Part shown: one piece after another, positions 1 to 64,000 of the stretch
Layout of the letters: every line of letters starts with the position of its first letter
Numbering within the stretch: position 1 is the first letter of the stretch
Assembly (NCBI GenBank): GCA_963847625.1
Contig: CAWKAR010000039.1
Location: 45,244 to 109,243 of the forward strand
Direction of reading: 5' to 3'
Source of the DNA: a candidate division FCPU426 bacterium
GTDB taxonomy: Bacteria; Oederibacteriota; Muellerivitia; Muellerivitales; Muellerivitaceae
Length of the DNA stretch: 64,000 nt
Position numbers and translations under genes: made by a program
Notes under the pieces: generated by a model
Database searches by the model: none
What the model saw: the letters and a program-made list of their open reading frames with translations, nothing else
Told to the model about the DNA's origin: nothing

Positions 1-3000
1 TGGATCCCAGCACCGTGACAATCACGGGCGGGAACGGGACCGATAACAACAGCGGCGATGGAGGTGCGGGCGGTGCGGCTACCGCGACCATCGGTTCCTT
101 GAACCTGGCGGGGGATCTGGGCGGTCCTTCCACTTATCAAGTCACCGGCGGCAACGGCGGTAATGCTACCGGAGGGATTGGAAACGGCGGCGCGGGCGGC
201 GACGGAATTTTTACTTCTTCCGGAGCGGTGTCGATTGATTCCAGCGACTTCAGTGCGGGCGGGGGCGGGGGAGGTTCCAGCTTTACCAGCATCGGCGGGA
301 ACGGCGGAAACGCGAACGTTTCCATCGGGACTGATTTAAATATAACGGCATCCAAAAATTTGTCCATGTTTGCCGTGGTAGGTGGTTTGGGTGGAGTGAA
401 TAACGGTACCGGAATTGGCGGGAACGGTGGTACGGCTTCCCTGCCGGCCGGCGGAGCGGTGTCGGTTGATTCCAGTATTGTCGGCGCGGTCGGCGGAAGC
501 GCGGTTTCTGGTAACGGGTCCGCGGGCACGACGGAGGGTTCGGGCGGGAACGCCTCGGCTTCCCTGGGAAGCTTGACGGTGACTTCCGATAATTACAACC
601 TGAATGGCATTGGAACCCCCTCCGAGTTTTTAGTCATGGGCGGAGCGGGTGGAAACGAAAATGACTTAGGGAGTGGCGGAACCGGCGGATCGGCGGACTT
701 GTCCACTTCTAACGCCGTGTCGGTGGACTCCAGCTCGGTGAGCGTGGGTGGGGGGGTAGGGGGTGCTAGTTATGGAGGCAACGGTGGAAACGGCGGGAAC
801 GCCTCGGTTTCCATAGGTTCCGATTTGATCGAAACAGCAAGCAACGTTTCCTCCGGCCTTAACGTGACCGGCGGGAATTCCGGAAACAACATTTGGAATT
901 ATGGCCATGGCACGAGCGGCACGGCTGGTTCGGCGGCCTTATCGGTCTCGGGCGCGGTGTCCGTGGATTCCAGCTCCGTGAGCGTCACGGGGGGCAACGC
1001 GGGTTATGGTTACGGATTAGGGGGCACGACCGGGGGTGCGGGTGGAAACGCCTCGGCCTCTTTGGGAAGCTTGAAGATAACCTCCGATAATTACAACCTG
1101 AATGGGATTGGAAACACTTCCAACTTTAACGTGTCGGGGGGGACGGGTGGAACCGATTATTACCAAGGCGCCGGGGGGGACGGGGGTTCGGCGGCATTGT
1201 CGGTCGCTGGCGCGGTGTCGGTTGATTCAAGCGATGTCAACGTGGACGGGGGAAAGGGTGGTTATAGTTATTACGCCAACGGTGGAAACGGGGGAGACGC
1301 TACCGTTTTCGTCGGGTCCAATTTGACCGTAACGGGGGTAAACAATACCTCCAACTTCACAGTGGTGGGTGGGGCGAGTGCCGGCAATTACCAGGGAAAC
1401 AGCGGGGTGGGCGGAGACGCGGCCTTGTCGGTCGTGGACGCGGTATCGGTGGATTCCAGCAATGTCAGCGTGGGTGGCGGTACGGGCATGATTTCCGCTT
1501 ACGGCAATGGGGATAACGGCGGCAATGTGTCAGTTTCCATTGGGTCTAACCTGAGTGTGAACAACTCCTCCAACTTGAACGTGACCGGTGGAAGCGCGGA
1601 AATCGACTATCCTTGGATTAACAATGGATCCACGGGAGCGGGTGGTTCGGGCGGTTCGGCGGCCCTGTCGGCCGTGGGGGCTGTGCCGGTGGATTCCAGC
1701 GGCGTCACCGTGGCCGGTGGAACGGGAGCTGATAGCTACGGAGGCAACGGAGGAAACGGGGGGAGTGCCTCGGTTTCCATAGGTTCCGGTTTGACCGTAA
1801 CAGCAAGCAACGATTCCTCCAGCCTGTATGTGGCCGGTGGAAACGGCGGAAACAACTATGATTGGTATGGTGTTGGAACCGGCGGCACGGGAGGTTCATC
1901 GAGTTTGTCTGTCGCTGGCGCGGTATCAGTGGATTCCAGTGACGTCAATGTGGCGGGTGGCTACACGGGCTATGGTTATGGATCAGGCTCAAGCGTGACC
2001 GAAGGGGCGGGCGGGAACGCCTCGGCTTCCCTGGGTGGTTTGACGCTAACTTCCGATAATTACAACCAGAATGGCACCGGAACCACTTCAAACTTTACCG
2101 TGGTGGGTAGGGCGGGTGGGGACGATTATGGCAATGGCAACGGCGGGAACGGCGGTTCGGCCTCCTTATCCGTGTCTGATGCGGTGTCGGTGGATTCCAG
2201 TTCGGTAAGCGTGGCCGGCGGGACAGGCGGTTATAGCGCGGGCGCTAATGGTGGAAACGGTGGAAATGCCAGCGTGTCCATCGGAACAAGTTTGACCCTG
2301 ATGAATGCCTCCAACTTGGTTTTGAGCGGTGGAGCGGGCGGAAACAATAATACGGGCGGTAACGGCGGCAATGGCGGTGATGCTTCGCTGACGGCCTCGG
2401 GTTTAACCCTGGGAGCGGGAACCATCTTCAGTATGACTGGAGGAGCGGGAGGAAGCGGAGATAGTAACGATGGGTCCATGGGGAACGCTAACGCCGTGGT
2501 CGGCACTCTGAATGGGGCGGGTTATATCACCATGGGCGGTTCAACTGCGAATCTTCAGGTTAAACAAGGTTATTTCAGCGGTGTGATCGCGGGGAATGAA
2601 AGCCTAGACGTGACGGGGGGCGGGGCACTGACCCTGACGGGCTCCAACACCTATTCAGGCGGCACGACGATGGATTCAGGCACCTTGAACCTGGGGAACA
2701 ACAACGCCCTGGGCACGGGGAACCTCACCCTGGAAGACGGCACGACCTTGCAGGCCGGGGTGAATAACCTGGCTGTCACGAATGCCGTATCCCTCAGTGG
2801 AACCGATACTTACGATTCCAATAGCGATAATTCGTCCCTGTCGGGGGTCATTAGCGGCACCGGTTCCTTGACGAAAATCAACGCGGGAGCTTTGACCCTG
2901 GCCAGCGCCAACACTTACAGCGGGGGGACGACGGTGGTTTCAGGCGCCTTGAACCTGGGGAACAACAACGCACTGGGCACGGGGAACCTGGCGCTGGAAA

Positions 3001-4754
3001 ACGGCGCGACCTTGCAGGCCGGGGTGAATAACTTGGCGGTCACGAATGGGGTGTCCCTCAACGGGGCCGATACCTTGGATAAAAACGGTTATGATTCATC
3101 CCTTTCGGGCGTCCTCAGCGGTACGGGAAGCCTGGATGTGATAGGAGGCGGGACAGTCACTCTTGCGGGATCCAATACTTACTCGGGCGGCACAAACCTT
3201 AATGGGGGTACTTTGGTAGTGGCCAATAGTAATGCCTTGGGCACAGGCTCTGTAGTGAACGGCGGTATCTTGAGCATCAACGGCCCCATGACGGTTAATA
3301 TCGGGGGCAATTACACCCAATCCTCCTCGGGAATTCTGCAATTGGGGATGGGGGGAACAGCAGCGGGAACCTGGGATGTGTTGAATGTTTCAGGCGCGGC
3401 CAGCCTGAATGGGACCCTGTGGCTGGTTTCGGACAACGGGTTCCACTTGCATATACATGGGACCGAGGACTTCGAAATCCTGTCGGCAGGAAGCGTGGGC
3501 GCAACGTTCACCACGTTTTCCGATATGATTACGGGCGATTCGGTTTCGTTGGTTTACCAGTCGAAGGATGTGCTCTTGAAGGTGACCGGCCCGAGCTTCC
3601 AGTCCTTGGGTGGGACGCCCAACGAAGCCGCTGTCGGCGGCGTGTTGGATTACCTGAACGCCCATTCGCCCGACCAGTCCTTGATCCATTATTTGAATAC
3701 CCAATCCGATGCCGCGTTGCTGGGGATTTACGACAAAATCTCGCCGGCGGACTTGACGCCACTGTACCGGATCAGTTTCAGCTCCGCCCAGGTTGAGGCG
3801 GGAATGGTGGAACAAAGGCTTGACCAGTTGTTCGGCAATTCCGGGGATGGTTCCAAGAATATTTCCTGGAACGGGGAAGAGCTCCTGTTCGCGGGCAGGC
3901 ACTCGGCCAGGAGAGAAGCGAATATGGCCAAGGACCTCCAACCCGAGCACTGGGGAGTCTTTGCCGACGGAATCGGCGACTTCGGAACCGTCTCAGCCGA
4001 CTCGAACGCCCCGGGGTACCAATATTCCACCGGCGGAATGGTCGCCGGGATGGATTACCGGTTCTCGAAGGATTTGGTGGGAGGGTTGATGCTGGGTTAC
4101 ACCCAGTCGGGCAGCAGCCAATCCACCGGAACGGTGAACGTGACGGGCGGGCAATTGGGCCTCTACGGCGGGTGGAAACAAGGCCCGCTTCACGTGGAAG
4201 CGCTGGCCGCGGGAGGGATCAACAGTTACACCACCCAACGCGACTCCTTGGGAGGCACGGCGTCGGGAAGCACACAGGGCCAACAACTTTCTGGCCAGAT
4301 CGGCGCCGGATACGATTTGACCGTTGGGAATGCGAAGGTGGTGCCTTTCGTATCGGGCCAGTACACCCGAGTGGATGTCAACGGCTTCAACGAATTCGGC
4401 TCCCAGACGCCGTTGAATTACGCGGCGCAGGGGGAAGGGTGCTTGACCAGCGACCTGGGAGCGGGGGTAAGCCGCGACTGGTTCGCGGGAAACGTCGTTT
4501 TGGCGCCTAGCGTGAGCGCGGCCTGGGAGCATGTGTTCCAGGGCAACTTGGACAGCCTGGACGCGACCCTGGGAAGCGGCGGGAGCTTCACCGTGGACGG
4601 CCCGGCGACGGGGACCGACGCGTTGGTCTTGGCCGCAGGGTTGGACGCGCAATTCACCAAAGGGTTCAAGGCCTATGTCTCGTGCCAAGGCAGGGTGGGA
4701 TTGACGAACTTCTCCGGGCAAAACTTGACAGGCGGCGTGAACTTCGGGTTTTAA
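1..4754 (+). CDS. Giant autotransporter-type adhesin, 5'-truncated by the window edge. It has Gly-rich ~80-aa periodic repeats, autotransporter-associated beta-strand (PATR) repeats, and a C-terminal beta-barrel translocator domain
   Basis: ORF 15..4754 is open to the window start. There are at least 9 repeats of AVSVDSSxVxVxGG...GGNGGNASVSIGS with ~240-nt period from about nt 230 to 2300. Three copies of LTLTGSNTYSGGTT..LNLGNNNALGTGNL (PATR-like) lie at ~2630-3250. The C-terminal ~380 aa shows alternating beta-strand character and ends NFGF (aromatic terminal residue, OMP beta-signal). Confidence 0.8.
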   Translation, partial: DPSTVTITGGNGTDNNSGDGGAGGAATATIGSLNLAGDLGGPSTYQVTGGNGGNATGGIGNGGAGGDGIFTSSGAVSIDSSDFSAGGGGGGSSFTSIGGNGGNANVSIGTDLNITASKNLSMFAVVGGLGGVNNGTGIGGNGGTASLPAGGAVSVDSSIVGAVGGSAVSGNGSAGTTEGSGGNASASLGSLTVTSDNYNLNGIGTPSEFLVMGGAGGNENDLGSGGTGGSADLSTSNAVSVDSSSVSVGGGVGGASYGGNGGNGGNASVSIGSDLIETASNVSSGLNVTGGNSGNNIWNYGHGTSGTAGSAALSVSGAVSVDSSSVSVTGGNAGYGYGLGGTTGGAGGNASASLGSLKITSDNYNLNGIGNTSNFNVSGGTGGTDYYQGAGGDGGSAALSVAGAVSVDSSDVNVDGGKGGYSYYANGGNGGDATVFVGSNLTVTGVNNTSNFTVVGGASAGNYQGNSGVGGDAALSVVDAVSVDSSNVSVGGGTGMISAYGNGDNGGNVSVSIGSNLSVNNSSNLNVTGGSAEIDYPWINNGSTGAGGSGGSAALSAVGAVPVDSSGVTVAGGTGADSYGGNGGNGGSASVSIGSGLTVTASNDSSSLYVAGGNGGNNYDWYGVGTGGTGGSSSLSVAGAVSVDSSDVNVAGGYTGYGYGSGSSVTEGAGGNASASLGGLTLTSDNYNQNGTGTTSNFTVVGRAGGDDYGNGNGGNGGSASLSVSDAVSVDSSSVSVAGGTGGYSAGANGGNGGNASVSIGTSLTLMNASNLVLSGGAGGNNNTGGNGGNGGDASLTASGLTLGAGTIFSMTGGAGGSGDSNDGSMGNANAVVGTLNGAGYITMGGSTANLQVKQGYFSGVIAGNESLDVTGGGALTLTGSNTYSGGTTMDSGTLNLGNNNALGTGNLTLEDGTTLQAGVNNLAVTNAVSLSGTDTYDSNSDNSSLSGVISGTGSLTKINAGALTLASANTYSGGTTVVSGALNLGNNNALGTGNLALENGATLQAGVNNLAVTNGVSLNGADTLDKNGYDSSLSGVLSGTGSLDVIGGGTVTLAGSNTYSGGTNLNGGTLVVANSNALGTGSVVNGGILSINGPMTVNIGGNYTQSSSGILQLGMGGTAAGTWDVLNVSGAASLNGTLWLVSDNGFHLHIHGTEDFEILSAGSVGATFTTFSDMITGDSVSLVYQSKDVLLKVTGPSFQSLGGTPNEAAVGGVLDYLNAHSPDQSLIHYLNTQSDAALLGIYDKISPADLTPLYRISFSSAQVEAGMVEQRLDQLFGNSGDGSKNISWNGEELLFAGRHSARREANMAKDLQPEHWGVFADGIGDFGTVSADSNAPGYQYSTGGMVAGMDYRFSKDLVGGLMLGYTQSGSSQSTGTVNVTGGQLGLYGGWKQGPLHVEALAAGGINSYTTQRDSLGGTASGSTQGQQLSGQIGAGYDLTVGNAKVVPFVSGQYTRVDVNGFNEFGSQTPLNYAAQGEGCLTSDLGAGVSRDWFAGNVVLAPSVSAAWEHVFQGNLDSLDATLGSGGSFTVDGPATGTDALVLAAGLDAQFTKGFKAYVSCQGRVGLTNFSGQNLTGGVNFGF

Positions 4755-4778
4755 GAAGAAAAATTTAGCTTTAAAAAC

Positions 4779-4840
4779 AAGGGGCCTCGCCCTGAAGAGA
4801 CCGACGGGTCTATTTCAGGGCTTGGCCCTTATTTTTTTGA
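4779..4840 (+). terminator. Rho-independent terminator after the autotransporter gene
   Basis: Nested inverted repeats gccctgaa...ttcagggc (with inner gacc/ggtc) followed by ttattttttt. Confidence 0.55.
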
Positions 4841-5039
4841 TACCTGAATTTTCGCCTAATCGACACCCCCGGTATTCCCCAAGAATACCCCCCCACTAAC
4901 CAAAATAATATCTAGCCACGGATGCATGGGATTCATGAGATTTTAAAAACACAAATAATTAAAGCCTTTTTCTTAGGCCTATCTGAGTGCATCCCCTGAA
5001 TCCGTGGTTAAGAGTCGGTTTTTTGGAAAACGGAGGCCG

Positions 5040-5153
5040 TTAACCCGGTGAACGCTGCTGGCACCCAGTACGCGGGGCCGGGAACCCAGTATAGGGTGCC
5101 GTAAACCCGGTATTTGGAGAGATAACCCAGTAAACGGAGACGGTAACCCAGAT
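5040..5153. repeat. Array of 6 direct repeats of a 9-bp motif (G/T)AACCC(A/G)GTA at regular 20-21 bp spacing (iteron-like or regulator-binding array)
   Basis: taacccggtg@5041, gcacccagta@5061, ggaacccagt@5081, gtaaacccgg@5101, gataacccag@5121, cggtaaccca@5141. Successive copies are 20-21 bp apart, i.e. two helical turns. Confidence 0.6.
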
Positions 5154-5276
5154 AGCATGAATGGGCCAGCGACCTTCGTAGTAGGCTTTGATCAATAGCA
5201 GCTGATCAAAATAACGCGGGTTGCTCCGTCCTCCACACCCCTTCCGTCCTGCTCTGAGTTCTCCATCTCGAAGAAC

Positions 5277-5537
5277 GTGTTTTTCCCGTCAAACGGGGCG
5301 GTATCGATTTATGTTTCCTATTGCCAGTACCCGGGTGCCTTTTCCTTAGGAATCTATAATTCGGCCGGGGAACACATCAAAACCCTGGATGAGCGGTATT
5401 TAGAAGCCCCGATTGCCGCTTCTTACCTTTGGGACGGGAAGAACAAATTTGGGGACCCCTGCGCGAGCGGAGTATATCTCATTTCCTTGATGGAACCCTA
5501 TGATCACAAGTTGAAAAGGGTCATCCTCATCAAGTAA
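5277..5537 (+). pseudogene. Orphan C-terminal sorting domain (Por-secretion-tail / FlgD-Ig-like CTD) with no upstream catalytic region; probable gene remnant
   Basis: 86-aa ORF ...YLWDGKNKFGDPCASGVYLISLMEPYDHKLKRVILIK resembles the C-terminal ~90 aa of the hydrolase at 39375..41810 (...NGLYYVVLDRLNGGHESLQIMKLLIFR). No coding sequence precedes it for >500 bp. Confidence 0.35.
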
Positions 5538-6015
5538 CTGGTTTCAAATTATTTTGTTTCACCCGATCCCACCCCCTAAAAACAAAGTTAGGAAGTTAGC
5601 CCCAACTGTTTTTTGACAGTTGGGACAACCAAGTCTCGCCATTCGACGCCGGATATTTTTAACTTTTGATCCGGCACATCTAAACCATGCCTCTCGACTT
5701 GTAGCTTCGAGGCAAGAGCTTGTAGGCTCATGGCAGGTACAGTTAGAAATTAACTGCAAAACACCAATTTAAGTGGCATCCCATTTGGGTAGGTGCATTT
5801 ATTCCTCCTTCATGTATATAATGAGCAAGGTTTTACTTTGGCCGGGTGAAAAACCAAGTCTTTTATCCGCCATAGATAGGTTGCCTATCCGAACGAATCC
5901 TATGGAAACTTTTAGATGGCATTTTTACGGGTCGGCATGAAAGCGCTTGAAAGCTTGAAACCGGAATGAAAACCGCTTTCGTGGAAAAATTTTCCTTTTA
6001 GGAACAAGGAGTCTT

Positions 6016-7044
6016 ATGTCCACCAATACCATTTATGAAGTCGCCCAAAAGGCGGGCGTTTCCATTTCCACTGTTTCACGGGTCTTGAACAAAAATCCGA
6101 ATGTCCTGGAAGAGACCCGAAGAAAGGTTTTGAAAGCCATCGAGGAACTCCACTTCAGGCCCAACCCCATTGCGCGCGGCTTGGTGATCAAGCAGACGAA
6201 CCTGATCGAGGTTTTCTTTTCCTGGCCGGGCTACCGGTTCAACCTGGAAAGCGCCTGGTACGTGGAACTCCTCAACGGCGTCAACCAAGTTGTCCAGGAA
6301 AACCAGTTCGGCCTTTTGATCAACACCATCGCGGGGGTTTTCGACCCGCAAGAGGTCTATAAGCGGGTTTTCAATAACGTCGTGGATGGGATCCTCATGG
6401 TTTCGCCTTATCTGGAGGAAAAGGATTTGGTTGAGATCCTGAGCGATCGGGTGCCCATCGTGCTCGTCGGTTACCGGACCTCGGACCCGAAACTGGATTT
6501 CGTGGACAGCGACAATGTCCAGGCTGTAGGCCAGGTGGTCGACCACCTGGCGGGATTAAAGCACAAGAAAATCGCCATCATCACGGGGCAGGTGGATAAC
6601 TCGCGCAACGCCACAGACCGCTTGGAAGGTTTCCGCTCCGCCATGGATAAACACGGATTCAAGATCCCGCCGGAATACATCGTGGGCGGGGATTTTCTTT
6701 TGGAATCCGGCGAGGAAGCCATGAAAAAACTTTTGGCGCTCCGCGACAGGCCGACGGCGGTCTTCGCGTCCAACGATCTCATGGCATTGGGGGCCATCAA
6801 GGCTCTGGAAAAAGCCAAATTGAAAGTGGGGAAGGATATCGCCTTGGTTGGCTTTGATGATATTCCCGAGGCTTCCACCCCGCCCCATTCCCTCACCACC
6901 ATTCATCAGGATTACCGGTCTATCAGCGTGGAAGCCACCCGAATCCTGTTGCAGAAGATCCGGGAACCGGAACAATGGAAGACACGCCAATTGCTGGTCC
7001 CGGCCCAACTGGTGGTACGGCAATCCTGCGGATCAAAGAAATAA
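6016..7044 (+). CDS. LacI-family transcriptional regulator
   Basis: N-terminal HTH TIYEVAQKAGVSISTVSRVLNKNPNV followed by a periplasmic-binding-protein-like sugar-binding core (342 aa). Confidence 0.85.
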   Translation: MSTNTIYEVAQKAGVSISTVSRVLNKNPNVLEETRRKVLKAIEELHFRPNPIARGLVIKQTNLIEVFFSWPGYRFNLESAWYVELLNGVNQVVQENQFGLLINTIAGVFDPQEVYKRVFNNVVDGILMVSPYLEEKDLVEILSDRVPIVLVGYRTSDPKLDFVDSDNVQAVGQVVDHLAGLKHKKIAIITGQVDNSRNATDRLEGFRSAMDKHGFKIPPEYIVGGDFLLESGEEAMKKLLALRDRPTAVFASNDLMALGAIKALEKAKLKVGKDIALVGFDDIPEASTPPHSLTTIHQDYRSISVEATRILLQKIREPEQWKTRQLLVPAQLVVRQSCGSKK

Positions 7045-7301
7045 CCCGATGTCAATGTCCGAAAGGGACGAGTACCAGGAATATTTTAACCTTTGTGATG
7101 AGGAATATAGATCCATTCGATTCTGGAGGCATGTTTCCATTTATCGTCAATTCCCGTTAAATTCGGCGCAAATTCCAAGTAATTATATTTAGTTTAACAA
7201 GGCCCATGTGCCAACTAGGGACGTTGCAGGACCCGCGCAGGGCTGATACAATGCCTCCGCTTCATCTGGATGGTCTTATTTCTTTTAATTTAGGAAACCA
7301 A

Positions 7302-7955
7302 ATGCGAGCATTTCTTTGGATTCTCGGAATTCTTTTTTTATTGGCCTTGGGATACGCCCTCGTCACTGGATTGGGATTGGGGGGAGTTTTCAAGCACCAT
7401 AAAAACTTGGCGAAGAGTTTTGTGATCACGGATTTCGAATATCCCGCCGACGATTTCGACTGGATGACCGGGGGTTACGTTAAAATCGAACCGTCAAAGG
7501 AAAACCAGACTCACGGCAAACTTTGCGCGAAGGCCACTTTCTTCCTGGAAAATCAGTTTTTCCCAACGCCCACGCCGGGCGCCGACTGGCGGCCCCAAAT
7601 GGCGCTGGACACCAATTCGGTCACCCAACTGAAGGTTTACGAGTGGCAGGAATATGCCGACCTGAAACTGGATGTCTTTAATCCGCAAGATCATCCGGTC
7701 ACCTACCATATGGAAGTGGCGGATTCCCACGCTTATGTTTTTTCCGACATCTCTGGGCCGCTGACCCCGAAAAAAGTCACCAACATCGATGTCCCCTTGG
7801 ACCAGTTGATCCAAGCCCGGCTGGATTTAAGCAATATCCGGTCCATCAAGTTTTGGGTGGATATGGCGGGGGCCACAGAACCCATCGTGGTTTACCTGGA
7901 CTACCTGCGCCTGGAGGGCGACGCAACCGCGCCCAAGCCAGCCGTTAAACATTAA
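7302..7955 (+). CDS. Membrane-anchored CBM-like (jelly-roll) protein, paralog of the lipoproteins at 15052/23642/24590
   Basis: ORF 7206..7955. The likely start is ATG 7302 (MRAFLWILGILFLLALGYALV TM anchor). Shares motifs ITDFEYPADDFDW near the N-terminus and FWVD...VVYLDYLRLEG at the C-terminus with the other family members. Confidence 0.5.
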   Translation: MRAFLWILGILFLLALGYALVTGLGLGGVFKHHKNLAKSFVITDFEYPADDFDWMTGGYVKIEPSKENQTHGKLCAKATFFLENQFFPTPTPGADWRPQMALDTNSVTQLKVYEWQEYADLKLDVFNPQDHPVTYHMEVADSHAYVFSDISGPLTPKKVTNIDVPLDQLIQARLDLSNIRSIKFWVDMAGATEPIVVYLDYLRLEGDATAPKPAVKH

Positions 7956-8581
7956 TCAAAAATCCAGTTCTGATTAATTCAATGTTTCAATTCTTAGCAA
8001 GTTATTTTGCCCTGAAATCCAATCGAATCTCTTGATTATAAGGGTTTCTGGTTTAACCTTCCTAAGATATAAGTTCTAATCAATCCTTAACCTGCGATTA
8101 GATTTGTCCTTAATTTTTATTCCTGAAAAGAAGCAATTGCGAATCAATTTTTTCTTCGTGGACGTATATCGGCTTGGAAAAGTTCATTTAAGAAACAACA
8201 AGGTTAATGCCGTCAACGACTAATGATCGGTTTTGAAACTGATGGTTGCCTGCTACCAGAATATATCTAATCAGACTGTACGTCCTAGAGACATTACTTT
8301 TCAGCCATTTTACGGACAGGACGATCTGAAAAGAAGATTTGTCAATCTGGAAGGAAACGGGAAATATCCCAAATCAGTTAGTCGAATTGAAAACGGAAAG
8401 TATAATTAAGCTATGAATAGCCTGCCGTCATGCCCGAAAAAGTTTATTCGAAAAGTTTCATGAAAAATTTTCTCCATATTTCGTTAAGGTAATAAGCCAT
8501 GGAAGTCTTTTTGAAGAATTTATTAATTCGTGAGATCTGATTTATAAAATAAAAAAGAGATTACGAAAATAAAAGAGTCTT

Positions 8582-9751
8582 ATGAATCAGATGCATTCAG
8601 GCCGAATTGAGGTTTTGGATTCCTTGCGCGGCGTTGCAGCTATGCAGGTGGTATTCAATCATTTTTTGATCGTGTTTCCTCTTTTTTTTGAAGCGACCCT
8701 CCACCTAGCGTCAAATCAACCTTTGATGGCGAAGTTGATGGTTTATACGCCGCTCCATATCCTATGGGCGGGGCATGAGGCTGTTATCTTCTTTTTCACT
8801 TTGAGCGGATTTGTTTTGTCCTTACCTTATGTGAATAGGAATCCACTTTTTTACCGACCCTACCTGATTAGGAGATTTTGCCGAATTTATATTCCTTTTT
8901 TCACTCTTATTTCTCTCTCCCTTATTTTATATAAGAGGGGTCTAGGTTTTTTTGCGATTCCAGGTGTCAGCTGTTGGACTAACAGTTTTTTTTCTAAAAC
9001 CATCACTTGGCGGGAAATGCTGAAAATCTATACCGGGTTCGACGATATCTACACCTATAACTTGGCTCCCACTGTTTGGAGTCTAAACCACGAGATGCGC
9101 ATCTCAATTGTTTTTCCCTTCTTGGCTAACATGGTGGTGAAATTAAATTGGAGAGAAAATTTGGGAATGGGTTTTTTGTTAGCAGCTCTAGGAGGGGGAT
9201 TGATCAATGAGAAAATATTATCCGCTGGAGAATTGAATAGAACATTTTTCTACACCTCTTTTTTTATCTTTGGGGCCCTTCTGGCGAAACATCGGGATTG
9301 GGTTTTAGGGGCCATTGGGAAATACAATGGCGGCCTAAGAACATTGTTCTTAGCCTCTGCTTTAATCTTGTATAACATTCGCTGGTCGGGATTGGTGGAA
9401 GAAAAATCATCTTTTTCCCCTGTTGGTCATGAAGTTTTCTGCGATTTGTCAGTAGGACTGGCGTCACTTTATTTCATCGGTGCGTCTTTGGGATGGAAGC
9501 TAAATAAAAAGAATTTTGTTCAAGGAACCTTTTTGTGGATTGGGAAAATTTCCTTCAGCCTTTATTTGATCCATCCGTTGATATTATTCATGAGTATTTA
9601 TTATTTTAGGCATTTCTTGCCAATAATCATTAGCGACTTCCTGGGTTTGTCCTTTGCAATATTTGTGGCTTGGCTTTTCTATCGTTGGATAGAATGTCCT
9701 TCCACACAATTGGGTAAAAAACTTTCCAAACATTCCATTTTCACGGGCTAG
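8582..9751 (+). CDS. Acyltransferase family 3 (OafA/NolL-like) integral membrane O-acyltransferase
   Basis: 389 aa, about 10 predicted TM helices, N-terminal LDSLRGVAAMQVVFNHF typical of PF01757. The gene sits in a low-GC island (7956-10545). Confidence 0.65.
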   Translation: MNQMHSGRIEVLDSLRGVAAMQVVFNHFLIVFPLFFEATLHLASNQPLMAKLMVYTPLHILWAGHEAVIFFFTLSGFVLSLPYVNRNPLFYRPYLIRRFCRIYIPFFTLISLSLILYKRGLGFFAIPGVSCWTNSFFSKTITWREMLKIYTGFDDIYTYNLAPTVWSLNHEMRISIVFPFLANMVVKLNWRENLGMGFLLAALGGGLINEKILSAGELNRTFFYTSFFIFGALLAKHRDWVLGAIGKYNGGLRTLFLASALILYNIRWSGLVEEKSSFSPVGHEVFCDLSVGLASLYFIGASLGWKLNKKNFVQGTFLWIGKISFSLYLIHPLILFMSIYYFRHFLPIIISDFLGLSFAIFVAWLFYRWIECPSTQLGKKLSKHSIFTG

Positions 9752-9820
9752 AAAGAAATTCCTAAAACTAAAACCCAATTCATTTATGGGAACCTCTAAA
9801 AATTCATTTAAGCCCTCGCC

Positions 9821-9912
9821 CCTTGAGGGAGAGGGTAGGGTGAGGGGTAAAAAACCTCGCTATTTCCACCCTCATCCCATCCTTCTCCCCTCTAGGGAGA
9901 AGGGGAACGGCA
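9821..9912. repeat. GC-rich imperfect palindromic element (REP/MITE-like) in an AT-rich intergenic region
   Basis: ccctcgccccttgagggagagggtagggtgagggg ... accctcatcccatccttctcccctctagggagaagggg forms two related purine/pyrimidine-skewed arms capable of extensive hairpin pairing. Confidence 0.4.
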
Positions 9913-10545
9913 ATTTATAGAGGTACCCTTATTCAGAAGCAGTTGAAATGCTTAAGGAGGTGAGTGTTCTTTGAATATTCTTGAAAATCTGGATTGTAAT
10001 GATGATAGATGTTTGCCGGCGGGAGAGGCGCAGAAATATTCGCGAGAGAATCTATTGGCATCATGCCCTGGTGGTGTGGCCCATTTCCCAGGCCGAACGC
10101 ATTTCTTTGTGCCATTCTGGACTCACTGTCTCCAGTGATGAACAAGATATGACTCTATGACCGGGTTCCTTTTTAAAACAAGTTTTAGAGCATTCGAGTA
10201 ACCCGATTTTAAAAATAAGGCTAGCATTTATCCTATCTTTCAGACTATGGACAGACCAAATCATTGTTCCATATGCACAATTAGTTGTGGGTAGCACCCC
10301 TAGGTATGCAGTTTGTAGCTTAAAAGGGGTATGGACCCCTGAATAGGTAGAGCATTAACCCCAAAACCCCGGTTGCCCTGCCTGAAATAACGGTTAAAAT
10401 AATTTTGTGCAATAGGACGGGAACCCAGTTGCAAGAAAATTAAACAAATAACATAGGTTTCGATAAATATTTTTACGGAAGATTTACCCGTTTAACCCAG
10501 CTTTTATTGATACAGGAATCTGAAAGGTTGACCCGAAAAACTTGA

Positions 10546-13500
10546 ATGGAAACCAAATTCGTTAAACCCGTACGCTACGGCGACATCATCGAAATCGACA
10601 TCCACTCCCTCGCCTTCGGGGGGGATTCAGTAGGCCGTTACCGTGATTTTGCCATATTTGTCCCGGGTGGGCTCCCTGGCGAGAGGTTGGCCGTAAAGAT
10701 CACCCGGGTCAAGGACCATTTCGCTACGGGTGAGATTGTCAACTTCCTCAAGCGTTCCCCGGACCGCATTGTCCCAGGTTGTCCCGTATTCGAGGAATGC
10801 GGTGGGTGTCAATGGCAGCACCTACACTATTCCCGACAGCTTCAAGCCAAGCGCCAGTTCGTCGTGGATGCTTTTCAAAGAATCGGGCATCTTTCCAATG
10901 TAGTGGTACAGCCCAGTCTGCCTTCGCCCAATCCATACGCTTACCGCAACAAAGCCCTGCCGGTTCTTTCGATGCGGGAGGGTCATTATGTTTCCGGGAT
11001 CTACGAACCCCGTTCCCACCACTTAGTGCCCTACCAGACATGCCCCATTCAGGGAGACGCCGTCAATGACCTGATCCAAAAAGTCCTGAATAAGATCGAT
11101 CGTTCCGGTTTGACGCCCTACCAGGAAAAAAAACACATAGGTTTTTTAAGGCATTTGGCTGTCCGTCAGGGATTGAAAACGGGCGAGATGATCTTGTCCT
11201 TTATCACCCGCGCAGAGGTGCCTGAGGAACGGCTTCAAAAACCCGCCTTGGTACTGGAATCCCTGGACCATGTCCTGCCACGTCTTGCGGCGGAGCTTAT
11301 GGAGGAGATTCCCGGCCTGGTCGGCGTCCTACAAAACATCAATCCTTCCCGCACCAACGCTGTATTCGGCTCCACCACGCGTCTCCTCGTGGGGCGGGAC
11401 CACTATTTCGAGGTTATCGATGACCTCCGGCTGAGAGTCTCTCTGATGTCCTTCCTGCAGGTCAACACTCTTCAGGCGGATATTCTTCACACCGTCGTCA
11501 GGGAGGCATTGGGAGAACCGGCTCACAAGAAAAAATGGGGGATCCTGCTGGATCTTTTCTCCGGCCTCGGCACCCTGGCCTTGGCTGTTTCCCAAAAGGT
11601 TGATTATGTGGTGGGCATCGAGGAATCAGCCCCCGCCGTGGAAGACGCCAAATTCAACGCGACGTTGAACCAACGGGACAACATCGATTTTCTGGAAGGC
11701 GACGTGGGCCGTGTTCTCATGGGTCTCAAGGAAAAAGGATTAACGCAACTGGACGCTGCGATCATGGACCCTCCCCGCAAAGGAATCCTGCCGGAAGTCC
11801 TGGCACGGTTGACGGCTTTCCACCCGGAAAGATTGGTTTATGTATCCTGTGACCCTTCCACGCTGGCTCGGGATCTTTCCCTTTTAACTAAGCACGGCTA
11901 CTCGGCTGATTGGGCCCAGCCTATCGACATGTTTCCCCAGACCTATCACGTTGAAACGGTGGTGAGACTTACCCGGCAAAAACCTCTCTCCCTTGAGACT
12001 ATGACCGGCCTTTCGGAACAAGCGCTGGAACCTTTCCGTCTTCCCAAAACGGAACCTGTAGCCCTCAATATAAAGGGTTCCTTCGAGGCGCTCTGGAAGG
12101 GGTTGGCCCTGGTATTTCAATCCATGGTGGAACTTCTTGCCAAAGGAAAGGTTAAAGTTCGTCTGTTCTTATCGGTTATGCCCTTAGGATTTAAAAAAGT
12201 TTTAAGTGCTGCTAACTTTATTTACCTCCATTCCCTTAAAACGATCCTTTGGGTATTAAAAATAATCCCAATCACATTCCGATTATTCGCTGGTTTGTTT
12301 TGGCACATGAAAAACTCGTACAATAAATTAGTTTCGGAGAAAAAACTCACCCAGGACTACGATGACTTTTCCCCGACTCCAACCGAAATCGCGAGGATGG
12401 AAGAAACCATTACAAAACCGACCCCGATTCTTTCAGAATGGGTTGAAACTCCATTCCGGGAAGAGTGGGAAGAAGAAACCGCGTTACAACCGCCAGAGGG
12501 CCCAGAGGAACCTCTTTCATCTATTCCGGCTTCCGGGGTGGTTTTATCGTCCTCTTCCATCCAAGAATTAGAGAAAAATGAAATTTCAGAGGGAGAGCTT
12601 TCCTCCGTTCCAGAGACCGGACAGGAACCGCTCCCGGAATGGCCTACTCCGCCACCTTTTCCTAAGCCTCTGACGGCACCGCTCTGGGAAAAATGGAAAT
12701 GGCTTTATAGATCCTTTTTTAAGAGGTCCTTATTCCGTTGGACGGTTTTAGCGGTTCTTTTTTTAGGTATCGGCGCTTATTGGGCCAAAGCAACCCTTTC
12801 ACCCTCCCGGCCCAAAAATTGGCTCCAGGCTCCCACTGTTTCCCAGATGATCCCGGACGCAATCGCCGTCATGCCCACCCGAACCTTCCTTCGCTACGAA
12901 ATGGTGCCCTTTGAGGTGAGGGTGAACCCGAAGAACCAGGCTTATTTCTCGGATATACACGCCTCCGTGGAGATTTTCTGTGACGGTGAACCTGTCAATA
13001 TGGTAGACGGCAGGTCCAAGTTGTATTTAAAAAAAGACCAGGCTGGAAAGAAACTCCTGGGTAATTGGCCGATTCCTTATAATCCCAAGGCTGGCACTTA
13101 TATTGCCGAGATAGCCATTACTTCGCCCCAGTGGCAAACCCCCCATACCTTCGAATCCGCCTTCACCATCGCGCCATTGAAACCGCATGGGCTTTATCCG
13201 GGTTATGCCGCCCTTACCATGGAGGGGGGGAAGCAATTAGTCAACGGGGCGATTCCTCCCCTGGACGGGAACGGATCTTCCAATACCTCCAATGCCATCG
13301 ACTGGGCGAAATTTATCGGTGCCAATCTGTTCTGCGATTTAATGGGGCAGACTTCCATTTGGGACCACCTCGTCAAGGCGGATTTTCCATTCAACCGGCT
13401 TGAAATTGAAACAGGCCACCGATACGCCCGCGCCGCACACGCCAAAGGGTTGAAGTTCGCCAGTTACATGACCACCTTCAAGGTGGAAGGCGACGCCTGG

Positions 13501-14691
13501 CAACAGGCCCCTTACGAATTCTCGCTTGGATACGACCCAGACAGTGATGAGGTGATCCAGACCCGCTTCATTTCGCTTGAGGACAAAAAGCGCCGCCAGG
13601 ATGTCATCGATTTTTTAAGAAAAATGGACCAGGAACCCCTTGTCGATATCATCGGGATGGATTACGTAAGGACCGGTTTCGCGGGTTATGAAATGGTGGA
13701 TGAGTTCGTCAAGGATTTGAACGTGCCGGGGCCGATGGATTTTTGGACCATGTCCAAGCAGGACCGCATCCATTGGCTGGCACGCACCGTGGAATTGAAG
13801 GAAAACCCGCAAGTGGTGGCTCTTTTCGAGTGGTGGAGGGCCCACAAGGTGGCGTTAACCCTGAAAGGCATTCTTGATGAGGCGAAGGTTTCCAAACCCG
13901 TCTTCACCTTCACCCTCGGTTGGGAAATGGGACATCAACACGGCCAAGATCCCGCCATGTTCATCGACGCAGGCGTGGCTTTTAACCACATCATGCTTTA
14001 TGAAGGAACCCGGGAGCACATTGAGGTCATGAAACGGCATTGGCCCGTTTATTTATCCCGGGAAAACGGGATGTACGCCATGGGAGAAATGGTTGACTTC
14101 AACTGGGTCCAGAGGACCACCGATCCTCCGGCACCGTTGGAACTTTTTAACCGGCAAAATGAGACTTTCCAAAATTGGTTTCCCGAAAATGCTTCCCTGG
14201 GCATGTTTTGGCACGACCTTTACCGATTGATTTGGGGAATCCGCGGCCCTTACACCAGCATGGAATGGGCCATATCAGGCGGAAAAGCTTTCTCCGCCTT
14301 GCAACACACCGAGGGGCTTTCACCCATCGACGTAACATTGACCGCCCCGCGGGAAGCTCCCGTTGGAGTGCCGGTTCCCTTGAGTGTGGAAATTCGTAAC
14401 CATTCCCCGGAAGATTTGAAAGGGGTGATACTCCACCAACTGGATGCTTCCAAGAATTACCTGGACGAGTTGGCCACCCTGGGGCCTTTTGACCTTCCAG
14501 CTGGAAATATGGTGAAGGTGAAGAGCCTTTTCCTGAATATGCCCAAGGAAATCCATCCCGAGAGAGACAACCGTTACATGGCGGCGGTTATGGTGGAAAG
14601 ACAGGGAGAACCGCTGAGGGTTTTCGATTTCGCCTATATAAAAGGGTTGCCGTTGGGAACTGTTGTTCGGAAGTTGGACACGCCCCAGTGA
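10546..14691 (+). CDS. Fusion ORF. N-terminal 23S rRNA (uracil-5)-methyltransferase RlmD/RumA (TRAM, 4Fe-4S, SAM-MTase), followed by TM segments, an acidic/Pro-rich linker, a second TM, and a ~650-aa extracytoplasmic TIM-barrel-like putative glycoside-hydrolase-like domain
   Basis: Residues 1-480 carry CPVFEECGGCQWQH, DLFSGLGTLALAV, MDPPRKG and VYVSCDPSTLARDL. There is no stop codon through an AT-rich hydrophobic stretch (12100-12360), then RWTVLAVLFLGIGAYWA, then DIIGMDYVRTGFAGYE-type TIM-barrel motifs. Continuous 1381-aa frame. Confidence 0.6.
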   Translation: METKFVKPVRYGDIIEIDIHSLAFGGDSVGRYRDFAIFVPGGLPGERLAVKITRVKDHFATGEIVNFLKRSPDRIVPGCPVFEECGGCQWQHLHYSRQLQAKRQFVVDAFQRIGHLSNVVVQPSLPSPNPYAYRNKALPVLSMREGHYVSGIYEPRSHHLVPYQTCPIQGDAVNDLIQKVLNKIDRSGLTPYQEKKHIGFLRHLAVRQGLKTGEMILSFITRAEVPEERLQKPALVLESLDHVLPRLAAELMEEIPGLVGVLQNINPSRTNAVFGSTTRLLVGRDHYFEVIDDLRLRVSLMSFLQVNTLQADILHTVVREALGEPAHKKKWGILLDLFSGLGTLALAVSQKVDYVVGIEESAPAVEDAKFNATLNQRDNIDFLEGDVGRVLMGLKEKGLTQLDAAIMDPPRKGILPEVLARLTAFHPERLVYVSCDPSTLARDLSLLTKHGYSADWAQPIDMFPQTYHVETVVRLTRQKPLSLETMTGLSEQALEPFRLPKTEPVALNIKGSFEALWKGLALVFQSMVELLAKGKVKVRLFLSVMPLGFKKVLSAANFIYLHSLKTILWVLKIIPITFRLFAGLFWHMKNSYNKLVSEKKLTQDYDDFSPTPTEIARMEETITKPTPILSEWVETPFREEWEEETALQPPEGPEEPLSSIPASGVVLSSSSIQELEKNEISEGELSSVPETGQEPLPEWPTPPPFPKPLTAPLWEKWKWLYRSFFKRSLFRWTVLAVLFLGIGAYWAKATLSPSRPKNWLQAPTVSQMIPDAIAVMPTRTFLRYEMVPFEVRVNPKNQAYFSDIHASVEIFCDGEPVNMVDGRSKLYLKKDQAGKKLLGNWPIPYNPKAGTYIAEIAITSPQWQTPHTFESAFTIAPLKPHGLYPGYAALTMEGGKQLVNGAIPPLDGNGSSNTSNAIDWAKFIGANLFCDLMGQTSIWDHLVKADFPFNRLEIETGHRYARAAHAKGLKFASYMTTFKVEGDAWQQAPYEFSLGYDPDSDEVIQTRFISLEDKKRRQDVIDFLRKMDQEPLVDIIGMDYVRTGFAGYEMVDEFVKDLNVPGPMDFWTMSKQDRIHWLARTVELKENPQVVALFEWWRAHKVALTLKGILDEAKVSKPVFTFTLGWEMGHQHGQDPAMFIDAGVAFNHIMLYEGTREHIEVMKRHWPVYLSRENGMYAMGEMVDFNWVQRTTDPPAPLELFNRQNETFQNWFPENASLGMFWHDLYRLIWGIRGPYTSMEWAISGGKAFSALQHTEGLSPIDVTLTAPREAPVGVPVPLSVEIRNHSPEDLKGVILHQLDASKNYLDELATLGPFDLPAGNMVKVKSLFLNMPKEIHPERDNRYMAAVMVERQGEPLRVFDFAYIKGLPLGTVVRKLDTPQ

Positions 14692-15051
14692 AATGTAATT
14701 TTGAAAAATAGGGACATCAGAATAGTTTTAGAGCATCTTAAATTGTTTAATCAATTGCCTTGTTCGATATTTCCTTGTTATGTCAAATCTGGAGTTTTAA
14801 GGATGTTTCCGAAGGCCCGATTTGACGCATTTCACGGCGGTTCGGAGTTATTTTTCCAATCAATCAGTATAAATGGAAAAGTAAAATTCAATGCCGGGCT
14901 TGTTTAACGGTAATAAACCCAATGAAAAGGGTTTTAAATAAAAGGTTCCCGGAATATGCGTTCTTTTGAATTTTCTTAAAAAAAGATTCCAGCTTTTCCA
15001 AGCTTTTTAGTAAAATACCGGCGTTTTCCCTCACCATTCTTTTCACGAAGG

Positions 15052-15825
15052 GTGTTTATGGCCTCCTCCAAATTTCTAGCCGCCTGTGGAATCTTGGGGT
15101 TTATTCTTTTGGCCGGATGCGGGGCAGTTTTTGTAAATGAAGGCTCAAAGAACGCTTCCTTGGCCCACGGCTTGGCCAATCCCGAAAAAAACACAATAAA
15201 AGTAAACGTCACTAAAGATGCTTCTGTCATTTCTAATTTCGACGACGGCTCCAATAATGGGAACCCTAAACTTTTCGGCGACGGTTCGGGAACATGGGCT
15301 ACCATGACCTGGGCCGGAAACGCGGTCAACAGCAATTTCGTGGTAAAAGGGGGTGCCAACGGCACCAAGATGGCCGCCCATGTGTTCGGCAGTCTGACCG
15401 ACAAGGGTGATGCTTCCTACCCCGAATTTGACCTGCAATTCAATTTCAAGGGAAAAGACTTGTATGACGCCAGTAATTTCGCGGGTATTAAGTTTTATTA
15501 CAAATGTCCCGCGGCCGACCAAGCCCTCAAACGCCGTTTCAATATTGCCACCGCGCCCACCCTTCCTATGTCTGACGGTGGAACCTGTGAGTCGGCTTGT
15601 TACAACCATTACGGCGCCAATTTGAAGCCCATTTCAGACTGGACGGCGTTGTCCTATAATTTCAGCGATTTAACCAGGTTACCGGGTTGGGGCTCGCCAG
15701 TGGCGCCTCCCGAGTTGACTGAACACTTGAAGGAATTCATCTATATTAAGTGGGGTCATTCCGCGGACAACGCGGCTGGGACTTATACCATCGACTATTG
15801 GGTGGATGAGGTGGAGTTTTTCTGA
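15052..15825 (+). CDS. CBM-like lipoprotein (first gene of the OMP operon)
   Basis: Lipobox LLAGC after an N-terminal signal sequence. SNFDDGS near the N-terminus and YTIDYWVDEVEFF at the C-terminus (carbohydrate-binding-module-like jelly-roll signature). Confidence 0.6.
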   Translation: MFMASSKFLAACGILGFILLAGCGAVFVNEGSKNASLAHGLANPEKNTIKVNVTKDASVISNFDDGSNNGNPKLFGDGSGTWATMTWAGNAVNSNFVVKGGANGTKMAAHVFGSLTDKGDASYPEFDLQFNFKGKDLYDASNFAGIKFYYKCPAADQALKRRFNIATAPTLPMSDGGTCESACYNHYGANLKPISDWTALSYNFSDLTRLPGWGSPVAPPELTEHLKEFIYIKWGHSADNAAGTYTIDYWVDEVEFF

Positions 15826-15873
15826 TTGTTGTTTCTATAAGTTTTTGCCCTAGTTTGACTTTAGGAGTTTTTT

Positions 15874-18800
15874 TTGAAATTTAGCTTTAAAATTTTTATA
15901 ACGTCCTTTTTCTTAAGCCTTTTTTCTTTGGCCACCGGAGCGGGTTTCCTTTTGGCTGATCCAATGGAAAACGTGGGACCCGACCAGAGTCTTTACCAAA
16001 GGGTGAAGAAGCTAGCGGATTTAGGCCTGTTAGACCCCCAGGACCAAGCGGTCCTGGATCAGGGGAAAATAGTCACCCGCCTTGAGTTGGCTTTCTATAC
16101 CGAGAAAGCCGCCGCCAGGATTGAGGCGCCTCAATTGGCATTGCCGAGTCCTACTCCTGAAGTTGTCGCACCGGCTCCGACGGAAGCGCCATTGCAAATG
16201 CCTCCTATTATTTCTGCTCCAGAATTGCCTGCTCCAGCACAACCGGCAACGGCGTTACCCTTGCCTGAAAACACCCCTGTTTCCGCTCAGCCGGCTTTAG
16301 AACTTCCAGCCCCGTCATTGCCCCCGCCGGAAAATACACCAGTTCCACCTTCGGTATTACCGGCACCCTTGCCTGAAAACACCCCGGTCTCCGCACAGCC
16401 GGCTTTAGAGCTTCCAGCACCAGCATTGCCCCCGCCGGAAAATACCCCGGCTCCGCCTCCGGCTTTACCGGCACCAGCGCCACCTTTGCCCGAAAACACT
16501 CCTGTCCCCGCCCCACCGGCTTTAGAGCTTCCAGCTCCTTCATTGCCCCCGCCGGGAAATACCCCGGTTCCGCCTCCGGCTTTACCCGAGCCGGCATTAC
16601 CTTTGCCGGAAAGCACTCCGGTTCCAGCTCTTCCAACACCTTCAACTCCTTCTCCCGTTGTTACTCCTGTTACCACGCCCATAGTCACTTCTGTTCCCAC
16701 ACCGGCTCCCATACTCCCGGAAGCCACCGGTGCCTTGAGAAATGAAATCCAAGATCTGCTGAAACAACTTCACGCGGAGGCGGTTTTTCTTCGCTCGCGT
16801 TTAAGTCTAGATGATCCCCGCATTAAAGCCCAGGAAGACGAGTTGGATAATCTCAAAAAAGTACAAGATGAAGTGGATACCACCTGGAAAAAGGCCGACA
16901 AGTCGGCGGGCATCCCCAATTTCAACACCAACATCAATACCCGATTCGAAAACATCAATGTTTCCGGAAGCCTTGCCACCGAGAGTGTCTCAAAGGCCTT
17001 GGAAGAAATCTGGTGCGGGATGTACTCGGACCTGGGGGGCAAAGGGGCTCTCTCCCTTGGGGTGGGCGGGATCTTGCCTTATGACAACGCCTCTGCCAAC
17101 TATGACTTGTGGGGTGTGTACGGCACAGGACCCGTATCCCTTTATATCGGCAACCCCAGCTGCACTTTGGACCTGTATGGAGACTTGGGCAAGTGGGACA
17201 CCACCTTTGCGGTTGAAGCCTACCAACCCGACACTACTTACGGCGATTTCAGCCGAGGTTACGCCAATAATTCTCTTAAAAGGTTCGAGAATCCTTGGAA
17301 CATTAAGAGCTTCAACGACGATAAGAACGCAAAGAACTGGGACGATTTCATGAGTAACATCAGCTACGTTCCAAGCTATTCCCCGACGGCCGGCAATGTG
17401 CAATCCACCAGCGACCGGGTTATTGATGGTATTTATGCGGTAGGGAAAAATGTGCCTTGGCTAGCCCCGGGAGGACGCATGTGGTTTCTGGCGGGCCGGA
17501 TGGGTGAAACCACAACCCAAAGCCTTCGCTGGGAGGAGGGCGCCAAAATCGACCAGCCTTGGGCCCACAATCTTATTCGGACCGCTATTTCCACCGAGTG
17601 GGTGAACGACAATTTCGGCGTAAGCAACCTGCCCATGACACCCCAGCTAGATATGAAGGATTACTCGGCCGACATCCATTTGAACCTGACCCCCGTCTTA
17701 TTCGATATCGAAGGCGGGTTTTCGCAATTCTACACCGGCAGCGTTTATCCCGGTCCTTCCTATATTCAATCGGGCCTTCTTCAGCCTGATTCCGATGTCA
17801 TTCAGGCGGGCGCGGGCCAAGCCTCCCTGGCTTTTTATCCTCTCACTTTTTACTACTTTGCTATCAGCGAGAATTACGCAGACTTCATGAGCAAAGTCAC
17901 CATGAGCGGGTTCAATTTCTTCCATCACGGGCTTTATTTCAATCCCAGCGATTTCCAAGATGTTTATGGCGCCATTGGGGAAGTAGATAACCTTCAATCC
18001 GACCGGTACGGTTGGAGGGCCAACTTGGGATGGGACGGCCGGGAACAGGATTGGATGAAGAACTGGCCTAGTTTCCTGGATACCTTTATCATCAACTTTG
18101 ACTTGTCCGAAAAGAAAGAATATGTCGCCGAGCAGGGGCAAGAGGGTTGTTTCATGGTGGAACCCACCCAAATGCTAAGCTTTTACTATCCGGACGATGA
18201 GGGTTTGTGGGGTTTGGACCTGTGGGGAAATTACGCCCCCAACGTGAATCCTTTAAGACAGACTTACATCAACAATATTGAACAGCAACGCAACGATGGG
18301 GACATCGTCAACGACGACGTGCGGTACCAGTTTAGGATGACCAGCGAGAGGCTTCCCCTAATTATGCCTATGTATGTTCAAAGTGTAGTGGTGAGCGGTG
18401 GCATCCCCGTTACAACCTATAGTCTAAATCCTGTAACAAATGGACAACCGCCTGCGACTAATAACGGGCATAATATATATGCCAATATCACCGATCTTAA
18501 AACGTACGACTACATAACCTTATCCGCCAAGCTAAAAATGGACAAGTGGTTCGGCTTGAAGACTCCCATGGACGGATTCTTCTTCGTGACCGACAACAAA
18601 GTTTCGGGTGTTGCCTCCAACGCCACCACGGTCCTTCCCACCAGCACTACTATCAACAACATAACACCCACCATCACCGTTAACATCCCCAATCTTTTTG
18701 AACAGTTGGTCTACGATGGATCCATCATGATTAACGCGGTCAAGAATGTGGATTTGATGGGGGACATAGGGGTCGAAACCTGGAAGTCGCAATATACCTA

Positions 18801-18975
18801 CCCCCAGGTGGATTATCGCACTAACGATTATGGACTAGGGCTTGCCTACGACATTCCTTGGGGCGGGGCCAAGTTGGAATTCCGCTATAAGTACCTTGAA
18901 TTCCACGACAATTACGTTCCCGGGAACAATTATTCCGGAAACCAGTATTTCTGCAAAGTTAAGTTTTTGTTTTAA
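15874..18975 (+). CDS. Outer-membrane protein paralog 1 (OmpM/Slp-like): signal peptide, one SLH-like motif, Pro-rich tandem-repeat linker, coiled coil, C-terminal beta-barrel
   Basis: TTG start with AGGAG RBS. Signal peptide. YQRVKKLADLGLLDP...IVTRLELAFYTEKAA is SLH-like. 3.5 copies of a ~36-aa Pro-rich unit. Heptad-like EIQDLLKQLHAEAVFLRSRL...LDNLKKVQDEV. About 650 aa beta-rich region ending KVKFLF. Confidence 0.65.
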   Translation: MKFSFKIFITSFFLSLFSLATGAGFLLADPMENVGPDQSLYQRVKKLADLGLLDPQDQAVLDQGKIVTRLELAFYTEKAAARIEAPQLALPSPTPEVVAPAPTEAPLQMPPIISAPELPAPAQPATALPLPENTPVSAQPALELPAPSLPPPENTPVPPSVLPAPLPENTPVSAQPALELPAPALPPPENTPAPPPALPAPAPPLPENTPVPAPPALELPAPSLPPPGNTPVPPPALPEPALPLPESTPVPALPTPSTPSPVVTPVTTPIVTSVPTPAPILPEATGALRNEIQDLLKQLHAEAVFLRSRLSLDDPRIKAQEDELDNLKKVQDEVDTTWKKADKSAGIPNFNTNINTRFENINVSGSLATESVSKALEEIWCGMYSDLGGKGALSLGVGGILPYDNASANYDLWGVYGTGPVSLYIGNPSCTLDLYGDLGKWDTTFAVEAYQPDTTYGDFSRGYANNSLKRFENPWNIKSFNDDKNAKNWDDFMSNISYVPSYSPTAGNVQSTSDRVIDGIYAVGKNVPWLAPGGRMWFLAGRMGETTTQSLRWEEGAKIDQPWAHNLIRTAISTEWVNDNFGVSNLPMTPQLDMKDYSADIHLNLTPVLFDIEGGFSQFYTGSVYPGPSYIQSGLLQPDSDVIQAGAGQASLAFYPLTFYYFAISENYADFMSKVTMSGFNFFHHGLYFNPSDFQDVYGAIGEVDNLQSDRYGWRANLGWDGREQDWMKNWPSFLDTFIINFDLSEKKEYVAEQGQEGCFMVEPTQMLSFYYPDDEGLWGLDLWGNYAPNVNPLRQTYINNIEQQRNDGDIVNDDVRYQFRMTSERLPLIMPMYVQSVVVSGGIPVTTYSLNPVTNGQPPATNNGHNIYANITDLKTYDYITLSAKLKMDKWFGLKTPMDGFFFVTDNKVSGVASNATTVLPTSTTINNITPTITVNIPNLFEQLVYDGSIMINAVKNVDLMGDIGVETWKSQYTYPQVDYRTNDYGLGLAYDIPWGGAKLEFRYKYLEFHDNYVPGNNYSGNQYFCKVKFLF
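16252..16650 (+). repeat. Intragenic tandem repeat (~108-nt unit, ~3.5 copies) encoding the Pro-rich linker LPENTPVSAQPALELPAPSLPPPENTPVPPxxLPAP
   Basis: Near-identical nucleotide units are visible at 16258, 16375, 16490 and a partial copy at 16600. Confidence 0.8.
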
Positions 18976-18992
18976 CCTTTTGAAAAGGATTA

Positions 18993-21275
18993 TTGGATAA
19001 GAAAGAAATGAAAAAAGGCCTTCAAATTCTTATAGGGTTTCTTCTCTTAAGCCCGGCATTGCCTGCCCGGGCTGATCATGGGCGTTTGGCCACGAATATC
19101 CGGGATTCCTGGATTAATCTGGGCGTGGCTGAATTGGTATCATCAGGATTGGCACAGGACCCGGGTAAGCCCATCAACCAATTGACTAACCTCGAAGTGG
19201 CTCAATTGACGGCCGAGGCCTCCCAAAAATACCTGGCCCAAGCCGATCTCAACCTTCCGGCCCCGCCTTCCGCCGATGAGCCGGCCCTGCCGCCGGAACC
19301 TCCTGCGTCCCTGGCCGCACCCCCGCCCCTGTCGGGAATGGATTCCACGGCAACCCCACAAACCACCCTTCCCAGCAAGAGCATGACGGATCTTGTAGCG
19401 GAATTCCGGAATGAGCTGAGCGCCATGGGGGTTGATGTGGATAAATTGGAACAAAGAATAAATGATTCCAAGGCCCGAAATGAGGTTTTCGCCGCACTCC
19501 AACAAAAATACCTAAAACGAACCGGAACGGATTTGGGAGGGTTCTCCAGGGGTTTTGTCTACGACTACCGGGGATTCGGCACCAATGCGGTCTATCCTGC
19601 CATGGAATATAACGCCGCCATGTTCATGGAGTGGGATTTGAAAAGCATCCCCATCCCCACCGTTTTGTTTGATGCGCGCATGAGGCTGTGGCGTTCCATG
19701 GGCATGTATTACCAGGACCCCTTCGAGCCTGACTATCAACTCAGGTGGATTTCCTTAACGGATTACAATGATTTCGCCAGTTTCACCGCCGGAGACTTTT
19801 TCAAAAGCTATACACCCCTGACCCTTTGGAATTACGAAGTGCCCGTTTACACCTTGGTGGAACCGGCATCCTTCCACCGGGTTCGTAAGGATACGGAAGA
19901 ACTGGCTTATGTGGACCATGGCTCGGACTGGCACATGAGGGGAATCCAGGCTTCCACTTCCTTTGATTGGCCCAAGGAAATGTTCCTCAGCGGGTTTGGT
20001 TTGCAGGCCATGGTGGGAACCATGATGAACGGGGGAGGTTTCAGTTTCAGCAGTTATTACGCCGGAACCCAGGGGTCCATCAGCCTTTTCAACGATTTCT
20101 TGACGGTCAAGGGCACCGGATTGCGTCTTTGGGACGATATCAATTCAGCAAATCCAAACATCGACCAAAACCTTTATATTCCATCCGCCTTTCCGAAGGA
20201 ATACCAAATCGGAAGCCTGACTGGTTCCGTCTCATTCATTTTCAGCGACAAAGCAGACTTGGTCGGGACCGTTGAGGGTGCTTTCAGCCAATATTATGAC
20301 GACCTGTACGACACTTCGAGGGAATTCCAGGATTGGGCAATACTGGGCAACGCCTCCTTGGATATTCAGGGGGTCCACTTCACCGGCAAGTACCTCAATG
20401 TCGGCCCGAATTTTTATTCCCCTGGGGCTCAAACCAACCGGTATACCCCGGCGGCCGGCTTTCAAGGCTACTGGAGCACGACCATGAACGGGGTGGATGA
20501 CGCCTTGCCGGGTTACTTGGACGACTTCGTGTTCCAAAACGTCAGTCGGCCCTCTTTCGCTCCCTACGACCGTTTATCCGAGAATTTTCTTCCTTATGGG
20601 GATTCCTCGCCAGACCGGAAAGGCATCGTGTTGGGCTTTTCGGGCGAATTGGGGGATAACAAGTGGCTGAAGCCGCAAGCTTCTTATCTTCTCAACGCCC
20701 AGGAAATCCAACCCAATTATGTTTTACAGAGTAGCAACAGCATCATCCCTGTGGACAGCAACACCACCACGACGGTGGCCCGTGTTTTTGGCGGCTATGA
20801 GGGGGCCTTGACTCTGGATTTCGCGAAAGCCTTAAACATGAAAGGGAAGACCTATGACCTCCAATTCGATTACAAACACCAGACCACGGATTTAGGCGTG
20901 GGAGCGAGCCCCTTTACAGTTAATACTATTATCGCGGCCGTGGATTTCAACATACCCCTTCATTTCGCATCCCGCTTGGTTTGGTCCGCATCCTTGGAAC
21001 AGGCCCAAGCCAGCGGCAGCGAGTACGTATTGTCAGGCGTTGGTAGTCCACCGACCTTGGCAAATTATGCCTTCTATCTGGACCCTCAGAACCAATTTAT
21101 CTATCAGTCTTTGAACATCACCCGGGACATTTTGGCCTTGGGGGCCATGTACCCCATCAGCGACAAAATCGATCTTCGATGCGATTGGTTTTTCGTGGAT
21201 TACAAGTGGACTGACAACCCTGACTTCGACCGCAGGGACCAAATTTGGAGAATGACGTATGAAGCGCATTTCTAA
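18993..21275 (+). CDS. Outer-membrane protein paralog 2 (OmpM/Slp-like)
   Basis: Signal peptide (alternative ATG at 19008). SLH-like WINLGVAELVSSGLAQDP...LTNLEVAQLTAEA. Pro-rich linker, coiled-coil segment, and a beta-rich C-terminal domain homologous to the paralogs (shared Y..D.NDF..F.AGDF..SYTPLTLWN; NVGPNFYSPGAQT). Ends TYEAHF. Confidence 0.65.
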   Translation: MDKKEMKKGLQILIGFLLLSPALPARADHGRLATNIRDSWINLGVAELVSSGLAQDPGKPINQLTNLEVAQLTAEASQKYLAQADLNLPAPPSADEPALPPEPPASLAAPPPLSGMDSTATPQTTLPSKSMTDLVAEFRNELSAMGVDVDKLEQRINDSKARNEVFAALQQKYLKRTGTDLGGFSRGFVYDYRGFGTNAVYPAMEYNAAMFMEWDLKSIPIPTVLFDARMRLWRSMGMYYQDPFEPDYQLRWISLTDYNDFASFTAGDFFKSYTPLTLWNYEVPVYTLVEPASFHRVRKDTEELAYVDHGSDWHMRGIQASTSFDWPKEMFLSGFGLQAMVGTMMNGGGFSFSSYYAGTQGSISLFNDFLTVKGTGLRLWDDINSANPNIDQNLYIPSAFPKEYQIGSLTGSVSFIFSDKADLVGTVEGAFSQYYDDLYDTSREFQDWAILGNASLDIQGVHFTGKYLNVGPNFYSPGAQTNRYTPAAGFQGYWSTTMNGVDDALPGYLDDFVFQNVSRPSFAPYDRLSENFLPYGDSSPDRKGIVLGFSGELGDNKWLKPQASYLLNAQEIQPNYVLQSSNSIIPVDSNTTTTVARVFGGYEGALTLDFAKALNMKGKTYDLQFDYKHQTTDLGVGASPFTVNTIIAAVDFNIPLHFASRLVWSASLEQAQASGSEYVLSGVGSPPTLANYAFYLDPQNQFIYQSLNITRDILALGAMYPISDKIDLRCDWFFVDYKWTDNPDFDRRDQIWRMTYEAHF

Positions 21276-23658
21276 AATAATCCTCTTTTCATTCATAGGC
21301 TTTTTCCTGGCTCAGGTGAAAAGTGTGGCTTTGGCGGGCGACAACCTTTTCACGGTTGTCCCGGCCAATGACTCGACCTATGAGAGCCTCCAGCAACTGG
21401 AACAAGCCGGGTTGCTGACTTCCGGATCTTCCCGCGCGCCCCTTACGCGTTTTGAGGTTGCCGGGCTTATCATGAAAGCCCAGAAAAAATACGACGAGAT
21501 CGTCGTAGCCGATTCCGATTTGGATCTTCCGGCCCCTTCGGATATGACAATCACCCCACCTATTTCCACTCCCACTCCTGCTGCGGCTGCACCTGCGGCG
21601 GCTGTTCCCGCTAAAACGGCAGTTCCCACGCTCTCACCCACGCCTGATGAGGCGGTTGTGCTGGCACAGGCATTGAAAAGCCTGCACAACCTGAAGGAGG
21701 CCTATCAATATGAACTCGACCGCGTAAAAGGCGATGTGAAAATGACGGAAGACCAAGAAACCACCGTGGAAAACTCACAATATGCCCTTTGGAAACGTCT
21801 CCAGGGAATCACTGAGTACCCCACCATCACCTGGCATGGGCTGGGGAGAGCTTTTGGTATTTCGCGGCAATACTGGGGCGATCCGGCATATTCCTCCTTG
21901 GGTTCAGCCGAGCGGGAAGGTTTCGGTTACCTGGATTTTCAGCCCATAGGGGTGGTTTCTAAACAAGTTCGGTGGGACGCGGTTTTGAGGTATCAAACGG
22001 CTTTTGAGTCGAACAACTATCCCGGCATCGATTGGTTGTTGTTCCGCAGAGCGACCATGGAATTCAATCCTTCCTGGTTTTCCGCTACAGTGGGGGATTT
22101 TGAGGAATCCTATACGCCTTTGACCCTTTGGAACCGAAACAACCTGGATCTGCGTTACATGCCCGAAATGTACCAGCGCGCCGACGATACTTACAAATAT
22201 GAAAATTACCTGAACCAAGAGCCGGATTGGCCGTTCCGGGGCGCTCGCGTGGGAACCGCACTATTGTGGCCCGAATCGGATCTTATGGACCAGTTTAAGG
22301 TTTCCGTCATGACGGATATGATCCGGAATGCTTTCGACGATAACAATAAGGTTGGTGTTTTTTACGGTTTCGACCAATTCACCGGCTGGATTGTCGGAAC
22401 CAACGGCGAGATCAAACTAAAAAGGTGGTACTTAGGCGGCGGAACCTCCCTCCAACTGGCATTGGACGCCTATGGACTGTTATTGGATGATCCCCTGAAC
22501 ACCAACAAGCCTGGAGCTCCCTATTCTCCCTATAACCCGGATACTTGGGGCCATCAATACCGGATTTCCAGTCTCAAGCCTTCCGTAGACGCCGGGGTTG
22601 GAGGGGATACGTCCATCGGGATGGTTTGGGAGTGGGCTTCCGTCACATATGTGGACGACAAAATGGATTCATTGAAGAATATGGAGGATTATGCGGTGAT
22701 GGGCGGACCCTATTTGCGGTTCGGCAAATCAAAAATATCATTCAATTACCTGAACGTCGGCCCCTATTTTTATTCTCCCCTGGCCCAAACCCGCCAGGAC
22801 GAGGTTTCAGCCCCTACGGCAGCCTCGCCGGTGGCATCCGGATTCTTGCCGACTTCCGAGCTCTTTACACCCGCCTTGCGAAGCCGGTTTTTCCTCAGCG
22901 ATGTGCCCCGGCCAGGTGAAATTTACAGTTTCTACGACCGGACCCAGGATAATACCTTCCCTTATGGATTGGGGACTCCCAACCGTCAGGGAACTGGTTT
23001 TGAAGTGGACGTTAAAACCCTTCCTAAGGATTCATTGAAAATCCTTGGATCGGTCTATTTTGTACAGGAAATCAGTGGTAACCTTGTTGTGGACAGCGCT
23101 GGAACGGGTTATGTGCCTGTGGACGCACCGCCATTTGAGACGGTTCCCGTCCGTAATTTCACCTATGTGAATATTGGATCTTCATTCAATTTGGGACCCG
23201 TCATCGGAATGGGCCGGGATTTGGTACTGGGGACCAATGTCCGTTACGAAAAAACCACCAGTTCGATTGGGACCTTAACCAGTATTTGGGTTTTAGGGGG
23301 GGTGAAAATCGGGGTTTTGGATGGATGGGATGTTTCCGCATCCTACGGGAGTCAAGCGGTCACCGGAACGGAAGCTGGTTATGTTTACGCTGATTCCACC
23401 GGGGTTTCGCACCAAACCTTTTTGGCCCGTTATCCCTATCTTTTCGACAATTCCGATTTGGGCTATTACCAACCATTTAGTGTCAACGGTACCAACCAGA
23501 GCGTCCAGCTGTCCAGCGAAGTCCGGACAAGCCGGAATACGAGGTTTTACGCGGATTACGGCTTCACCAGTGGCGATGTCGTACCCTATGTGGGGACTGC
23601 CAACACGGGGACCTTGCATAACGAGTTTATGGAGTTGACTTATGAAATCCAATTTTAA
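21259..23658 (+). CDS. Outer-membrane protein paralog 3 (OmpM/Slp-like)
   Basis: 17-nt overlap with the upstream gene. Signal peptide. SLH-like YESLQQLEQAGLLTS...LTRFEVAGLIMKA. Ala/Pro-rich linker, coiled coil, beta-rich domain with the same conserved blocks (VGDFEESYTPLTLWN; NVGPYFYSPLAQT). Ends LTYEIQF. Confidence 0.65.
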   Translation: MKRISKIILFSFIGFFLAQVKSVALAGDNLFTVVPANDSTYESLQQLEQAGLLTSGSSRAPLTRFEVAGLIMKAQKKYDEIVVADSDLDLPAPSDMTITPPISTPTPAAAAPAAAVPAKTAVPTLSPTPDEAVVLAQALKSLHNLKEAYQYELDRVKGDVKMTEDQETTVENSQYALWKRLQGITEYPTITWHGLGRAFGISRQYWGDPAYSSLGSAEREGFGYLDFQPIGVVSKQVRWDAVLRYQTAFESNNYPGIDWLLFRRATMEFNPSWFSATVGDFEESYTPLTLWNRNNLDLRYMPEMYQRADDTYKYENYLNQEPDWPFRGARVGTALLWPESDLMDQFKVSVMTDMIRNAFDDNNKVGVFYGFDQFTGWIVGTNGEIKLKRWYLGGGTSLQLALDAYGLLLDDPLNTNKPGAPYSPYNPDTWGHQYRISSLKPSVDAGVGGDTSIGMVWEWASVTYVDDKMDSLKNMEDYAVMGGPYLRFGKSKISFNYLNVGPYFYSPLAQTRQDEVSAPTAASPVASGFLPTSELFTPALRSRFFLSDVPRPGEIYSFYDRTQDNTFPYGLGTPNRQGTGFEVDVKTLPKDSLKILGSVYFVQEISGNLVVDSAGTGYVPVDAPPFETVPVRNFTYVNIGSSFNLGPVIGMGRDLVLGTNVRYEKTTSSIGTLTSIWVLGGVKIGVLDGWDVSASYGSQAVTGTEAGYVYADSTGVSHQTFLARYPYLFDNSDLGYYQPFSVNGTNQSVQLSSEVRTSRNTRFYADYGFTSGDVVPYVGTANTGTLHNEFMELTYEIQF

Positions 23659-24550
23659 CCGGCAAAAAGAAACCAGAATCCCTGTCCGGAAGACCCTTTC
23701 GGTCCGAATAGCAATCGGTTTTGCTATCGCTTTAATTCCATTAATCGCAGGTTTTTTGGGCTGTAAAAACAGCGTGCCTTCTTATGGAACCTATCCTGAC
23801 CCTGGTTCCACCTTGGACTGGAGCACGGTGGCTAATTTTGATTCCAATTCCGCCACCGTCAACCCGAACCTTTTTGAATCGAGTAATCCCCCCACCTACA
23901 AGTTGAAAACGGTGGGTGGCGCTGTTACGGCGGTAAACGACTGGTCGGCTTACATTACTATATCTTCGAACCCACCCACTGTGCAAAACAACACCGTTGT
24001 CCTCGGCGGGGCTACCACTTTGACGATCCCATTTGCACCCTGGTTGGACAGTCCCGGAGCGGCCGGCACATCTCATGCTTTCCACGTGACCGGCGCGCTC
24101 ATAGACCCGGGAGATTATTCAAGCTTTGACTCGGTGAAATTGCAAGCTCAGATGGAGGGAGGCGGGTTTTATGACGCCAGTTTTTTCACGGGGGTCAAGT
24201 ACTACCTGAAGGTGGCAAGCGACGACAGCACGCTTTACCGTTTTTTCAGCATCCCGGTTTACCAGACAACCAGCCCCGTTGGGGGCGGTGGATGCATGGG
24301 CGGGCCGAGGCTTTGCGACGATTCTTTCGCGGCGGATTTCAGCAGCGGCACCGGCGGCCAATGGAAACTATTCAGCTATAAATTCTCTGATCTGCATCAA
24401 TTGCAACCCGGTGTCATCACGAATCCGCCCACTTTGAGCGGGGTCAACCTTCAGCAGATATTTTTCTTGGAATGGGACGAGGGCAGGAACAATCAACCCG
24501 GTGTTTCATATTTTGATTTTTGGGTGGACGACATCGAGTTCTTTAAGTAA
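23642..24550 (+). CDS. CBM-like lipoprotein
   Basis: 17-nt overlap with OMP3. Lipobox IAGFLGC. VANFDSNS ... FFTGVKYYLK ... WKLFSYKFSDL ... FDFWVDDIEFFK. Confidence 0.6.
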   Translation: MKSNFNRQKETRIPVRKTLSVRIAIGFAIALIPLIAGFLGCKNSVPSYGTYPDPGSTLDWSTVANFDSNSATVNPNLFESSNPPTYKLKTVGGAVTAVNDWSAYITISSNPPTVQNNTVVLGGATTLTIPFAPWLDSPGAAGTSHAFHVTGALIDPGDYSSFDSVKLQAQMEGGGFYDASFFTGVKYYLKVASDDSTLYRFFSIPVYQTTSPVGGGGCMGGPRLCDDSFAADFSSGTGGQWKLFSYKFSDLHQLQPGVITNPPTLSGVNLQQIFFLEWDEGRNNQPGVSYFDFWVDDIEFFK

Positions 24551-24589
24551 CGGGGAGTCCGACATCAGGTTTGACCCCGGGAGGTTATC

Positions 24590-25507
24590 ATGAAAGGCAT
24601 ATGGCTTCGGACATCGTTGGTTTTATTTTCCGCGGTATTTACCGCGGGAGTATTGTGGCTTTCCCAGGGCTGCAATTATCAAATACCGTCCTTGGCGGCG
24701 GCAGTGGCCACTCCCCAGGCCACGAACGTGGTCAGTAATTTCACAAACGGTTCCTTGAAGATGAACCCTTCGTTAAAGGGTGCTGACGGCGGTTATTTCC
24801 AGCAGATCACCTATGGGGGAGCGCCGGGGCTCACCAACATGATCAACAACAGCCTCCAGCCCAATATCCTGGAGGCGAATCCCGGGAACGGAAGCAGCGT
24901 ATACGCGGTCCATCTTTACGGGGCGCAGTACGACTATTGCGCGACAGGCCTCGGTTCGTCCACTTACCCCGCCTTCTTTCTTTACGGTTTCTTGAGCAAC
25001 GATCCAGTGAAGCATTATCTCTTCGACCTGAGTCCATTTACAGGCGTCAAGTTCGATATCAATATCAAGATCGATGATGGAGTGGTTCTCGGCACTCAAA
25101 ACACCACCAAAACCCAGGATGGTGCTTATCAAAGAATGTTCGCCATCGGCGTGGCCCAACAAACCCCTCCCACCAACGATCCGGGAGGCATTTGCCCTCC
25201 CTCCTTCAGCTCCAATTGCTATGACTATTATTGGGGGGATAGTAGTGCCTTTCCCGGCCCCGGGTCGGGATGGAGTCCGGTCAGTTTCCTTTTTTCCAAT
25301 TTGACAACTTCGACTTGGGGCGTAAACCTTGGTGCCTTGACTGACCCTTGCAACGGCACAATTAACTATTCCGGAGTTTCTCTCCCTTGTCCATCCAGCG
25401 GTAGTATGCTCACACAGGCCCTTTTTCTCATCTGGAAATTCGGAGACAACGGCGCCTGCCACAACGTTTATGTGGATTTTTGGGTGGATAACGTCGCGTT
25501 TTATTGA
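24590..25507 (+). CDS. CBM-like lipoprotein
   Basis: Signal peptide with lipobox LSQGC. VSNFTNGS ... FTGVKFDINIK ... WSPVSFLFSNL ... YVDFWVDNVAFY. Multiple Cys pairs. Confidence 0.6.
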   Translation: MKGIWLRTSLVLFSAVFTAGVLWLSQGCNYQIPSLAAAVATPQATNVVSNFTNGSLKMNPSLKGADGGYFQQITYGGAPGLTNMINNSLQPNILEANPGNGSSVYAVHLYGAQYDYCATGLGSSTYPAFFLYGFLSNDPVKHYLFDLSPFTGVKFDINIKIDDGVVLGTQNTTKTQDGAYQRMFAIGVAQQTPPTNDPGGICPPSFSSNCYDYYWGDSSAFPGPGSGWSPVSFLFSNLTTSTWGVNLGALTDPCNGTINYSGVSLPCPSSGSMLTQALFLIWKFGDNGACHNVYVDFWVDNVAFY

Positions 25508-25668
25508 GACCTATGGGTTTAAGGCGGCTCCAAAATCTGGCGCCGCCTTTTTTATTTAAAAAATGAATGGATTCTTCGTTTGGCGAAGAAATATTTCATT
25601 TCTTCTTTTTGGAAATCCCCTACCCTATACTAGACCCCTTTAAAACCCAATATTTAAGAGGAAAGCCC

Positions 25669-27468
25669 TTGGCTCTGGAACACATTCGAAATTTCTGCAT
25701 CATCGCCCATATCGACCACGGGAAGAGTACGTTGGCGGACCGTTTACTGGAGTTCACCGGCGCCATACCGCCCCGGGAGATGCGCGCCCAGATCATGGAC
25801 CAGATGGACTTGGAACGGGAACGGGGCATTACCATCAAGGCCAAGGCGGTGCGGTTTTTTTACCAGGCCCGGGACGGCAAGACCTACGAAATGAACCTGA
25901 TCGATACGCCCGGCCATGTGGACTTCAATTACGAGGTTTCCCGCAGTCTCAAGGCCTGCGAGGGTGCCCTCCTTTTGATCGACGCCTCCCAGGGGGTGGA
26001 AGCCCAAACGCTCGCTAACGCCTTCCTGGCCATGGAACAAAACCTGACCATCATCCCCGTGATCAACAAAATCGATCTGCCGGCCGCCGATATAGTCCGT
26101 TGCAAGGCTCAAATGGAGAAATCTCTTGCTTTGGACAGTTCCGAGGCCATCCTGGCTTCGGCCAAGGAGGGAACGGGTATCCAGGAAATCCTGGAGGCGA
26201 TTGTTAAGAGGGTTCCGCATCCTAAGGGTGAAACCCAGGAGCCCCTGAAAGGACTGATCTTTGATTCCATGTTCGACCCGTACCGTGGAGTAATCGTCTT
26301 CGTCAGAATGTTCAACGGTGCGATTAGCCATGGCGCTCGGATGAAATTCATGGCCACGGGCAAGGTCTTTGAGGTAGAGGAGGTCGGCGTCTTTAAACCT
26401 AAAATGGAAAAATCGGAAAAACTCTCGGCCGGGGAAGTCGGTTACGTGGCCGCCAACATCAAAGAAGCCCGGGACGCCAAGGTGGGGGACACGATCACGG
26501 AAGAATCCCATCCCACGGACAAGCCCCTGCCTGGCTTCAAGGACGTCCTGCCCATGGTTTTTTGCGGCCTTTATCCCGTAAACTCCGAGGATTACAACGA
26601 CCTGAAGGAAGCGCTTGAAAAACTCAAGCTTTCGGACGGGGCTCTTTCCTTCGAACCCGAGACATCGGTGGCCTTGTCTTTCGGTTTTCGCTGTGGTTTC
26701 TTGGGGCTTCTTCACATGGAAATCGTCCAGGAACGGCTGGAAAGGGAATACGGCTTGAATCTCATCGCCACCGCCCCCAGTGTGGTATATCGGATTCTTA
26801 AAACCAACGGGGAGGTCATGATGGTGGACAATCCCACCAAGCTTCCCAATCCATCCGTGATTGATGAGATCAACGAGCCCTACATCGACGCCCGCATTAT
26901 TACGCCCTCGGATTACATCGGGGCCGTCATGACCCTTTGCCAGGAAAGGCGTGGCACTCACAAGGACACCCATTTCCTGGATCCAGCCCGAGCCCAGATC
27001 ACCTACGAGATGCCCCTCGCCGAGGTGGTCATGGATTTCTTCGACCGGTTGAAAAGCGGAACTAAGGGATACGCCTCCCTTGACTACGAACCCATCGGCT
27101 TTCGTCCCGGGGACGTGGTCAAGGTGGACATCCTATTGAACGGGGAACCGGTGGACGCCCTGTCCTTCATGACCCATCAGGACAAAGCCGAGGCACGGGG
27201 CCGGGGAATCGCCGGGAAACTCAAGGAAATCATTCCCCAGCAACTATTCGAGGTACCCATCCAGGCCGCCATCGGAGGAAAGATCATCGCCCGGGAAACG
27301 ATTCGGGCTCGGAGGAAAGACGTGCTGGCCAAATGCTACGGCGGTGATATCACACGAAAACGCAAGCTTCTGGACAAACAAAAGAAAGGGAAGAAGCGAA
27401 TGAAAGCCATCGGCCAAGTGGAAATCCCCCAGGAAGCTTTTCTGGCGGTCTTGAAAGTGGAAGAATAA
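25669..27468 (+). CDS. lepA: Elongation factor 4 (LepA)
   Basis: [24 protein letters not shown]-domain plus LepA-specific C-terminal domain. The ORF opens at 25567 but a TTG at 25669 with an AAGAGGA RBS gives a canonical ~600-aa protein. Confidence 0.9.
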
Positions 27469-27493
27469 CGTCTAAAGGAAAAGAGGAAAATAA

Positions 27494-28228
27494 ATGGAAA
27501 ACCTGAATTACTATCTTTACGCTGCGGCGGGCGTACTGACTCTTGTGGAAATCCTCCTGAAATGGGTTTTTACCTCGATCCGCCAAAACCAGGGCCTGAA
27601 AGGGATGGTGGAAACGGCCGATTCGCTTTGGGTGGCCATTTTGCTGGCCCTAGCATTGAAAGCTGTCCTGCTCCAGCCATTCACCATTCCCTCCGGCAGC
27701 ATGGAGGATACCCTCCTCGTCGGCGATTATATACTGGTAAAAAAGTACGAATACGGTTACTCGGTTTGGAACAGCACTCCCCGGTTTCTGCAATTCAAGA
27801 AACCGCAGAACAGGGAAATCCTGGTTTTCGTTTATCCCGGGGACCACACCAAAGACTTTGTCAAGCGATGCATCGGAATACCAGGAGATGTGATTGAATA
27901 TAAAAAAAAGGAACTTTATGTCAACGGGATCAAACAGGTTGAACCCTATGTCAAGCATATCGATCCTACTTATGAACCTCCAGGAGATTACTTCAACGGG
28001 AAACGGGATAATTTTGGGCCGGTCACGGTGGAATCGGGACATTACTTCATGATGGGGGACAACCGGGACAACAGCATGGATTCCCGCTACTGGGGCCAAT
28101 TGGACGAGAAACTCATCAAAGGAAGGGCCTGGGCGATTTACTGGCATAGCCTTCATTTTTTCAGCTTGGGCGCCCTTTGGGACTCGCTCAAATTTTGTTT
28201 CCACCGCATGTTTTCAGTGATTCATTGA
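27494..28228 (+). CDS. lepB: Signal peptidase I
   Basis: N-terminal TM, SGSMEDTLLVGDYILVKK (box B, Ser nucleophile), GDNRDNSMDSRYWG (box E). Confidence 0.9.
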   Translation: MENLNYYLYAAAGVLTLVEILLKWVFTSIRQNQGLKGMVETADSLWVAILLALALKAVLLQPFTIPSGSMEDTLLVGDYILVKKYEYGYSVWNSTPRFLQFKKPQNREILVFVYPGDHTKDFVKRCIGIPGDVIEYKKKELYVNGIKQVEPYVKHIDPTYEPPGDYFNGKRDNFGPVTVESGHYFMMGDNRDNSMDSRYWGQLDEKLIKGRAWAIYWHSLHFFSLGALWDSLKFCFHRMFSVIH

Positions 28229-28348
28229 TAAGTAATCCCGGCGAAAGTGGAGATAAAGTAAGAAATTTTTTGTTACTGAATGATTGGAACAGCGGCTAAA
28301 TCGATTAATTTAGTAAATCAGGATACGTCAATTGGCTTATTTGTTCTC

Positions 28349-29455
28349 ATGAACATTTATATTCATATTCCCTTTTGCGCCTCCATTTGCAACTACTGCG
28401 ATTTTACCTCTTTTGTCGGTCAAGACTACAAGATGGCCCCCTATGTTGATGTCCTTTGCCGGGAGATCGGGGCATCCACCCTGGAAGGTCCCTTGAGAAC
28501 CCTCTATTTCGGCGGAGGAACACCCTCAACCCTTCCCGTCCCGCTACTGGAGAAGTTATTAAGCCGTATTAAAGCCAAAGTGTTATTTAACCCCGATATT
28601 GAGATTTCCTTGGAGGCTAATCCTGAAACCGTTGATCTTCCCAAATTGGCAGGCTACCGGTTCTTGGGCGTCAACCGCCTGAGTTTCGGAGCCCAGGCCT
28701 TTCAAAGGGAACTTTTAAAAGAATTAGGCCGGGGACACGATTGGAACCAGGTTGAGCTATCCTTTCATGATGCGAGGACGGCCGGTTTTGAGAATATCAA
28801 CCTAGACCTGATGTTCGGTCTTCCGGGACAAACGCTGGAAATGTTCAAGAAATCCGTTGAAAAAGCCGTGGGATTGGGCCCGGATCATTTGTCCTTATAT
28901 GCTTTACAAGTGGAAGAGGGAACTCCCCTGTTCAAAAAGGTCAAACGGGGTTTGGCCTTGCCCTCCGAAGATGAGACGGCGGATCGGTACGCGTTTGCAC
29001 AGGAATTCCTCGCCCGGCAAGGATTCGAGCAATACGAGGTCTCCAATTTCGCCCGCGCCGGTAAACATTGCCGCCACAACTGGAACATTTGGCGGGGTGA
29101 GGATTACCGGGGTTTTGGGGTCTCGGCGGTCGGGACCGTGAAGAACACCCGATATTCCCACGGGGACAACTTGGAAGAATACCTTGAAAACGAAGGCAAA
29201 GGCCCCTCTTTGCACCTGGAAAAACTATCCAAATCCATCCTCGCATTCGAAAAAATTATGCTGGGATTACGGACCCGGGATGGAGTTTTGAAAGAGGATG
29301 TCGAACGGTACGCTGATTCAAGAGGAATATCCTACAAAGACAAATTCGCCGCATTTCTAAGGGAAGGCCTTTTATCATTGACGCAAGGCCGGTACAGGGT
29401 CACACCCAAAGGCTTCTTTGTTTTAAACGGGGTTTTGGAAGCTTTGATGGCTTAA
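28349..29455 (+). CDS. hemW: Radical SAM heme chaperone HemW (HemN-like, oxygen-independent coproporphyrinogen oxidase family)
   Basis: CASICNYCDF CxxxCxxC motif immediately after the start. HemN C-terminal domain. The ORF opens at 28280; the likely ATG is 28349. Confidence 0.85.
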   Translation: MNIYIHIPFCASICNYCDFTSFVGQDYKMAPYVDVLCREIGASTLEGPLRTLYFGGGTPSTLPVPLLEKLLSRIKAKVLFNPDIEISLEANPETVDLPKLAGYRFLGVNRLSFGAQAFQRELLKELGRGHDWNQVELSFHDARTAGFENINLDLMFGLPGQTLEMFKKSVEKAVGLGPDHLSLYALQVEEGTPLFKKVKRGLALPSEDETADRYAFAQEFLARQGFEQYEVSNFARAGKHCRHNWNIWRGEDYRGFGVSAVGTVKNTRYSHGDNLEEYLENEGKGPSLHLEKLSKSILAFEKIMLGLRTRDGVLKEDVERYADSRGISYKDKFAAFLREGLLSLTQGRYRVTPKGFFVLNGVLEALMA

Positions 29456-29551
29456 GAATTATCCTTACTTTCCAGGTTTTTATTACCGATGGATCTGGGA
29501 TAGGAAGTTGACTTTCCATGATCTCAACTTATTATTAAGGGGCTTTAACAC

Positions 29552-30610
29552 ATGGTTTTCCGGAGCTTTTCATTGGTCGCCAGCCAACCTTTAAAAAATC
29601 GCGAGGAAAAAATCCTTTCCTCAGTTATTCGACACTACGTTGAAACCGCTAAACCGGTGGGTTCGCAGGTTATCGCCCAAAGCATGGATCTTTCCTCGGC
29701 CACGGTTCGAAATGTCCTGCTGGAACTGGAGAATAAAGGTTACTTGACCCACCCCCATACCTCGGCGGGCCGCATTCCGCTGGACTTAGCCTACCGTTTT
29801 TATGTGGACCGGCTCATGCAGGCCCGGAGTTTGAACGTGAGGGAAAAACAACTCATTGAGCAGGAATACGAAAAAACCAAAGATGAAGTGGAAAACCTGA
29901 TGCGGCATACGGCCAAGATCCTCGCCGCAATGACCCGGCTGGCGGGTTTGGCGGTTTATCACACGCCCCAGGAGATATCCCTGGACCATGTCAAACTCAT
30001 CGCAATCGACTCCAGGAAGGTGATGGTGCTTCTTGTCCTGGGGAACGGTCTTCTCAAGGAGGAACTGGTTCACCTGGATGCCCCGGTTAAACTCAAGGAA
30101 GTGGCTAGGATCGGGCAACTCCTGAATTCCAGGTTTAAGGGTATGGGCCTGGTGGAAATCCGCGGGGCCCTTTTGAAAGAAGCTGAGTCGGTCAAGAACG
30201 CCCGACTGGACATCCTGGAGGCCGCCCTCAAGCTAATTGACGGCGCCCTCCGGTATGAATATGACCAGATCCATTTGGAAGGGGCTTCCCGCTTGATGGA
30301 ACAGCCCGAGTTCCGGAACGTGGAAATGATGGAAAAAGTCTTGAGGTTGGTGGAGGAAAAAGAACCCCTCGCCCAATGCTTCAACCGAAGTTGGAACCGA
30401 ACCGGTCTTTCAGTCGAAATCGGGCGCGAGCTTTCCGAACAGTCCCTCCGCGGATTTTCCTTCGTTCACCTCCCCTATACCCTCAAAGGCCGAGTGGTGG
30501 GGGCCGTGGGGGTTTTGGGACCCACGCGGATGGCTTACGACCGGGTGGCAGGAATCGTCGATCATCTGGCCAAGTTTTTGGAAGACACGTTTTCCCGAAG
30601 GGATTGGTGA
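29552..30610 (+). CDS. hrcA: Heat-inducible transcription repressor HrcA
   Basis: 352 aa. N-terminal winged helix SVIRHYVETAKPVGSQVIAQ...ATVRNVLLELENKGYL. Conserved position upstream of grpE-dnaK. Confidence 0.85.
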   Translation: MVFRSFSLVASQPLKNREEKILSSVIRHYVETAKPVGSQVIAQSMDLSSATVRNVLLELENKGYLTHPHTSAGRIPLDLAYRFYVDRLMQARSLNVREKQLIEQEYEKTKDEVENLMRHTAKILAAMTRLAGLAVYHTPQEISLDHVKLIAIDSRKVMVLLVLGNGLLKEELVHLDAPVKLKEVARIGQLLNSRFKGMGLVEIRGALLKEAESVKNARLDILEAALKLIDGALRYEYDQIHLEGASRLMEQPEFRNVEMMEKVLRLVEEKEPLAQCFNRSWNRTGLSVEIGRELSEQSLRGFSFVHLPYTLKGRVVGAVGVLGPTRMAYDRVAGIVDHLAKFLEDTFSRRDW

Positions 30611-30613
30611 ACC

Positions 30614-31225
30614 ATGGTCGAAATCCCCTTTAACGCAGGTCCTATCGACCCGGAACAGGATGTGGAGATTCTCTCCAGCTCCCCCGAACCGGCGGAGGAA
30701 GGGTTCGGCGCCAAAGAACAAACCTCAGGGAGCCAGATCTCCGGCGCCGAGGCTGAGGAGTGGAAGCAAAAACACGACGAGATCAAGGACCGGCTCGTAT
30801 GGATGGCAGCCGATTTCGATAACTATAAAAAAAGGGTCTTGAAGGAGAAGGAAGAATTCCTTAAATTCTCTCAGGCATCCTTGTTGAAGGAATTGCTGGT
30901 CGTGGTGGACAACCTTGAAAGGGCCATGCTTTCCATGCCGAAGGACGACCTGGACCAGGGGTTCCTGGGTCTCAAGCAAGGCGTGGAACTGACCCTGCGC
31001 CAGTTTCATTCCCTCTTGGGGAAAAACGGTGTGACCAAGATGAAGGTCCTGGGCGAACAATTTGACCCCCGGTTCCATCAAGTGATGTTCCAGCAAGAAA
31101 CGACCCAGTATCCGGACCAGACGGTTTTGGAGGAGTTGCAAAGCGGCTATATGCTTCAGGAACGGGTCTTACGGCCCGCCATGGTGAAAGTGGCGAAGAA
31201 CCTTGGATCTTCCCCCACCGGATGA
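30614..31225 (+). CDS. grpE: Nucleotide exchange factor GrpE
   Basis: 203 aa. DRLVWMAADFDNYKKR...LLVVVDNLERA GrpE signature. Confidence 0.9.
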   Translation: MVEIPFNAGPIDPEQDVEILSSSPEPAEEGFGAKEQTSGSQISGAEAEEWKQKHDEIKDRLVWMAADFDNYKKRVLKEKEEFLKFSQASLLKELLVVVDNLERAMLSMPKDDLDQGFLGLKQGVELTLRQFHSLLGKNGVTKMKVLGEQFDPRFHQVMFQQETTQYPDQTVLEELQSGYMLQERVLRPAMVKVAKNLGSSPTG

Positions 31226-31326
31226 CAATGGCCCGCGAATCGTTTGCGGCAAACAACCGTCAATGAATTAGACTTAAAATCCTTGCCTGATTATGGGCAA
31301 GAAACGCAAAAAAGAGGAGTCTTGAA

Positions 31327-33258
31327 ATGGCAACGAACAAAGTATTAGGAATCGATTTGGGAACGACCAATTCGTGTATGGCTATCATGGAAGGCGGCGA
31401 ACCGAAGGTTATCGCCAACTCGGAAGGGGCCCGCACGACACCCTCGGTCGTGGGTTTTTCCAAAACCGGGGAGAGACTGGTCGGACGGGTCGCCAAAAAC
31501 CAGGCCATCACCAACCCTACCAATACGGTCTATTCCATCAAGCGTTTCATGGGCCGCAAGCTCCACGACGCCGAAGTCGAAATGGACCGAAAAATGGTTC
31601 CTTATATCCTGAAAGAAGCTTCCAACGGGGACGTTCGAGTGAAGATCGACGACAAGGAATATTCCCCGCCAGAAATCTCTGCCATGATTCTGCAAAAACT
31701 CAAGACGGACGCTGAGGCTTACCTGGGCGGCGAGATCACAGAGGCCGTTATCACGGTGCCCGCTTATTTCAATGACGCTCAACGTCAAGCTACCAAGGAC
31801 GCCGGTAAAATCGCCGGCATGGAAGTGCTTCGAATCATCAATGAGCCTACGGCGGCGGCGTTGGCCTATGGTTTGGATAAGAAGCAAAAGAATGAAAAGA
31901 TTGCCGTTTATGACCTGGGCGGGGGAACCTTCGACATTTCCATCCTCGAGTTGGGGGACGGTGTGTTCGAAGTGAAGTCCACCAACGGAGACACCCACCT
32001 GGGGGGAGACGACTTCGACCAAAAAATCATCCAGTGGCTCGTGGAGGAGTTCAAGAAGGACAACGGCGTCGACTTGAAGAACGACCGCATGGCCCTTCAA
32101 CGCCTGAAAGAGGGGGCGGAAAAGGCCAAAATCGACCTTTCCACCACCCAGGAAACCGAGATCAATTTGCCCTTCATTACCGCTGACGCATCGGGCCCCA
32201 AGCACCTGAACGTCAAACTAACCCGCTCCAAGTTGGAGCAATTGGTGGGGGACTACGTGGATAAGACCATCGAGCCCTGTCGAAAAGCCCTGAAGGACGC
32301 TGGGTTGGGCGTGAATGACATCAACGAAGTGGTATTAGTAGGCGGTATGACCCGTATGCCCCTGGTCATTAAGACCGTGAAAGATTTCTTCCAAAAAGAA
32401 CCCCACAAGGGAGTCAACCCCGACGAGGTCGTGGCCGTAGGTGCCGCCATCCAGGCCGGTGTCTTGAAGGGCGAGGTCAAAGACGTTCTTCTCCTGGACG
32501 TCACGCCCCTCTCTCTGGGCGTGGAAACGCTGGGCGGCGTCATGACCCGCATCATCGACCGCAACACCACCATTCCAGTCAAGAAAAGCCAGATTTTTTC
32601 CACCGCTGCGGACGGCCAAAGCACGGTTTCCATCCATGTCCTTCAGGGAGAACGCGAGATGGCCACCGACAACCGCACCCTCGGACGGTTCGACCTGGTA
32701 GGTATCCCGCCGGCGCCGCGCGGCGTGCCTCAGATCGAAGTGACCTTCAACATCGACGCCAACGGCATATTACACGTCGCGGCCAAGGACCTGGGCACGG
32801 CCAAGGAACAGTCCATACGCATCACGCCATCCTCGGGCTTATCCGAGGACGAAATCAAGAAAATGCAAAAGGACGCTGAGGCCCATGCCGATGAGGACAT
32901 GAAAAAGAAGGAAAAAATCGAGGCAAAGAACCACGCTGATACCCTGGCCTACTCCACTGAGAAGGCCCTCAAGGAATACGGGGACAAGGTAGATGGCGAT
33001 ACTAAGAAAAAAATCGAAGAAAAGCTCGAGGCCTTGAAAAAAGTTCTCCCCGGAGACGACATCGAAGCAATCAAGAAAGCCACCGAAGAGTTGACTGAAG
33101 CCTCCATGAAACTCGGGGAGGCCATGTACAAAGCTTCCGCCGAGAAACAGGCGGCCTCCGGGGCTCAAACGTCCGAAAGCCCCAAACCCGAGGAAAAAGA
33201 AAAAAACGAGGGAGCTGTTGACGCGGAATACGAGCCCATGGATAAAGATAAAAAATAA
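31327..33258 (+). CDS. dnaK: Chaperone DnaK (Hsp70)
   Basis: [28 protein letters not shown] Hsp70 signatures; 643 aa. Confidence 0.97.
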
Positions 33259-33287
33259 TTCAAGACGATGGGTTTTATATTTTGAAT

Positions 33288-33324
33288 GATGAAAGGCGGC
33301 CGAAAGGCCGCCTTTCATGTTTTA
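33288..33324 (+). terminator. Rho-independent terminator after dnaK
   Basis: gaaaggcggccgaaaggccgcctttc perfect hairpin followed by atgtttt. Confidence 0.7.
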
Positions 33325-33408
33325 AGGCCTCGGCGGTAATTGGAGGGTGATATAATCCCAATTAATCTAAGTCATTTCGCTTGGGCCATCCAATTCGAGG
33401 TTAATGAA

Positions 33409-34566
33409 TTGTCTTTCAAAAAAATCGCCATCCTGGGTTCAACCGGCTCCATCGGCCAATCCGCCCTCAAAGTTGTTCAAAAGCTCAAACCCGGATTCCA
33501 AGTAACTGGTTTGACCGCTAACCGCAACATCCTGGAACTTGCCAAACAAATCAAGGCCTTCCGGCCCAAATTAGCCGCGCTCATGGATGAAAATCTGGTT
33601 TCCCGGCTCAAGGGCCTCGTGAAGGGCCTCCCGACCCGCGTCTTGGGCGGGGAAGAGGGACTGCTGGCGGTGGCGGCGGAATCGGGAGCCGATATGGTGC
33701 TTTCCGCCATCGTAGGTGCCGCAGGCTTGAAATCAACCTTAACCGCCATCCAAAGGGGCAAAGACATCGCGCTGGCCAACAAGGAAACCATGGTGATGGC
33801 TGGGGAAGTCGTGACGAAGGCGGCCCGGAAATCGGGTTCCAAAATCCTTCCGGTAGACAGCGAACATTGCGCCATATTCCAATGCTTGGCTGGATGCGAC
33901 AAGCCGGAAACCGAAATCCACCGGATCCTCCTTACGGCATCCGGCGGGCCCTTTCGCCTCCTGCACCGGAAGCATTTCCACAAGATAAAGCTGAAAGAAG
34001 CCCTGAACCACCCCACCTGGCGCATGGGTCCCAAGATCACCATCGATTCGGCCACTATGATGAACAAGGGGTTGGAGGTCATCGAGGCCCATTACCTGTT
34101 TGGCGCTCCCTTCCGAAAAATTGAAATCGTAATCCATCCCGAGTCCATCGTACATTCCATGGTGGAGTTCATCGACGGATCGGTGCTAGCCCAGTTGGGT
34201 ACCACCGACATGCAGATTCCCATCCAATTCGCCATCACTTATCCTATCCGGCGGAAAACTCCCGTGGAAAGACTGGACTTTGCCAAGGCGGGCAAACTTC
34301 ACTTTGAGAAACCCGACCGTAAAAAATTTCCCTGCGTGGACCTGGCTTACGAGGCGGGAGAAAAAGGCGGCACCTTTCCCGCGGTTTTAAACGCGGCCAA
34401 CGAGGTGGCGGTGGATCGATTTTTAAAAGAGGAAATCGGTTTCAGCGATATCCCTAGAATCATCGATAAAACCCTGGCAAAATACCGTCCCCTGACAAAT
34501 GGGACCCTCGATGGTATATTGATGGCCGATCGCTGGGCCCGGGCACAAGCGGCCAAAATCCTGTAA
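33409..34566 (+). CDS. dxr: 1-deoxy-D-xylulose 5-phosphate reductoisomerase
   Basis: KKIAILGSTGSIGQSALKVV NADPH-binding start plus conserved Dxr core. The ORF opens at 33340 directly after the terminator; a TTG at 33409 with a GAGG RBS is the more plausible start. Confidence 0.85.
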   Translation: MSFKKIAILGSTGSIGQSALKVVQKLKPGFQVTGLTANRNILELAKQIKAFRPKLAALMDENLVSRLKGLVKGLPTRVLGGEEGLLAVAAESGADMVLSAIVGAAGLKSTLTAIQRGKDIALANKETMVMAGEVVTKAARKSGSKILPVDSEHCAIFQCLAGCDKPETEIHRILLTASGGPFRLLHRKHFHKIKLKEALNHPTWRMGPKITIDSATMMNKGLEVIEAHYLFGAPFRKIEIVIHPESIVHSMVEFIDGSVLAQLGTTDMQIPIQFAITYPIRRKTPVERLDFAKAGKLHFEKPDRKKFPCVDLAYEAGEKGGTFPAVLNAANEVAVDRFLKEEIGFSDIPRIIDKTLAKYRPLTNGTLDGILMADRWARAQAAKIL

Positions 34567-34575
34567 GGAAACCCC

Positions 34576-35931
34576 ATGAACTCAACTCTATGGCTTATCG
34601 AAGTTATCGTGGCTTTCGGCTTCATGATTTTCATCCATGAAGGCGGACATTTCCTGTTTTGTAGGCTGTTCAAGGTGGAAGTGGAGGAATTCGCGTTGGG
34701 GTTTGGAACGCGCCTAGCCAGTTGGAAATGGGGAAAAACACTCTATTCCATCCGGGCATTACCCCTGGGGGGATTCTGCAAACCCCAAGGAGGGGACTTG
34801 AGCGGTGAAAGCGCCGAGAAAATGTACGAGAATCCCCCCCAACCCGGGGATTTCCTGAGCGCCGCCTGGTGGAAAAGGATATTTATTTTCATGGCCGGTC
34901 CCGGTATGAATTTCATCTCGGCCTTCTGTCTTTACTTCCTGCTTTTCTGGATTATCGGGGACAAGGTTCCCATGGGAAAACCCTTCCTGGGTTATATTCC
35001 CCCTCATAGCGCGGCCTCGGTGGCGGGTTTGAAGGAAGGAGACCATCTTTTAAAAGTCGACGGTTCGTATTACAAGAATCTTTACCGCGCGGTGGGAGTC
35101 ATTTTCGATAGGTTAGACAGAAGAAAAGGTTCCGGCGTCATTCTGACCCTGGAGAGAAAGGGAAAAACCTTCAATTGCGTCCTAAAGGGGGCCATAAAAA
35201 ATCCTGACTTTGAATTGGGAATATACCAGGCTCTTCCTCCTGTGATCGGGATGGTGCCTTTCTCCTCCCCGGCACGGAAGGCTGGGTTATTGGAAGGAGA
35301 CTTGATCCTGAGCGTTGACGGCCAGAAAGTTTCCGAGTGGGGTGAGCTGACTTATATTATCCACCATTCCATGACAGATGAAATCCATCTCCTCGTCTCA
35401 CGGCAGGGAAAGTCTTATCCCGTTGTTTTAAAAAAAGTTTTCGACGGAATGGGGAAACACATCGGCATCTCCCCGCCGGATGCGACGGAATTTGACGCCC
35501 AAAAAATGGGTGTATTGGAAGCTTTCAGCGCGGCCGGAACAAAGATTGTCGGAACTACCCTTCTTTACGCGGACGCACTCTGGGAAATGGTGGTGGGGAA
35601 GATATCCTTGAAAGATAATATTGGCGGCCCCGTGACCATCATGCGGGTCATGTACCAAAGAGCGTCCCTGGGCTGGCAGGAATTTCTTAATATCATCGCT
35701 TTTATTTCCCTCATCCTTTGCATCATGAACCTTCTTCCGATCCCGGTGGTGGACGGCGGCCAAGTGGTCCTTTGCCTCGTGGAGGGGATCAAACGGAAAG
35801 CCGTTTCAGTCAAGGTGCAGATGGCCTACCAGCAAGTGGGTTTCATCCTGGTGATTGGGCTCATGGTCTTTGCTGTCATCATGGATTTCTGGAGCCTCTA
35901 CCTGGAAAAATTCCACAACCAATTCCATTAA
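34576..35931 (+). CDS. rseP: Site-2 protease RseP/RasP (zinc metalloprotease with PDZ domains)
   Basis: HEGGHF HExxH in TM1, two PDZ-like segments, NLLPIPVVDGGQVV (LDG motif). Confidence 0.88.
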   Translation: MNSTLWLIEVIVAFGFMIFIHEGGHFLFCRLFKVEVEEFALGFGTRLASWKWGKTLYSIRALPLGGFCKPQGGDLSGESAEKMYENPPQPGDFLSAAWWKRIFIFMAGPGMNFISAFCLYFLLFWIIGDKVPMGKPFLGYIPPHSAASVAGLKEGDHLLKVDGSYYKNLYRAVGVIFDRLDRRKGSGVILTLERKGKTFNCVLKGAIKNPDFELGIYQALPPVIGMVPFSSPARKAGLLEGDLILSVDGQKVSEWGELTYIIHHSMTDEIHLLVSRQGKSYPVVLKKVFDGMGKHIGISPPDATEFDAQKMGVLEAFSAAGTKIVGTTLLYADALWEMVVGKISLKDNIGGPVTIMRVMYQRASLGWQEFLNIIAFISLILCIMNLLPIPVVDGGQVVLCLVEGIKRKAVSVKVQMAYQQVGFILVIGLMVFAVIMDFWSLYLEKFHNQFH

Positions 35932-36006
35932 AGAATCATTCAATTCTTGTCGGGGGCGTGGTAATAGAGCCCCCCGCCGGACATCCAAGCCTTTGGGGAG
36001 GGCTTT

Positions 36007-37179
36007 TTGAAACTTCACGAGTACCAAGCCAAGGAAATCTTCGCCAAGTACGGGCTTCCGGTGGCGCCCGGCATGGTGGTGAAACACCTTCAGGAAATGG
36101 ACGACGTCCTGAAACGCTTTCCCACAGGGCCCTGGGTGGTGAAAGCGCAGATCCACGCGGGCAGAAGGGGAAAGAGCGGGGGGGTCAAGCTGGTCAAGAC
36201 CGAGGAGGAGCTTCGCCAAAAGGCCAGCGATATCCTGGGCATGACCCTCATCTCCCCCCAGACCGGCCCCCAAGGGCGCCTGGTCAAAAAAATCTTCGTC
36301 ACCCCTGCCGTAGGATATGTCCGGGAACTTTACGTCGGTGTGGTCCTAGACCGCGTGAGCAGGCGCCCGGTGATCCTGGCGGCTTCCGAAGGCGGCACCG
36401 AGATCGAGGAGCTGGCCGCTACACAAACCGGGGCCATCCAAAAAGTACCCCTGGACCCCATAGAAGGCCTGCGGCCTTTCCAAGCCCGCCAATTGCACCT
36501 GGACCTCGGCCTATCCCGGGAAAAAATCAACCAGGGAGCCAAGTTGTTCCAGGACCTGGTGCGGATGTTCCTGGACCTGGATTTAACCCTGGCGGAAGTG
36601 AACCCCCTGGTCGTGCTGAAAAACGACGACCTCCACTGCCTGGACGCAAAAATTTCCTTCGATGACAATGGCTTGTCCCGGCACAAGGAATACGCCTCCT
36701 TGCGGGATGCGGACGAGGAAGATCCCCGCGAACTGCAAGCTTCCGAATTCGGCCTTTCCTACATCTCATTAGATGGAAGCATCGGGAGCCTGGTCACCGG
36801 GGCGGGATTGGCCATGGCCACCGCCGACGCCATCCAGCATTTCGGCGGATCGCCGGCTAATTTTCTCGACGTGGGAGATGGGGCCAGCACGAAGGCGGTC
36901 ACCGAAGCCTTCAAACTCATCCTGTCCGATAACCGGGTCAAGGCCGTCCTTGTCAACATTTTCGGGGGCATCATGAAATGCGACGTCATTGCCCAGGGTA
37001 TCCTGGACGCCGCCCGGGATGTGGGAATAAAACTGCCCATGGTCATCCGGTTGGAGGGAACCAACTTGGAACAGGGCAAGGAAATCCTGACCAAATCCGA
37101 CCTTACTTACAGCTTCGCATCCAGTATGGACGAGGCTGCGAAAGCCGCGGTAGCCGCCGCGGGCGGGCCGCGGCAATGA
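36007..37179 (+). CDS. sucC: Succinyl-CoA synthetase beta subunit
   Basis: TTG start. [20 protein letters not shown]-grasp N-terminus; C-terminal CoA-ligase domain. Confidence 0.9.
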
Positions 37180-38090
37180 GCATATTCTTAAACAAGAACG
37201 CGAAAGTCATCTGCCAGGGCATCACCGGTTTAGCCGGATTGTTTCATTCCAAGGCTTGCCGGGAATATGGCACACAAATCGTGGGAGGCGTTACGCCGGG
37301 AAAAGGCGGGACGGAGGTGGAGGGTTTCAAGGTATTCGACACCGTGTCGGAGGCGGTGGGAAAGACTGGAGCCGACACCACCATGATATTCGTGCCGGCC
37401 ATGTTTGCGGCAGACGCCATTCTGGAAGCCGCTGCGGCCGGAATCAAGCTCATCGTGTGCATCACCGAGGGGATTCCCGCCAACGACATGGCACGAGTTG
37501 TGAAGTTTCTAGAAAGCTTTCCTCAGACCCGTTTGATCGGGCCCAATTGCCCGGGAATCATTACGCCGGGTGAATCCAAAGTGGGGATCATGCCGGCCTA
37601 CATCCATAAACCCGGCCGAATCGGCATCGTTTCCCGGTCGGGGACCCTGACCTACGAGGCGGTTTGGCAGGTTACCCAATTAGGTTTAGGCCAATCCACC
37701 TGCCTGGGAATCGGTGGGGACCCCATCGTCGGAACCAGCCACCGGGAGGCCTTAGAAGCCTTCAACCGGGACAAGGGCACCCAGGCTGTCATCCTGATTG
37801 GGGAGATTGGGGGTACCGCTGAGGAAGAGGCGGCCCAATATGTTAAAAAGGAAATGAAAAAACCCGTGGCTGCTTTTATTGCTGGAATGACGGCTCCCCC
37901 GGGCAAGCGCATGGGCCATGCCGGGGCGGTCGTCTCCGGTGGACATGGTACGGCTAAAGAGAAAATTGAGGCCCTGGAAGCCGCAGGGATTGTAGTGGCC
38001 CAGAGTCCGGGGGAGATTGGAAACGCCCTGGTGGAGGTCCTCAAGAATAAGAAGGGTAAGACCAAATCCAAGACTAAAAAGGAAAAATAA
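37176..38090 (+). CDS. sucD: Succinyl-CoA synthetase alpha subunit
   Basis: ATGA overlap with suc[19 protein letters not shown]..., phosphohistidine loop SRSGTLTYE, Lys-rich tail. The ORF-track entry 36978..38090 carries a spurious N-terminal extension. Confidence 0.9.
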
Positions 38091-38160
38091 ATTCCGTTGT
38101 TTTTTTCGTATAGGCAAAAGCACTGGAAAATTTTTCTAAACTTGCAAGTTCAATGGTTTT

Positions 38161-39054
38161 TCAGGATGTGTAAAGATTTTTCATAGCTTCCAAAATGATG
38201 GCTTCTTGAGGACCCCAAATTCTCGAATCGGTCGAAGAAAAAACTGCGAAAGTTCTCAAGCCGCAGGCCGAAGCCAATTGAGTCACCCCACTGTCATTTC
38301 CGAGGAAGACCGCGGATTGGGAAAAAACAGCCGCTAAATCCCGAAGTTCCAAAGGTTGGTTCAGGACTTGGACATCCTTTAAATCCCCGAAGGCTTTTCG
38401 GATTTGGTCTATGTTTTTTTCTTCGGCTTCCCCCCAAACCACCAATACCTGCTTTTGGGATTCTTTCACGGCCCTTTCGGCCGCGTTTCTAAAAAATGAA
38501 AGTGGGGCATTCTTGGCCGGGCTTCCGCTACCGGGGTGGATCACCAGGGGAGCCGAGAGTCCCAATGAGGACAGGATGGTTTCTCCCTTTTTGCGCATGG
38601 CATCTCCGATCCGCAGTTTGGATAGCCGGAAAGGTGAATCGGGGGGCAAGCTTTTTCCTGCGGCTGTTTCTAACCAATATTCAGCCGCCCATCGGGCTTC
38701 CTTTAAAAATTCATCGAAGGTTTTGGCGGATTGATGGATTTTTAAGCCGGGAATTTCTAAAATCTTTTTTAGGATATTATCATCGGGTTCCTTAAAGAAA
38801 AGATAGGCATCACTGTAATAAGACCAGAAAGGATCTGGACCGTTAGTCATTAGATTTTGAAGAACTTTTTCCAGGGAAAGGATTTCTTGGACGCCCATCA
38901 AGTCAGCACCCAAGGAGCTGTAGGGAAAAGTGCCGGCAACCGTAACAGGTGCGGAAGATTGAAGAAATTGAAGGGCCGGTAAGGTCAAGAGACAGTCCCC
39001 CAAACTGCCGGCGGTCAGCACGATTGTTTTTTGTTTTTCCAAGGTAGATGCCAT
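38161..39054 (-). CDS. Glycosyltransferase family 9 (ADP-heptose:LPS heptosyltransferase-like)
   Basis: C-terminal LGNDSGVTQLASACGLRTFAVFSSTDSRIWGP matches the GT9 donor-binding signature; 297 aa. Confidence 0.7.
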   Translation of the reverse strand: MASTLEKQKTIVLTAGSLGDCLLTLPALQFLQSSAPVTVAGTFPYSSLGADLMGVQEILSLEKVLQNLMTNGPDPFWSYYSDAYLFFKEPDDNILKKILEIPGLKIHQSAKTFDEFLKEARWAAEYWLETAAGKSLPPDSPFRLSKLRIGDAMRKKGETILSSLGLSAPLVIHPGSGSPAKNAPLSFFRNAAERAVKESQKQVLVVWGEAEEKNIDQIRKAFGDLKDVQVLNQPLELRDLAAVFSQSAVFLGNDSGVTQLASACGLRTFAVFSSTDSRIWGPQEAIILEAMKNLYTS

Positions 39055-39374
39055 TATAAAACGTTTTTGTGATCAAGCAATTTACCGACAAACTTATGGT
39101 GAAGCCAATCGAAAATAATTTTGTAAACCGGTTCAAAAGACGAAAGCGCTTCCCAAGAATCTTAATAATCACTCTGTTTTACGTTGGTTTGAAGGCTTTT
39201 TTATGCTTTCATGGAGACCAATTTTTAAAGGACGGTTTACCTTAGTCTGACTGCCGGTAATTTCCGTTTTCTATAGGTTGGTTTAATAAGTCGTCGAAAC
39301 GTAAAACAAGTTAGTCCTATTATCAATTATCCGCGTCTTAAAATCTTATTAGTAATAAAGAGGTTTAATCTGAT

Positions 39375-41810
39375 ATGAAATTACTCAAATTCAAGATCAT
39401 TTTCTCCACGTTAATTCTGCTTGCTTGGCCTTTGTTTCTGAACGCCCAAACCCAGCCGGCTACCATTACGATCAACTCGGCTTCAACCATCACCTCATTC
39501 GTTCCCATCAGCATTTTTGGAAACAACACGGCCTATTGGACGAATAACGGTGATGACATGTCTGTGCAGCCTTTGGTCCAGGCGGTGGGAAATTATTTCA
39601 TACGATATCCAGGCGGTTCCTCCTCGGATATTTTCCATTGGAACGGATCGGGAACTTTTAATTCCAACGGTTATTGGATTCCCAGCGGAACCACTTATGC
39701 TCCTGGTCATCAATGTAATCAAACTTACGCGGGAACAACTGCATCCAATGCCGGGGGTTATTCCAATATAACAGACGGAGATATCTCCACGACCTGGCTT
39801 TCTAACGTGGACACGGATTTACCAAACCACCAGTGGGTCCAGCTTTCCGCAGGGATTCAAGTGAACGCCATTACCATTGTCTGGGGTAACCCTTACGCCA
39901 CATCATTTCAAATTCAATACTATAACGGCTGGCCTTGGAGCAATAGCGTCTTGGAAAGTGCATGGTCATCAGTGGTGACTATGACGGGCACCGGGGGAAC
40001 TCAGGGGGTGACTTTTGCCCCCATTTCCCCTCAATATATCCGCATCCTCATGACTGTCTCTTCGGGGCCGGTGACGGCCAACTTGGGTTCGGTGACGGTC
40101 ATCGGCCCCGCTTACGCCATCGCTGAGGCGTCTTTATATAATGGGACGACTTTAGTTTCCTCGAGCAATACCCAGGTTTGGGTTTCCAGTACAGATCCCG
40201 CTTCCAGCAACGGCTGGCAACCTTCCTTCGACTTTGAATCCTTCATGTCCTATATGAACGCCTTCGGCACCAACCTGAAAGCTATTCCCATCATCACCGT
40301 CAATTTTGGGACCGGAACACCGGCCGAGGCGGCCTCCTGGGTTTATTACGCCAATAAAGTGGCGCATCCACAATACCCGAACTGGGCCGGCTGCCATTAC
40401 TGGCAGATCGGCAACGAGGACGAAGGTTTCTGGGAGGCGGGTGGGCCTATTCCCACTCAGGATTATGTCAGGCGTTATATCGAGTATTACGACGCCATGA
40501 AGGCCGTGGATTCGAGCATCATTATCACGGGCCCGGTGGCAGGAGGATTCAATACGCCATCCAATATGTACGATGGAAACGGTGTGATGCAGGATTTCAT
40601 CAATATTTTAAAAGTGAAAGGAAAACTTGATCATCTCAACGCCATCGATTTCCATTGGTATCCCGAGGGAGGCAGCTATACCGATGCCAGCGCCTTGGCC
40701 AGCACCTCCTCCTTGGATTCTTATCCGGGGCAATTGAACGGCTGGCTTTCAAACGCGGGTATTGTCAGTCCATCCGCCGTGCCGGTGATGATGACCGAAT
40801 ACAACGTCGATCCTGGGAATGAAAATTTCCAGGTCCAGTTGGGGGACGGCCTTTGGCTGGCCGACGCCTTGGGACATTTCATCACGGACTTCGGGAGCCG
40901 CGGTTACTGCAACCTTTGGGACACCTTGAATGGGGGAAATAACGACGGGGATTACTACATAACCGCTGGTGATTTAGGATACCTGGACGCGGCCTATAAC
41001 TATGCACCGCGCGCTACCTATTGGGCCATGAAAATGATGACCAACGATTGGGCTATCCCTGGTGATACCAATGCCCATCAACTGATTACAGCCAACAGCA
41101 GTACTGCGTCCCTCGCGGCTTACGCGGACTATCGCCCTGATAGCATCATTTCGTTGGTGGTGGTCAATAAAGACCCGAGCAACTTTTATAATACATGGGT
41201 GACAGGCATCCCTTACACCCCCAACGCCACCGCCGATGAGTGGACCTTCGATTCCACCAATTACCAGTGGGTGATCACCGGGTCAACGCCATACCACGCC
41301 ACGCCGAATACGGCCCCGACTACCCTCACATTAAGCGGGGTAGCCAGCTCATTCCCTGTCACTTTTGGGCCTTATTCTATAACGGTTTTGCAGATTAACC
41401 ATCCAGCCACTTCTACGCCTACCTTTACTCCACCCCCCTGTACCGACGGTTCCGGACACACTTGTACTCCCACCAATACCCCCACCGCGACGATCACGCC
41501 CACTCCCACGGCGACGGTTACGAATCTCAATGTTCTTTTTCCCAACCCTATTCGGGACCAAACACCCCTGAACTTTTATTACCATTTGGATTCCAACAAT
41601 GACTGGGTGAAAGTCAAAATATTCACGACTTCATTCAGAAAAATTTACGAGCAGGACAGCTTGCCGTTTAAACAAGGAACACACCCTTACCAGCTGAATT
41701 GGGCCCAATCGGGATTAAACCCAGCCAATGGACTTTATTATGTTGTTTTGGACCGGCTAAATGGCGGTCATGAGAGCCTCCAGATCATGAAACTTCTCAT
41801 CTTTCGCTAA
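39375..41810 (+). CDS. Secreted glycoside hydrolase (clan GH-A; GH51/GH39/GH30-like catalytic barrel) with an inserted F5/8-type C (discoidin/CBM32-like) domain and a C-terminal Por-secretion-tail/FlgD-Ig-like sorting domain
   Basis: Signal peptide. FIRYPGGSSSDIFHW (GH51-like). NITDGDISTTWLS...HQWVQLS...VNAITIVWGNPYATSFQIQY (discoidin-like). WQIGNEDEG (acid/base NE). VMMTEYNV (nucleophile TE). Thr/Pro linker, then a ~90-aa CTD. Confidence 0.65.
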   Translation: MKLLKFKIIFSTLILLAWPLFLNAQTQPATITINSASTITSFVPISIFGNNTAYWTNNGDDMSVQPLVQAVGNYFIRYPGGSSSDIFHWNGSGTFNSNGYWIPSGTTYAPGHQCNQTYAGTTASNAGGYSNITDGDISTTWLSNVDTDLPNHQWVQLSAGIQVNAITIVWGNPYATSFQIQYYNGWPWSNSVLESAWSSVVTMTGTGGTQGVTFAPISPQYIRILMTVSSGPVTANLGSVTVIGPAYAIAEASLYNGTTLVSSSNTQVWVSSTDPASSNGWQPSFDFESFMSYMNAFGTNLKAIPIITVNFGTGTPAEAASWVYYANKVAHPQYPNWAGCHYWQIGNEDEGFWEAGGPIPTQDYVRRYIEYYDAMKAVDSSIIITGPVAGGFNTPSNMYDGNGVMQDFINILKVKGKLDHLNAIDFHWYPEGGSYTDASALASTSSLDSYPGQLNGWLSNAGIVSPSAVPVMMTEYNVDPGNENFQVQLGDGLWLADALGHFITDFGSRGYCNLWDTLNGGNNDGDYYITAGDLGYLDAAYNYAPRATYWAMKMMTNDWAIPGDTNAHQLITANSSTASLAAYADYRPDSIISLVVVNKDPSNFYNTWVTGIPYTPNATADEWTFDSTNYQWVITGSTPYHATPNTAPTTLTLSGVASSFPVTFGPYSITVLQINHPATSTPTFTPPPCTDGSGHTCTPTNTPTATITPTPTATVTNLNVLFPNPIRDQTPLNFYYHLDSNNDWVKVKIFTTSFRKIYEQDSLPFKQGTHPYQLNWAQSGLNPANGLYYVVLDRLNGGHESLQIMKLLIFR

Positions 41811-41942
41811 AACCCTCTTAAACGTTTTTTTCACAACTTGAAACCCACTGAAAATGTCAGGTAATATGATAATGTCTTTTTCCAAAAGTAATGGAATTGA
41901 ATAAATTCGACTTCGCCTTTAAATGTTGTTGAAGAGGCAAAC

Positions 41943-43058
41943 ATGGCTGAGCAATTCTACGAAATCAAGCGTCGCAAGACCCGAACTGTCATGGTTGGGA
42001 AGGTCCAGGTGGGAAGCGGGGCTCCCATCTCCATCCAATCCATGACCAACACCCATACCTACGATATCCAGGAAACGCTTGACCAGATCAAGCGCCTGGA
42101 AGACGCAGGGTGCGAGATCATTCGAGTAACGGTGGAGAATCAGAAATCCCTCAAGGCTCTTGGGAAGATTAAATCGAAAATGAGAGTGCCTTTGGTGGCG
42201 GACATTCATTTCGCCTACCAGCTCGCTTTGGGGGCCGTGGATGAGGGCGCGGATAAAATCCGCATCAACCCTGGAAATATCGGCGGGATGGATCGGCTGG
42301 CGCTAGTGGTCGAAAAATGCAAACAACATAACGTGGCCATGCGGGTGGGAGTGAATTCAGGTTCTTTGGAAAAGGATCTGCTAGAGAAATACGGCCATCC
42401 TACGCCCGAGGCTATCGTGGAATCTGCTCTCCGGCATATCCGCTTCATCGAGTCCCTGGGCTACCAAAGCCTGGTTATCTCCGTAAAAAGCTCCCACGTG
42501 CCTACCATGATTCGTTCCTACCGTCTCCTGGCGGAGAAGTGCGAATACCCCTTACACGTGGGAGTCACCGAGGCCGGCACCAAGACGCAAGGCATCACCA
42601 AGAGCGCTGCTGGAATCGGGGCGGTCTTGGCTGAGGGCATCGGGGACACCATCCGGGTTTCGCTCACCGCCGACCCGGTGGAGGAGATAAAAGTCGCAAC
42701 CCAGCTTTTGCGCGCAATGGGTTTGAGGAAGGAAGGGGTGGACATTGTGGCCTGCCCTACTTGCGGACGCTGTCACGTTGACCTGGAAGCGATGGTGGAT
42801 GCGGTGGAAAACGCTACTTTGAACATAAAGACCCCCCTGCGGGTGGCCGTTATGGGATGCGTAGTAAACGGTCTCGGAGAGGGGGCGGAAGCGGATATCG
42901 GCTTATGCTCCGAAAAGGGCCATGGGGTTATTTTCGAGAAGGGCAAGGTCACGACCCGCTTGAAGGAAGAAGAATTGGTGTCCCATTTGATCAACGAGGT
43001 CAAGAAAAGGGCCGAAGAAATGTCTAAAAAAGCTCAATTCCCAGCAGAAAGTACCTGA
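41943..43058 (+). CDS. ispG: 4-hydroxy-3-methylbut-2-enyl diphosphate synthase (flavodoxin)
   Basis: GcpE TIM-barrel (VPLVADIHF) plus C-terminal 4Fe-4S domain CPTCGRC...GCVVNG. Confidence 0.9.
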   Translation: MAEQFYEIKRRKTRTVMVGKVQVGSGAPISIQSMTNTHTYDIQETLDQIKRLEDAGCEIIRVTVENQKSLKALGKIKSKMRVPLVADIHFAYQLALGAVDEGADKIRINPGNIGGMDRLALVVEKCKQHNVAMRVGVNSGSLEKDLLEKYGHPTPEAIVESALRHIRFIESLGYQSLVISVKSSHVPTMIRSYRLLAEKCEYPLHVGVTEAGTKTQGITKSAAGIGAVLAEGIGDTIRVSLTADPVEEIKVATQLLRAMGLRKEGVDIVACPTCGRCHVDLEAMVDAVENATLNIKTPLRVAVMGCVVNGLGEGAEADIGLCSEKGHGVIFEKGKVTTRLKEEELVSHLINEVKKRAEEMSKKAQFPAEST

Positions 43059-43204
43059 AATTTTTTCGCCGTTTTGGCTGGATAACCTTATTTAATTCCT
43101 TGCTGAAATCACACAATTGAAGAAAATAGTTCTTCGAGAGGGGTACGGTATGCCGTACTCCTTAATTTTTACCCGCGGTTTATTTGGTGAATAAAAGGAT
43201 TTTT

Positions 43205-44932
43205 ATGCGAGTCTCCAAAGCCTTGATTCCCACCGTCAAGGAAACTCCCGGCGAGGCGGAAATTCCCTCCCATAAACTTATGCTTCGGGCTGGATTGATG
43301 CGTAAGGTGGCCTCAGGCATCTACGAGTACCTTCCCCTGGGCGTGCGTTCCATCTTGAAAGTGTCAAATATCATCCGGGAGGAAATGACCCGGGCTGGTG
43401 CCCAGGAAGTGCTTCTTCCCATCATGACACCTGCTGAACTTTGGGTGGAAACGGGCCGATGGCAGAAATACGGGAAGGAACTCATGCGCTTGAAGGACCG
43501 CCATGAGCGCGACTACGCTCTCGGACCCACGCACGAGGAGGTTATCACTGACCTTGTGCGAAGGGAACTCAAGAGTTACAAACAACTGCCCTTGAATCTT
43601 TTCCAGATCGCCACCAAATTCCGGGACGAGGTCCGTCCCCGGTTCGGGGTCATGCGCAGCCGAGAGTTTCTCATGAAGGATGGTTATTCCTTCGACGTGG
43701 ACAACGAGGCTTGCGACAAGACTTATTGGGCCATGGTGGAGGCTTACAAACGGGTTTTCAAGCGATGTGGCTTGTCTTTTTCCCCTGTGGAAGCGGACTC
43801 GGGCCTGATTGGGGGGAGCTTCACCCATGAATTCATGGTCCTAGCCGAGACCGGAGAAGCAGCCATCGCCATGTGTGAAGCTTGTGGGTATGCGGCTAAC
43901 CTAGAAAAAGCCGTTTCGGTTCCATTACCTCACACTGCTGAAGAATCTGGCCCGGCTTTCTCGAAGGTGGAAACACCCGGCAAGCACACCGTAGAAGATG
44001 TTGGCAAATTCCTGAAATTGCCGCCTCAACAATTCATCAAGACCCTCATATTCATAGCGGATGGGAAACCGGTGGCCGTCATGGCGCGAGGGGACCACGA
44101 GGTCAACGAGATCAAGGTCAAGAACTACCTCCAAGCCACCGAACTAGCCCTGGCCTCATCCGAGAAGGTCATGGAAGCAACCGAAGCCCCGGTGGGGTTT
44201 GCCGGGCCCGTGGGATTGAAAGGAATACGCGTGATTTCGGATCAAGCCCTGAAGGGAGGGCACCAATACGTGACAGGGGGGCTGGAAAAGGATATCCATC
44301 TGAAAAACGTTGAATTCGGAAGAGATTTTCCCGAGCCTGAGTGGGGCGATTTTCGAAATGTTGCCTCGGGGGAGGGATGTCCCCATTGCGGCAAGCCTGT
44401 CAAAGCGGGACGTGGCATCGAGGTGGGACAGACCTTCAAACTGGGGCTCAAGTACTCGACTTCCATGCATTGCGTTTACCTAGATGAGAAGGGCCAGGAA
44501 CGGGAGGCGGTCATGGGCTGCTATGGAATCGGCGTCACCCGCACGGTGGGCGCGGCTATCGAGCAGCATAATGACGCGGACGGCATCCGGTGGCCCATTT
44601 CTATCGCGCCCTATCAGGTGCACCTGCTTTGCCTGAATCCCGCCGAAACCGAGGTGACCCGGGTTGCCGACCAGTGTTACGTGGATTTAATGAAAGCCGG
44701 ATACGAAGTTCTTTATGATGACCGCGCCGACACCACAGCGGGGTTCAAATTCAAGGATGCGGATCTTTTGGGCATGCCGCTCGCGGTACGAGTGGGCGCC
44801 AAGGGGTTGAAGGAAGGGCTGGTCGAGGTAAAACGACGACGGGAAAAGGAAGTCTCCAAGGTCCCGATGGCAATGGTGTTGGACAAGGTCAAGGAATTAG
44901 CCAGCGAGGAATGGAAAATCTGCACCCCCTGA
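43205..44932 (+). CDS. proS: Prolyl-tRNA synthetase (bacterial type with editing domain)
   Basis: MRVSKALIPTVKE start; class II motifs FRDEVRPRFGVMRSREFLMKDGYSF; anticodon-binding C-terminus. Confidence 0.9.
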   Translation: MRVSKALIPTVKETPGEAEIPSHKLMLRAGLMRKVASGIYEYLPLGVRSILKVSNIIREEMTRAGAQEVLLPIMTPAELWVETGRWQKYGKELMRLKDRHERDYALGPTHEEVITDLVRRELKSYKQLPLNLFQIATKFRDEVRPRFGVMRSREFLMKDGYSFDVDNEACDKTYWAMVEAYKRVFKRCGLSFSPVEADSGLIGGSFTHEFMVLAETGEAAIAMCEACGYAANLEKAVSVPLPHTAEESGPAFSKVETPGKHTVEDVGKFLKLPPQQFIKTLIFIADGKPVAVMARGDHEVNEIKVKNYLQATELALASSEKVMEATEAPVGFAGPVGLKGIRVISDQALKGGHQYVTGGLEKDIHLKNVEFGRDFPEPEWGDFRNVASGEGCPHCGKPVKAGRGIEVGQTFKLGLKYSTSMHCVYLDEKGQEREAVMGCYGIGVTRTVGAAIEQHNDADGIRWPISIAPYQVHLLCLNPAETEVTRVADQCYVDLMKAGYEVLYDDRADTTAGFKFKDADLLGMPLAVRVGAKGLKEGLVEVKRRREKEVSKVPMAMVLDKVKELASEEWKICTP

Positions 44933-45026
44933 ACGGCGATCAGTGGCGATGAAACACCCACGATAAACAAAAGCTTGGTTGGGAAGCCCGACGCATTCAG
45001 CAAATCTTCTATTAAGGACCGCTTGC

Positions 45027-46181
45027 TTGAAAATCGCCCTGGTTACCGACACCTATTTTCCCCGAATCAACGGCGTTTCCGCGTCCACCCGGATTTTTGC
45101 GGAGGAATTCGATCGGCTCGGCCACGAAGTCCATATTTATGCCCCGGCTTTCCCGAACCATATCGACGAGGCGGGCCGCATCCAGGTCCACCGTTTTCCT
45201 TCCTGGTATCTTTTTTTCGATCCCGAGGACCGTTTAGGATATCCTTCCGGGGATAAGAAACTGATTCGTCGGTTCATCGACATGAAGTTCGATGTTGTGC
45301 ATACCCAAACCCCTTTCACCATAGGGGGTCCCGCGGTGAAATGGGCCCGGCAATCAGGTGCGAAATTGGTTCACACTTACCATACCCTTTTCGCGGCTTA
45401 CGTGGAGCATTACCTCTGGTTTTTCCCCAAGAGTTTCAGCGTTTGGTACGCCAAAACCGCCAGCCGCCGCTATTGCAATTCCTGTGACCTGGTGGTAACC
45501 CCGTCCTCGGAAATGCGGGAGGTGCTCCTGGGTTACGGCGTGACAAAGCCCATCGAGGTGGTACCCACCGGTATCCGGTTGGAAAAATTCAAAGGAAGCG
45601 ATCCAAAAAGATTCCGGGAACTTAAGGGTTATAAACCCGAGGACAAGGTCCTTTTATTCATGGGCCGGGTGGCGGAGGAAAAAAACATCGATTTTTTACT
45701 TCGAGTAATCCACCGATTGGTAGCCCGGATACCTTGTTTGCATTTCCTGATCGCGGGGGAAGGAGCGGCCAAGAAACGCCTCCAGAAAATGGCTTTCGAA
45801 TTGGGCTTGGGTGACCGCGTTTTATTTGCCGGTTACTTGGACCGGGAGGATTGGCGGGATTGTTACGCCGGGGCGGACCTTTTCATTTTAGCTTCGGTCA
45901 CCGAAACCCAGGGGCTGGTTGTTACCGAGGCCATGGCAGCCGGTGTACCTGTTGTGGCGGTGGGGGAGATGGGCGTCAAGGAAGTGATGGCTTCCGGCAA
46001 GGGGGGCATCCAAACCCAGTTGGACGAAGATGAATTTTCCGAGGCTGTCTACCGAATGATGACCGACCCGGCGCTCTACGCCCAAAAAAAATCGGAAACA
46101 CTTGTTGAAGCCGAGAAATGGTCTTCCACCACCATGGCCAAGAAAATGATCAAAGCGTATGAAAACATTCCCCGGAAATGA
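45027..46181 (+). CDS. Glycosyltransferase family 4 (GT-B, group 1)
   Basis: TTG start with AAGGA RBS. KIALVTDTYFPRINGVS N-terminus. C-terminal EX7E region ASVTETQGLVVTEAMAAGVPVVA. Confidence 0.8.
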   Translation: MKIALVTDTYFPRINGVSASTRIFAEEFDRLGHEVHIYAPAFPNHIDEAGRIQVHRFPSWYLFFDPEDRLGYPSGDKKLIRRFIDMKFDVVHTQTPFTIGGPAVKWARQSGAKLVHTYHTLFAAYVEHYLWFFPKSFSVWYAKTASRRYCNSCDLVVTPSSEMREVLLGYGVTKPIEVVPTGIRLEKFKGSDPKRFRELKGYKPEDKVLLFMGRVAEEKNIDFLLRVIHRLVARIPCLHFLIAGEGAAKKRLQKMAFELGLGDRVLFAGYLDREDWRDCYAGADLFILASVTETQGLVVTEAMAAGVPVVAVGEMGVKEVMASGKGGIQTQLDEDEFSEAVYRMMTDPALYAQKKSETLVEAEKWSSTTMAKKMIKAYENIPRK

Positions 46182-47025
46182 ATGGATCGCGCGGACAAGG
46201 AATGTCTTGCCCCTAACATGGTTTGTTGCGTTGGCCTTATGCTTTCTAACGGGTTTATCGGCCCGCGCGCAAGATCTCCAGAAACCCTGGGTTTTCCTGC
46301 CGGGCCCGCCCCAGTTTAACCCACTTCTCGCCGACCCGAGGGAACCCCAAACCTCCATCATCGCCCATACCAATCAAAGCCGTTTTGAGGGTGCCGTGGG
46401 GGCCCAACTGGAGATCCTCCGTTATAACGATCCCGGCGGAACTCATTGGGCCGCAGGACTCTTCGGATCGGGTTTTATTTTACTGGATGAGAATGGCGCC
46501 ACCTTTCCCGCCCGGGCCAACGACTGGGTCGCGGGTTTGGACCTCAGCGAGAGCACCGGAATCCTTTCCCACCGCTTGGAATTCTTGCACCAAAGCTCCC
46601 ATCTTGGGGATTCCTTAGAGGGTGTTCAAGAACCTATCATCTACAATGGCGAGAACTTCAATTATGTCTGCTCCCTCCAGCCTTGGGAAAATTTAAGATT
46701 TTATGCGGGAATTGGCGCTTGGGAAAATTTATTCCCGCCGGATAACGCTTTTTTTGCCCCTTTCGGCGTGGAAGTTTTTTCCCCCCCATTGGGTTTTATC
46801 GGAACTTATATGAGGGGTTACACGGCCTGCCATTTGGAATGGAAAGGCCAGGCAGGCGGCCAATGGGATGGAGCGTTCCAATGGGGAATCCAATGGAAGT
46901 GGAAAAAAAATGAACCCCGCGCGGTCCGTTTGGCTCTCGTTTATTACGACGGTAATTACCAATTCGGGCAATTTTACCTGAGACACGATTCACATTTAGG
47001 TATTGGAATTTACTTTGACCCATGA
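46159..47025 (+). CDS. Secreted hypothetical protein, paralog A (conserved WVFLPGPPQFNPLLADPRE and HQSSHLGDS motifs; ends GIYFDP)
   Basis: Signal peptide. Tandem paralog of the next gene with shared N- and C-terminal motifs and an HxSSHLGD block. Confidence 0.5.
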   Translation: MKTFPGNEWIARTRNVLPLTWFVALALCFLTGLSARAQDLQKPWVFLPGPPQFNPLLADPREPQTSIIAHTNQSRFEGAVGAQLEILRYNDPGGTHWAAGLFGSGFILLDENGATFPARANDWVAGLDLSESTGILSHRLEFLHQSSHLGDSLEGVQEPIIYNGENFNYVCSLQPWENLRFYAGIGAWENLFPPDNAFFAPFGVEVFSPPLGFIGTYMRGYTACHLEWKGQAGGQWDGAFQWGIQWKWKKNEPRAVRLALVYYDGNYQFGQFYLRHDSHLGIGIYFDP

Positions 47026-47032
47026 GAAAACG

Positions 47033-47902
47033 ATGAAAAGATTTTTCTATCCCCTATTTGCTTTATGCCTGACGGTCGTCTTCGGGGCGGTTCAAGCCCA
47101 GGAGAGCCCTTGGGTGTTCCTGCCGACTGTGCCGGTTTTTGAACCCCTTCTGGGTGATCCGAGGGAAGTCCAAAACGGAATCAATTTCAGGACGGGACGG
47201 TTCAATTTCGAGGGTTCAGTCGGTTCCACGCTTGAGTTTCTCCAGTGGCGGCCAACCGGATCGACACGATGGGGATGGGGCATCTTGGGTGAGGGTTTTG
47301 TCAGCCTGAATACCGCGAGTCAAAACGATTATCCCAACCGGGCGGTAACCTGCGATGGAAATTTGATTTATGACGAGTTTCCGGAGATAGCAAATGATTG
47401 GTACTTTGGAATGTATTTCAGCGAATCCTCCGGTTATTTCTCAAACAGGTTTGACTACACTCACGTCAGCTCTCACCTTGGCGACGAGCTTTTCAACTAT
47501 GTAAAAAGTTTCATCTACACCCGAGAAAGTTTCCGTTTCACTTCCTCGTACCAGCCCTCGGAGCGATTCCGCTTATATGCCGGCTTGGGCTACTATCCCC
47601 ATATGTCACCGGATGGCAAACGGTTGTTCGCTCACGCGGGAACGGAGTGTTATACGGCTTTTTTCCCCTTCATTTTAGCGACAACCGGAAGGGGATATTT
47701 CACCTATGATGTGAAAGCCAAGCAGGAAGCCGGTGGAGTTGTGAACCAGGAATTCCAATTGGGTTTTCAATGGAAATGGAACAGAAAAACCCAGGAAGTC
47801 CTTCACCTTGGCATTCTTTATTTCAATGGAAATTCAGAGTACGGCCAGTTTTACCTTCAAAATGACAATCATTGGAGCTTTTTTATTTATTTTGATCCAT
47901 GA
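47033..47902 (+). CDS. Secreted hypothetical protein, paralog B (WVFLPTVPVFEPLLGDPRE, THVSSHLGDE; ends FIYFDP)
   Basis: Signal peptide MKRFFYPLFALCLTVVFGAVQA. Same motif set as paralog A. Confidence 0.5.
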   Translation: MKRFFYPLFALCLTVVFGAVQAQESPWVFLPTVPVFEPLLGDPREVQNGINFRTGRFNFEGSVGSTLEFLQWRPTGSTRWGWGILGEGFVSLNTASQNDYPNRAVTCDGNLIYDEFPEIANDWYFGMYFSESSGYFSNRFDYTHVSSHLGDELFNYVKSFIYTRESFRFTSSYQPSERFRLYAGLGYYPHMSPDGKRLFAHAGTECYTAFFPFILATTGRGYFTYDVKAKQEAGGVVNQEFQLGFQWKWNRKTQEVLHLGILYFNGNSEYGQFYLQNDNHWSFFIYFDP

Positions 47903-48095
47903 AATTTTTGAATTTTTGTGGTAATGATATTGGATAATATTTTTCTAAAATGAAAAAACTTTCTTGAATACATTTAGACTTCTCGCTTTTCGTTTCCTGC
48001 ATTAAAACCAAGAATAGGTTCGGGGATTCTTAAGCACCAAATGGATGAGTCATGATCGCGGATAGTTCTAGACATATTTTGGATTTTAAAAATTC

Positions 48096-48123
48096 TTGAC
48101 AAACACTCTATAGGTTGTATAGT
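48096..48123 (+). promoter_or_regulatory. Sigma70-like promoter upstream of polC
   Basis: TTGACA, 16-nt spacer, TATAGT, ~57 nt upstream of the polC start. Confidence 0.4.
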
Positions 48124-48179
48124 GCGAAAAAGTAGCCCCAACCCCTTCCAAATCCCGATAAACCGTTGCTGGAGGCAGA

Positions 48180-51100
48180 ATGACGCTCGAAGGTTCCCCG
48201 GCCGCGGAATCCGAACCCCCATCTACTCTCTTTTATGATTTTATCCAGCAAATTCCCCTCCAGTGTTTTGAAAAAGAAAGGTTCCTCCATTCGGAGCTTT
48301 TAGGGGTCCAGGTTTATCCCGAGCGCACCCTGGTTGTGATGCGGCTGAAAATGCCTGCTCCTGTCTCAGTTGAAACCTACGCGAACGTCACCCGTTGCCT
48401 GAAGGAAAGCCTGCCAGACGTAGGCCGGATCGTCTTGGATGTCCACTACGCCGCTTCCGTGATCGGGCCGGCCGACTACCTGGCGGCCCATGAAAAGGAT
48501 TTGATCTATTGCCTTTCCGAGGAAGCCGACATCTCCGAGAGCTGGTTTTCCTACTACCGCGTCGAGTTAAGGGACACGAATCTCTTGTTTCAGGTTCCCA
48601 ATGAAGCCGCCCGTCAGCAGTTGGAACGAAAAGAATGCGTGCGTGTGTTGAGGGAAATTCTCAAAAAGCGTTGTGGCGTGGATTTGAAAGTGGATCTCCA
48701 GGTCAACCCGTCCATTATTCCAGAAAAACCCCACTCGGTCGAACCACCGCCTGTTACCGCTTTTCCCAAGGGCCCGATTGAGAACATCCTATTTGGCCGG
48801 AAGATTTCAGAAACGGCCCAATCCCTGACTGTAACCGACGAGCAAAGAGGTTTTGTGGGGCAGGGGGAGGTCATCCTTTACGACGTATTCCAGACCAGAA
48901 GCGGCCGCCAATTGGCGAAAATGACCCTCACCGATTACACCGATTCCCTGGATGTGCTTTTCTTTTTTGAGAACGACGGAAAATTCAAGGGTGGGATTAA
49001 AGAAGGCGATTGGCTCAGGGTGCGGGGGGACTTGCGTTTCGACAGCCGGGATCCCAACGAAATGGTCCTGAACGCTAGGGATATCACGAGAATCAATCCA
49101 CCTGCGACCCGGATGGACCAAGCGCCTGAAAAACGAGTGGAGCTCCATTGCCACACCCAAATGAGCCGGATGGACGGACTATCCAAGATCGACCGGTTGA
49201 TTGAGACCGCCGCCCGCTGGGGGCATCCCGCTATCGCCCTCACTGATCATGGCGTGGTTCAGGCCTATCCCGAGGCACGGGCTGTGGCGAAAAAAAACGG
49301 CATCAAGCTGATTTTGGGAATGGAAGGTTACCTTGTTGACGAGTTCAAGAGGGATAAGAACCTGCCCATCTACCACATCATTCTTCTTGTGAAAAACCGG
49401 ATTGGCCTCAAAAACCTCTACCAACTCGTGACAGAAAGCCATTTAAAGTACTTTTACAAAAGGCCCTTGATTCCCCGGGCCCTCCTCGCGAAACATCGGG
49501 AAGGACTGTTCCTGGGCTCGGCTTGCGAACAAGGGGAGGTATGGCAACATTTGCTGCGCAAGGACAAACCCCTGGAGGAAGTAGCCAGCTTTTACGACTA
49601 TATCGAGATACAGCCATGCGCCAATAACGAGTTCATGATCCAAGAAGGCATGGTGAAGAGCATGGATGAACTCCAGAATTTAACCCGCACCCTTTATGAG
49701 ACCGGCAAAAAACTAGGCAAGCTGGTTCTGGCTACTGGGGATTCCCATTTTCTCAATCCCCAAGATGATGTGTACCGAAAAATCCTTCACGCCGGAATGG
49801 GTTATGGGGTGGAAAGGCAGGCACCCCTTTTCTTTAAAACCACCCAGGAACTCAAGGGGGATTTCGATTATTTTGGTGAGGAGGTGGCCCATGAGTTGGT
49901 GGTAACCAACCCTCGCAAGGTGGCGGAAATGATAGAGGAAGTGGAACCCCTCCCGACAAAGACTCTTTCCCCCCACTTGGAGGGAGCGGATGAGCTTTTA
50001 AGGAAAACAGCCACCCACGAAGTCCATCGGCTTTATGGTGACCCTCTTCCGGATTTCATTGATAAGCGTCTTCAAAAGGAACTCAACGCCATCATCAACA
50101 ACAAGTTCTCCACTCTTTACGTCATCGCCATGAAGCTTGTGAAAAAATCAATCGCGGACGGCTATGTGGTCGGAAGCCGTGGCTCGGTAGGGAGTTCCCT
50201 TGTGGCTTTTCTCAGCGGAATCACGGAGGTGAACCCCTTACCGCCGCATTGGCGTTGTGAGGAAGGGCACTACCACGAATTTCCGGAAAAACCTGCCTCC
50301 ACGGCTGGCGTGGATCTGCCGGAAAAAAACTGCCCAACTTGCGCTAAACCTTTGCTGAGGGACGGCTTTTCCATTGCCTTCGAAGTGTTCATGGGTTTCG
50401 AGGGAGATAAAATGCCGGACATCGACCTGAATTTCTCCGGCGAATATCAACATGTGGCCCATAAATATGTGGAAGAGCTTTTCGGTAAAGAGTACTGTTT
50501 CCGAGCGGGAACCATTTCGGCCGTGAAGGACCGGATCGCCTTTGGCTTCGTGAAAAAATACGTGGAACAATCGGGCCGCAAGACCCGTAACGCCGAGTTG
50601 AACCGCCTAGTCAAGGGATGCTCGGGAGTTTCCAAAACAACAGGCCAGCATCCGGGTGGCATCGTCATCTTGCCCAAGAACATGGAAATCACCGACGTCT
50701 GCCCCGTCCAGTATCCCGCGGACAACAAAGACGGGGACGTCATCACCACCCATTTCGATTACGACAGCATGCATGACTGCCTCGTCAAACTGGATATCCT
50801 AGGCCATGACAACCCCACCAGCCTCAGGCGGCTCGAGAACATGACAGGCGTTTCACCTGCCAAAATTCCCTTGAACGACGCTAAGACCATGAGCCTTTTT
50901 TCCGGCATCCAAGCGCTTGGCTTGAGGGAAAAAATCGATAAGGACCTGGGCACCCTGGGCGTACCCGAATTCGGGACATTTTTCGCCATGGACATGCTTC
51001 GGGATACCCGGCCCACGAAATTCGAAGAATTAGTAAGACTTTCTGGCCTAGCTCACGGTACAAACGTTTGGCTGGGTAACGCCCAGAATTTGATCAAGAA

Positions 51101-51842
51101 AGGCACTGCGGGCCTATCAACGGTCATCTCTACACGCGACGATATGCTGAACGACCTGAGAGCCCGGAAAATGGATGAGGCTTTGGCTTTCAAAATCATG
51201 GAGTCGGTGAGAAGAGGGAAAGGATTGACAGCCGATTTTGAAAGTGCCATGGCGGAAGCCAATACGCCCGCTTGGTACGTGGAAAGTTGTAGGAAAATCA
51301 AGTATATCTTCCCGAAGGCCCACGCCGTGGCTTATTGCATCATGAGTTTTAAGATTGCTTGGTTCAAGGTTCACCATCCCCTGGCCTTTTATGCGGACTA
51401 TTTCACCAACAAGAGCTTCGGCTTCGACGCTACCGTCGCCTGTGATGGGATCAGCCGGGTCAAGGACCGAATCAAGCATATCCAGTCCATCGAGAAACCT
51501 ACGGCAAAAGAATTGGACGAGTCCTCCGTGTTGGAAGTGGCCGAGGAAACTTACGCCCGGGGTTTTCGTTTCCTCCCGGTGGATCTCTACCAGTCCACTA
51601 GCCGAACCTTTCAAATCGAGGAGCAATCGGGGGAAAAAATGCTCCGCCCACCGTTGATTTGCTTGCCCGGCTTGGGAGAGACCGCCGCAGAAGCCATTGT
51701 AGAGGAACGCAAAAAGGGTGCCTTTAATTCGGTGGAAGACCTCCAACAGCAATGTAGCGTGAATAAAAATGTGGTGGAAATCCTCAAAACCCATGGCTGC
51801 CTGAAGAATATTCCAGATACCAAACAAGTTTTGCTTTTTTAG
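48180..51842 (+). CDS. polC: PolC-type DNA polymerase III alpha subunit lacking the 3'-5' exonuclease insert
   Basis: PolC N-terminal domain, OB domain, PHP (HCHTQMSRMDG...ALTDHGVVQAYPE...LILGMEGYLVDEF), then directly YHIILLVKNRIGLKNLYQLV... (the second half of PHP) with no DEDD exonuclease block. Palm (PDIDLNF), fingers, and (HhH)2 C-terminus. 1220 aa versus ~1430 for canonical PolC. Confidence 0.8.
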   Translation: MTLEGSPAAESEPPSTLFYDFIQQIPLQCFEKERFLHSELLGVQVYPERTLVVMRLKMPAPVSVETYANVTRCLKESLPDVGRIVLDVHYAASVIGPADYLAAHEKDLIYCLSEEADISESWFSYYRVELRDTNLLFQVPNEAARQQLERKECVRVLREILKKRCGVDLKVDLQVNPSIIPEKPHSVEPPPVTAFPKGPIENILFGRKISETAQSLTVTDEQRGFVGQGEVILYDVFQTRSGRQLAKMTLTDYTDSLDVLFFFENDGKFKGGIKEGDWLRVRGDLRFDSRDPNEMVLNARDITRINPPATRMDQAPEKRVELHCHTQMSRMDGLSKIDRLIETAARWGHPAIALTDHGVVQAYPEARAVAKKNGIKLILGMEGYLVDEFKRDKNLPIYHIILLVKNRIGLKNLYQLVTESHLKYFYKRPLIPRALLAKHREGLFLGSACEQGEVWQHLLRKDKPLEEVASFYDYIEIQPCANNEFMIQEGMVKSMDELQNLTRTLYETGKKLGKLVLATGDSHFLNPQDDVYRKILHAGMGYGVERQAPLFFKTTQELKGDFDYFGEEVAHELVVTNPRKVAEMIEEVEPLPTKTLSPHLEGADELLRKTATHEVHRLYGDPLPDFIDKRLQKELNAIINNKFSTLYVIAMKLVKKSIADGYVVGSRGSVGSSLVAFLSGITEVNPLPPHWRCEEGHYHEFPEKPASTAGVDLPEKNCPTCAKPLLRDGFSIAFEVFMGFEGDKMPDIDLNFSGEYQHVAHKYVEELFGKEYCFRAGTISAVKDRIAFGFVKKYVEQSGRKTRNAELNRLVKGCSGVSKTTGQHPGGIVILPKNMEITDVCPVQYPADNKDGDVITTHFDYDSMHDCLVKLDILGHDNPTSLRRLENMTGVSPAKIPLNDAKTMSLFSGIQALGLREKIDKDLGTLGVPEFGTFFAMDMLRDTRPTKFEELVRLSGLAHGTNVWLGNAQNLIKKGTAGLSTVISTRDDMLNDLRARKMDEALAFKIMESVRRGKGLTADFESAMAEANTPAWYVESCRKIKYIFPKAHAVAYCIMSFKIAWFKVHHPLAFYADYFTNKSFGFDATVACDGISRVKDRIKHIQSIEKPTAKELDESSVLEVAEETYARGFRFLPVDLYQSTSRTFQIEEQSGEKMLRPPLICLPGLGETAAEAIVEERKKGAFNSVEDLQQQCSVNKNVVEILKTHGCLKNIPDTKQVLLF

Positions 51843-52230
51843 AAACGGAAAGCTTGAAATATTTCCTTGGCCTGTTTGGTTTTCTATTCTTATTTGGGTT
51901 ATAAGAACTTTATAACCGGTTGCTCAGACCCCGCCTACGGCAACTTGGCTGAATTACTTCAGGGAAGTAAAATTGTTCTCCGGATTTGATCTGATAGGGG
52001 TGAAGAAGCAAAATGAAGAGTGATTCCTTGATAAAAACGGCTTCTTTTGAATCGCGATTTTTATAGGGATATTGATTTTGCCATGTTCATTGGAAGTTTA
52101 CTATCTTTTTGGACCCTACCATCAAATTTGGAAGATTCCCAATTCTCATTGAGTTAATCTCAAGTCCGTTGAATTTTACAAAACCTATGGAGTCTTAAAG
52201 GAAAAAACCAGGATAGCGGGGGATGGAGCC

Positions 52231-52875
52231 TTGCTTTTTGATTTGCTTCCCGCCGTTTCGGATCAAACCCTAGTGATTACTTGTCACCCGTTCGACGCAG
52301 CCCATAATCCCCATTTAAAGTTCGAGAACGTCCATTGGACGGCCCTATTAATGAATATCAATTGTGAACCATTTCACTGCCAGCGTTTTCCGGAGGGACA
52401 GTGGATAAATCTTTCGGAGGAGTTGCCGTCTTTTCTGGAAGGCGGAGTTTTGGAAATTATCCCGGTCTTGCCCGGAAATAAAGAAACGTTGGGAGGATTT
52501 TTTTACGCAAACCAGGCTAGCCAGAAGATAACCAATTTGATCATGCAACATCGTTGGAACACTTTCCAGGAAGATATTCTTCAAGACCTTGAAAAAATTT
52601 ATCCTTTCTTTCGAAACGATCCATTCCTTGAAACCTGTTTTTGGGACAAAGTTTTTTTCCATTCCCAAAAGGATCATTTAGATCAGCAATCTTTTCATGA
52701 TATCGAAAGGGCTTTAAAATTCGGATATCCCGCGGCAAACCTTTTTTACAGTCAGGGAATCTATTTTTATCGGTTTGGATTTATCAAGAAAGCCATCTCA
52801 TCCCTTGAGGCGGCATCACGCCTTCCGGTGAATAGGACGCCTGCGCAACAATTTTTTGGATGTATTGAAAAGTAA
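52231..52875 (+). CDS. Hypothetical protein (C-terminal TPR-like helix pair) in an AT-rich insertion
   Basis: 214-aa ORF at ~40% GC, flanked by ~380 bp of AT-rich non-coding sequence on each side, located between polC and rimP. Confidence 0.4.
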   Translation: MLFDLLPAVSDQTLVITCHPFDAAHNPHLKFENVHWTALLMNINCEPFHCQRFPEGQWINLSEELPSFLEGGVLEIIPVLPGNKETLGGFFYANQASQKITNLIMQHRWNTFQEDILQDLEKIYPFFRNDPFLETCFWDKVFFHSQKDHLDQQSFHDIERALKFGYPAANLFYSQGIYFYRFGFIKKAISSLEAASRLPVNRTPAQQFFGCIEK

Positions 52876-53223
52876 ATGCCATTAAAACTTTTTATTTTCA
52901 GCGGTTGTTGCATAAATCTGTTTTATTGTAGCTTCGATAGAGTTTTGAGTATTAAAAGTATCGTGTTTTGGCTTGATTTTAGGGCTTTCCCCTTGCCAGA
53001 ACCCTTTGTTTTTGCTAAAACATAAGAGTTAATTAAGGCTGTCCCAAAAAGTGGGTCCCTTTCATGGCCCGCTTTTTTTTTCATCAAATAGGTGTTTGTT
53101 AGGAATGTGACAGGGTATTTCCGGAAGGGGGTTAACTCCATCCGGAAATACGTTATTAGGTTAGCTTAAAGTTCATTCAGAACGGCCGCAAGGCCGTTTG
53201 TCGTTTATAGGGATGGAAATGGC

Positions 53224-53697
53224 ATGAGTTTTTTGGACGAATTTGGGCGTGCTCAACTCAAAGCCATTGCGGAGGAGGTTGTTAAGGAAAACTTTTTAGT
53301 ACTTTTCGATTTTCGGGTCCGTCCCCAGGGATCAAAACTGGTTCTAACCTTGGTGGTTGACAAGAAAATTGGTGAAATTTCGGTCGGGGATTGCGAGATC
53401 GTCAGCAGGGAAATGGAAAAAAGGCTGGACGAAATGGACATCATCCAGACTCCTTACCTTCTAGAAGTTTCTTCCCCTGGAATGGACCGTCCCTTGTTGA
53501 ATTTGAGTGATTGCGAACGTTTCAAGGGCCGCTTGGCCCAATTTATTCTCAAGGAGCCCTGGGAGGGTTTGTTGACCTTCCAAGGCAGGCTGAATGGGGT
53601 TCGGGAGGGGAAAGTAGACCTTTTAGTAGGCAAAGAAAGGATCCTTTGTTTACCGTTCGATAGGGTTAAAACTGCCCATTTGGTTGTTGAAATATAA
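53224..53697 (+). CDS. rimP: Ribosome maturation factor RimP
   Basis: 157 aa. LVLFDFRVRPQGSKLVLTLVVDKKIGEISVGDCEIVSREM. Conserved position upstream of nusA. Confidence 0.85.
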   Translation: MSFLDEFGRAQLKAIAEEVVKENFLVLFDFRVRPQGSKLVLTLVVDKKIGEISVGDCEIVSREMEKRLDEMDIIQTPYLLEVSSPGMDRPLLNLSDCERFKGRLAQFILKEPWEGLLTFQGRLNGVREGKVDLLVGKERILCLPFDRVKTAHLVVEI

Positions 53698-53725
53698 GAC
53701 TGAATGATTTAGAGGGGTTGGAGCC

Positions 53726-55045
53726 ATGAGCAACGAATTGGCCTTGGTGATGAGCCAAATCGAGCACACCAAGCGCATTGACAAAAAAAAACTAGTCGAA
53801 GCGATACAGGCTGCCTTGTCTTCCGCAGCAAAAAAGATATTTGGCATCGGCCAGGAGGTTGAAGTCGAATTCGACGAGACTAATTATGAATTCATCGCCT
53901 ATTACCTCAAGGAAGTTGTCGAAAAAGTTGAGGAACCCGGCATCCAGATCACCCTTGAGGATGCGCGCAAATATAAAACCGACGCTCAATTGAATGAGGT
54001 CGTCAAGATCCGTATCCCATCCGATCAGTTCGGCCGGATCGCGGCCCAAACCGCCAAGCAGGTCATCGTTCAGCGCGTCCAAGACGCTGAGCGTCAGAGC
54101 GTCTACGACCAGTTTAAGGATAAGGAGGGTGAGCTCATCACGGGGAGCGTACTGCGTTACGAAGGGCGTAACGTCATTATTTCCTTTGGAGACGCGGAAG
54201 CCCTGATTCCAGCCAAGGAACAGGTTCCGCGCGAGCGCTATTCCACGGGTGAGCGAATGAAATTCCTCGTGCTGGAGGTTCGCAAGACGCTGAAGGGCCC
54301 TTCCATCATCGTCAGCCGGGCCCATCCCAATCTGGTGCGAAAATTATTCGAGTTGGAAGTGCCGGAAATTTACGAAGGAGCGGTTAAGATTGAAAGCGTG
54401 GCCCGTGAGGCCGGCGCCCGTACCAAGATTTCGGTCCGGGTAGTGAATGACGATCGCATTGATGCAGTCGGGGCTTGCGTTGGCGTCAAGGGCATTCGCG
54501 TTCAAAACATCGTTGATGAGATCCGAGGGGAGAAGGTGGATATCGTTCGTTGGGACGCGGAACCACACGCCTATCTTTCCAACGCCTTATCTCCAGCGAA
54601 AATCGCCCGCATCGTTTTTCATCCAGAGATACCCTCGGCGGAGGTCATCGTTCCAAATGACCAATTGTCCTTGGCCATCGGCAAAAAGGGCCAAAACGCC
54701 CGCCTAGCGGCTCGTCTTACCGGCATCAAAATCGACATTAAAAACGAGGAACAATACGCCCAGGAGGAAAGGGCGCGCATGGACGCTCATTTCCAGGAAG
54801 TCTCCCAGGAAACGGCCGCTGCTATCTCCGGGGCCAAGGTGGACGCCCCTTCGGCCGAAGCTGCGGCGGCATTGACCATAGATGAAAAAAAAGATGCGCC
54901 GCCCGATGAAATTGATGAGGGATCGGTTAAGGCCGAAGACCCCCCCCTGATTCCATTGCTCACGCGTGATATGGACGGCATGCCATCGATCCCGCCCTCG
55001 CCGGATGTACCCGCGGACACCAGCGTCAAAACTGATCAGGAGTGA
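53726..55045 (+). CDS. nusA: Transcription termination/antitermination factor NusA
   Basis: N-terminal domain, S1, and two KH domains (GACVGVKGIRVQNIVDEIRGEKVDIV; LSLAIGKKGQNARLAARLTG); acidic tail. Confidence 0.92.
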   Translation: MSNELALVMSQIEHTKRIDKKKLVEAIQAALSSAAKKIFGIGQEVEVEFDETNYEFIAYYLKEVVEKVEEPGIQITLEDARKYKTDAQLNEVVKIRIPSDQFGRIAAQTAKQVIVQRVQDAERQSVYDQFKDKEGELITGSVLRYEGRNVIISFGDAEALIPAKEQVPRERYSTGERMKFLVLEVRKTLKGPSIIVSRAHPNLVRKLFELEVPEIYEGAVKIESVAREAGARTKISVRVVNDDRIDAVGACVGVKGIRVQNIVDEIRGEKVDIVRWDAEPHAYLSNALSPAKIARIVFHPEIPSAEVIVPNDQLSLAIGKKGQNARLAARLTGIKIDIKNEEQYAQEERARMDAHFQEVSQETAAAISGAKVDAPSAEAAAALTIDEKKDAPPDEIDEGSVKAEDPPLIPLLTRDMDGMPSIPPSPDVPADTSVKTDQE

Positions 55046-55057
55046 ATATAAACCCAT

Positions 55058-57346
55058 ATGGGAAAAAGACTTTTTGAATTTGCCAAAGAATTGGGCCTTT
55101 CCAGCCGAGAAGTTTTGGAACGCTGCAAGAAACTGGGTTTTTCCATACCCAGCCAATTGACGGTGGTGGATGAGAAAATCCAGTCCGATATTCGACGCGA
55201 CTTGGGCATGGCTGATTTAAGCACCGCCACCAGCCATTCCCCAGCAACCACCCCGGCGGCCGTAAAGCCAGCTCACGGAAAAACGCGGACGTTGACCGCG
55301 CGCCCGGCGAATGTGGAGACTTCCTCCAAGACCCAATCAAAAACACCATCCACACTCACATCGCCAACTGCCACCTATCCCTCCTTGAAAACCGGACAGG
55401 GTAAAGCAGGACTTCGTAAATCCTCCTCGGCATCGAGAAAAAGTTCAGGACCAAAACCCCTGCCAAAAGGGCATGGACTCGCGGCCGGACGGCCCAAAAC
55501 TATTACCGCGTCCATTGCTAAAGAGGAAATTCCAGAGGAAAAGGCCAAATCCGAAGGCCAGGCTGAAAACGTTGAAACAGTGGAACCCAAGGTTCTCACT
55601 AAAATCAAGATTACTGAAGGAATAACCGTTTCAGAACTGGCCCAAAAATTGAACGTCAAAGCCGGGGTACTCATCAAGGAACTCATGGATCTCAAGATCC
55701 TGGCAACGATCAACCAACGTTTGGATATTACGGTGGCTGAAACCTTGTCTTCCGCGCATGATGCGGTAGTGGAAGTGGTTCCCCTTTACGGCGCGGAAAT
55801 GTTCCGCGATGAACCTGATGACCCTAAGGATCTCATGCCTCGTTCCCCCGTTGTGACGATCATGGGACACGTCGATCATGGGAAGACTCTTCTGCTGGAT
55901 TCCATCCGCAAGACCAAAGTGGCAGAGGGAGAAGCCGGAGGCATCACACAGCATATCGGCGCTTACCAGGTGAAACATGAAAAGGGCACTATCACTTTCC
56001 TGGATACGCCAGGTCACGAAGCTTTCACCCTGATGAGGGCCCGTGGAGCCAAGGCCACAGATATCGTGGTGCTGGTGGTGGCCGCAGACGACGGTGTCAT
56101 GCCCCAAACCCTCGAGGCTATCGATCATGCCAGGGAAGCGAAAGTGCCCATTTTGGTGGCGGTCAATAAAATCGACAAGCCTGAAGCCAACCCTGATCGG
56201 GTAAAAAACCAACTTGCGGAACGTGGACTCGTACCCGAGGAATGGGGAGGAACAAACATTTTCGTGGAAGTCTCCGCTAAGAAACGCCTGAACCTCGATA
56301 AACTCCTAGACATGATTCTCCTGCAAGCCGAAATTCTTGAACTCAAAGCCAATCCCCATCGTTCAGGAAAAGGCGTCGTCCTGGAGGCCCGATTGGAAAA
56401 GGATAGCGGCCCCGTGGCTACTCTCCTCGTTGAAAAGGGAACTCTTAAGATCGGGGATAACCTTTTGGCCGGAAGCACCTACGGCCGTGTAAAAGCCATG
56501 CAGGATGATTTGGGAAAATCCATTAAAAGCGCTGGGCCCACTATGCCGGTGGAAGTTTTGGGCCTTTCCGATGTGCCCCAGGCCGGGGATATGTTCTATG
56601 TTATGACCGACCCTAAGGTCGCCAGGGAAATTTCCACCCGACGCGCTGAGGCCTTAAAGGACAATCGTCTCGTGGGAGCCATGAAACATATCACCCTTGA
56701 CAACCTTTTCGAGCAGATAAAGGAAGGCCAGATTAAAGAACTCAAAGTCATTGTGAAAGCCGATGTCCAAGGGTCTGTGGAAGCCCTGACTTCTTCCTTG
56801 GAAAAACTGTCTACCGAAAAAGTATCCCTCCGCGTGATCCACAGCGGAACCGGCAACATCGTCAACTCGGATATATTACTGGCTTCCGCTTCCAACGCCA
56901 TCGTGGTCGGCTTCAACGTCCAAGCGGATCCAACCTCCAAAAGCACCGCTGAAAAAGAGGACGTGGATGTTCGTATCTATAGGATCATCTATGACGCTGT
57001 GGAAGATGTCCGCAAGGCCATGGAGGGGCTCTTGGAACCGACGCTCCGCCAAGTCTCCATCGGGAAGGCCGAAGTCAGGCAGCTTTTCAAGACTTCCAAA
57101 GGTGTCGTAGCCGGTTGCATGGTTATTTCCGGAAAGATCAGCAATAAAGCCAAGATCAAGATCCTCCGCGGTGAGGAGATGGTCCATGAAGGGTCCGTAT
57201 CCTCGCTCAAGCGTTTTAAAGACGATGTTAAGGAAGTTGGCACGGGTTTTGAATGCGGAATCGTTCTGGAGACTTTTGAGGATTTCCAAGTTGGGGATCA
57301 AGTGGATGCCTATATCCTGGAATCGGTCGCTCAAAAACTCAACTGA
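55058..57346 (+). CDS. infB: Translation initiation factor IF-2
   Basis: [30 protein letters not shown]-domain motifs plus IF-2 C-terminal domains; 762 aa. Confidence 0.95.
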
Positions 57347-57440
57347 CGGCAAGCTTGATGATGAAAACATTGTTTATTTTGCCGTTAAATTGGCGATTTG
57401 AAAATTTCCTAAAACTAAAAAATCAAAGAGGGATTTATAT

Positions 57441-57722
57441 TTGGTCATCGGCCTTTTACGGGTTGATTTGCATTTTCCCGAAAGCAGTTCGCTTAAATCC
57501 AAACGGTTCATCCTTAAAAGCCTGACGGACCGTCTACGCAGGCATTTCAATGTCAGCGTGTCGGAAGTGGAATACCAGGATCTTTGGCAAAGGTCTGTTA
57601 TGGGGATTGTCACCATCAACACGGATCGGAGAAATGCCGATTCCACCCTCTCCAAGGTGTTGGACATCCTGGAAAACGAAAGGGAGTTGCAGGTCTTGGG
57701 TGTTCAGACCGAATTCCTTTAA
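57441..57722 (+). CDS. DUF503 family protein (YlxP-like)
   Basis: 93 aa. LLRVDLHFPESSSLKSKRFILKSLTDRLRRHFNVSVSEV. Conserved position between infB and rbfA. Confidence 0.75.
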   Translation: MVIGLLRVDLHFPESSSLKSKRFILKSLTDRLRRHFNVSVSEVEYQDLWQRSVMGIVTINTDRRNADSTLSKVLDILENERELQVLGVQTEFL

Positions 57723-57828
57723 AATCTTAATTCAACCAGATGTTTGACTTGGTGGAGTTCCCGGAAAACCTCAAGTTGGTGTTAAATTCAGGTAAGAATT
57801 GAAAATCGAGAATGAAGCAGGTGTCGTT

Positions 57829-58194
57829 ATGAGTTTTAAGCGGGCGAACCGGGTGTCGGAAGCTATCAAACGGGAAATCAGTTTGATGCTGACCCGGGAA
57901 GTCAAAGATCCGGGAATCCACTTCGTGACAGTGACTGCGGTGGAAGTCTCCGATGACCTGCGTAACGCGAAAATTTACGTTTCTGTCCTAGGAGACGAAA
58001 ATACCAGGAACGAATCCTTGGCGGGCCTGGAAAGGGCCAAGGGTTTCCTAAGGGGCGAGATCGGTCATCGCCTGCGATTGCGTTATGTTCCCGAAATCCT
58101 CTTCTTCCTCGACAAGTCCCTGGACCATGCTTTTAAGATCAAGGGGATATTGGAAAGTTTGAAGCCAAAGGAAAACCCGGACAATGAATCATAA
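57829..58194 (+). CDS. rbfA: Ribosome-binding factor A
   Basis: MSFKRANRVSEAIKREISLML...VTVTAVEVSDDLRNAKIYVSV. Confidence 0.88.
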   Translation: MSFKRANRVSEAIKREISLMLTREVKDPGIHFVTVTAVEVSDDLRNAKIYVSVLGDENTRNESLAGLERAKGFLRGEIGHRLRLRYVPEILFFLDKSLDHAFKIKGILESLKPKENPDNES

Positions 58195-59200
58195 AGATAA
58201 AACCAAATTGGCGCCATTGAACCCGAAGGTTCGACATGCTGATTCCTTGGGCCAAGTGGTCCGACTCATCAAAATACACAAAACCTTTTTAATTACCACA
58301 CACCTCAATCCCGACGGGGACGGATTGGGTTCCGAGTCGGCTCTCTTTCAGGCATTGAAGAAAATGAGAAAGAAAGTCATGGTTGTCAACCACGACCCCC
58401 TTCCTGGACGGTTTGAGTATCTCGTCTTCCAAAAGCATTATCGGACCGCGGACACCCTTCCCCCCCTTGAGGTTTGCTTCACCTTGGACGCTAGTGATTT
58501 ATCGAGAATCCGTAATGGGATCAAGCGGGAAGATTTCGGAATTATCGTCAACATCGACCACCATTATTTCAACGGTTATTTCGGGGATTATAACCTGGTT
58601 TTTCCCGGAGCTTCGGCTACAGGTGAGATCGTATACCGATTGATCCGAGCTTTGAATATTAAAATCGATCGGGGCATCGCAGAAAGTATCTATACTTCTA
58701 TCTCCACCGATACGGGAGGGTTCCGATATTCCAACACCAGTCCCCAAATTTTGCGGTTAGCCGCGGAGTTAGTGGAGGCGGGCGCCAAGCCGCAAAAAAT
58801 CAATGACAGGATTTTCGCCGATTACAGCCGAGAGGCGCTGGAACTCATCCGTTTGTCCCTGGGGAATGTTCAAACTCACATGGGCGGGCGGCTCGCTTCC
58901 ATGACTTTGTCCAAAGAAGAGTTGAAAAAAACGGGCGCGTCCAAGGACGACACGGAAAACTTGATCAATTTTCTCCGAATTCTCCAAGACGTGAAGGTTG
59001 CTTTTTTCCTCCATGAACTCCAGGATGGTCGAATTAAATTATCCCTTCGGTCCGGCGCGGGCGTGAATGTGGCCGTCATCGCCAAGGCATTCGGCGGGGG
59101 TGGCCACAGCTATGCGGCCGGGGCGCTTATATCTGGGCCAATGGAAAAGGCTTTTCGGCGGGTTTTCGGGGCATGCCGGTCGGCCTTGAAGCCAAGCTGA
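58184..59200 (+). CDS. nrnA: DHH/DHHA1-family bifunctional oligoribonuclease / pAp phosphatase NrnA-like
   Basis: ITTHLNPDGDGLGSESAL (DHH motifs) and C-terminal GGGH (DHHA1); 338 aa. Confidence 0.78.
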   Translation: MNHKDKTKLAPLNPKVRHADSLGQVVRLIKIHKTFLITTHLNPDGDGLGSESALFQALKKMRKKVMVVNHDPLPGRFEYLVFQKHYRTADTLPPLEVCFTLDASDLSRIRNGIKREDFGIIVNIDHHYFNGYFGDYNLVFPGASATGEIVYRLIRALNIKIDRGIAESIYTSISTDTGGFRYSNTSPQILRLAAELVEAGAKPQKINDRIFADYSREALELIRLSLGNVQTHMGGRLASMTLSKEELKKTGASKDDTENLINFLRILQDVKVAFFLHELQDGRIKLSLRSGAGVNVAVIAKAFGGGGHSYAAGALISGPMEKAFRRVFGACRSALKPS

Positions 59201-59220
59201 TTCGGGACAATCGCCGAAAC

Positions 59221-60102
59221 ATGAACGGTATCTTAAACCTGAACAAGCCTGCCTCACACACTTCGCATGATGTGGTAGCGCTCACACGCGGGATAATAAA
59301 AGAACGTCGTATCGGGCATTTGGGGACCTTGGATCCTATGGCAACCGGAGTTCTTCCCTTGGCCATCGGCATTGCCACCCGGCTCATTGAGTTCACCTCT
59401 TTTACCAAGGAATACGTGGCGACGTGCCTTTTGGGCCGAACCACCGACAGCTGCGACGTGACTGGGAAAATCCTGCAGGAAAAGCCGACAGAATTCCTTT
59501 CGGAAATTAACGTGAGGGAAGAAACGGGCCGCCTGCGATCAGTTACCCAACAAGTTCCCCCCATGGTATCCGCGGTAAAAAAAGGCGGCCAAAAGTTATA
59601 CGAATTAGCCCGCAAGGGGATCAAGGTGGAACGGGAAGCCCGGCCGGTTCAAATTAATGATGTGGAAGTTCTCCAAATCAAAATTCCACGGGTTACTTTT
59701 CGAATTTCTTGTTCTGCGGGAACCTACGTGCGGGTGCTTTGCCTCAGCCTCGGAGAAACGTTGGGTGTGGGAGGGTGCTTGGAAAGTCTTGAACGAACCC
59801 GGGTCGGGCCTTTGTCCCTCCGGGATGCCCTAAACCTTGACGAGATTAAACAAAAAGCGAGAAATAATACTTTATCAGATGTATTGTCCCCGCCTAGTTT
59901 GTTGGTCCAACACCTGCCGGAATTCATCCTGGAGGGGAAAGACCTTTCCGACTTCTGCCGCGGAAGGGAGCTTTCTTTTTCATGCCTACCAGGTTTCTAT
60001 AGGATATTGAACCGGCATGGATTGCTTTGCGCCATCGGAGTGGTCCGGAACGATGAGCGATTAAAACCAAAAAAAGTTTTCGGCGAGGAAGGAATCCTTT
60101 GA
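59221..60102 (+). CDS. truB: tRNA pseudouridine(55) synthase
   Basis: GILNLNKPASHTSHDVV...GHLGTLDPMATGVLPLAIG catalytic Asp motif; PUA-like C-terminus. Confidence 0.9.
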   Translation: MNGILNLNKPASHTSHDVVALTRGIIKERRIGHLGTLDPMATGVLPLAIGIATRLIEFTSFTKEYVATCLLGRTTDSCDVTGKILQEKPTEFLSEINVREETGRLRSVTQQVPPMVSAVKKGGQKLYELARKGIKVEREARPVQINDVEVLQIKIPRVTFRISCSAGTYVRVLCLSLGETLGVGGCLESLERTRVGPLSLRDALNLDEIKQKARNNTLSDVLSPPSLLVQHLPEFILEGKDLSDFCRGRELSFSCLPGFYRILNRHGLLCAIGVVRNDERLKPKKVFGEEGIL

Positions 60103-61001
60103 AACGACGTCCATCCATCGTAGCTACCATTGGCGTTTTTGACGGAGTACATCTCGGACACCAAGCCCTCATCCGCGAGACGGTCAAAATGGCCCGGCGG
60201 CTTCATGCGAAGCCCGTGGTCTTTACCTTCAGGGATCATCCCTTACATGCTTTGCGAGGCGGGCCCCGGATTCCATTCCTGCTTCCCAGGGAGGAAACAT
60301 TCCGCCTCTTGAAAAAGTCAGGTTTGGGGGAAGTCCATATCCTTTCCTTCACCCTGGCTTTTTCTCACCAGAACCCGGAACAGTTTATCCAATGGCTTAA
60401 AAAAACCTGGTGTTTGAAAGGAATCGTGGTGGGGAAGAACTTCAGGTTTGGGCGCAACGCCCGGGGCGACGCAAAACTGCTGAAATGCCTTGGAAAGGAA
60501 GTCGGCTTTGAGGTGAAAGTGTTAAAGGCTGTTCGAGTCCGAGGACAGGTCGTTTCCTCAAGTCGCATTCGACGGCTTTTGGCTGAGGGAAAAACCGGAT
60601 TAGCCAATCGGATGTTGGGTAGGGCCTATACCGTTTCTGGAGAGGTTGTGCATGGCAAACACGTAGGTCATAAGATAGGGTTTCCCACGGCCAACTTAAG
60701 CTACATTTGTGAATTTCTTCCCAGAGATGGAGTATATGCCTGCAGGGTTGAACTAGGCGGAAAGTCTTTCAGGGCAGGAATGAACCTTGGAAAGCGGCCG
60801 ACCTTTAAAGATGATGATCACCATCGTCAGGCTGAGGTTCATATACTTCATTACGGGGGTAAACTATACGGAAGAAAAATGAAGATTTTTCTTCTGGAGT
60901 ATCTTCGCCCTGAAATCAAGTTCAAATCATCCGCTCTTTTAGCCCGTCAGATCCAAAGGGATTTAGTAAGGGTCAAAAAAACCCTTCTCCTCCCGTTGTA
61001 A
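60099..61001 (+). CDS. ribF: Bifunctional riboflavin kinase / FAD synthetase
   Basis: TTG start overlapping the truB stop. GVFDGVHLGHQALI nucleotidyltransferase motif; C-terminal riboflavin kinase (PTANL, GxY.R..E). Confidence 0.88.
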   Translation: MKRRPSIVATIGVFDGVHLGHQALIRETVKMARRLHAKPVVFTFRDHPLHALRGGPRIPFLLPREETFRLLKKSGLGEVHILSFTLAFSHQNPEQFIQWLKKTWCLKGIVVGKNFRFGRNARGDAKLLKCLGKEVGFEVKVLKAVRVRGQVVSSSRIRRLLAEGKTGLANRMLGRAYTVSGEVVHGKHVGHKIGFPTANLSYICEFLPRDGVYACRVELGGKSFRAGMNLGKRPTFKDDDHHRQAEVHILHYGGKLYGRKMKIFLLEYLRPEIKFKSSALLARQIQRDLVRVKKTLLLPL

Positions 61002-61229
61002 GTCGTATAAAAGCCCAGGGGAATCAATCTCCCACGTGAGTCATATGCCTTTACACCCCGGGGCAAAGCCCCTAGAATACTGCCCTTGCGCCTAAGGTTT
61101 TGAGCGCGGGTCCGAACTCCAGAAGCCGGGGGTGGGCGGGTTTTGATCCCTTTCTCGGCGTCCGTTCACTCAAACGGCCGCTTGGATGAGGGGGAACCTA
61201 GTAAAAATTATTTTGAGGAGTACCATGCC
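61002..61229 (+). promoter_or_regulatory. Long (~230 nt) GC-rich structured 5' leader of rpsO; candidate S15 autoregulatory element
   Basis: Several stable local hairpins (ggggcaaagcccc; gcgcc...gagcgc; ccgttcactcaaacgg) lie immediately upstream of the GAGGAG RBS of rpsO. Confidence 0.35.
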
Positions 61230-61496
61230 ATGATGACGAAGGAAAAGAAAACACAGCTTATCCAGGATTTCAAGCTAAAGGAAGGGGACACGGGTTCCCC
61301 GGATGTCCAGATCGCGCTCGTCACTGAGCGCATCAAGTATTTAAACGAGCATTTCAAATCCCATCCCAAGGATCACGCTTCTCGCCGGGGCCTTTTGAAA
61401 CTCGTCGGCCAACGGCGCCGTCTTTTAGACTACCTAAAAAAATGCGACGTGAAGCGTTATGCCGCCCTCTTGGATCGCTTGGGCCTGCGCAAATAA
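61230..61496 (+). CDS. rpsO: 30S ribosomal protein S15
   Basis: [68 protein letters not shown]; 88 aa. GAGGAG RBS 8 nt upstream. Confidence 0.93.
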
Positions 61497-61533
61497 TCCT
61501 AAATCAACTATAACTTATAGAGGAGGAATTAAC

Positions 61534-63642
61534 ATGGAACGTGTGAGTTGCACACTCGCGAATTCGACGTTGTCGTTTGAAACCGGCCGCATGGCTAAAC
61601 AGGCGGATGGGGCCGTCTTGGCCCAGTTTGGGGAAACGGTAGTATTAGTCGCTGTGGTAGGAGCCAAAGAGCCCATGCCTGGAAAGGATTTCTTTCCACT
61701 CACGGTTGAATACCGGGAAAAAACATCCGCCGCCGGCCGCATTCCCGGAGGCTGGTTCAAGAGGGAAGGAAGACCCCGCACGAAAGAAACCCTGACTTCC
61801 CGATTGATCGATCGCCCGATTCGGCCCCTTTTCCCGGACGGTTATTTCAACGAGATCCAGTTGATGGCGACCGTTATTTCCTCCGACCAAGAAAATGACT
61901 CCGACGTCTTGGCTGTTTCCGCCGCCTCGGCAGCCTTGGCGATTTCCGACATCCCCGTGGCCAATATGTTCGGGTGTGTGCGTGTGGGCCGGGTGAACGG
62001 CGACTTGATCGTCAACCCTACATTCAAACAGATGGAAATCAGCACTCTGGACCTGGTGGTGGCCGCCAGCCGAAAGGCGGTCATCATGGTTGAGGGTAGC
62101 GCTCATGAGGAATCGGAATCCGTGATCTTGGAGGCCGTCAAACAGGCCCACCAGGCGTGCCAGAAAATCATCGAACTTCAAGAGCAGCTGGTTAAAAAGA
62201 TCGGCAAGCCAAAGCGTGCCTTGACGCTCGTGAAGCCCGACGAGTCCCTCGTTGCCGACGTGAAAGCCTTCGCCCTTCCAAGAATGAAAGTTGCCATGGG
62301 TGAAAAAGACAAACTATCCCGCCAGGAAAAAGTCGCCCAGGTGGGAAAAGACGCTTGTGAGGCCCTGAAGGGAAAATATCCCGAGAAAGACAAGGACATA
62401 CTGGGTATCTTGCATTCCATCGAATCCGACATGGTGCGAGAGGCCATTTTGGACCAGCATGAACGGCAGGATGGAAGAAAGTTCGACGAATTTAGGCCCA
62501 TTACATGTGAAGTGGGAGTGTTACCCAGAACCCACGGCTCGGCGCTTTTTACACGTGGGCAAACCCAGGCTTTGGTCGTCACAACCCTGGGTACCAAAGA
62601 CGACCAGCAAATTTTGGAGGAACTGGAAGGAGAGCAGAAGAAGCATTTCATGCTCCATTATAATTTCCCTCCTTATTCAGTGGGCGAGATCAAGAGATTA
62701 TCCGGACCCGGCCGCCGGGAAATAGGCCATGGCGCCTTGGCTGAAAGAGCCTTGGAGTCCCTTCTGCCCGTCCGCGACCAGTTTCCCTACACTATCCAAG
62801 TAAACTCGGACATCCTGGAATCCAACGGCTCCTCCTCCATGGCTTCCGTGTGCGGCGCTTCCCTGTCCTTGATGGACGCGGGAGTACCCATCAAGAGCGC
62901 TTGCGCGGGTGTGGCCCTCGGGTTGATTTCTAGCGAAGACATGTCCAAGTACGCCATCCTGACTGATATCCAAGGTCTAGAAGATCATTTTGGGGACATG
63001 GATTTTAAAGTGGCGGGAACCCGCAAGGGAATCACGGCCATTCAAATGGACATCAAAATTTTGGGTTTGTCTTTTGAAATTATCGAGAAAGGATTAGCTC
63101 AGGCCAAGCAAGGGCGCCTGACGATCCTGGACTTGATGGATCAAAGCCTAAAAACACCTCGGGAGAAATTATCCCCATACGCCCCACGAATCGTCACTAT
63201 CAAGGTGCCCGTGGACAGGATCCGTGAGATCATCGGTAAGGGTGGATCAACCATCAAGAAAATCCAGGATGACTTCCATGTGGAAGTAAGCGTGGAAGAC
63301 GATGGCTCGGTTCATATCTCCTCGGCGAACGGCAAGGATATCGAGGACGCCCAAAAGTTCATCGGAAACCTCATGGCAGAGGCTGAGGAAGGGAAGATTT
63401 ATTTGGGAACCGTAAAAAAAATCATGGATTTCGGCGCTTTTGTTGAAATCATTCCTGGAACCGACGGACTCGTGCATATTTCCCAACTGGACCGGAAGCG
63501 CGTGGAGCGCGTGGAAGATGTTCTCAAGGAGGGCGACGAGTTGCTTGTAAAATGCATCGGGATTGATCCTAAAACGAAGAAAATAAAGCTTTCTCGAAAG
63601 GACGCCCTCGACTTGAAAATCGAGGATTACAGAAACAAGTAA
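61534..63642 (+). CDS. pnp: Polynucleotide phosphorylase
   Basis: AGGAGG RBS. Two RNase PH domains, KH (IKVPVDRIREIIGKGGSTIKKI) and S1 (GKIYLGTVKKIMDFGAFVEI). About 702 aa from ATG 61534. Confidence 0.93.
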   Translation: MERVSCTLANSTLSFETGRMAKQADGAVLAQFGETVVLVAVVGAKEPMPGKDFFPLTVEYREKTSAAGRIPGGWFKREGRPRTKETLTSRLIDRPIRPLFPDGYFNEIQLMATVISSDQENDSDVLAVSAASAALAISDIPVANMFGCVRVGRVNGDLIVNPTFKQMEISTLDLVVAASRKAVIMVEGSAHEESESVILEAVKQAHQACQKIIELQEQLVKKIGKPKRALTLVKPDESLVADVKAFALPRMKVAMGEKDKLSRQEKVAQVGKDACEALKGKYPEKDKDILGILHSIESDMVREAILDQHERQDGRKFDEFRPITCEVGVLPRTHGSALFTRGQTQALVVTTLGTKDDQQILEELEGEQKKHFMLHYNFPPYSVGEIKRLSGPGRREIGHGALAERALESLLPVRDQFPYTIQVNSDILESNGSSSMASVCGASLSLMDAGVPIKSACAGVALGLISSEDMSKYAILTDIQGLEDHFGDMDFKVAGTRKGITAIQMDIKILGLSFEIIEKGLAQAKQGRLTILDLMDQSLKTPREKLSPYAPRIVTIKVPVDRIREIIGKGGSTIKKIQDDFHVEVSVEDDGSVHISSANGKDIEDAQKFIGNLMAEAEEGKIYLGTVKKIMDFGAFVEIIPGTDGLVHISQLDRKRVERVEDVLKEGDELLVKCIGIDPKTKKIKLSRKDALDLKIEDYRNK

Positions 63643-63658
63643 TTTCAACTTTTAACTA

Positions 63659-63692
63659 GGCTCCGGGAGTGGTTCCCGGAGCTTTTTTTTTG
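63659..63692 (+). terminator. Rho-independent terminator after pnp
   Basis: ctccgggagtggttcccggag hairpin followed by ctttttttttg. Confidence 0.7.
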
Positions 63693-63862
63693 CCTTTTTG
63701 AAAATAAATCCACTGAATCTTAAGGAGTGAAGCTTTTTTAGACTGTAATTTTTAACTTTGGGGTTTGACTATGGGTGTAAAATAAATTTACACTTGATCA
63801 TTAACTTTTTACTATAAGTTAATTTTTTTAGGCACTGATAGGGGTTCAAGTTGAAAAAAACC

Positions 63863-64000
63863 ATGTTAAAAAAAGAAGATTGGGGGGGGTTAACCATCGT
63901 GGCCCTCTTGGCGGCTTACGTTTTTCCGCCTTATTTCGTCTATCTCATGACAATGGCGGCCTTGACCGAATTCGCCCACCTCTGGACCACCCGTCTTTCC
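63863..64000 (+). CDS. Start of a hypothetical membrane protein (3'-truncated by the window edge)
   Basis: MLKKEDWGGLTIVALLAAYVFPPYFVYLMTMAALTEFAHLW... is open to the end of the window. Function unknown. Confidence 0.25.
   Translation, partial: MLKKEDWGGLTIVALLAAYVFPPYFVYLMTMAALTEFAHLWTTRLS

Follow-up and report, generated by a model that had tools for sequence, protein, structure and literature searches.

A tandem pair of DUF1207 proteins in a candidate division FCPU426 bacterium: predicted outer-membrane barrels with a putative lipid-facing His-Ser-His/Glu site

We analysed a window of 64,000 nucleotides from a contig of a candidate division FCPU426 bacterium, and propose a function for the products of two adjacent genes, for which we judge the arguments for and against to be about evenly balanced: the two proteins would be 12-stranded, OMPLA-like outer-membrane barrels that carry a serine-type lipid acyl-hydrolase or acyl-transferase site on their exterior and possibly act as a heterodimer. 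A lipid-cutting role is probable because the predicted shape and an invariant His-Ser-His/Glu patch, predicted to face the lipid, both resemble OMPLA (PldA), the outer-membrane phospholipase A. The two proteins are members of DUF1207, a catalogued family with no assigned function, and are two further members of it in a conserved housekeeping neighbourhood.

The gene pair and its genomic neighbourhood

The two genes (Table 1) are tandem paralogs, as the initial annotation had stated: both ORFs are present, their products are 38% identical over the full length (BLASTP, E 2e-68, far beyond chance), and every motif listed there was found again, namely a signal peptide, PWVFLP..P.F.PLL.DPRE, HQSSHLGD or HVSSHLGD, and a C-terminal IYFDP. 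The mechanical ORF of paralog 2 (47003..47902, forward strand, 299 aa) is counted from the first possible TTG at 47003; from its likely ATG start, the gap to the stop codon of paralog 1 is 7 nt. An exact-sequence look-up of the window's own protein as annotated (P0001) returned no record. The cleavage site of paralog 1 was placed by the AxA rule, without a dedicated predictor, and that of paralog 2 likewise; the structure models have an N-terminal helix at residues 8–32 (low confidence) in paralog 1 and at residues 5–18 in paralog 2. Reading the signal peptides by eye, we rejected lipoprotein status for both proteins, as the only cysteine (LALC, FALC) is preceded by a leucine at position -1, unlike in a lipobox.

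Table 1. Features of the DUF1207 locus (positions in the window).
Feature	Position	Strand	Details
Terminator-like hairpin	43138..43163	+	11-bp stem then T tract, before proS; consensus match only
proS	43184..44932		Flanking gene
GT4 glycosyltransferase	44979..46181	+	Directly upstream, 23-nt overlap with paralog 1
DUF1207 paralog 1	46159..47025	+	ATG start, 288 aa
Signal peptide, paralog 1	46159..46269	+	Residues 1–37, predicted cleavage between ARA and QD; read from sequence
HQSSHLGD block, paralog 1	46588–46611	+	H144, S146, H148, G150, D151; outer end of strand 5 (predicted); candidate catalytic His/Ser
E165, paralog 1	46651..46653	+	Start of strand 6 (predicted); candidate third active-site member
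DUF1207 paralog 2	47033..47902	+	289 aa from likely start ATG at 47033 (MKRFF...)
Signal peptide, paralog 2	47033..47098	+	Residues 1–22, predicted cleavage between VQA and QE; read from sequence
HVSSHLGD block, paralog 2	47462–47485	+	From translation; invariant columns in alignment A3
E165, paralog 2	47525..47527	+	T-R-E at residues 163–165; invariant column in alignment A3
Promoter-like site	48096..48123	+	11/12 consensus positions, AT-rich spacer before polC; consensus match only
PolC-type polymerase	48180..51842		NCBIfam NF001688, 1361 bits (cutoff 873)

The GT4 gene upstream was corroborated by Pfam matches and the polC flank by an NCBIfam match; the other flank is proS. The gene order ispG-proS-GT4-DUF1207-DUF1207-polC-rimP-nusA is conserved across FCPU426 and unchanged in relatives down to ~50% identity, and the GC content is ordinary; we therefore reject a recent insertion between proS and polC, where an insertion had been suggested previously. 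It is possible, judging from the hairpin before proS and the promoter-like site before polC as its boundaries, that proS, GT4 and the two DUF1207 genes form one transcription unit.

In the tree, the sequences of the first gene and those of the second separate cleanly into two clades, and the duplication of the pair in FCPU426 is ancient. The two genes stay next to each other even at a second locus with another context, where no GT4 gene is present (L008 and L013), and a natural fusion of two barrels exists (P0209). GT4 is linked to the pair in L001-L007, L009-L011 and L015-L016; the GT4-free pairs rule out an obligatory coupling.

The GT4 protein contains Glyco_transf_4 (1.5e-35) and Glycos_transf_1 (9e-35) domains in Pfam. 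Its best NCBIfam match is the alpha-monoglucosyl-diacylglycerol synthase (Mgs), with 137 bits over the full length, under the 400-bit cutoff; GlcN-PG synthase and IagA/BgsA are further top matches, also under their cutoffs, and an LPS GlcNAc-transferase reaches 58 bits. Among PDB entries, PimA (2gej) is matched over the full length at 1.6e-18, against ~1e-7 for a partial match to WaaG. By sequence, this GT4 resembles glycosyltransferases of membrane lipids (Mgs, GlcN-PG synthase, PimA) far more than WaaG.

This assignment bears on a different explanation, in which the paralogs are lipid A deacylases that tailor LPS, equivalents of PagL or LpxR coupled to the neighbouring GT4 as an LPS-modification module. 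We consider this explanation quite unlikely, since the GT4 is nearer to diacylglycerol and phosphatidylinositol glycosyltransferases than to WaaG and since the pair also occurs without it; for the same two reasons, the label "LPS-related" given to the locus was dropped. Outside FCPU426, in the called-gene contexts of three distant homologues, DUF1207 was not found linked to lpx or waa genes, which also speaks against this explanation, and these three contexts are unrelated to one another. Recurrent neighbours were also sought at 67 distant DUF1207 loci by a crude six-frame ORF clustering, in which most of the signal came from spurious ORFs (antisense or of low complexity) of high-GC genomes and no real family was present in more than ~4 loci. 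Neither these 67 clustered loci nor the three called-gene contexts revealed a conserved lipid-related neighbour, which counts against the lipid-processing function proposed here.

The DUF1207 family and its invariant residues

The two proteins match PF06727 (DUF1207) in Pfam, paralog 1 with 55.9 bits and paralog 2 with 59.6, well above the gathering score of 22 bits, which overturns the earlier statement that no family was recognised. The same domain is carried by 88/88 homologues and is matched by all 44 members of our alignment (44/44, best E 2.9e-113). PF06727 comprises 3,068 clusters at 50% identity and is spread over diderm bacteria of many phyla (Desulfobacterota, Nitrospirota, Methylomirabilota, Planctomycetota, Spirochaetota, Proteobacteria, Bacteroidota and Chlamydiota).

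Ten residues present in both paralogs (D122, H144, S146, H148, G150, D151, E165, R180, G265 and Q271) are conserved in 148–153 of 153 diverse DUF1207 domain instances. D122, H144, S146, H148, G150 and D151 are each found in 153/153, and position 165 is a glutamate in 148/153 and an aspartate in 3/153. The His/Ser block, whose loss among orthologs would have spoken against the initial annotation, is invariant in orthologs and in distant members alike.

Neither paralog has the full-length PF06727 architecture, composed of an N-terminal domain of ~70 residues followed by the barrel (positions 1–342): only profile positions 86/87–340 of 342 are matched, and the N-terminal extension of distant members (profile positions 2–55), a domain that most of the family has, is missing from both window proteins, which are a barrel-only DUF1207 variant without the N-terminal periplasmic domain. 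The window pair also differs from canonical DUF1207 proteins in being an ancient tandem pair instead of a single gene and in ending with [YF]FDP instead of a terminal aromatic residue.

In the literature searched, one paper mentions DUF1207 and none gives a characterisation of a member. The lack of a member with known activity would agree with a purely structural or anchoring role in the outer membrane, with neither catalysis nor transport, in which the conserved patch would serve as a contact surface for other proteins or for lipids, as in oligomerisation or LPS binding. The N-terminal domain of distant members, with a similarity to BON domains that is sub-threshold, seen in 2/10 distant members and to be taken as a hint only, might likewise bind lipid or peptidoglycan. 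Nevertheless, we hold a structural role to be very unlikely, since a His-x-Ser-x-His-x-Gly-Asp motif that is invariant in 153/153 diverse sequences looks like chemistry and not like an interface, and since lipid-facing positions are usually the least conserved ones in structural barrels, as is the case for the neighbouring positions here.

Predicted fold and comparison with OMPLA, PagL and LpxR

Structure models predict a 12-stranded outer-membrane beta-barrel for both paralogs, and not the soluble non-hydrolase fold that would have spoken against the initial annotation. The proteins, initially called secreted, are better described as integral to the outer membrane. The nearest solved structure to both barrels is OMPLA (PF02253; 1QD5, 1QD6 and 1FW2), itself a 12-stranded antiparallel outer-membrane barrel. 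In Foldseek, generic autotransporter barrels rank first and OMPLA is absent from the best 50 matches. Chlamydia trachomatis CT389, another DUF1207 member, was modelled independently as a 12-stranded barrel that is also closest to OMPLA.

Residue orientation was read from family-averaged strand parity and hydrophobicity. In strand 5, the even positions 136–142 vary between hydrophobic residues, and H144, S146 and H148, all invariant, extend the face that they form; in strand 6, the hydrophobic and variable positions 167–175 point the same way as E165. Strand 5 is predicted to run towards the cell surface, which would place the motif at its outer end. From these patterns we infer that the strand-5/6 hairpin presents H144, S146, H148 and E165 to the lipid at its outer end.

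Conserved polar residues line the lumen of the predicted barrel. In another explanation, the proteins have no enzymatic activity and are small channels or transporters with 12 strands, either of the KdgM/NanC type or similar to the copper exporter PcoB; the conserved polar residues would then line a specific pore and the His, Asp and Glu residues would bind a metal or another solute. This seems unlikely to us: the invariant H144, S146, H148 and E165 are predicted on the outside face, where a pore-lining site is not expected, and no metal-resistance or sugar-acid genes were found beside the pair in FCPU426. OMPLA too has a polar lumen although it is not known to be a channel. Nonetheless, two invariant histidines together with Asp/Glu could equally be a metal site.

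An exterior catalytic site has precedents in outer-membrane enzymes. OMPLA carries its triad, His142-Ser144-Asn156, on the outside of the barrel, and the enzyme is controlled by dimerisation and Ca2+ (PMC5043575); in PagL the triad consists of Ser, His and Glu (PMC4402001). Judging from the strand faces, H144/S146/H148/E165 may be equivalent to the OMPLA triad. In OMPLA, strands 5 and 6 presumably bear His142-Ser144 and Asn156, likewise where their hairpin ends on the outer side. The two motifs differ, HxSxG...N in OMPLA and HxSxHxGD...E in DUF1207, the latter having an extra invariant histidine and a longer strand-5/6 loop.

The likeness to OMPLA is one of predicted structure. The PDB chains, searched with paralog 1 (phmmer) and with the 44-sequence family profile, gave nothing meaningful, and a Pfam scan of the 44 DUF1207 members found DUF1207 alone, with no match to PLA1 (PF02253), PagL or LpxR at E<=10. 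Profile comparison by hhalign gave no significant alignment, local or global, of the DUF1207 profile with E. coli PldA (12% probability; the query sequence is 100% identical to 1fw2) or with an enterobacterial OMPLA profile of 20 sequences (2% probability), a shallow profile, as the homologues listed are all enterobacterial with at least 71% identity. A very remote homology to OMPLA may have escaped so shallow a profile.

The same comparisons bear on lipid A deacylation. The initial annotation had likened the closely spaced His and Ser to those of PagL-type deacylases, and part of this idea holds: a barrel is predicted for both proteins, and the composition of the triad (Ser, His, Glu) of the lipid A 3-O-deacylase PagL (PF09411) and its position on the barrel exterior are like those of the candidate DUF1207 site, with its invariant His/Ser, predicted to face the lipid, and a conserved Glu on the adjacent strand. 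The specific assignment to PagL does not hold, since its barrel is 8-stranded and 12 strands are predicted here, the closest structure is OMPLA and no PagL profile is matched. LpxR, a lipid A 3'-O-deacylase, is not known to use a serine nucleophile. Its structure (3FID) scores clearly lower than OMPLA, and also below several porins, and its profile does not match the DUF1207 pair. The LpxR site is Ca2+-dependent and is flanked by the barrel wall on one side and a loop helix on the other (PMC4402001).

Proposed function and its implications

In the lipid-processing function that we propose by analogy to these enzymes, each paralog would be exported by its signal peptide and fold as a 12-stranded outer-membrane beta-barrel, with H144-x-S146-x-H148 in strand 5 and E165 in strand 6 forming an active site on the outside of the barrel, at its outer-leaflet end. 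S146 would be the nucleophile and H144 or H148 the base, which E165 would orient, as in the His-Ser-Asn arrangement of OMPLA and the Ser-His-Glu arrangement of PagL. The reaction would be the hydrolysis of acyl chains of outer-leaflet lipids, or possibly acyl transfer, with phospholipids, lipid A and glycolipids as candidate substrates; both the catalytic activity and this substrate class are drawn from the analogy.

In FCPU426, the small periplasmic domain at the N terminus of the family was lost, and the protein exists as an always-adjacent pair that goes back to an ancient duplication. The two paralogs may dimerise, by analogy with the dimerisation-activated OMPLA, and a heterodimer is conceivable because the duplication is ancient and the motif was kept in both copies. 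A wider proposal, which we put forward tentatively and regard as somewhat doubtful, is that DUF1207 as a whole is an unrecognised, sequence-distinct family of outer-membrane lipid-processing enzymes, each an OMPLA-like barrel of 12 strands with an exterior His-Ser-His/Glu active site, and that in FCPU426 an obligate heterodimer replaced the regulatory N-terminal domain. The latter would be a hard-wired version of the way in which dimerisation activates OMPLA, and the products of the adjacent GT4, if glycolipids, might be what the heterodimer acts on.

To our knowledge, few enzymes work inside the bacterial outer membrane, namely OMPLA, PagP, PagL, LpxR and OmpT. These enzymes govern lipid asymmetry, envelope stress responses and the immune recognition of lipid A. 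The window itself gives the more modest result of two members of a catalogued, uncharacterised family. If the proposed function is true, it would provide a role for thousands of "hypothetical" outer-membrane proteins, Chlamydia trachomatis CT389 included, many of them in environmentally important and mostly uncultured phyla, and would hint at how bacteria with DUF1207 proteins repair or remodel the outer leaflet of their outer membrane.

Two tandem barrel-only DUF1207 proteins

The tandem genes described in the initial annotation (paralogs 1 and 2), their signal peptides (inferred cleavage between ARA and QD in paralog 1, and VQA and QE in paralog 2), the PWVFLP..P.F.PLL.DPRE segment and the C-terminal IYFDP common to both, the histidine/serine motif, the GT4 glycosyltransferase gene upstream and the flanking proS and PolC-type polymerase genes are all present. 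A full-length BLASTP alignment of the paralogs gives 38% identity (E 2e-68), and paralog 2 most likely starts, judging by its sequence, at the ATG at 47033 (MKRFF..., with a normal signal peptide), 7 nt from the paralog 1 stop.

Coordinates of the DUF1207 pair, its motifs and the upstream gene
Feature	Position	Strand	Basis
GT4 glycosyltransferase upstream of the pair	44979..46181	+	Pfam
Paralog 1	46159..47025	+	ORF, ATG start, 288 aa
Paralog 2	47003..47902	+	ORF, 299 aa counted from first possible TTG
HQSSHLGD, paralog 1	46588-46611	+	sequence motif
HVSSHLGD, paralog 2	47462-47485	+	sequence motif
[YF]FDP C-terminus, paralog 1	47008-47022	+	sequence
[YF]FDP C-terminus, paralog 2	47885-47899	+	sequence

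Although no family had been recognised, both proteins score above the gathering threshold of Pfam PF06727 (DUF1207), 22 bits, with 55.9 bits for paralog 1 and 59.6 for paralog 2; all homologues (88/88) in a 5.8-billion-protein collection carry this domain. An exhaustive HMM search retrieved 3,068 PF06727 clusters at 50% identity, 2,346 of these at E<=1e-10. DUF1207 is already catalogued as a DUF, but uncharacterised; in the literature searched, only one paper names it and none names PF06727. What is new here is an architecturally distinct variant: an ancient tandem pair of barrel-only proteins whose [YF]FDP C-terminus is unusual. Only profile positions 86-340 are covered by the window proteins, which therefore constitute a barrel-only variant; members outside FCPU426 have an additional N-terminal region of ~70 residues (model positions 2-55), in which all BON-domain matches were sub-threshold. 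[YF]FDP terminates 54 of 65 FCPU426 DUF1207 proteins, and in the wider family a C-terminal F or Y is found in 106/148 representatives. A terminal F/Y is expected of the BAM beta-signal, and a C-terminal proline is unusual for an outer-membrane barrel.

AlphaFold2 models made from family alignments are of high confidence (pLDDT 91.9 and pTM 0.82 for paralog 1; 91.0 and 0.83 for paralog 2), and in each of them 12 long antiparallel strands come after the helix of the signal peptide. It is safe to state that both are predicted 12-stranded outer-membrane barrels, reproducibly closest to the phospholipase OMPLA (PldA), with common ancestry unproven. OMPLA leads other 12-strand barrels by just 1-2 Z units; in Foldseek, autotransporter barrels came at the top, with poor rmsd, and OMPLA fell outside the top 50. 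No sequence or profile method used linked DUF1207 to OMPLA or to the lipid A deacylases PagL and LpxR.

Genomic context and age of the pair

The locus had also been considered an LPS-related insertion; neither gene order nor composition bears out an insertion. Close relatives (41-77% identity; lineage scan with one genome per species) belong to MAGs labelled candidate division FCPU426, and the order ispG, proS, GT4, DUF1207, DUF1207, polC, rimP, nusA, infB is kept in relatives down to ~50% identity (neighbourhoods of homologue loci L001-L004, plus an HMM-based check of L005-L016). Across the cluster, GC content ranges from 0.48 to 0.55 (window mean, 0.51), and no repeats or mobility genes were found at its borders. 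The neighbourhood is a conserved one of housekeeping genes rather than a recent insertion. Since proS has a terminator-like hairpin before it and polC a strong promoter-like site (11/12 positions), both consensus matches only, proS, GT4 and the pair may form one transcription unit. Single-copy DUF1207 genes outside FCPU426 had no consistent neighbours among the loci compared. Typical DUF1207 barrel genes in L076 (MAG labelled Nitrosotalea sp.) and L057 (Anaerolineales), in archaeal and Chloroflexi-order bins, probably reflect bin contamination, not true occurrence.

The best NCBIfam match of GT4 is alpha-monoglucosyl-diacylglycerol synthase (137 bits, full length), followed by GlcN-PG synthase and IagA/BgsA, all below curated cutoffs; in the PDB, PimA is the best match (1.6e-18) and WaaG matches part of the sequence (~1e-7). 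By sequence, GT4 is thus most like membrane-lipid glycosyltransferases, and a link of the pair to LPS is not supported. A glycolipid link is no more than a possibility, because these matches lie below cutoffs and linkage to GT4 is not obligatory: L008 (5791-7612) and L013 (5800-7621), from FCPU426-type genomes, contain a further tandem DUF1207 pair, still adjacent where GT4, proS and polC are absent, with HAD hydrolase, response regulator, PilZ, AI-2E transporter and PPK2 genes as neighbours. L013 comes from the same MAG as the canonical-type L012.

In a neighbour-joining tree of the barrel core, all first genes form one clade and all second genes another; therefore, the duplication is older than the splits among the FCPU426 genomes sampled, in which both copies have since been retained. 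DUF1207 genes outside FCPU426 are single-copy. A 596-aa metagenomic representative (P0209) has two fused DUF1207 barrels, with HESSHLGD in each; it may be either a genuine protein of two barrels or the product of merged gene calls.

Several other genes of the window deserve mention. The only one with an LPS-core flavour, with three genes between it and the pair, encodes a GT9 heptosyltransferase-like protein (38161-39051, minus strand; Pfam 4e-11; 40 bits to heptosyltransferase I against a cutoff of 185). The polymerase (48180-51842, plus strand) passes the PolC-type equivalog with 1361 bits and, at 1220 aa, is shorter than the profile (1445); its domains are PolC N-terminal II, an N-terminal OB fold and an uninterrupted PHP (321-471), and the domain scan found no exonuclease (RNase_T) domain. 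Its orthologues in L001, L003 and L004 have the same domain list, and, on this sequence basis, the lineage may have a PolC without built-in proofreading exonuclease. Between polC and rimP, a 214-aa ORF without family (52231-52875, plus strand, in a low-GC stretch of 0.40) occupies a variable spot within the conserved synteny, taken by an acetyltransferase in L001 and empty in L004. Upstream of lepA, five consecutive abutting plus-strand ORFs (15874-25507; 1033, 760, 799, 302 and 305 aa) form a ~9.6 kb block of unknown-function genes with no Pfam match at E<=1e-5. An 811-aa secreted protein (39375-41810, plus strand) has an F5/8 type C (galactose-binding-like) domain and a Thr/Pro-rich linker, and its C-terminal region is weakly like FlgD_ig (E 0.018) and may be a sorting domain; in L001, the matching position is taken by related large F5/8-type proteins.

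A conserved His-Ser patch and its putative function

Among 153 domain instances (drawn from the 150 best representatives and the two window proteins), D122, H144, S146, H148, G150, D151 and G265 (paralog 1 numbering) are each conserved in 153/153, R180 and Q271 in 152/153, and E165 in 148/153, with Asp in 3 more. A purely structural role would be hard to reconcile with this absolutely invariant HxSxHxGD block. Residue orientation was assessed from family-averaged hydrophobicity and variability per strand face, not from model coordinates. By the usual barrel topology, with a periplasmic N-terminus and odd strands ascending, strand 5 (136-149) would run outward. Hydrophobic and variable residues at 136, 138, 140 and 142 mark its lipid-facing side, and H144, S146 and H148 lie on the same face; in strand 6 (162-176), E165 shares the face of the hydrophobic, variable 167, 169, 171 and 175. 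The opposite faces carry conserved polar residues (N120, D122, S137, R141, Q145, S147, S172, R180, Y182, E205, D225 and E261), consistent with a polar lumen. From this pattern on strands 5 and 6 we infer that His-x-Ser-x-His and the glutamate are on the barrel exterior, at the outer-leaflet end of the hairpin.

Snijder and colleagues reportedly placed, in 1999, the OMPLA His and Ser where strand 5 ends and Asn156 where strand 6 begins. The OMPLA triad His142-Ser144-Asn156 is on the barrel exterior (PMC5043575), where DUF1207 would instead have His-x-Ser-x-His and Glu; the PagL triad is Ser-His-Glu (PMC4402001), for which S146, H144/H148 and E165 would be the DUF1207 candidates. Among outer-membrane lipid enzymes, the pair can be read as a variant of the OMPLA/PagL type. 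The earlier suggestion of a PagL-type His-Ser hydrolase thus holds for the predicted barrel, as opposed to a soluble fold, and for the motif conserved in the family, and fails for the PagL fold, given the 12 strands.

We propose that DUF1207 barrels would act as serine-type acyl-hydrolases on outer-leaflet lipids, with S146 as nucleophile, H144 (the OMPLA/PagL order) or H148 as general base, E165 orienting the histidine, and G150 and D151 as candidates for an oxyanion hole or cation site. The chemistry could possibly be that of an acyl-transferase, as in PagP. A dedicated lipid A deacylase would be compatible with the acyl-hydrolase chemistry, but is without contextual or profile support. Dimerisation activates OMPLA, and, by analogy, a heterodimer of paralogs 1 and 2 is an attractive idea, since both have the full motif, they are never separated and the N-terminal domain is lost. 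The lipid-enzyme hypothesis could be tested and would be of broad relevance, but is built on predicted structures and inferred geometry.

Follow-up and report, generated by a model that had tools for sequence, protein, structure and literature searches.

polC locus and domain order

The 64-kb stretch of DNA analysed here (the window) carries polC within the gene order ispG-proS-GT4-DUF1207x2-polC-rimP-nusA-infB-rbfA-nrnA-truB-ribF-rpsO-pnp (Table 1). This is a housekeeping locus. The downstream neighbours rimP, nusA and infB are retained in 11/11 FCPU426 loci and the upstream pair ispG and proS in L004, L005, L009 and L010. B. subtilis presumably has the same neighbourhood, proS-polC-rimP-nusA-infB. 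The nearest genomes carry the label candidate division FCPU426, a group placed by NCBI at the rank of candidate phylum within Bacteria incertae sedis. An autotransporter and DUF1207 proteins are also encoded in the window, and the lineage looks diderm.

Table 1. Features of the polC locus and of its product, in window coordinates
Feature	Residues (aa)	Position	Strand	Basis or remark
ispG and proS, conserved upstream neighbours of polC		41943..44932	+	Firmicutes-like order
Sigma-70-like promoter candidate TTGACA-16-TATAGT		48096..48123	+	11/12 consensus matches; 57 nt upstream of polC start
polC, PolC-type DNA polymerase III alpha subunit without exonuclease insertion	1-1220	48180..51842	+	1220 aa; NF001688; 3f2b
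NI and NII N-terminal subdomains	18-80, 107-174	48231..48701	+	PF14480, E=0.026; PF11490, E=9.7e-5
OB fold	236-303	48885..49088	+	PF01336, E=1e-8, 35.4 bits (cut-off 27)
PHP N-terminal half; ligands H323, H325, D332, H357, E382	321-387	49140..49340	+	Pfam; ligand alignment
Junction linker EFKRDKNLPI, at the site of the ~205-aa DnaQ-type exonuclease in canonical PolC	388-397	49341..49370	+	Structure and MAFFT alignments
PHP C-terminal half; ligands H399, C449, D521, H523	398-600	49371..49979	+	Ligand alignment; AlphaFold model
Pol3 palm/thumb core; catalytic D747, D749, D872	606-878	49995..50813	+	PF07733, E=3e-56
Zinc-finger block C693, H697 ... C718, C721	693-721	50256..50342	+	C-x3-H replaces first C-x2-C, second Cys lost
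Fingers domain	879-1014	50814..51221	+	PF17657, E=1.7e-18
Tandem helix-hairpin-helix (HhH) DNA-binding module	1128-1215	51561..51824	+	PF14579, E=2e-13
Putative C-terminal beta-clamp-binding motif QVLLF	1216-1220	51825..51839	+	Homolog comparison
rimP, nusA, infB, conserved downstream neighbours of polC		53224..57346	+	Synteny

The polC reading frame starts with ATG. Its product scores above the cut-offs of both NCBIfam PolC equivalogs, NF001688 (1361 bits, cut-off 873) and TIGR01405 (1232 bits, cut-off 1043). Each match is split into two stretches, the better of which pairs query residues 393-1220 with profile positions 610-1444. Residues 216-1220 align colinearly with the PolC structure 3f2b (E=0). 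A Pfam scan found OB, PHP, DNA_pol3_alpha, fingers and HHH_6 domains. The OB fold lies ahead of the PHP domain, which is the PolC order and distinct from that of DnaE. The ORF is a genuine PolC-type replicative DNA polymerase of candidate division FCPU426. An earlier note on this DNA had described all modules other than the exonuclease as intact. This is so for OB, PHP, palm, fingers and HhH, and is partly shown for the N-terminal region, where the NI and NII matches are under the Pfam gathering scores yet at the expected positions.

The protein has the Pol-beta-like palm with three catalytic aspartates, which we take to be D747, D749 and D872 by homology to D401, D403 and D555 of E. coli alpha. 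Among 151 diverse representatives, Asp occupies the D747 and D749 columns in 150-151 and the D872 column in 149. D877 was considered as the third catalytic Asp and rejected in favour of D872, the residue indicated by the E. coli KFDFLG motif and by column conservation. In the zinc-finger block, the second Cys is replaced in most FCPU426-clade members, whereas all other PolCs sampled have C-x2-C ... C-x2-C. The resulting CHCC site of the query could bind zinc. As in other PolCs, the tandem HhH module is followed by a predicted beta-clamp motif at the C-terminus. Nearly all homologs have Q-x-x-[LF]-F at the C-terminus or a few residues from it, and PolC clamp motifs are described as close to consensus (PMC3919608).

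The missing exonuclease

A DnaQ-type DEDDh exonuclease inserted in the PHP domain has been called a 'hallmark' of PolC, and the query does not have one. No Pfam match to RNase_T/exonuclease (PF00929) was found in the 1220-aa ORF. In a MAFFT alignment with five exonuclease-containing PolCs, the motifs Exo I (FDxETTG), Exo II (VAHNAxFD) and Exo III (HHRAxDDA) all fall in a gap of the query, whose junction reads ...GMEGYLVDE-FKRDKNLP-IYHIILL. Comparison with the full-length PolC structure 9qpc gives the same picture: query residues 174-388 align to chain residues 213-431 and query residues 390-1220 to chain residues 635-1471. Since the alignment resumes at chain residue 635 after 431, about 203 residues of 9qpc are skipped. 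The earlier note had claimed that the DEDD exonuclease module is precisely missing from a polymerase of PolC type; Pfam, NCBIfam, structure and MAFFT alignments agree with it, and the lengths it gave (1220 versus ~1430 aa) and the junction peptides it quoted are correct. It had named Exo I/II/III motifs inside the ORF as evidence against its claim; none is present, and an exonuclease-domain HMM is also negative. Because the absence of the exonuclease is a fact of structure and no statistical pattern, the question of chance does not arise. Proteins of this kind are still classed as PolC variants and make up 6% of PolCs (PMC3919608).

An AlphaFold model of the PHP domain (pLDDT 89, pTM 0.89) shows the linker as a tight hairpin joining two strands, with the domain predicted to close over it. 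The TM-score of the model is 0.87 to 3f2b and 0.92 to full-length 9qpc, the latter with ~200 gap columns; it is 0.78 and 0.75 to the PHP domains of Taq and M. tuberculosis (Mtb) DnaE1. Linker length is fixed, and its sequence conserved, throughout the FCPU426 clade. Exonuclease-less PolCs of Moorella, Pelosinus and Peptococcaceae have their junction at this point too.

A domain could also go missing through an assembly or binning artefact, or in a decaying pseudogene. The source is a metagenome assembly, and a frameshift splits polC in one related long-read assembly (L004). We consider this explanation effectively refuted. The query frame runs through 1220 codons without interruption, and about 40 relatives (58-91% identity) from independent assemblies at NCBI, JGI, ENA and Logan show this architecture. 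These share the conserved fixed-length linker, and catalytic and ligand residues are invariant across the clade.

PHP metal site and source of proofreading

With the exonuclease module missing, either the PHP domain or a separate subunit must provide proofreading. The earlier note had drawn this alternative and proposed a look at the PHP metal-binding residues. The alternative stands, and the residues are in place: all nine ligands (HHDHEHCDH) are intact and align to their counterparts in the PHP domains of Taq and M. tuberculosis DnaE1. They are kept in 38/38 full-length FCPU426-clade proteins, down to 58% identity. The published signature of an 'active' PHP domain is HHDHEH[C/H]DH (PMC12926913), and the query has all nine residues of it. 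Ligand 8 is Asp in the query and Asn in 3f2b and 9qpc, the two solved Bacilli-type PolCs. The published criterion therefore makes the site 'active' in the query and 'inactive' in the two structures (PMC12926913).

We compared PHP retention in PolCs with and without the exonuclease, using 150 PolC cluster representatives at 50% identity (search query: residues 21-1220). The site is kept in 27/30 exonuclease-less and 62/103 exonuclease-containing clusters (p = 0.002), or in 37/40 exonuclease-less clusters when 10 PolCs with unrecognisable inserts are added (p = 1e-4), by a Fisher test that treats clusters as independent and ignores kinship. About 40% of exonuclease-containing clusters have lost the site, while exonuclease-less PolCs almost never have. 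It is conserved too in most clostridial-type PolCs that bear the exonuclease, so PHP conservation alone is no proof that the domain took over proofreading. A C669Y substitution in C. thermocellum PolC gives a mutator, which is indirect support for PHP exonuclease activity (C. thermocellum preprint). Structural destabilisation, rather than lost catalysis, could alternatively cause this phenotype. We know of no PolC PHP domain with biochemically demonstrated exonuclease activity.

Our main reading, to which we give a probability of roughly 65%, is that the query is a housekeeping PolC that arose by ancestral deletion of the exonuclease and whose PHP domain likely serves as 3'-5' proofreader through the nine-ligand site. 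An ancestor of the lineage would have deleted the DnaQ-type 3'-5' exonuclease where it is inserted in the PHP domain; a hairpin of ~10 residues would remain and close the PHP barrel. Processive DNA polymerisation would have been retained through the catalytic triad, fingers, HhH, OB fold and predicted C-terminal clamp motif. Proofreading would proceed 3'-5' at the PHP trinuclear metal site, as in Thermus and Mycobacterium DnaE1. PHP-based proofreading is the best-supported mechanism from sequence comparison, because the nine ligands are intact and exonuclease-less PolCs keep the site far more often. For this enzyme we infer that its PHP domain has exonuclease activity, that it is the main replicase and that it works with a DnaE-type partner whose gene lies elsewhere in the genome. 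By analogy with 3f2b, which was crystallised with DNA and dGTP and with which the query is colinear, a PolC of this form can fold and bind primer-template.

Proofreading could instead be supplied in trans by a separate DnaQ/epsilon-like exonuclease docking on PolC, the PHP site being conserved for structural or other reasons. We searched for such a protein, and for a second polymerase, with an HMM built from five PolC exonuclease domains, phmmer with PolC, and six-frame ORFs. Neither a DnaQ-like ORF nor a second C-family polymerase was found in the 64-kb window by these means, and ~7 kb downstream of it held no DnaQ-like ORF and no replication genes. In a set of 18 loci, the exonuclease HMM and PolC phmmer returned nothing beyond positive controls, the HMM detecting the exonuclease domain in four control PolC loci. 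In 11 other FCPU426 loci, the 10 kb flanking polC on each side hold no DnaQ-like ORF, and the related loci hold no second C-family polymerase. DnaQ in trans is the standard arrangement in DnaE1-only bacteria whose PHP domain is inactive, and standalone DnaQ homologs are common, averaging >3 per proteome (PMC12926913). A precedent is E. coli alpha, on whose PHP domain epsilon docks. However, the epsilon subunit is missing from many PolC organisms (C. thermocellum preprint), and stricter PHP retention in exonuclease-less than in exonuclease-containing PolCs would be unexpected with DnaQ acting in trans. We regard a proofreader in trans as possible but unlikely.

It is also conceivable that a DnaE1 encoded elsewhere, with an active PHP domain or epsilon, is the main replicase and that the exonuclease-less PolC serves a restricted or accessory purpose with less need of proofreading. 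All exonuclease-less PolCs reported occur in organisms with both PolC and DnaE1; Timinskas et al. speculate that DnaE1 may be the main polymerase in these, and DnaE1 is found alone in some Clostridia (PMC3919608). A 2026 survey found a DnaE-type subunit in every bacterial species examined (PMC12926913), so FCPU426 probably has one as well. Against an accessory role, PolC is retained clade-wide over deep divergence (58-91% identity, 45% in the sister lineage) with invariant triad, clamp motif and PHP site, and it keeps its conserved place in the housekeeping proS-polC-rimP-nusA operon neighbourhood. Both features argue for a core function, and we find the accessory role improbable, more so than a proofreader in trans.

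Comparison with known polymerases and phylogeny

PolCs lacking the exonuclease were reported in 2014 in Clostridia and Negativicutes (Timinskas et al., NAR 42:1393, PMC3919608); like the query, they have a loop of 7-34 aa instead of the insertion. Three such proteins, from Moorella sp. (P0048), Pelosinus (P0098) and Peptococcaceae (P0049), are 45-52% identical to the query and share with it the order NTD-OB-PHP-Pol3-HhH, the intact HHDHEHCDH site, the Asp triad and the C-terminal clamp motif. The query differs from them in its host, FCPU426, which is outside the reported distribution, and in the clade's 100% bootstrap support, conserved linker of fixed length and C-x3-H zinc-finger half. The architecture itself is thus already known; what is new is a phylum-wide exonuclease-less PolC outside Firmicutes.

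Canonical PolCs (B. subtilis, S. aureus, 3f2b, 9qpc) match the query with E=0 over the whole polymerase and are colinear outside the insertion, but canonical PolC carries the DEDDh exonuclease of ~205 aa. We take 3f2b to be an engineered deltaN-deltaExo construct of G. kaustophilus PolC, and its chain has a 'gsgs' linker exactly at the junction point of the query. The FCPU426 enzyme is a naturally minimal PolC resembling this crystallisation construct and could be used for direct tests of PHP exonuclease activity. The DnaE1 polymerases with a proofreading PHP domain (T. thermophilus/aquaticus and M. tuberculosis) have an uninterrupted PHP domain with the full nine-ligand site, like the query, and are its proposed functional analogue, with PHP as replicative proofreader. 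They belong to the other C-family branch: the query has an N-terminal OB fold, NI/NII, and C-terminal HhH and clamp motif in place of the DnaE OB-CTD arrangement, and the PHP domains are only about 25% identical.

The 2014 report left as a puzzle the fidelity of a replicase with no proofreader, and whether PolC or DnaE1 is the main enzyme in systems that have both (PMC3919608). FCPU426 PolC reveals no new kind of enzyme or mechanism. It extends the host range beyond Firmicutes to a whole candidate phylum in which the exonuclease-less state is fixed, the linker stabilised and the PHP site invariant. PHP-based proofreading in PolC also gains comparative support from it, as loss of the site is almost confined to PolCs that carry the exonuclease.

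FCPU426 PolCs, the deep sister lineage among them, group in a clade of their own (100% bootstrap support). A member of that lineage, P0088 (FCPU426 label, 45% identity), was considered as a paralogous second PolC; this was rejected, as it lies in the same proS-GT4-polC...nusA-infB-rbfA locus and its clade adjoins the main one. Presence and absence of the exonuclease require at least three state changes in every bootstrap tree, and the losses in Firmicutes appear to be several independent events.

The FCPU426 lineage might alternatively have branched off before the PolC ancestor acquired DnaQ within its PHP domain, and so never have had the exonuclease. If true, the layout of its PolC would be the primordial one and PHP the original proofreader, preserved in a phylum that is diderm and has deep gene order in common with Firmicutes. 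The unrooted full-length tree allows this history, since in it a split with 100% support separates FCPU426 sensu lato from the other PolCs. The rooted analysis is a neighbour-joining tree of 367 columns (PHP and palm start) from intact-PHP PolCs only, with an outgroup of DnaE1 PHP-domain fragments (at most 390 aa) collected with a Taq and Mtb PHP profile. The rooted tree disfavours an origin before the capture, which we judge very unlikely. FCPU426 was never the basal lineage in rooted bootstraps, and by parsimony the root of PolC already carried the insertion in 88/100 bootstraps, with 11 ambiguous and 1 lacking it.

A PolC lacking the exonuclease domain

The polC ORF encodes a PolC from which the DnaQ-type 3'-5' exonuclease is absent, as the earlier note had claimed from the sequence, and the ORF, Pfam, equivalog scores, structure alignments and a MAFFT alignment all confirm this. 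Besides the domains in the table, Pfam gives sub-threshold matches only for the N-terminal NI and NII subdomains and matches no exonuclease family in the ORF. Both curated PolC equivalogs exceed their cut-offs (NF001688, 1361 bits versus 873; TIGR01405, 1232 bits versus 1043), each aligning in two stretches with about 220 profile positions skipped between them. Against the full-length PolC structure 9qpc, chain residues 213-431 correspond to query residues 174-388 and 635-1471 to 390-1220. The PolC structure 3f2b, which we take to be an engineered deltaN/deltaExo G. kaustophilus construct with an artificial 'gsgs' linker, is colinear with the query, and its linker coincides with the query's natural junction. 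When aligned with five exonuclease-containing PolCs, the query reads GMEGYLVDE-FKRDKNLP-IYHIILL at the junction; Exo I (FDxETTG), Exo II (VAHNAxFD) and Exo III (HHRAxDDA), which the earlier note had said to look for inside the ORF, lie wholly in its gap. The polymerase catalytic triad is D747/D749/D872, assigned by homology to E. coli D401/D403/D555; column conservation backs D872.

Features of the PolC ORF and of its surroundings in the window
Feature	Window position	PolC residues	Source or detail
Autotransporter protein	15-4754		at least 1579 aa
Long single ORF	10546-14691		1381 aa
Six successive same-strand ORFs	15052-25507		257, 1033, 760, 799, 302, 305 aa
Firmicutes-like core gene order	25567-33258, 33340-35931, 41943-63642
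GT4 glycosyltransferase	44979-46181
Tandem DUF1207 paralog pair	46159-47902
polC	48180..51842 (+)		ORF listing; ATG start, 1220 aa
OB domain		236-303	Pfam
PHP domain		321-471	Pfam
DNA_pol3_alpha		606-796 and a second stretch	Pfam
Zinc finger	50256-50342	693-721
Fingers domain		879-1014	Pfam
HHH_6		1128-1215	Pfam
polC-rimP region	51843-53223
ORF between polC and rimP	52231-52875		214 aa

The first half of the zinc finger is C-x3-H (RCEEGH) in the query and C-x2-C in every other PolC sampled, a clade-specific change. This half varies among FCPU426 members: CxxC persists in a few, and a few others lack both Cys and His there. Most members retain the second half, CPxC.

Distribution and history of the exonuclease-less form

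The nearest genomic loci, at 62-91% identity across the full protein, come from MAGs that carry the label candidate division FCPU426. NCBI places this group in Bacteria incertae sedis as a candidate phylum; it belongs to the rare biosphere and is represented by few genomes (PMC10434106). A large protein search across NCBI, JGI, ENA and Logan assemblies found about 40 relatives (58-91% identity, about 1217-1248 aa), none with PF00929. Among them the linker does not vary in length and its sequence is conserved (YLV[DE]EF[KR][KR][ED][KR]G.IYHIIL), no substitution occurs at any of the nine PHP ligands or the catalytic aspartates, and nearly all carry a C-terminal Qxx[LF]F clamp motif. Housekeeping genes surround polC (ispG-proS-GT4-DUF1207-DUF1207-polC-(orf214)-rimP-nusA-infB-rbfA-nrnA-truB-ribF-rpsO-pnp); the core of this arrangement is kept in 11 of 11 FCPU426 loci, and a good sigma-70-like promoter candidate precedes the start codon by 57 nt. 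An assembly artefact or pseudogene is excluded by the shared architecture, fixed linker, invariant residues and conserved locus.

The architecture itself is already known; what is new is its occurrence in another phylum. Timinskas et al. (2014) reported the Exo insertion missing in 6% of PolCs; apart from one extra copy in Thermotogae, all of these came from Clostridia and Negativicutes. The same study describes the PolC PHP site as conserved (PMC3919608). Our protein search recovered named examples in Moorella, Pelosinus, Peptococcaceae and Syntrophothermus. The FCPU426 PolC matches this variant in all testable respects. Unlike the published cases, it occurs in a candidate phylum that does not belong to Firmicutes, and the exonuclease-less state is fixed across the lineage. 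A literature search found no mention of PolC in FCPU426.

We built a bootstrapped NJ tree from 1085 shared columns, with exonuclease columns removed. The main FCPU426 clade and a distant exonuclease-less clade each had 100% bootstrap, as did the two together against all Firmicutes-type PolCs. The distant clade contains P0088, a PolC homolog labelled FCPU426 (45% identity), which we considered as a paralog and rejected: it lies in the same proS-GT4-polC...nusA-infB-rbfA locus and is thus an ortholog. One loss event is therefore enough to account for FCPU426 sensu lato. Among Firmicutes-type PolCs, exonuclease-containing sequences formed one group in 0 of 200 bootstraps and parsimony required 3-7 state changes, which indicates that the domain has been lost repeatedly there. 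Ten further PolCs (P0130, P0138, P0141, P0147, P0149, P0188, P0193, P0206, P0237 and P0223) carry 66-290-aa inserts at the exonuclease site with no match to the exonuclease HMM or Pfam RNase_T and no DEDD motifs (e.g. 'VSIHIGTTGD'). These look like degenerate exonuclease remnants, intermediate between the two forms.

A primordially exonuclease-less FCPU426 PolC is very improbable. In an analysis rooted with DnaE1 fragments (PHP domain and palm start, 367 columns), FCPU426 was never basal and the PolC root was inferred as 'insert present' in 88 of 100 replicates. Secondary loss is weakly favoured on this sequence comparison.

Source of proofreading

The earlier note had proposed that proofreading comes from the PHP domain or a separate DnaQ-like subunit. 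This reading is supported: the PHP trinuclear metal site is complete, with 9 of 9 residues intact (H323, H325, D332, H357, E382, H399, C449, D521, H523). In the alignment each has its single counterpart among the ligands of Taq Pol III alpha and M. tuberculosis DnaE1, and together they satisfy the 'active PHP' signature HHDHEH[C/H]DH (PMC12926913); ligand 8 is Asn in both solved Bacilli-type PolCs. In an AlphaFold2 model of residues 310-600 (pLDDT 89, pTM 0.89) the linker is a tight turn joining two strands. The model superposes on the PHP domain of deltaExo PolC with TM 0.87, on full-length PolC with TM 0.92 and about 200 gap columns, and on the Mtb and Taq DnaE1 PHP domains with TM 0.75-0.78.

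An exhaustive HMMER search (E <= 1e-30) gave 2215 PolC-like clusters, of which 150 representatives (50% identity) were compared. The signature is retained in 27 of 30 exonuclease-less clusters (of the three that do not retain it, two are fragments) versus 62 of 103 exonuclease-containing ones (Fisher p = 0.002, ignoring phylogeny). The site is intact in all ten PolCs with unrecognisable inserts, and adding them gives p = 1e-4, again ignoring phylogeny. Because phylogeny is not corrected for, the pattern of PHP taking over is suggestive only. In C. thermocellum PolC, C669Y alone, at a PHP cysteine ligand, suffices for a ~30-fold mutator phenotype (bioRxiv 10.1101/2021.07.30.454558). C669 is the equivalent of query C449, and this mutator lends independent genetic support to a proofreading role of the PHP domain.

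Given the intact site, the retention pattern and the C669Y mutator, we judge 3'-5' proofreading by the PHP domain itself the most likely mechanism in the FCPU426 PolC (probability roughly 0.6-0.65). Proofreading in trans from DnaQ is a less likely but live rival. No DnaQ-like gene was found in the window, a ~7 kb extension, or the 10 kb to each side of polC in related loci, and the same exonuclease HMM detected the domain in four control PolC loci. Published exonuclease-less PolCs always occur in PolC+DnaE1 genomes (PMC3919608). That the FCPU426 PolC is an accessory beside a DnaE1 replicase is less probable still, and those regions likewise held no DnaE-like gene.

Neighbouring genes and related loci

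The GT4 gene precedes the DUF1207 pair directly upstream of polC; FCPU426 loci share this block between proS and polC, and the P0088 locus also has GT4. Downstream, the polC-rimP spacer differs between genomes (about 0.2 to 2.5 kb). Its 214-aa ORF, in a low-GC stretch (0.425 versus ~0.51), has no Pfam match, and tblastn recovers it from none of the related loci, including the closest (L004, 91% PolC identity); this is probably a strain-specific insertion. In L004, which lies on a 1.6-Mb long-read contig, polC is split into two overlapping ORFs (9983-10981 and 10882-13659), probably through an assembly frameshift error, which accounts for the truncated 909-aa homolog P0030. Another locus (L013, JBLNDB010000092.1, 9587-13954), from a MAG labelled Chloroflexota, encodes an exonuclease-containing PolC (48% identity) within ispG-proS-polC-rimP-nusA-infB; either the MAG carries a wrong label or a binning error, or PolC is present in an unexpected lineage.

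Six ORFs forming a 10-kb block upstream of lepA have no Pfam match at E <= 1e-4. The 1381-aa ORF may be an unusual fusion: its first ~480 aa resemble TRAM plus a U5-methyltransferase (RlmD/TrmA-like), and ~900 aa remain. The autotransporter protein, which may extend past the window start, has a beta-domain (PF03797, E=4e-51) and PATR repeats, predicted features indicating that the lineage has an outer membrane and type V secretion. Core gene order strikingly resembles that of Firmicutes (lepA-lepB-hemW-hrcA-grpE-dnaK; dxr-rseP; ispG-proS...polC-rimP-nusA-infB-rbfA-nrnA-truB-ribF-rpsO-pnp) in the same window as outer-membrane (diderm) markers, a hint that FCPU426 and Firmicutes may have deep ancestry or gene order in common, as with the diderm Negativicutes.
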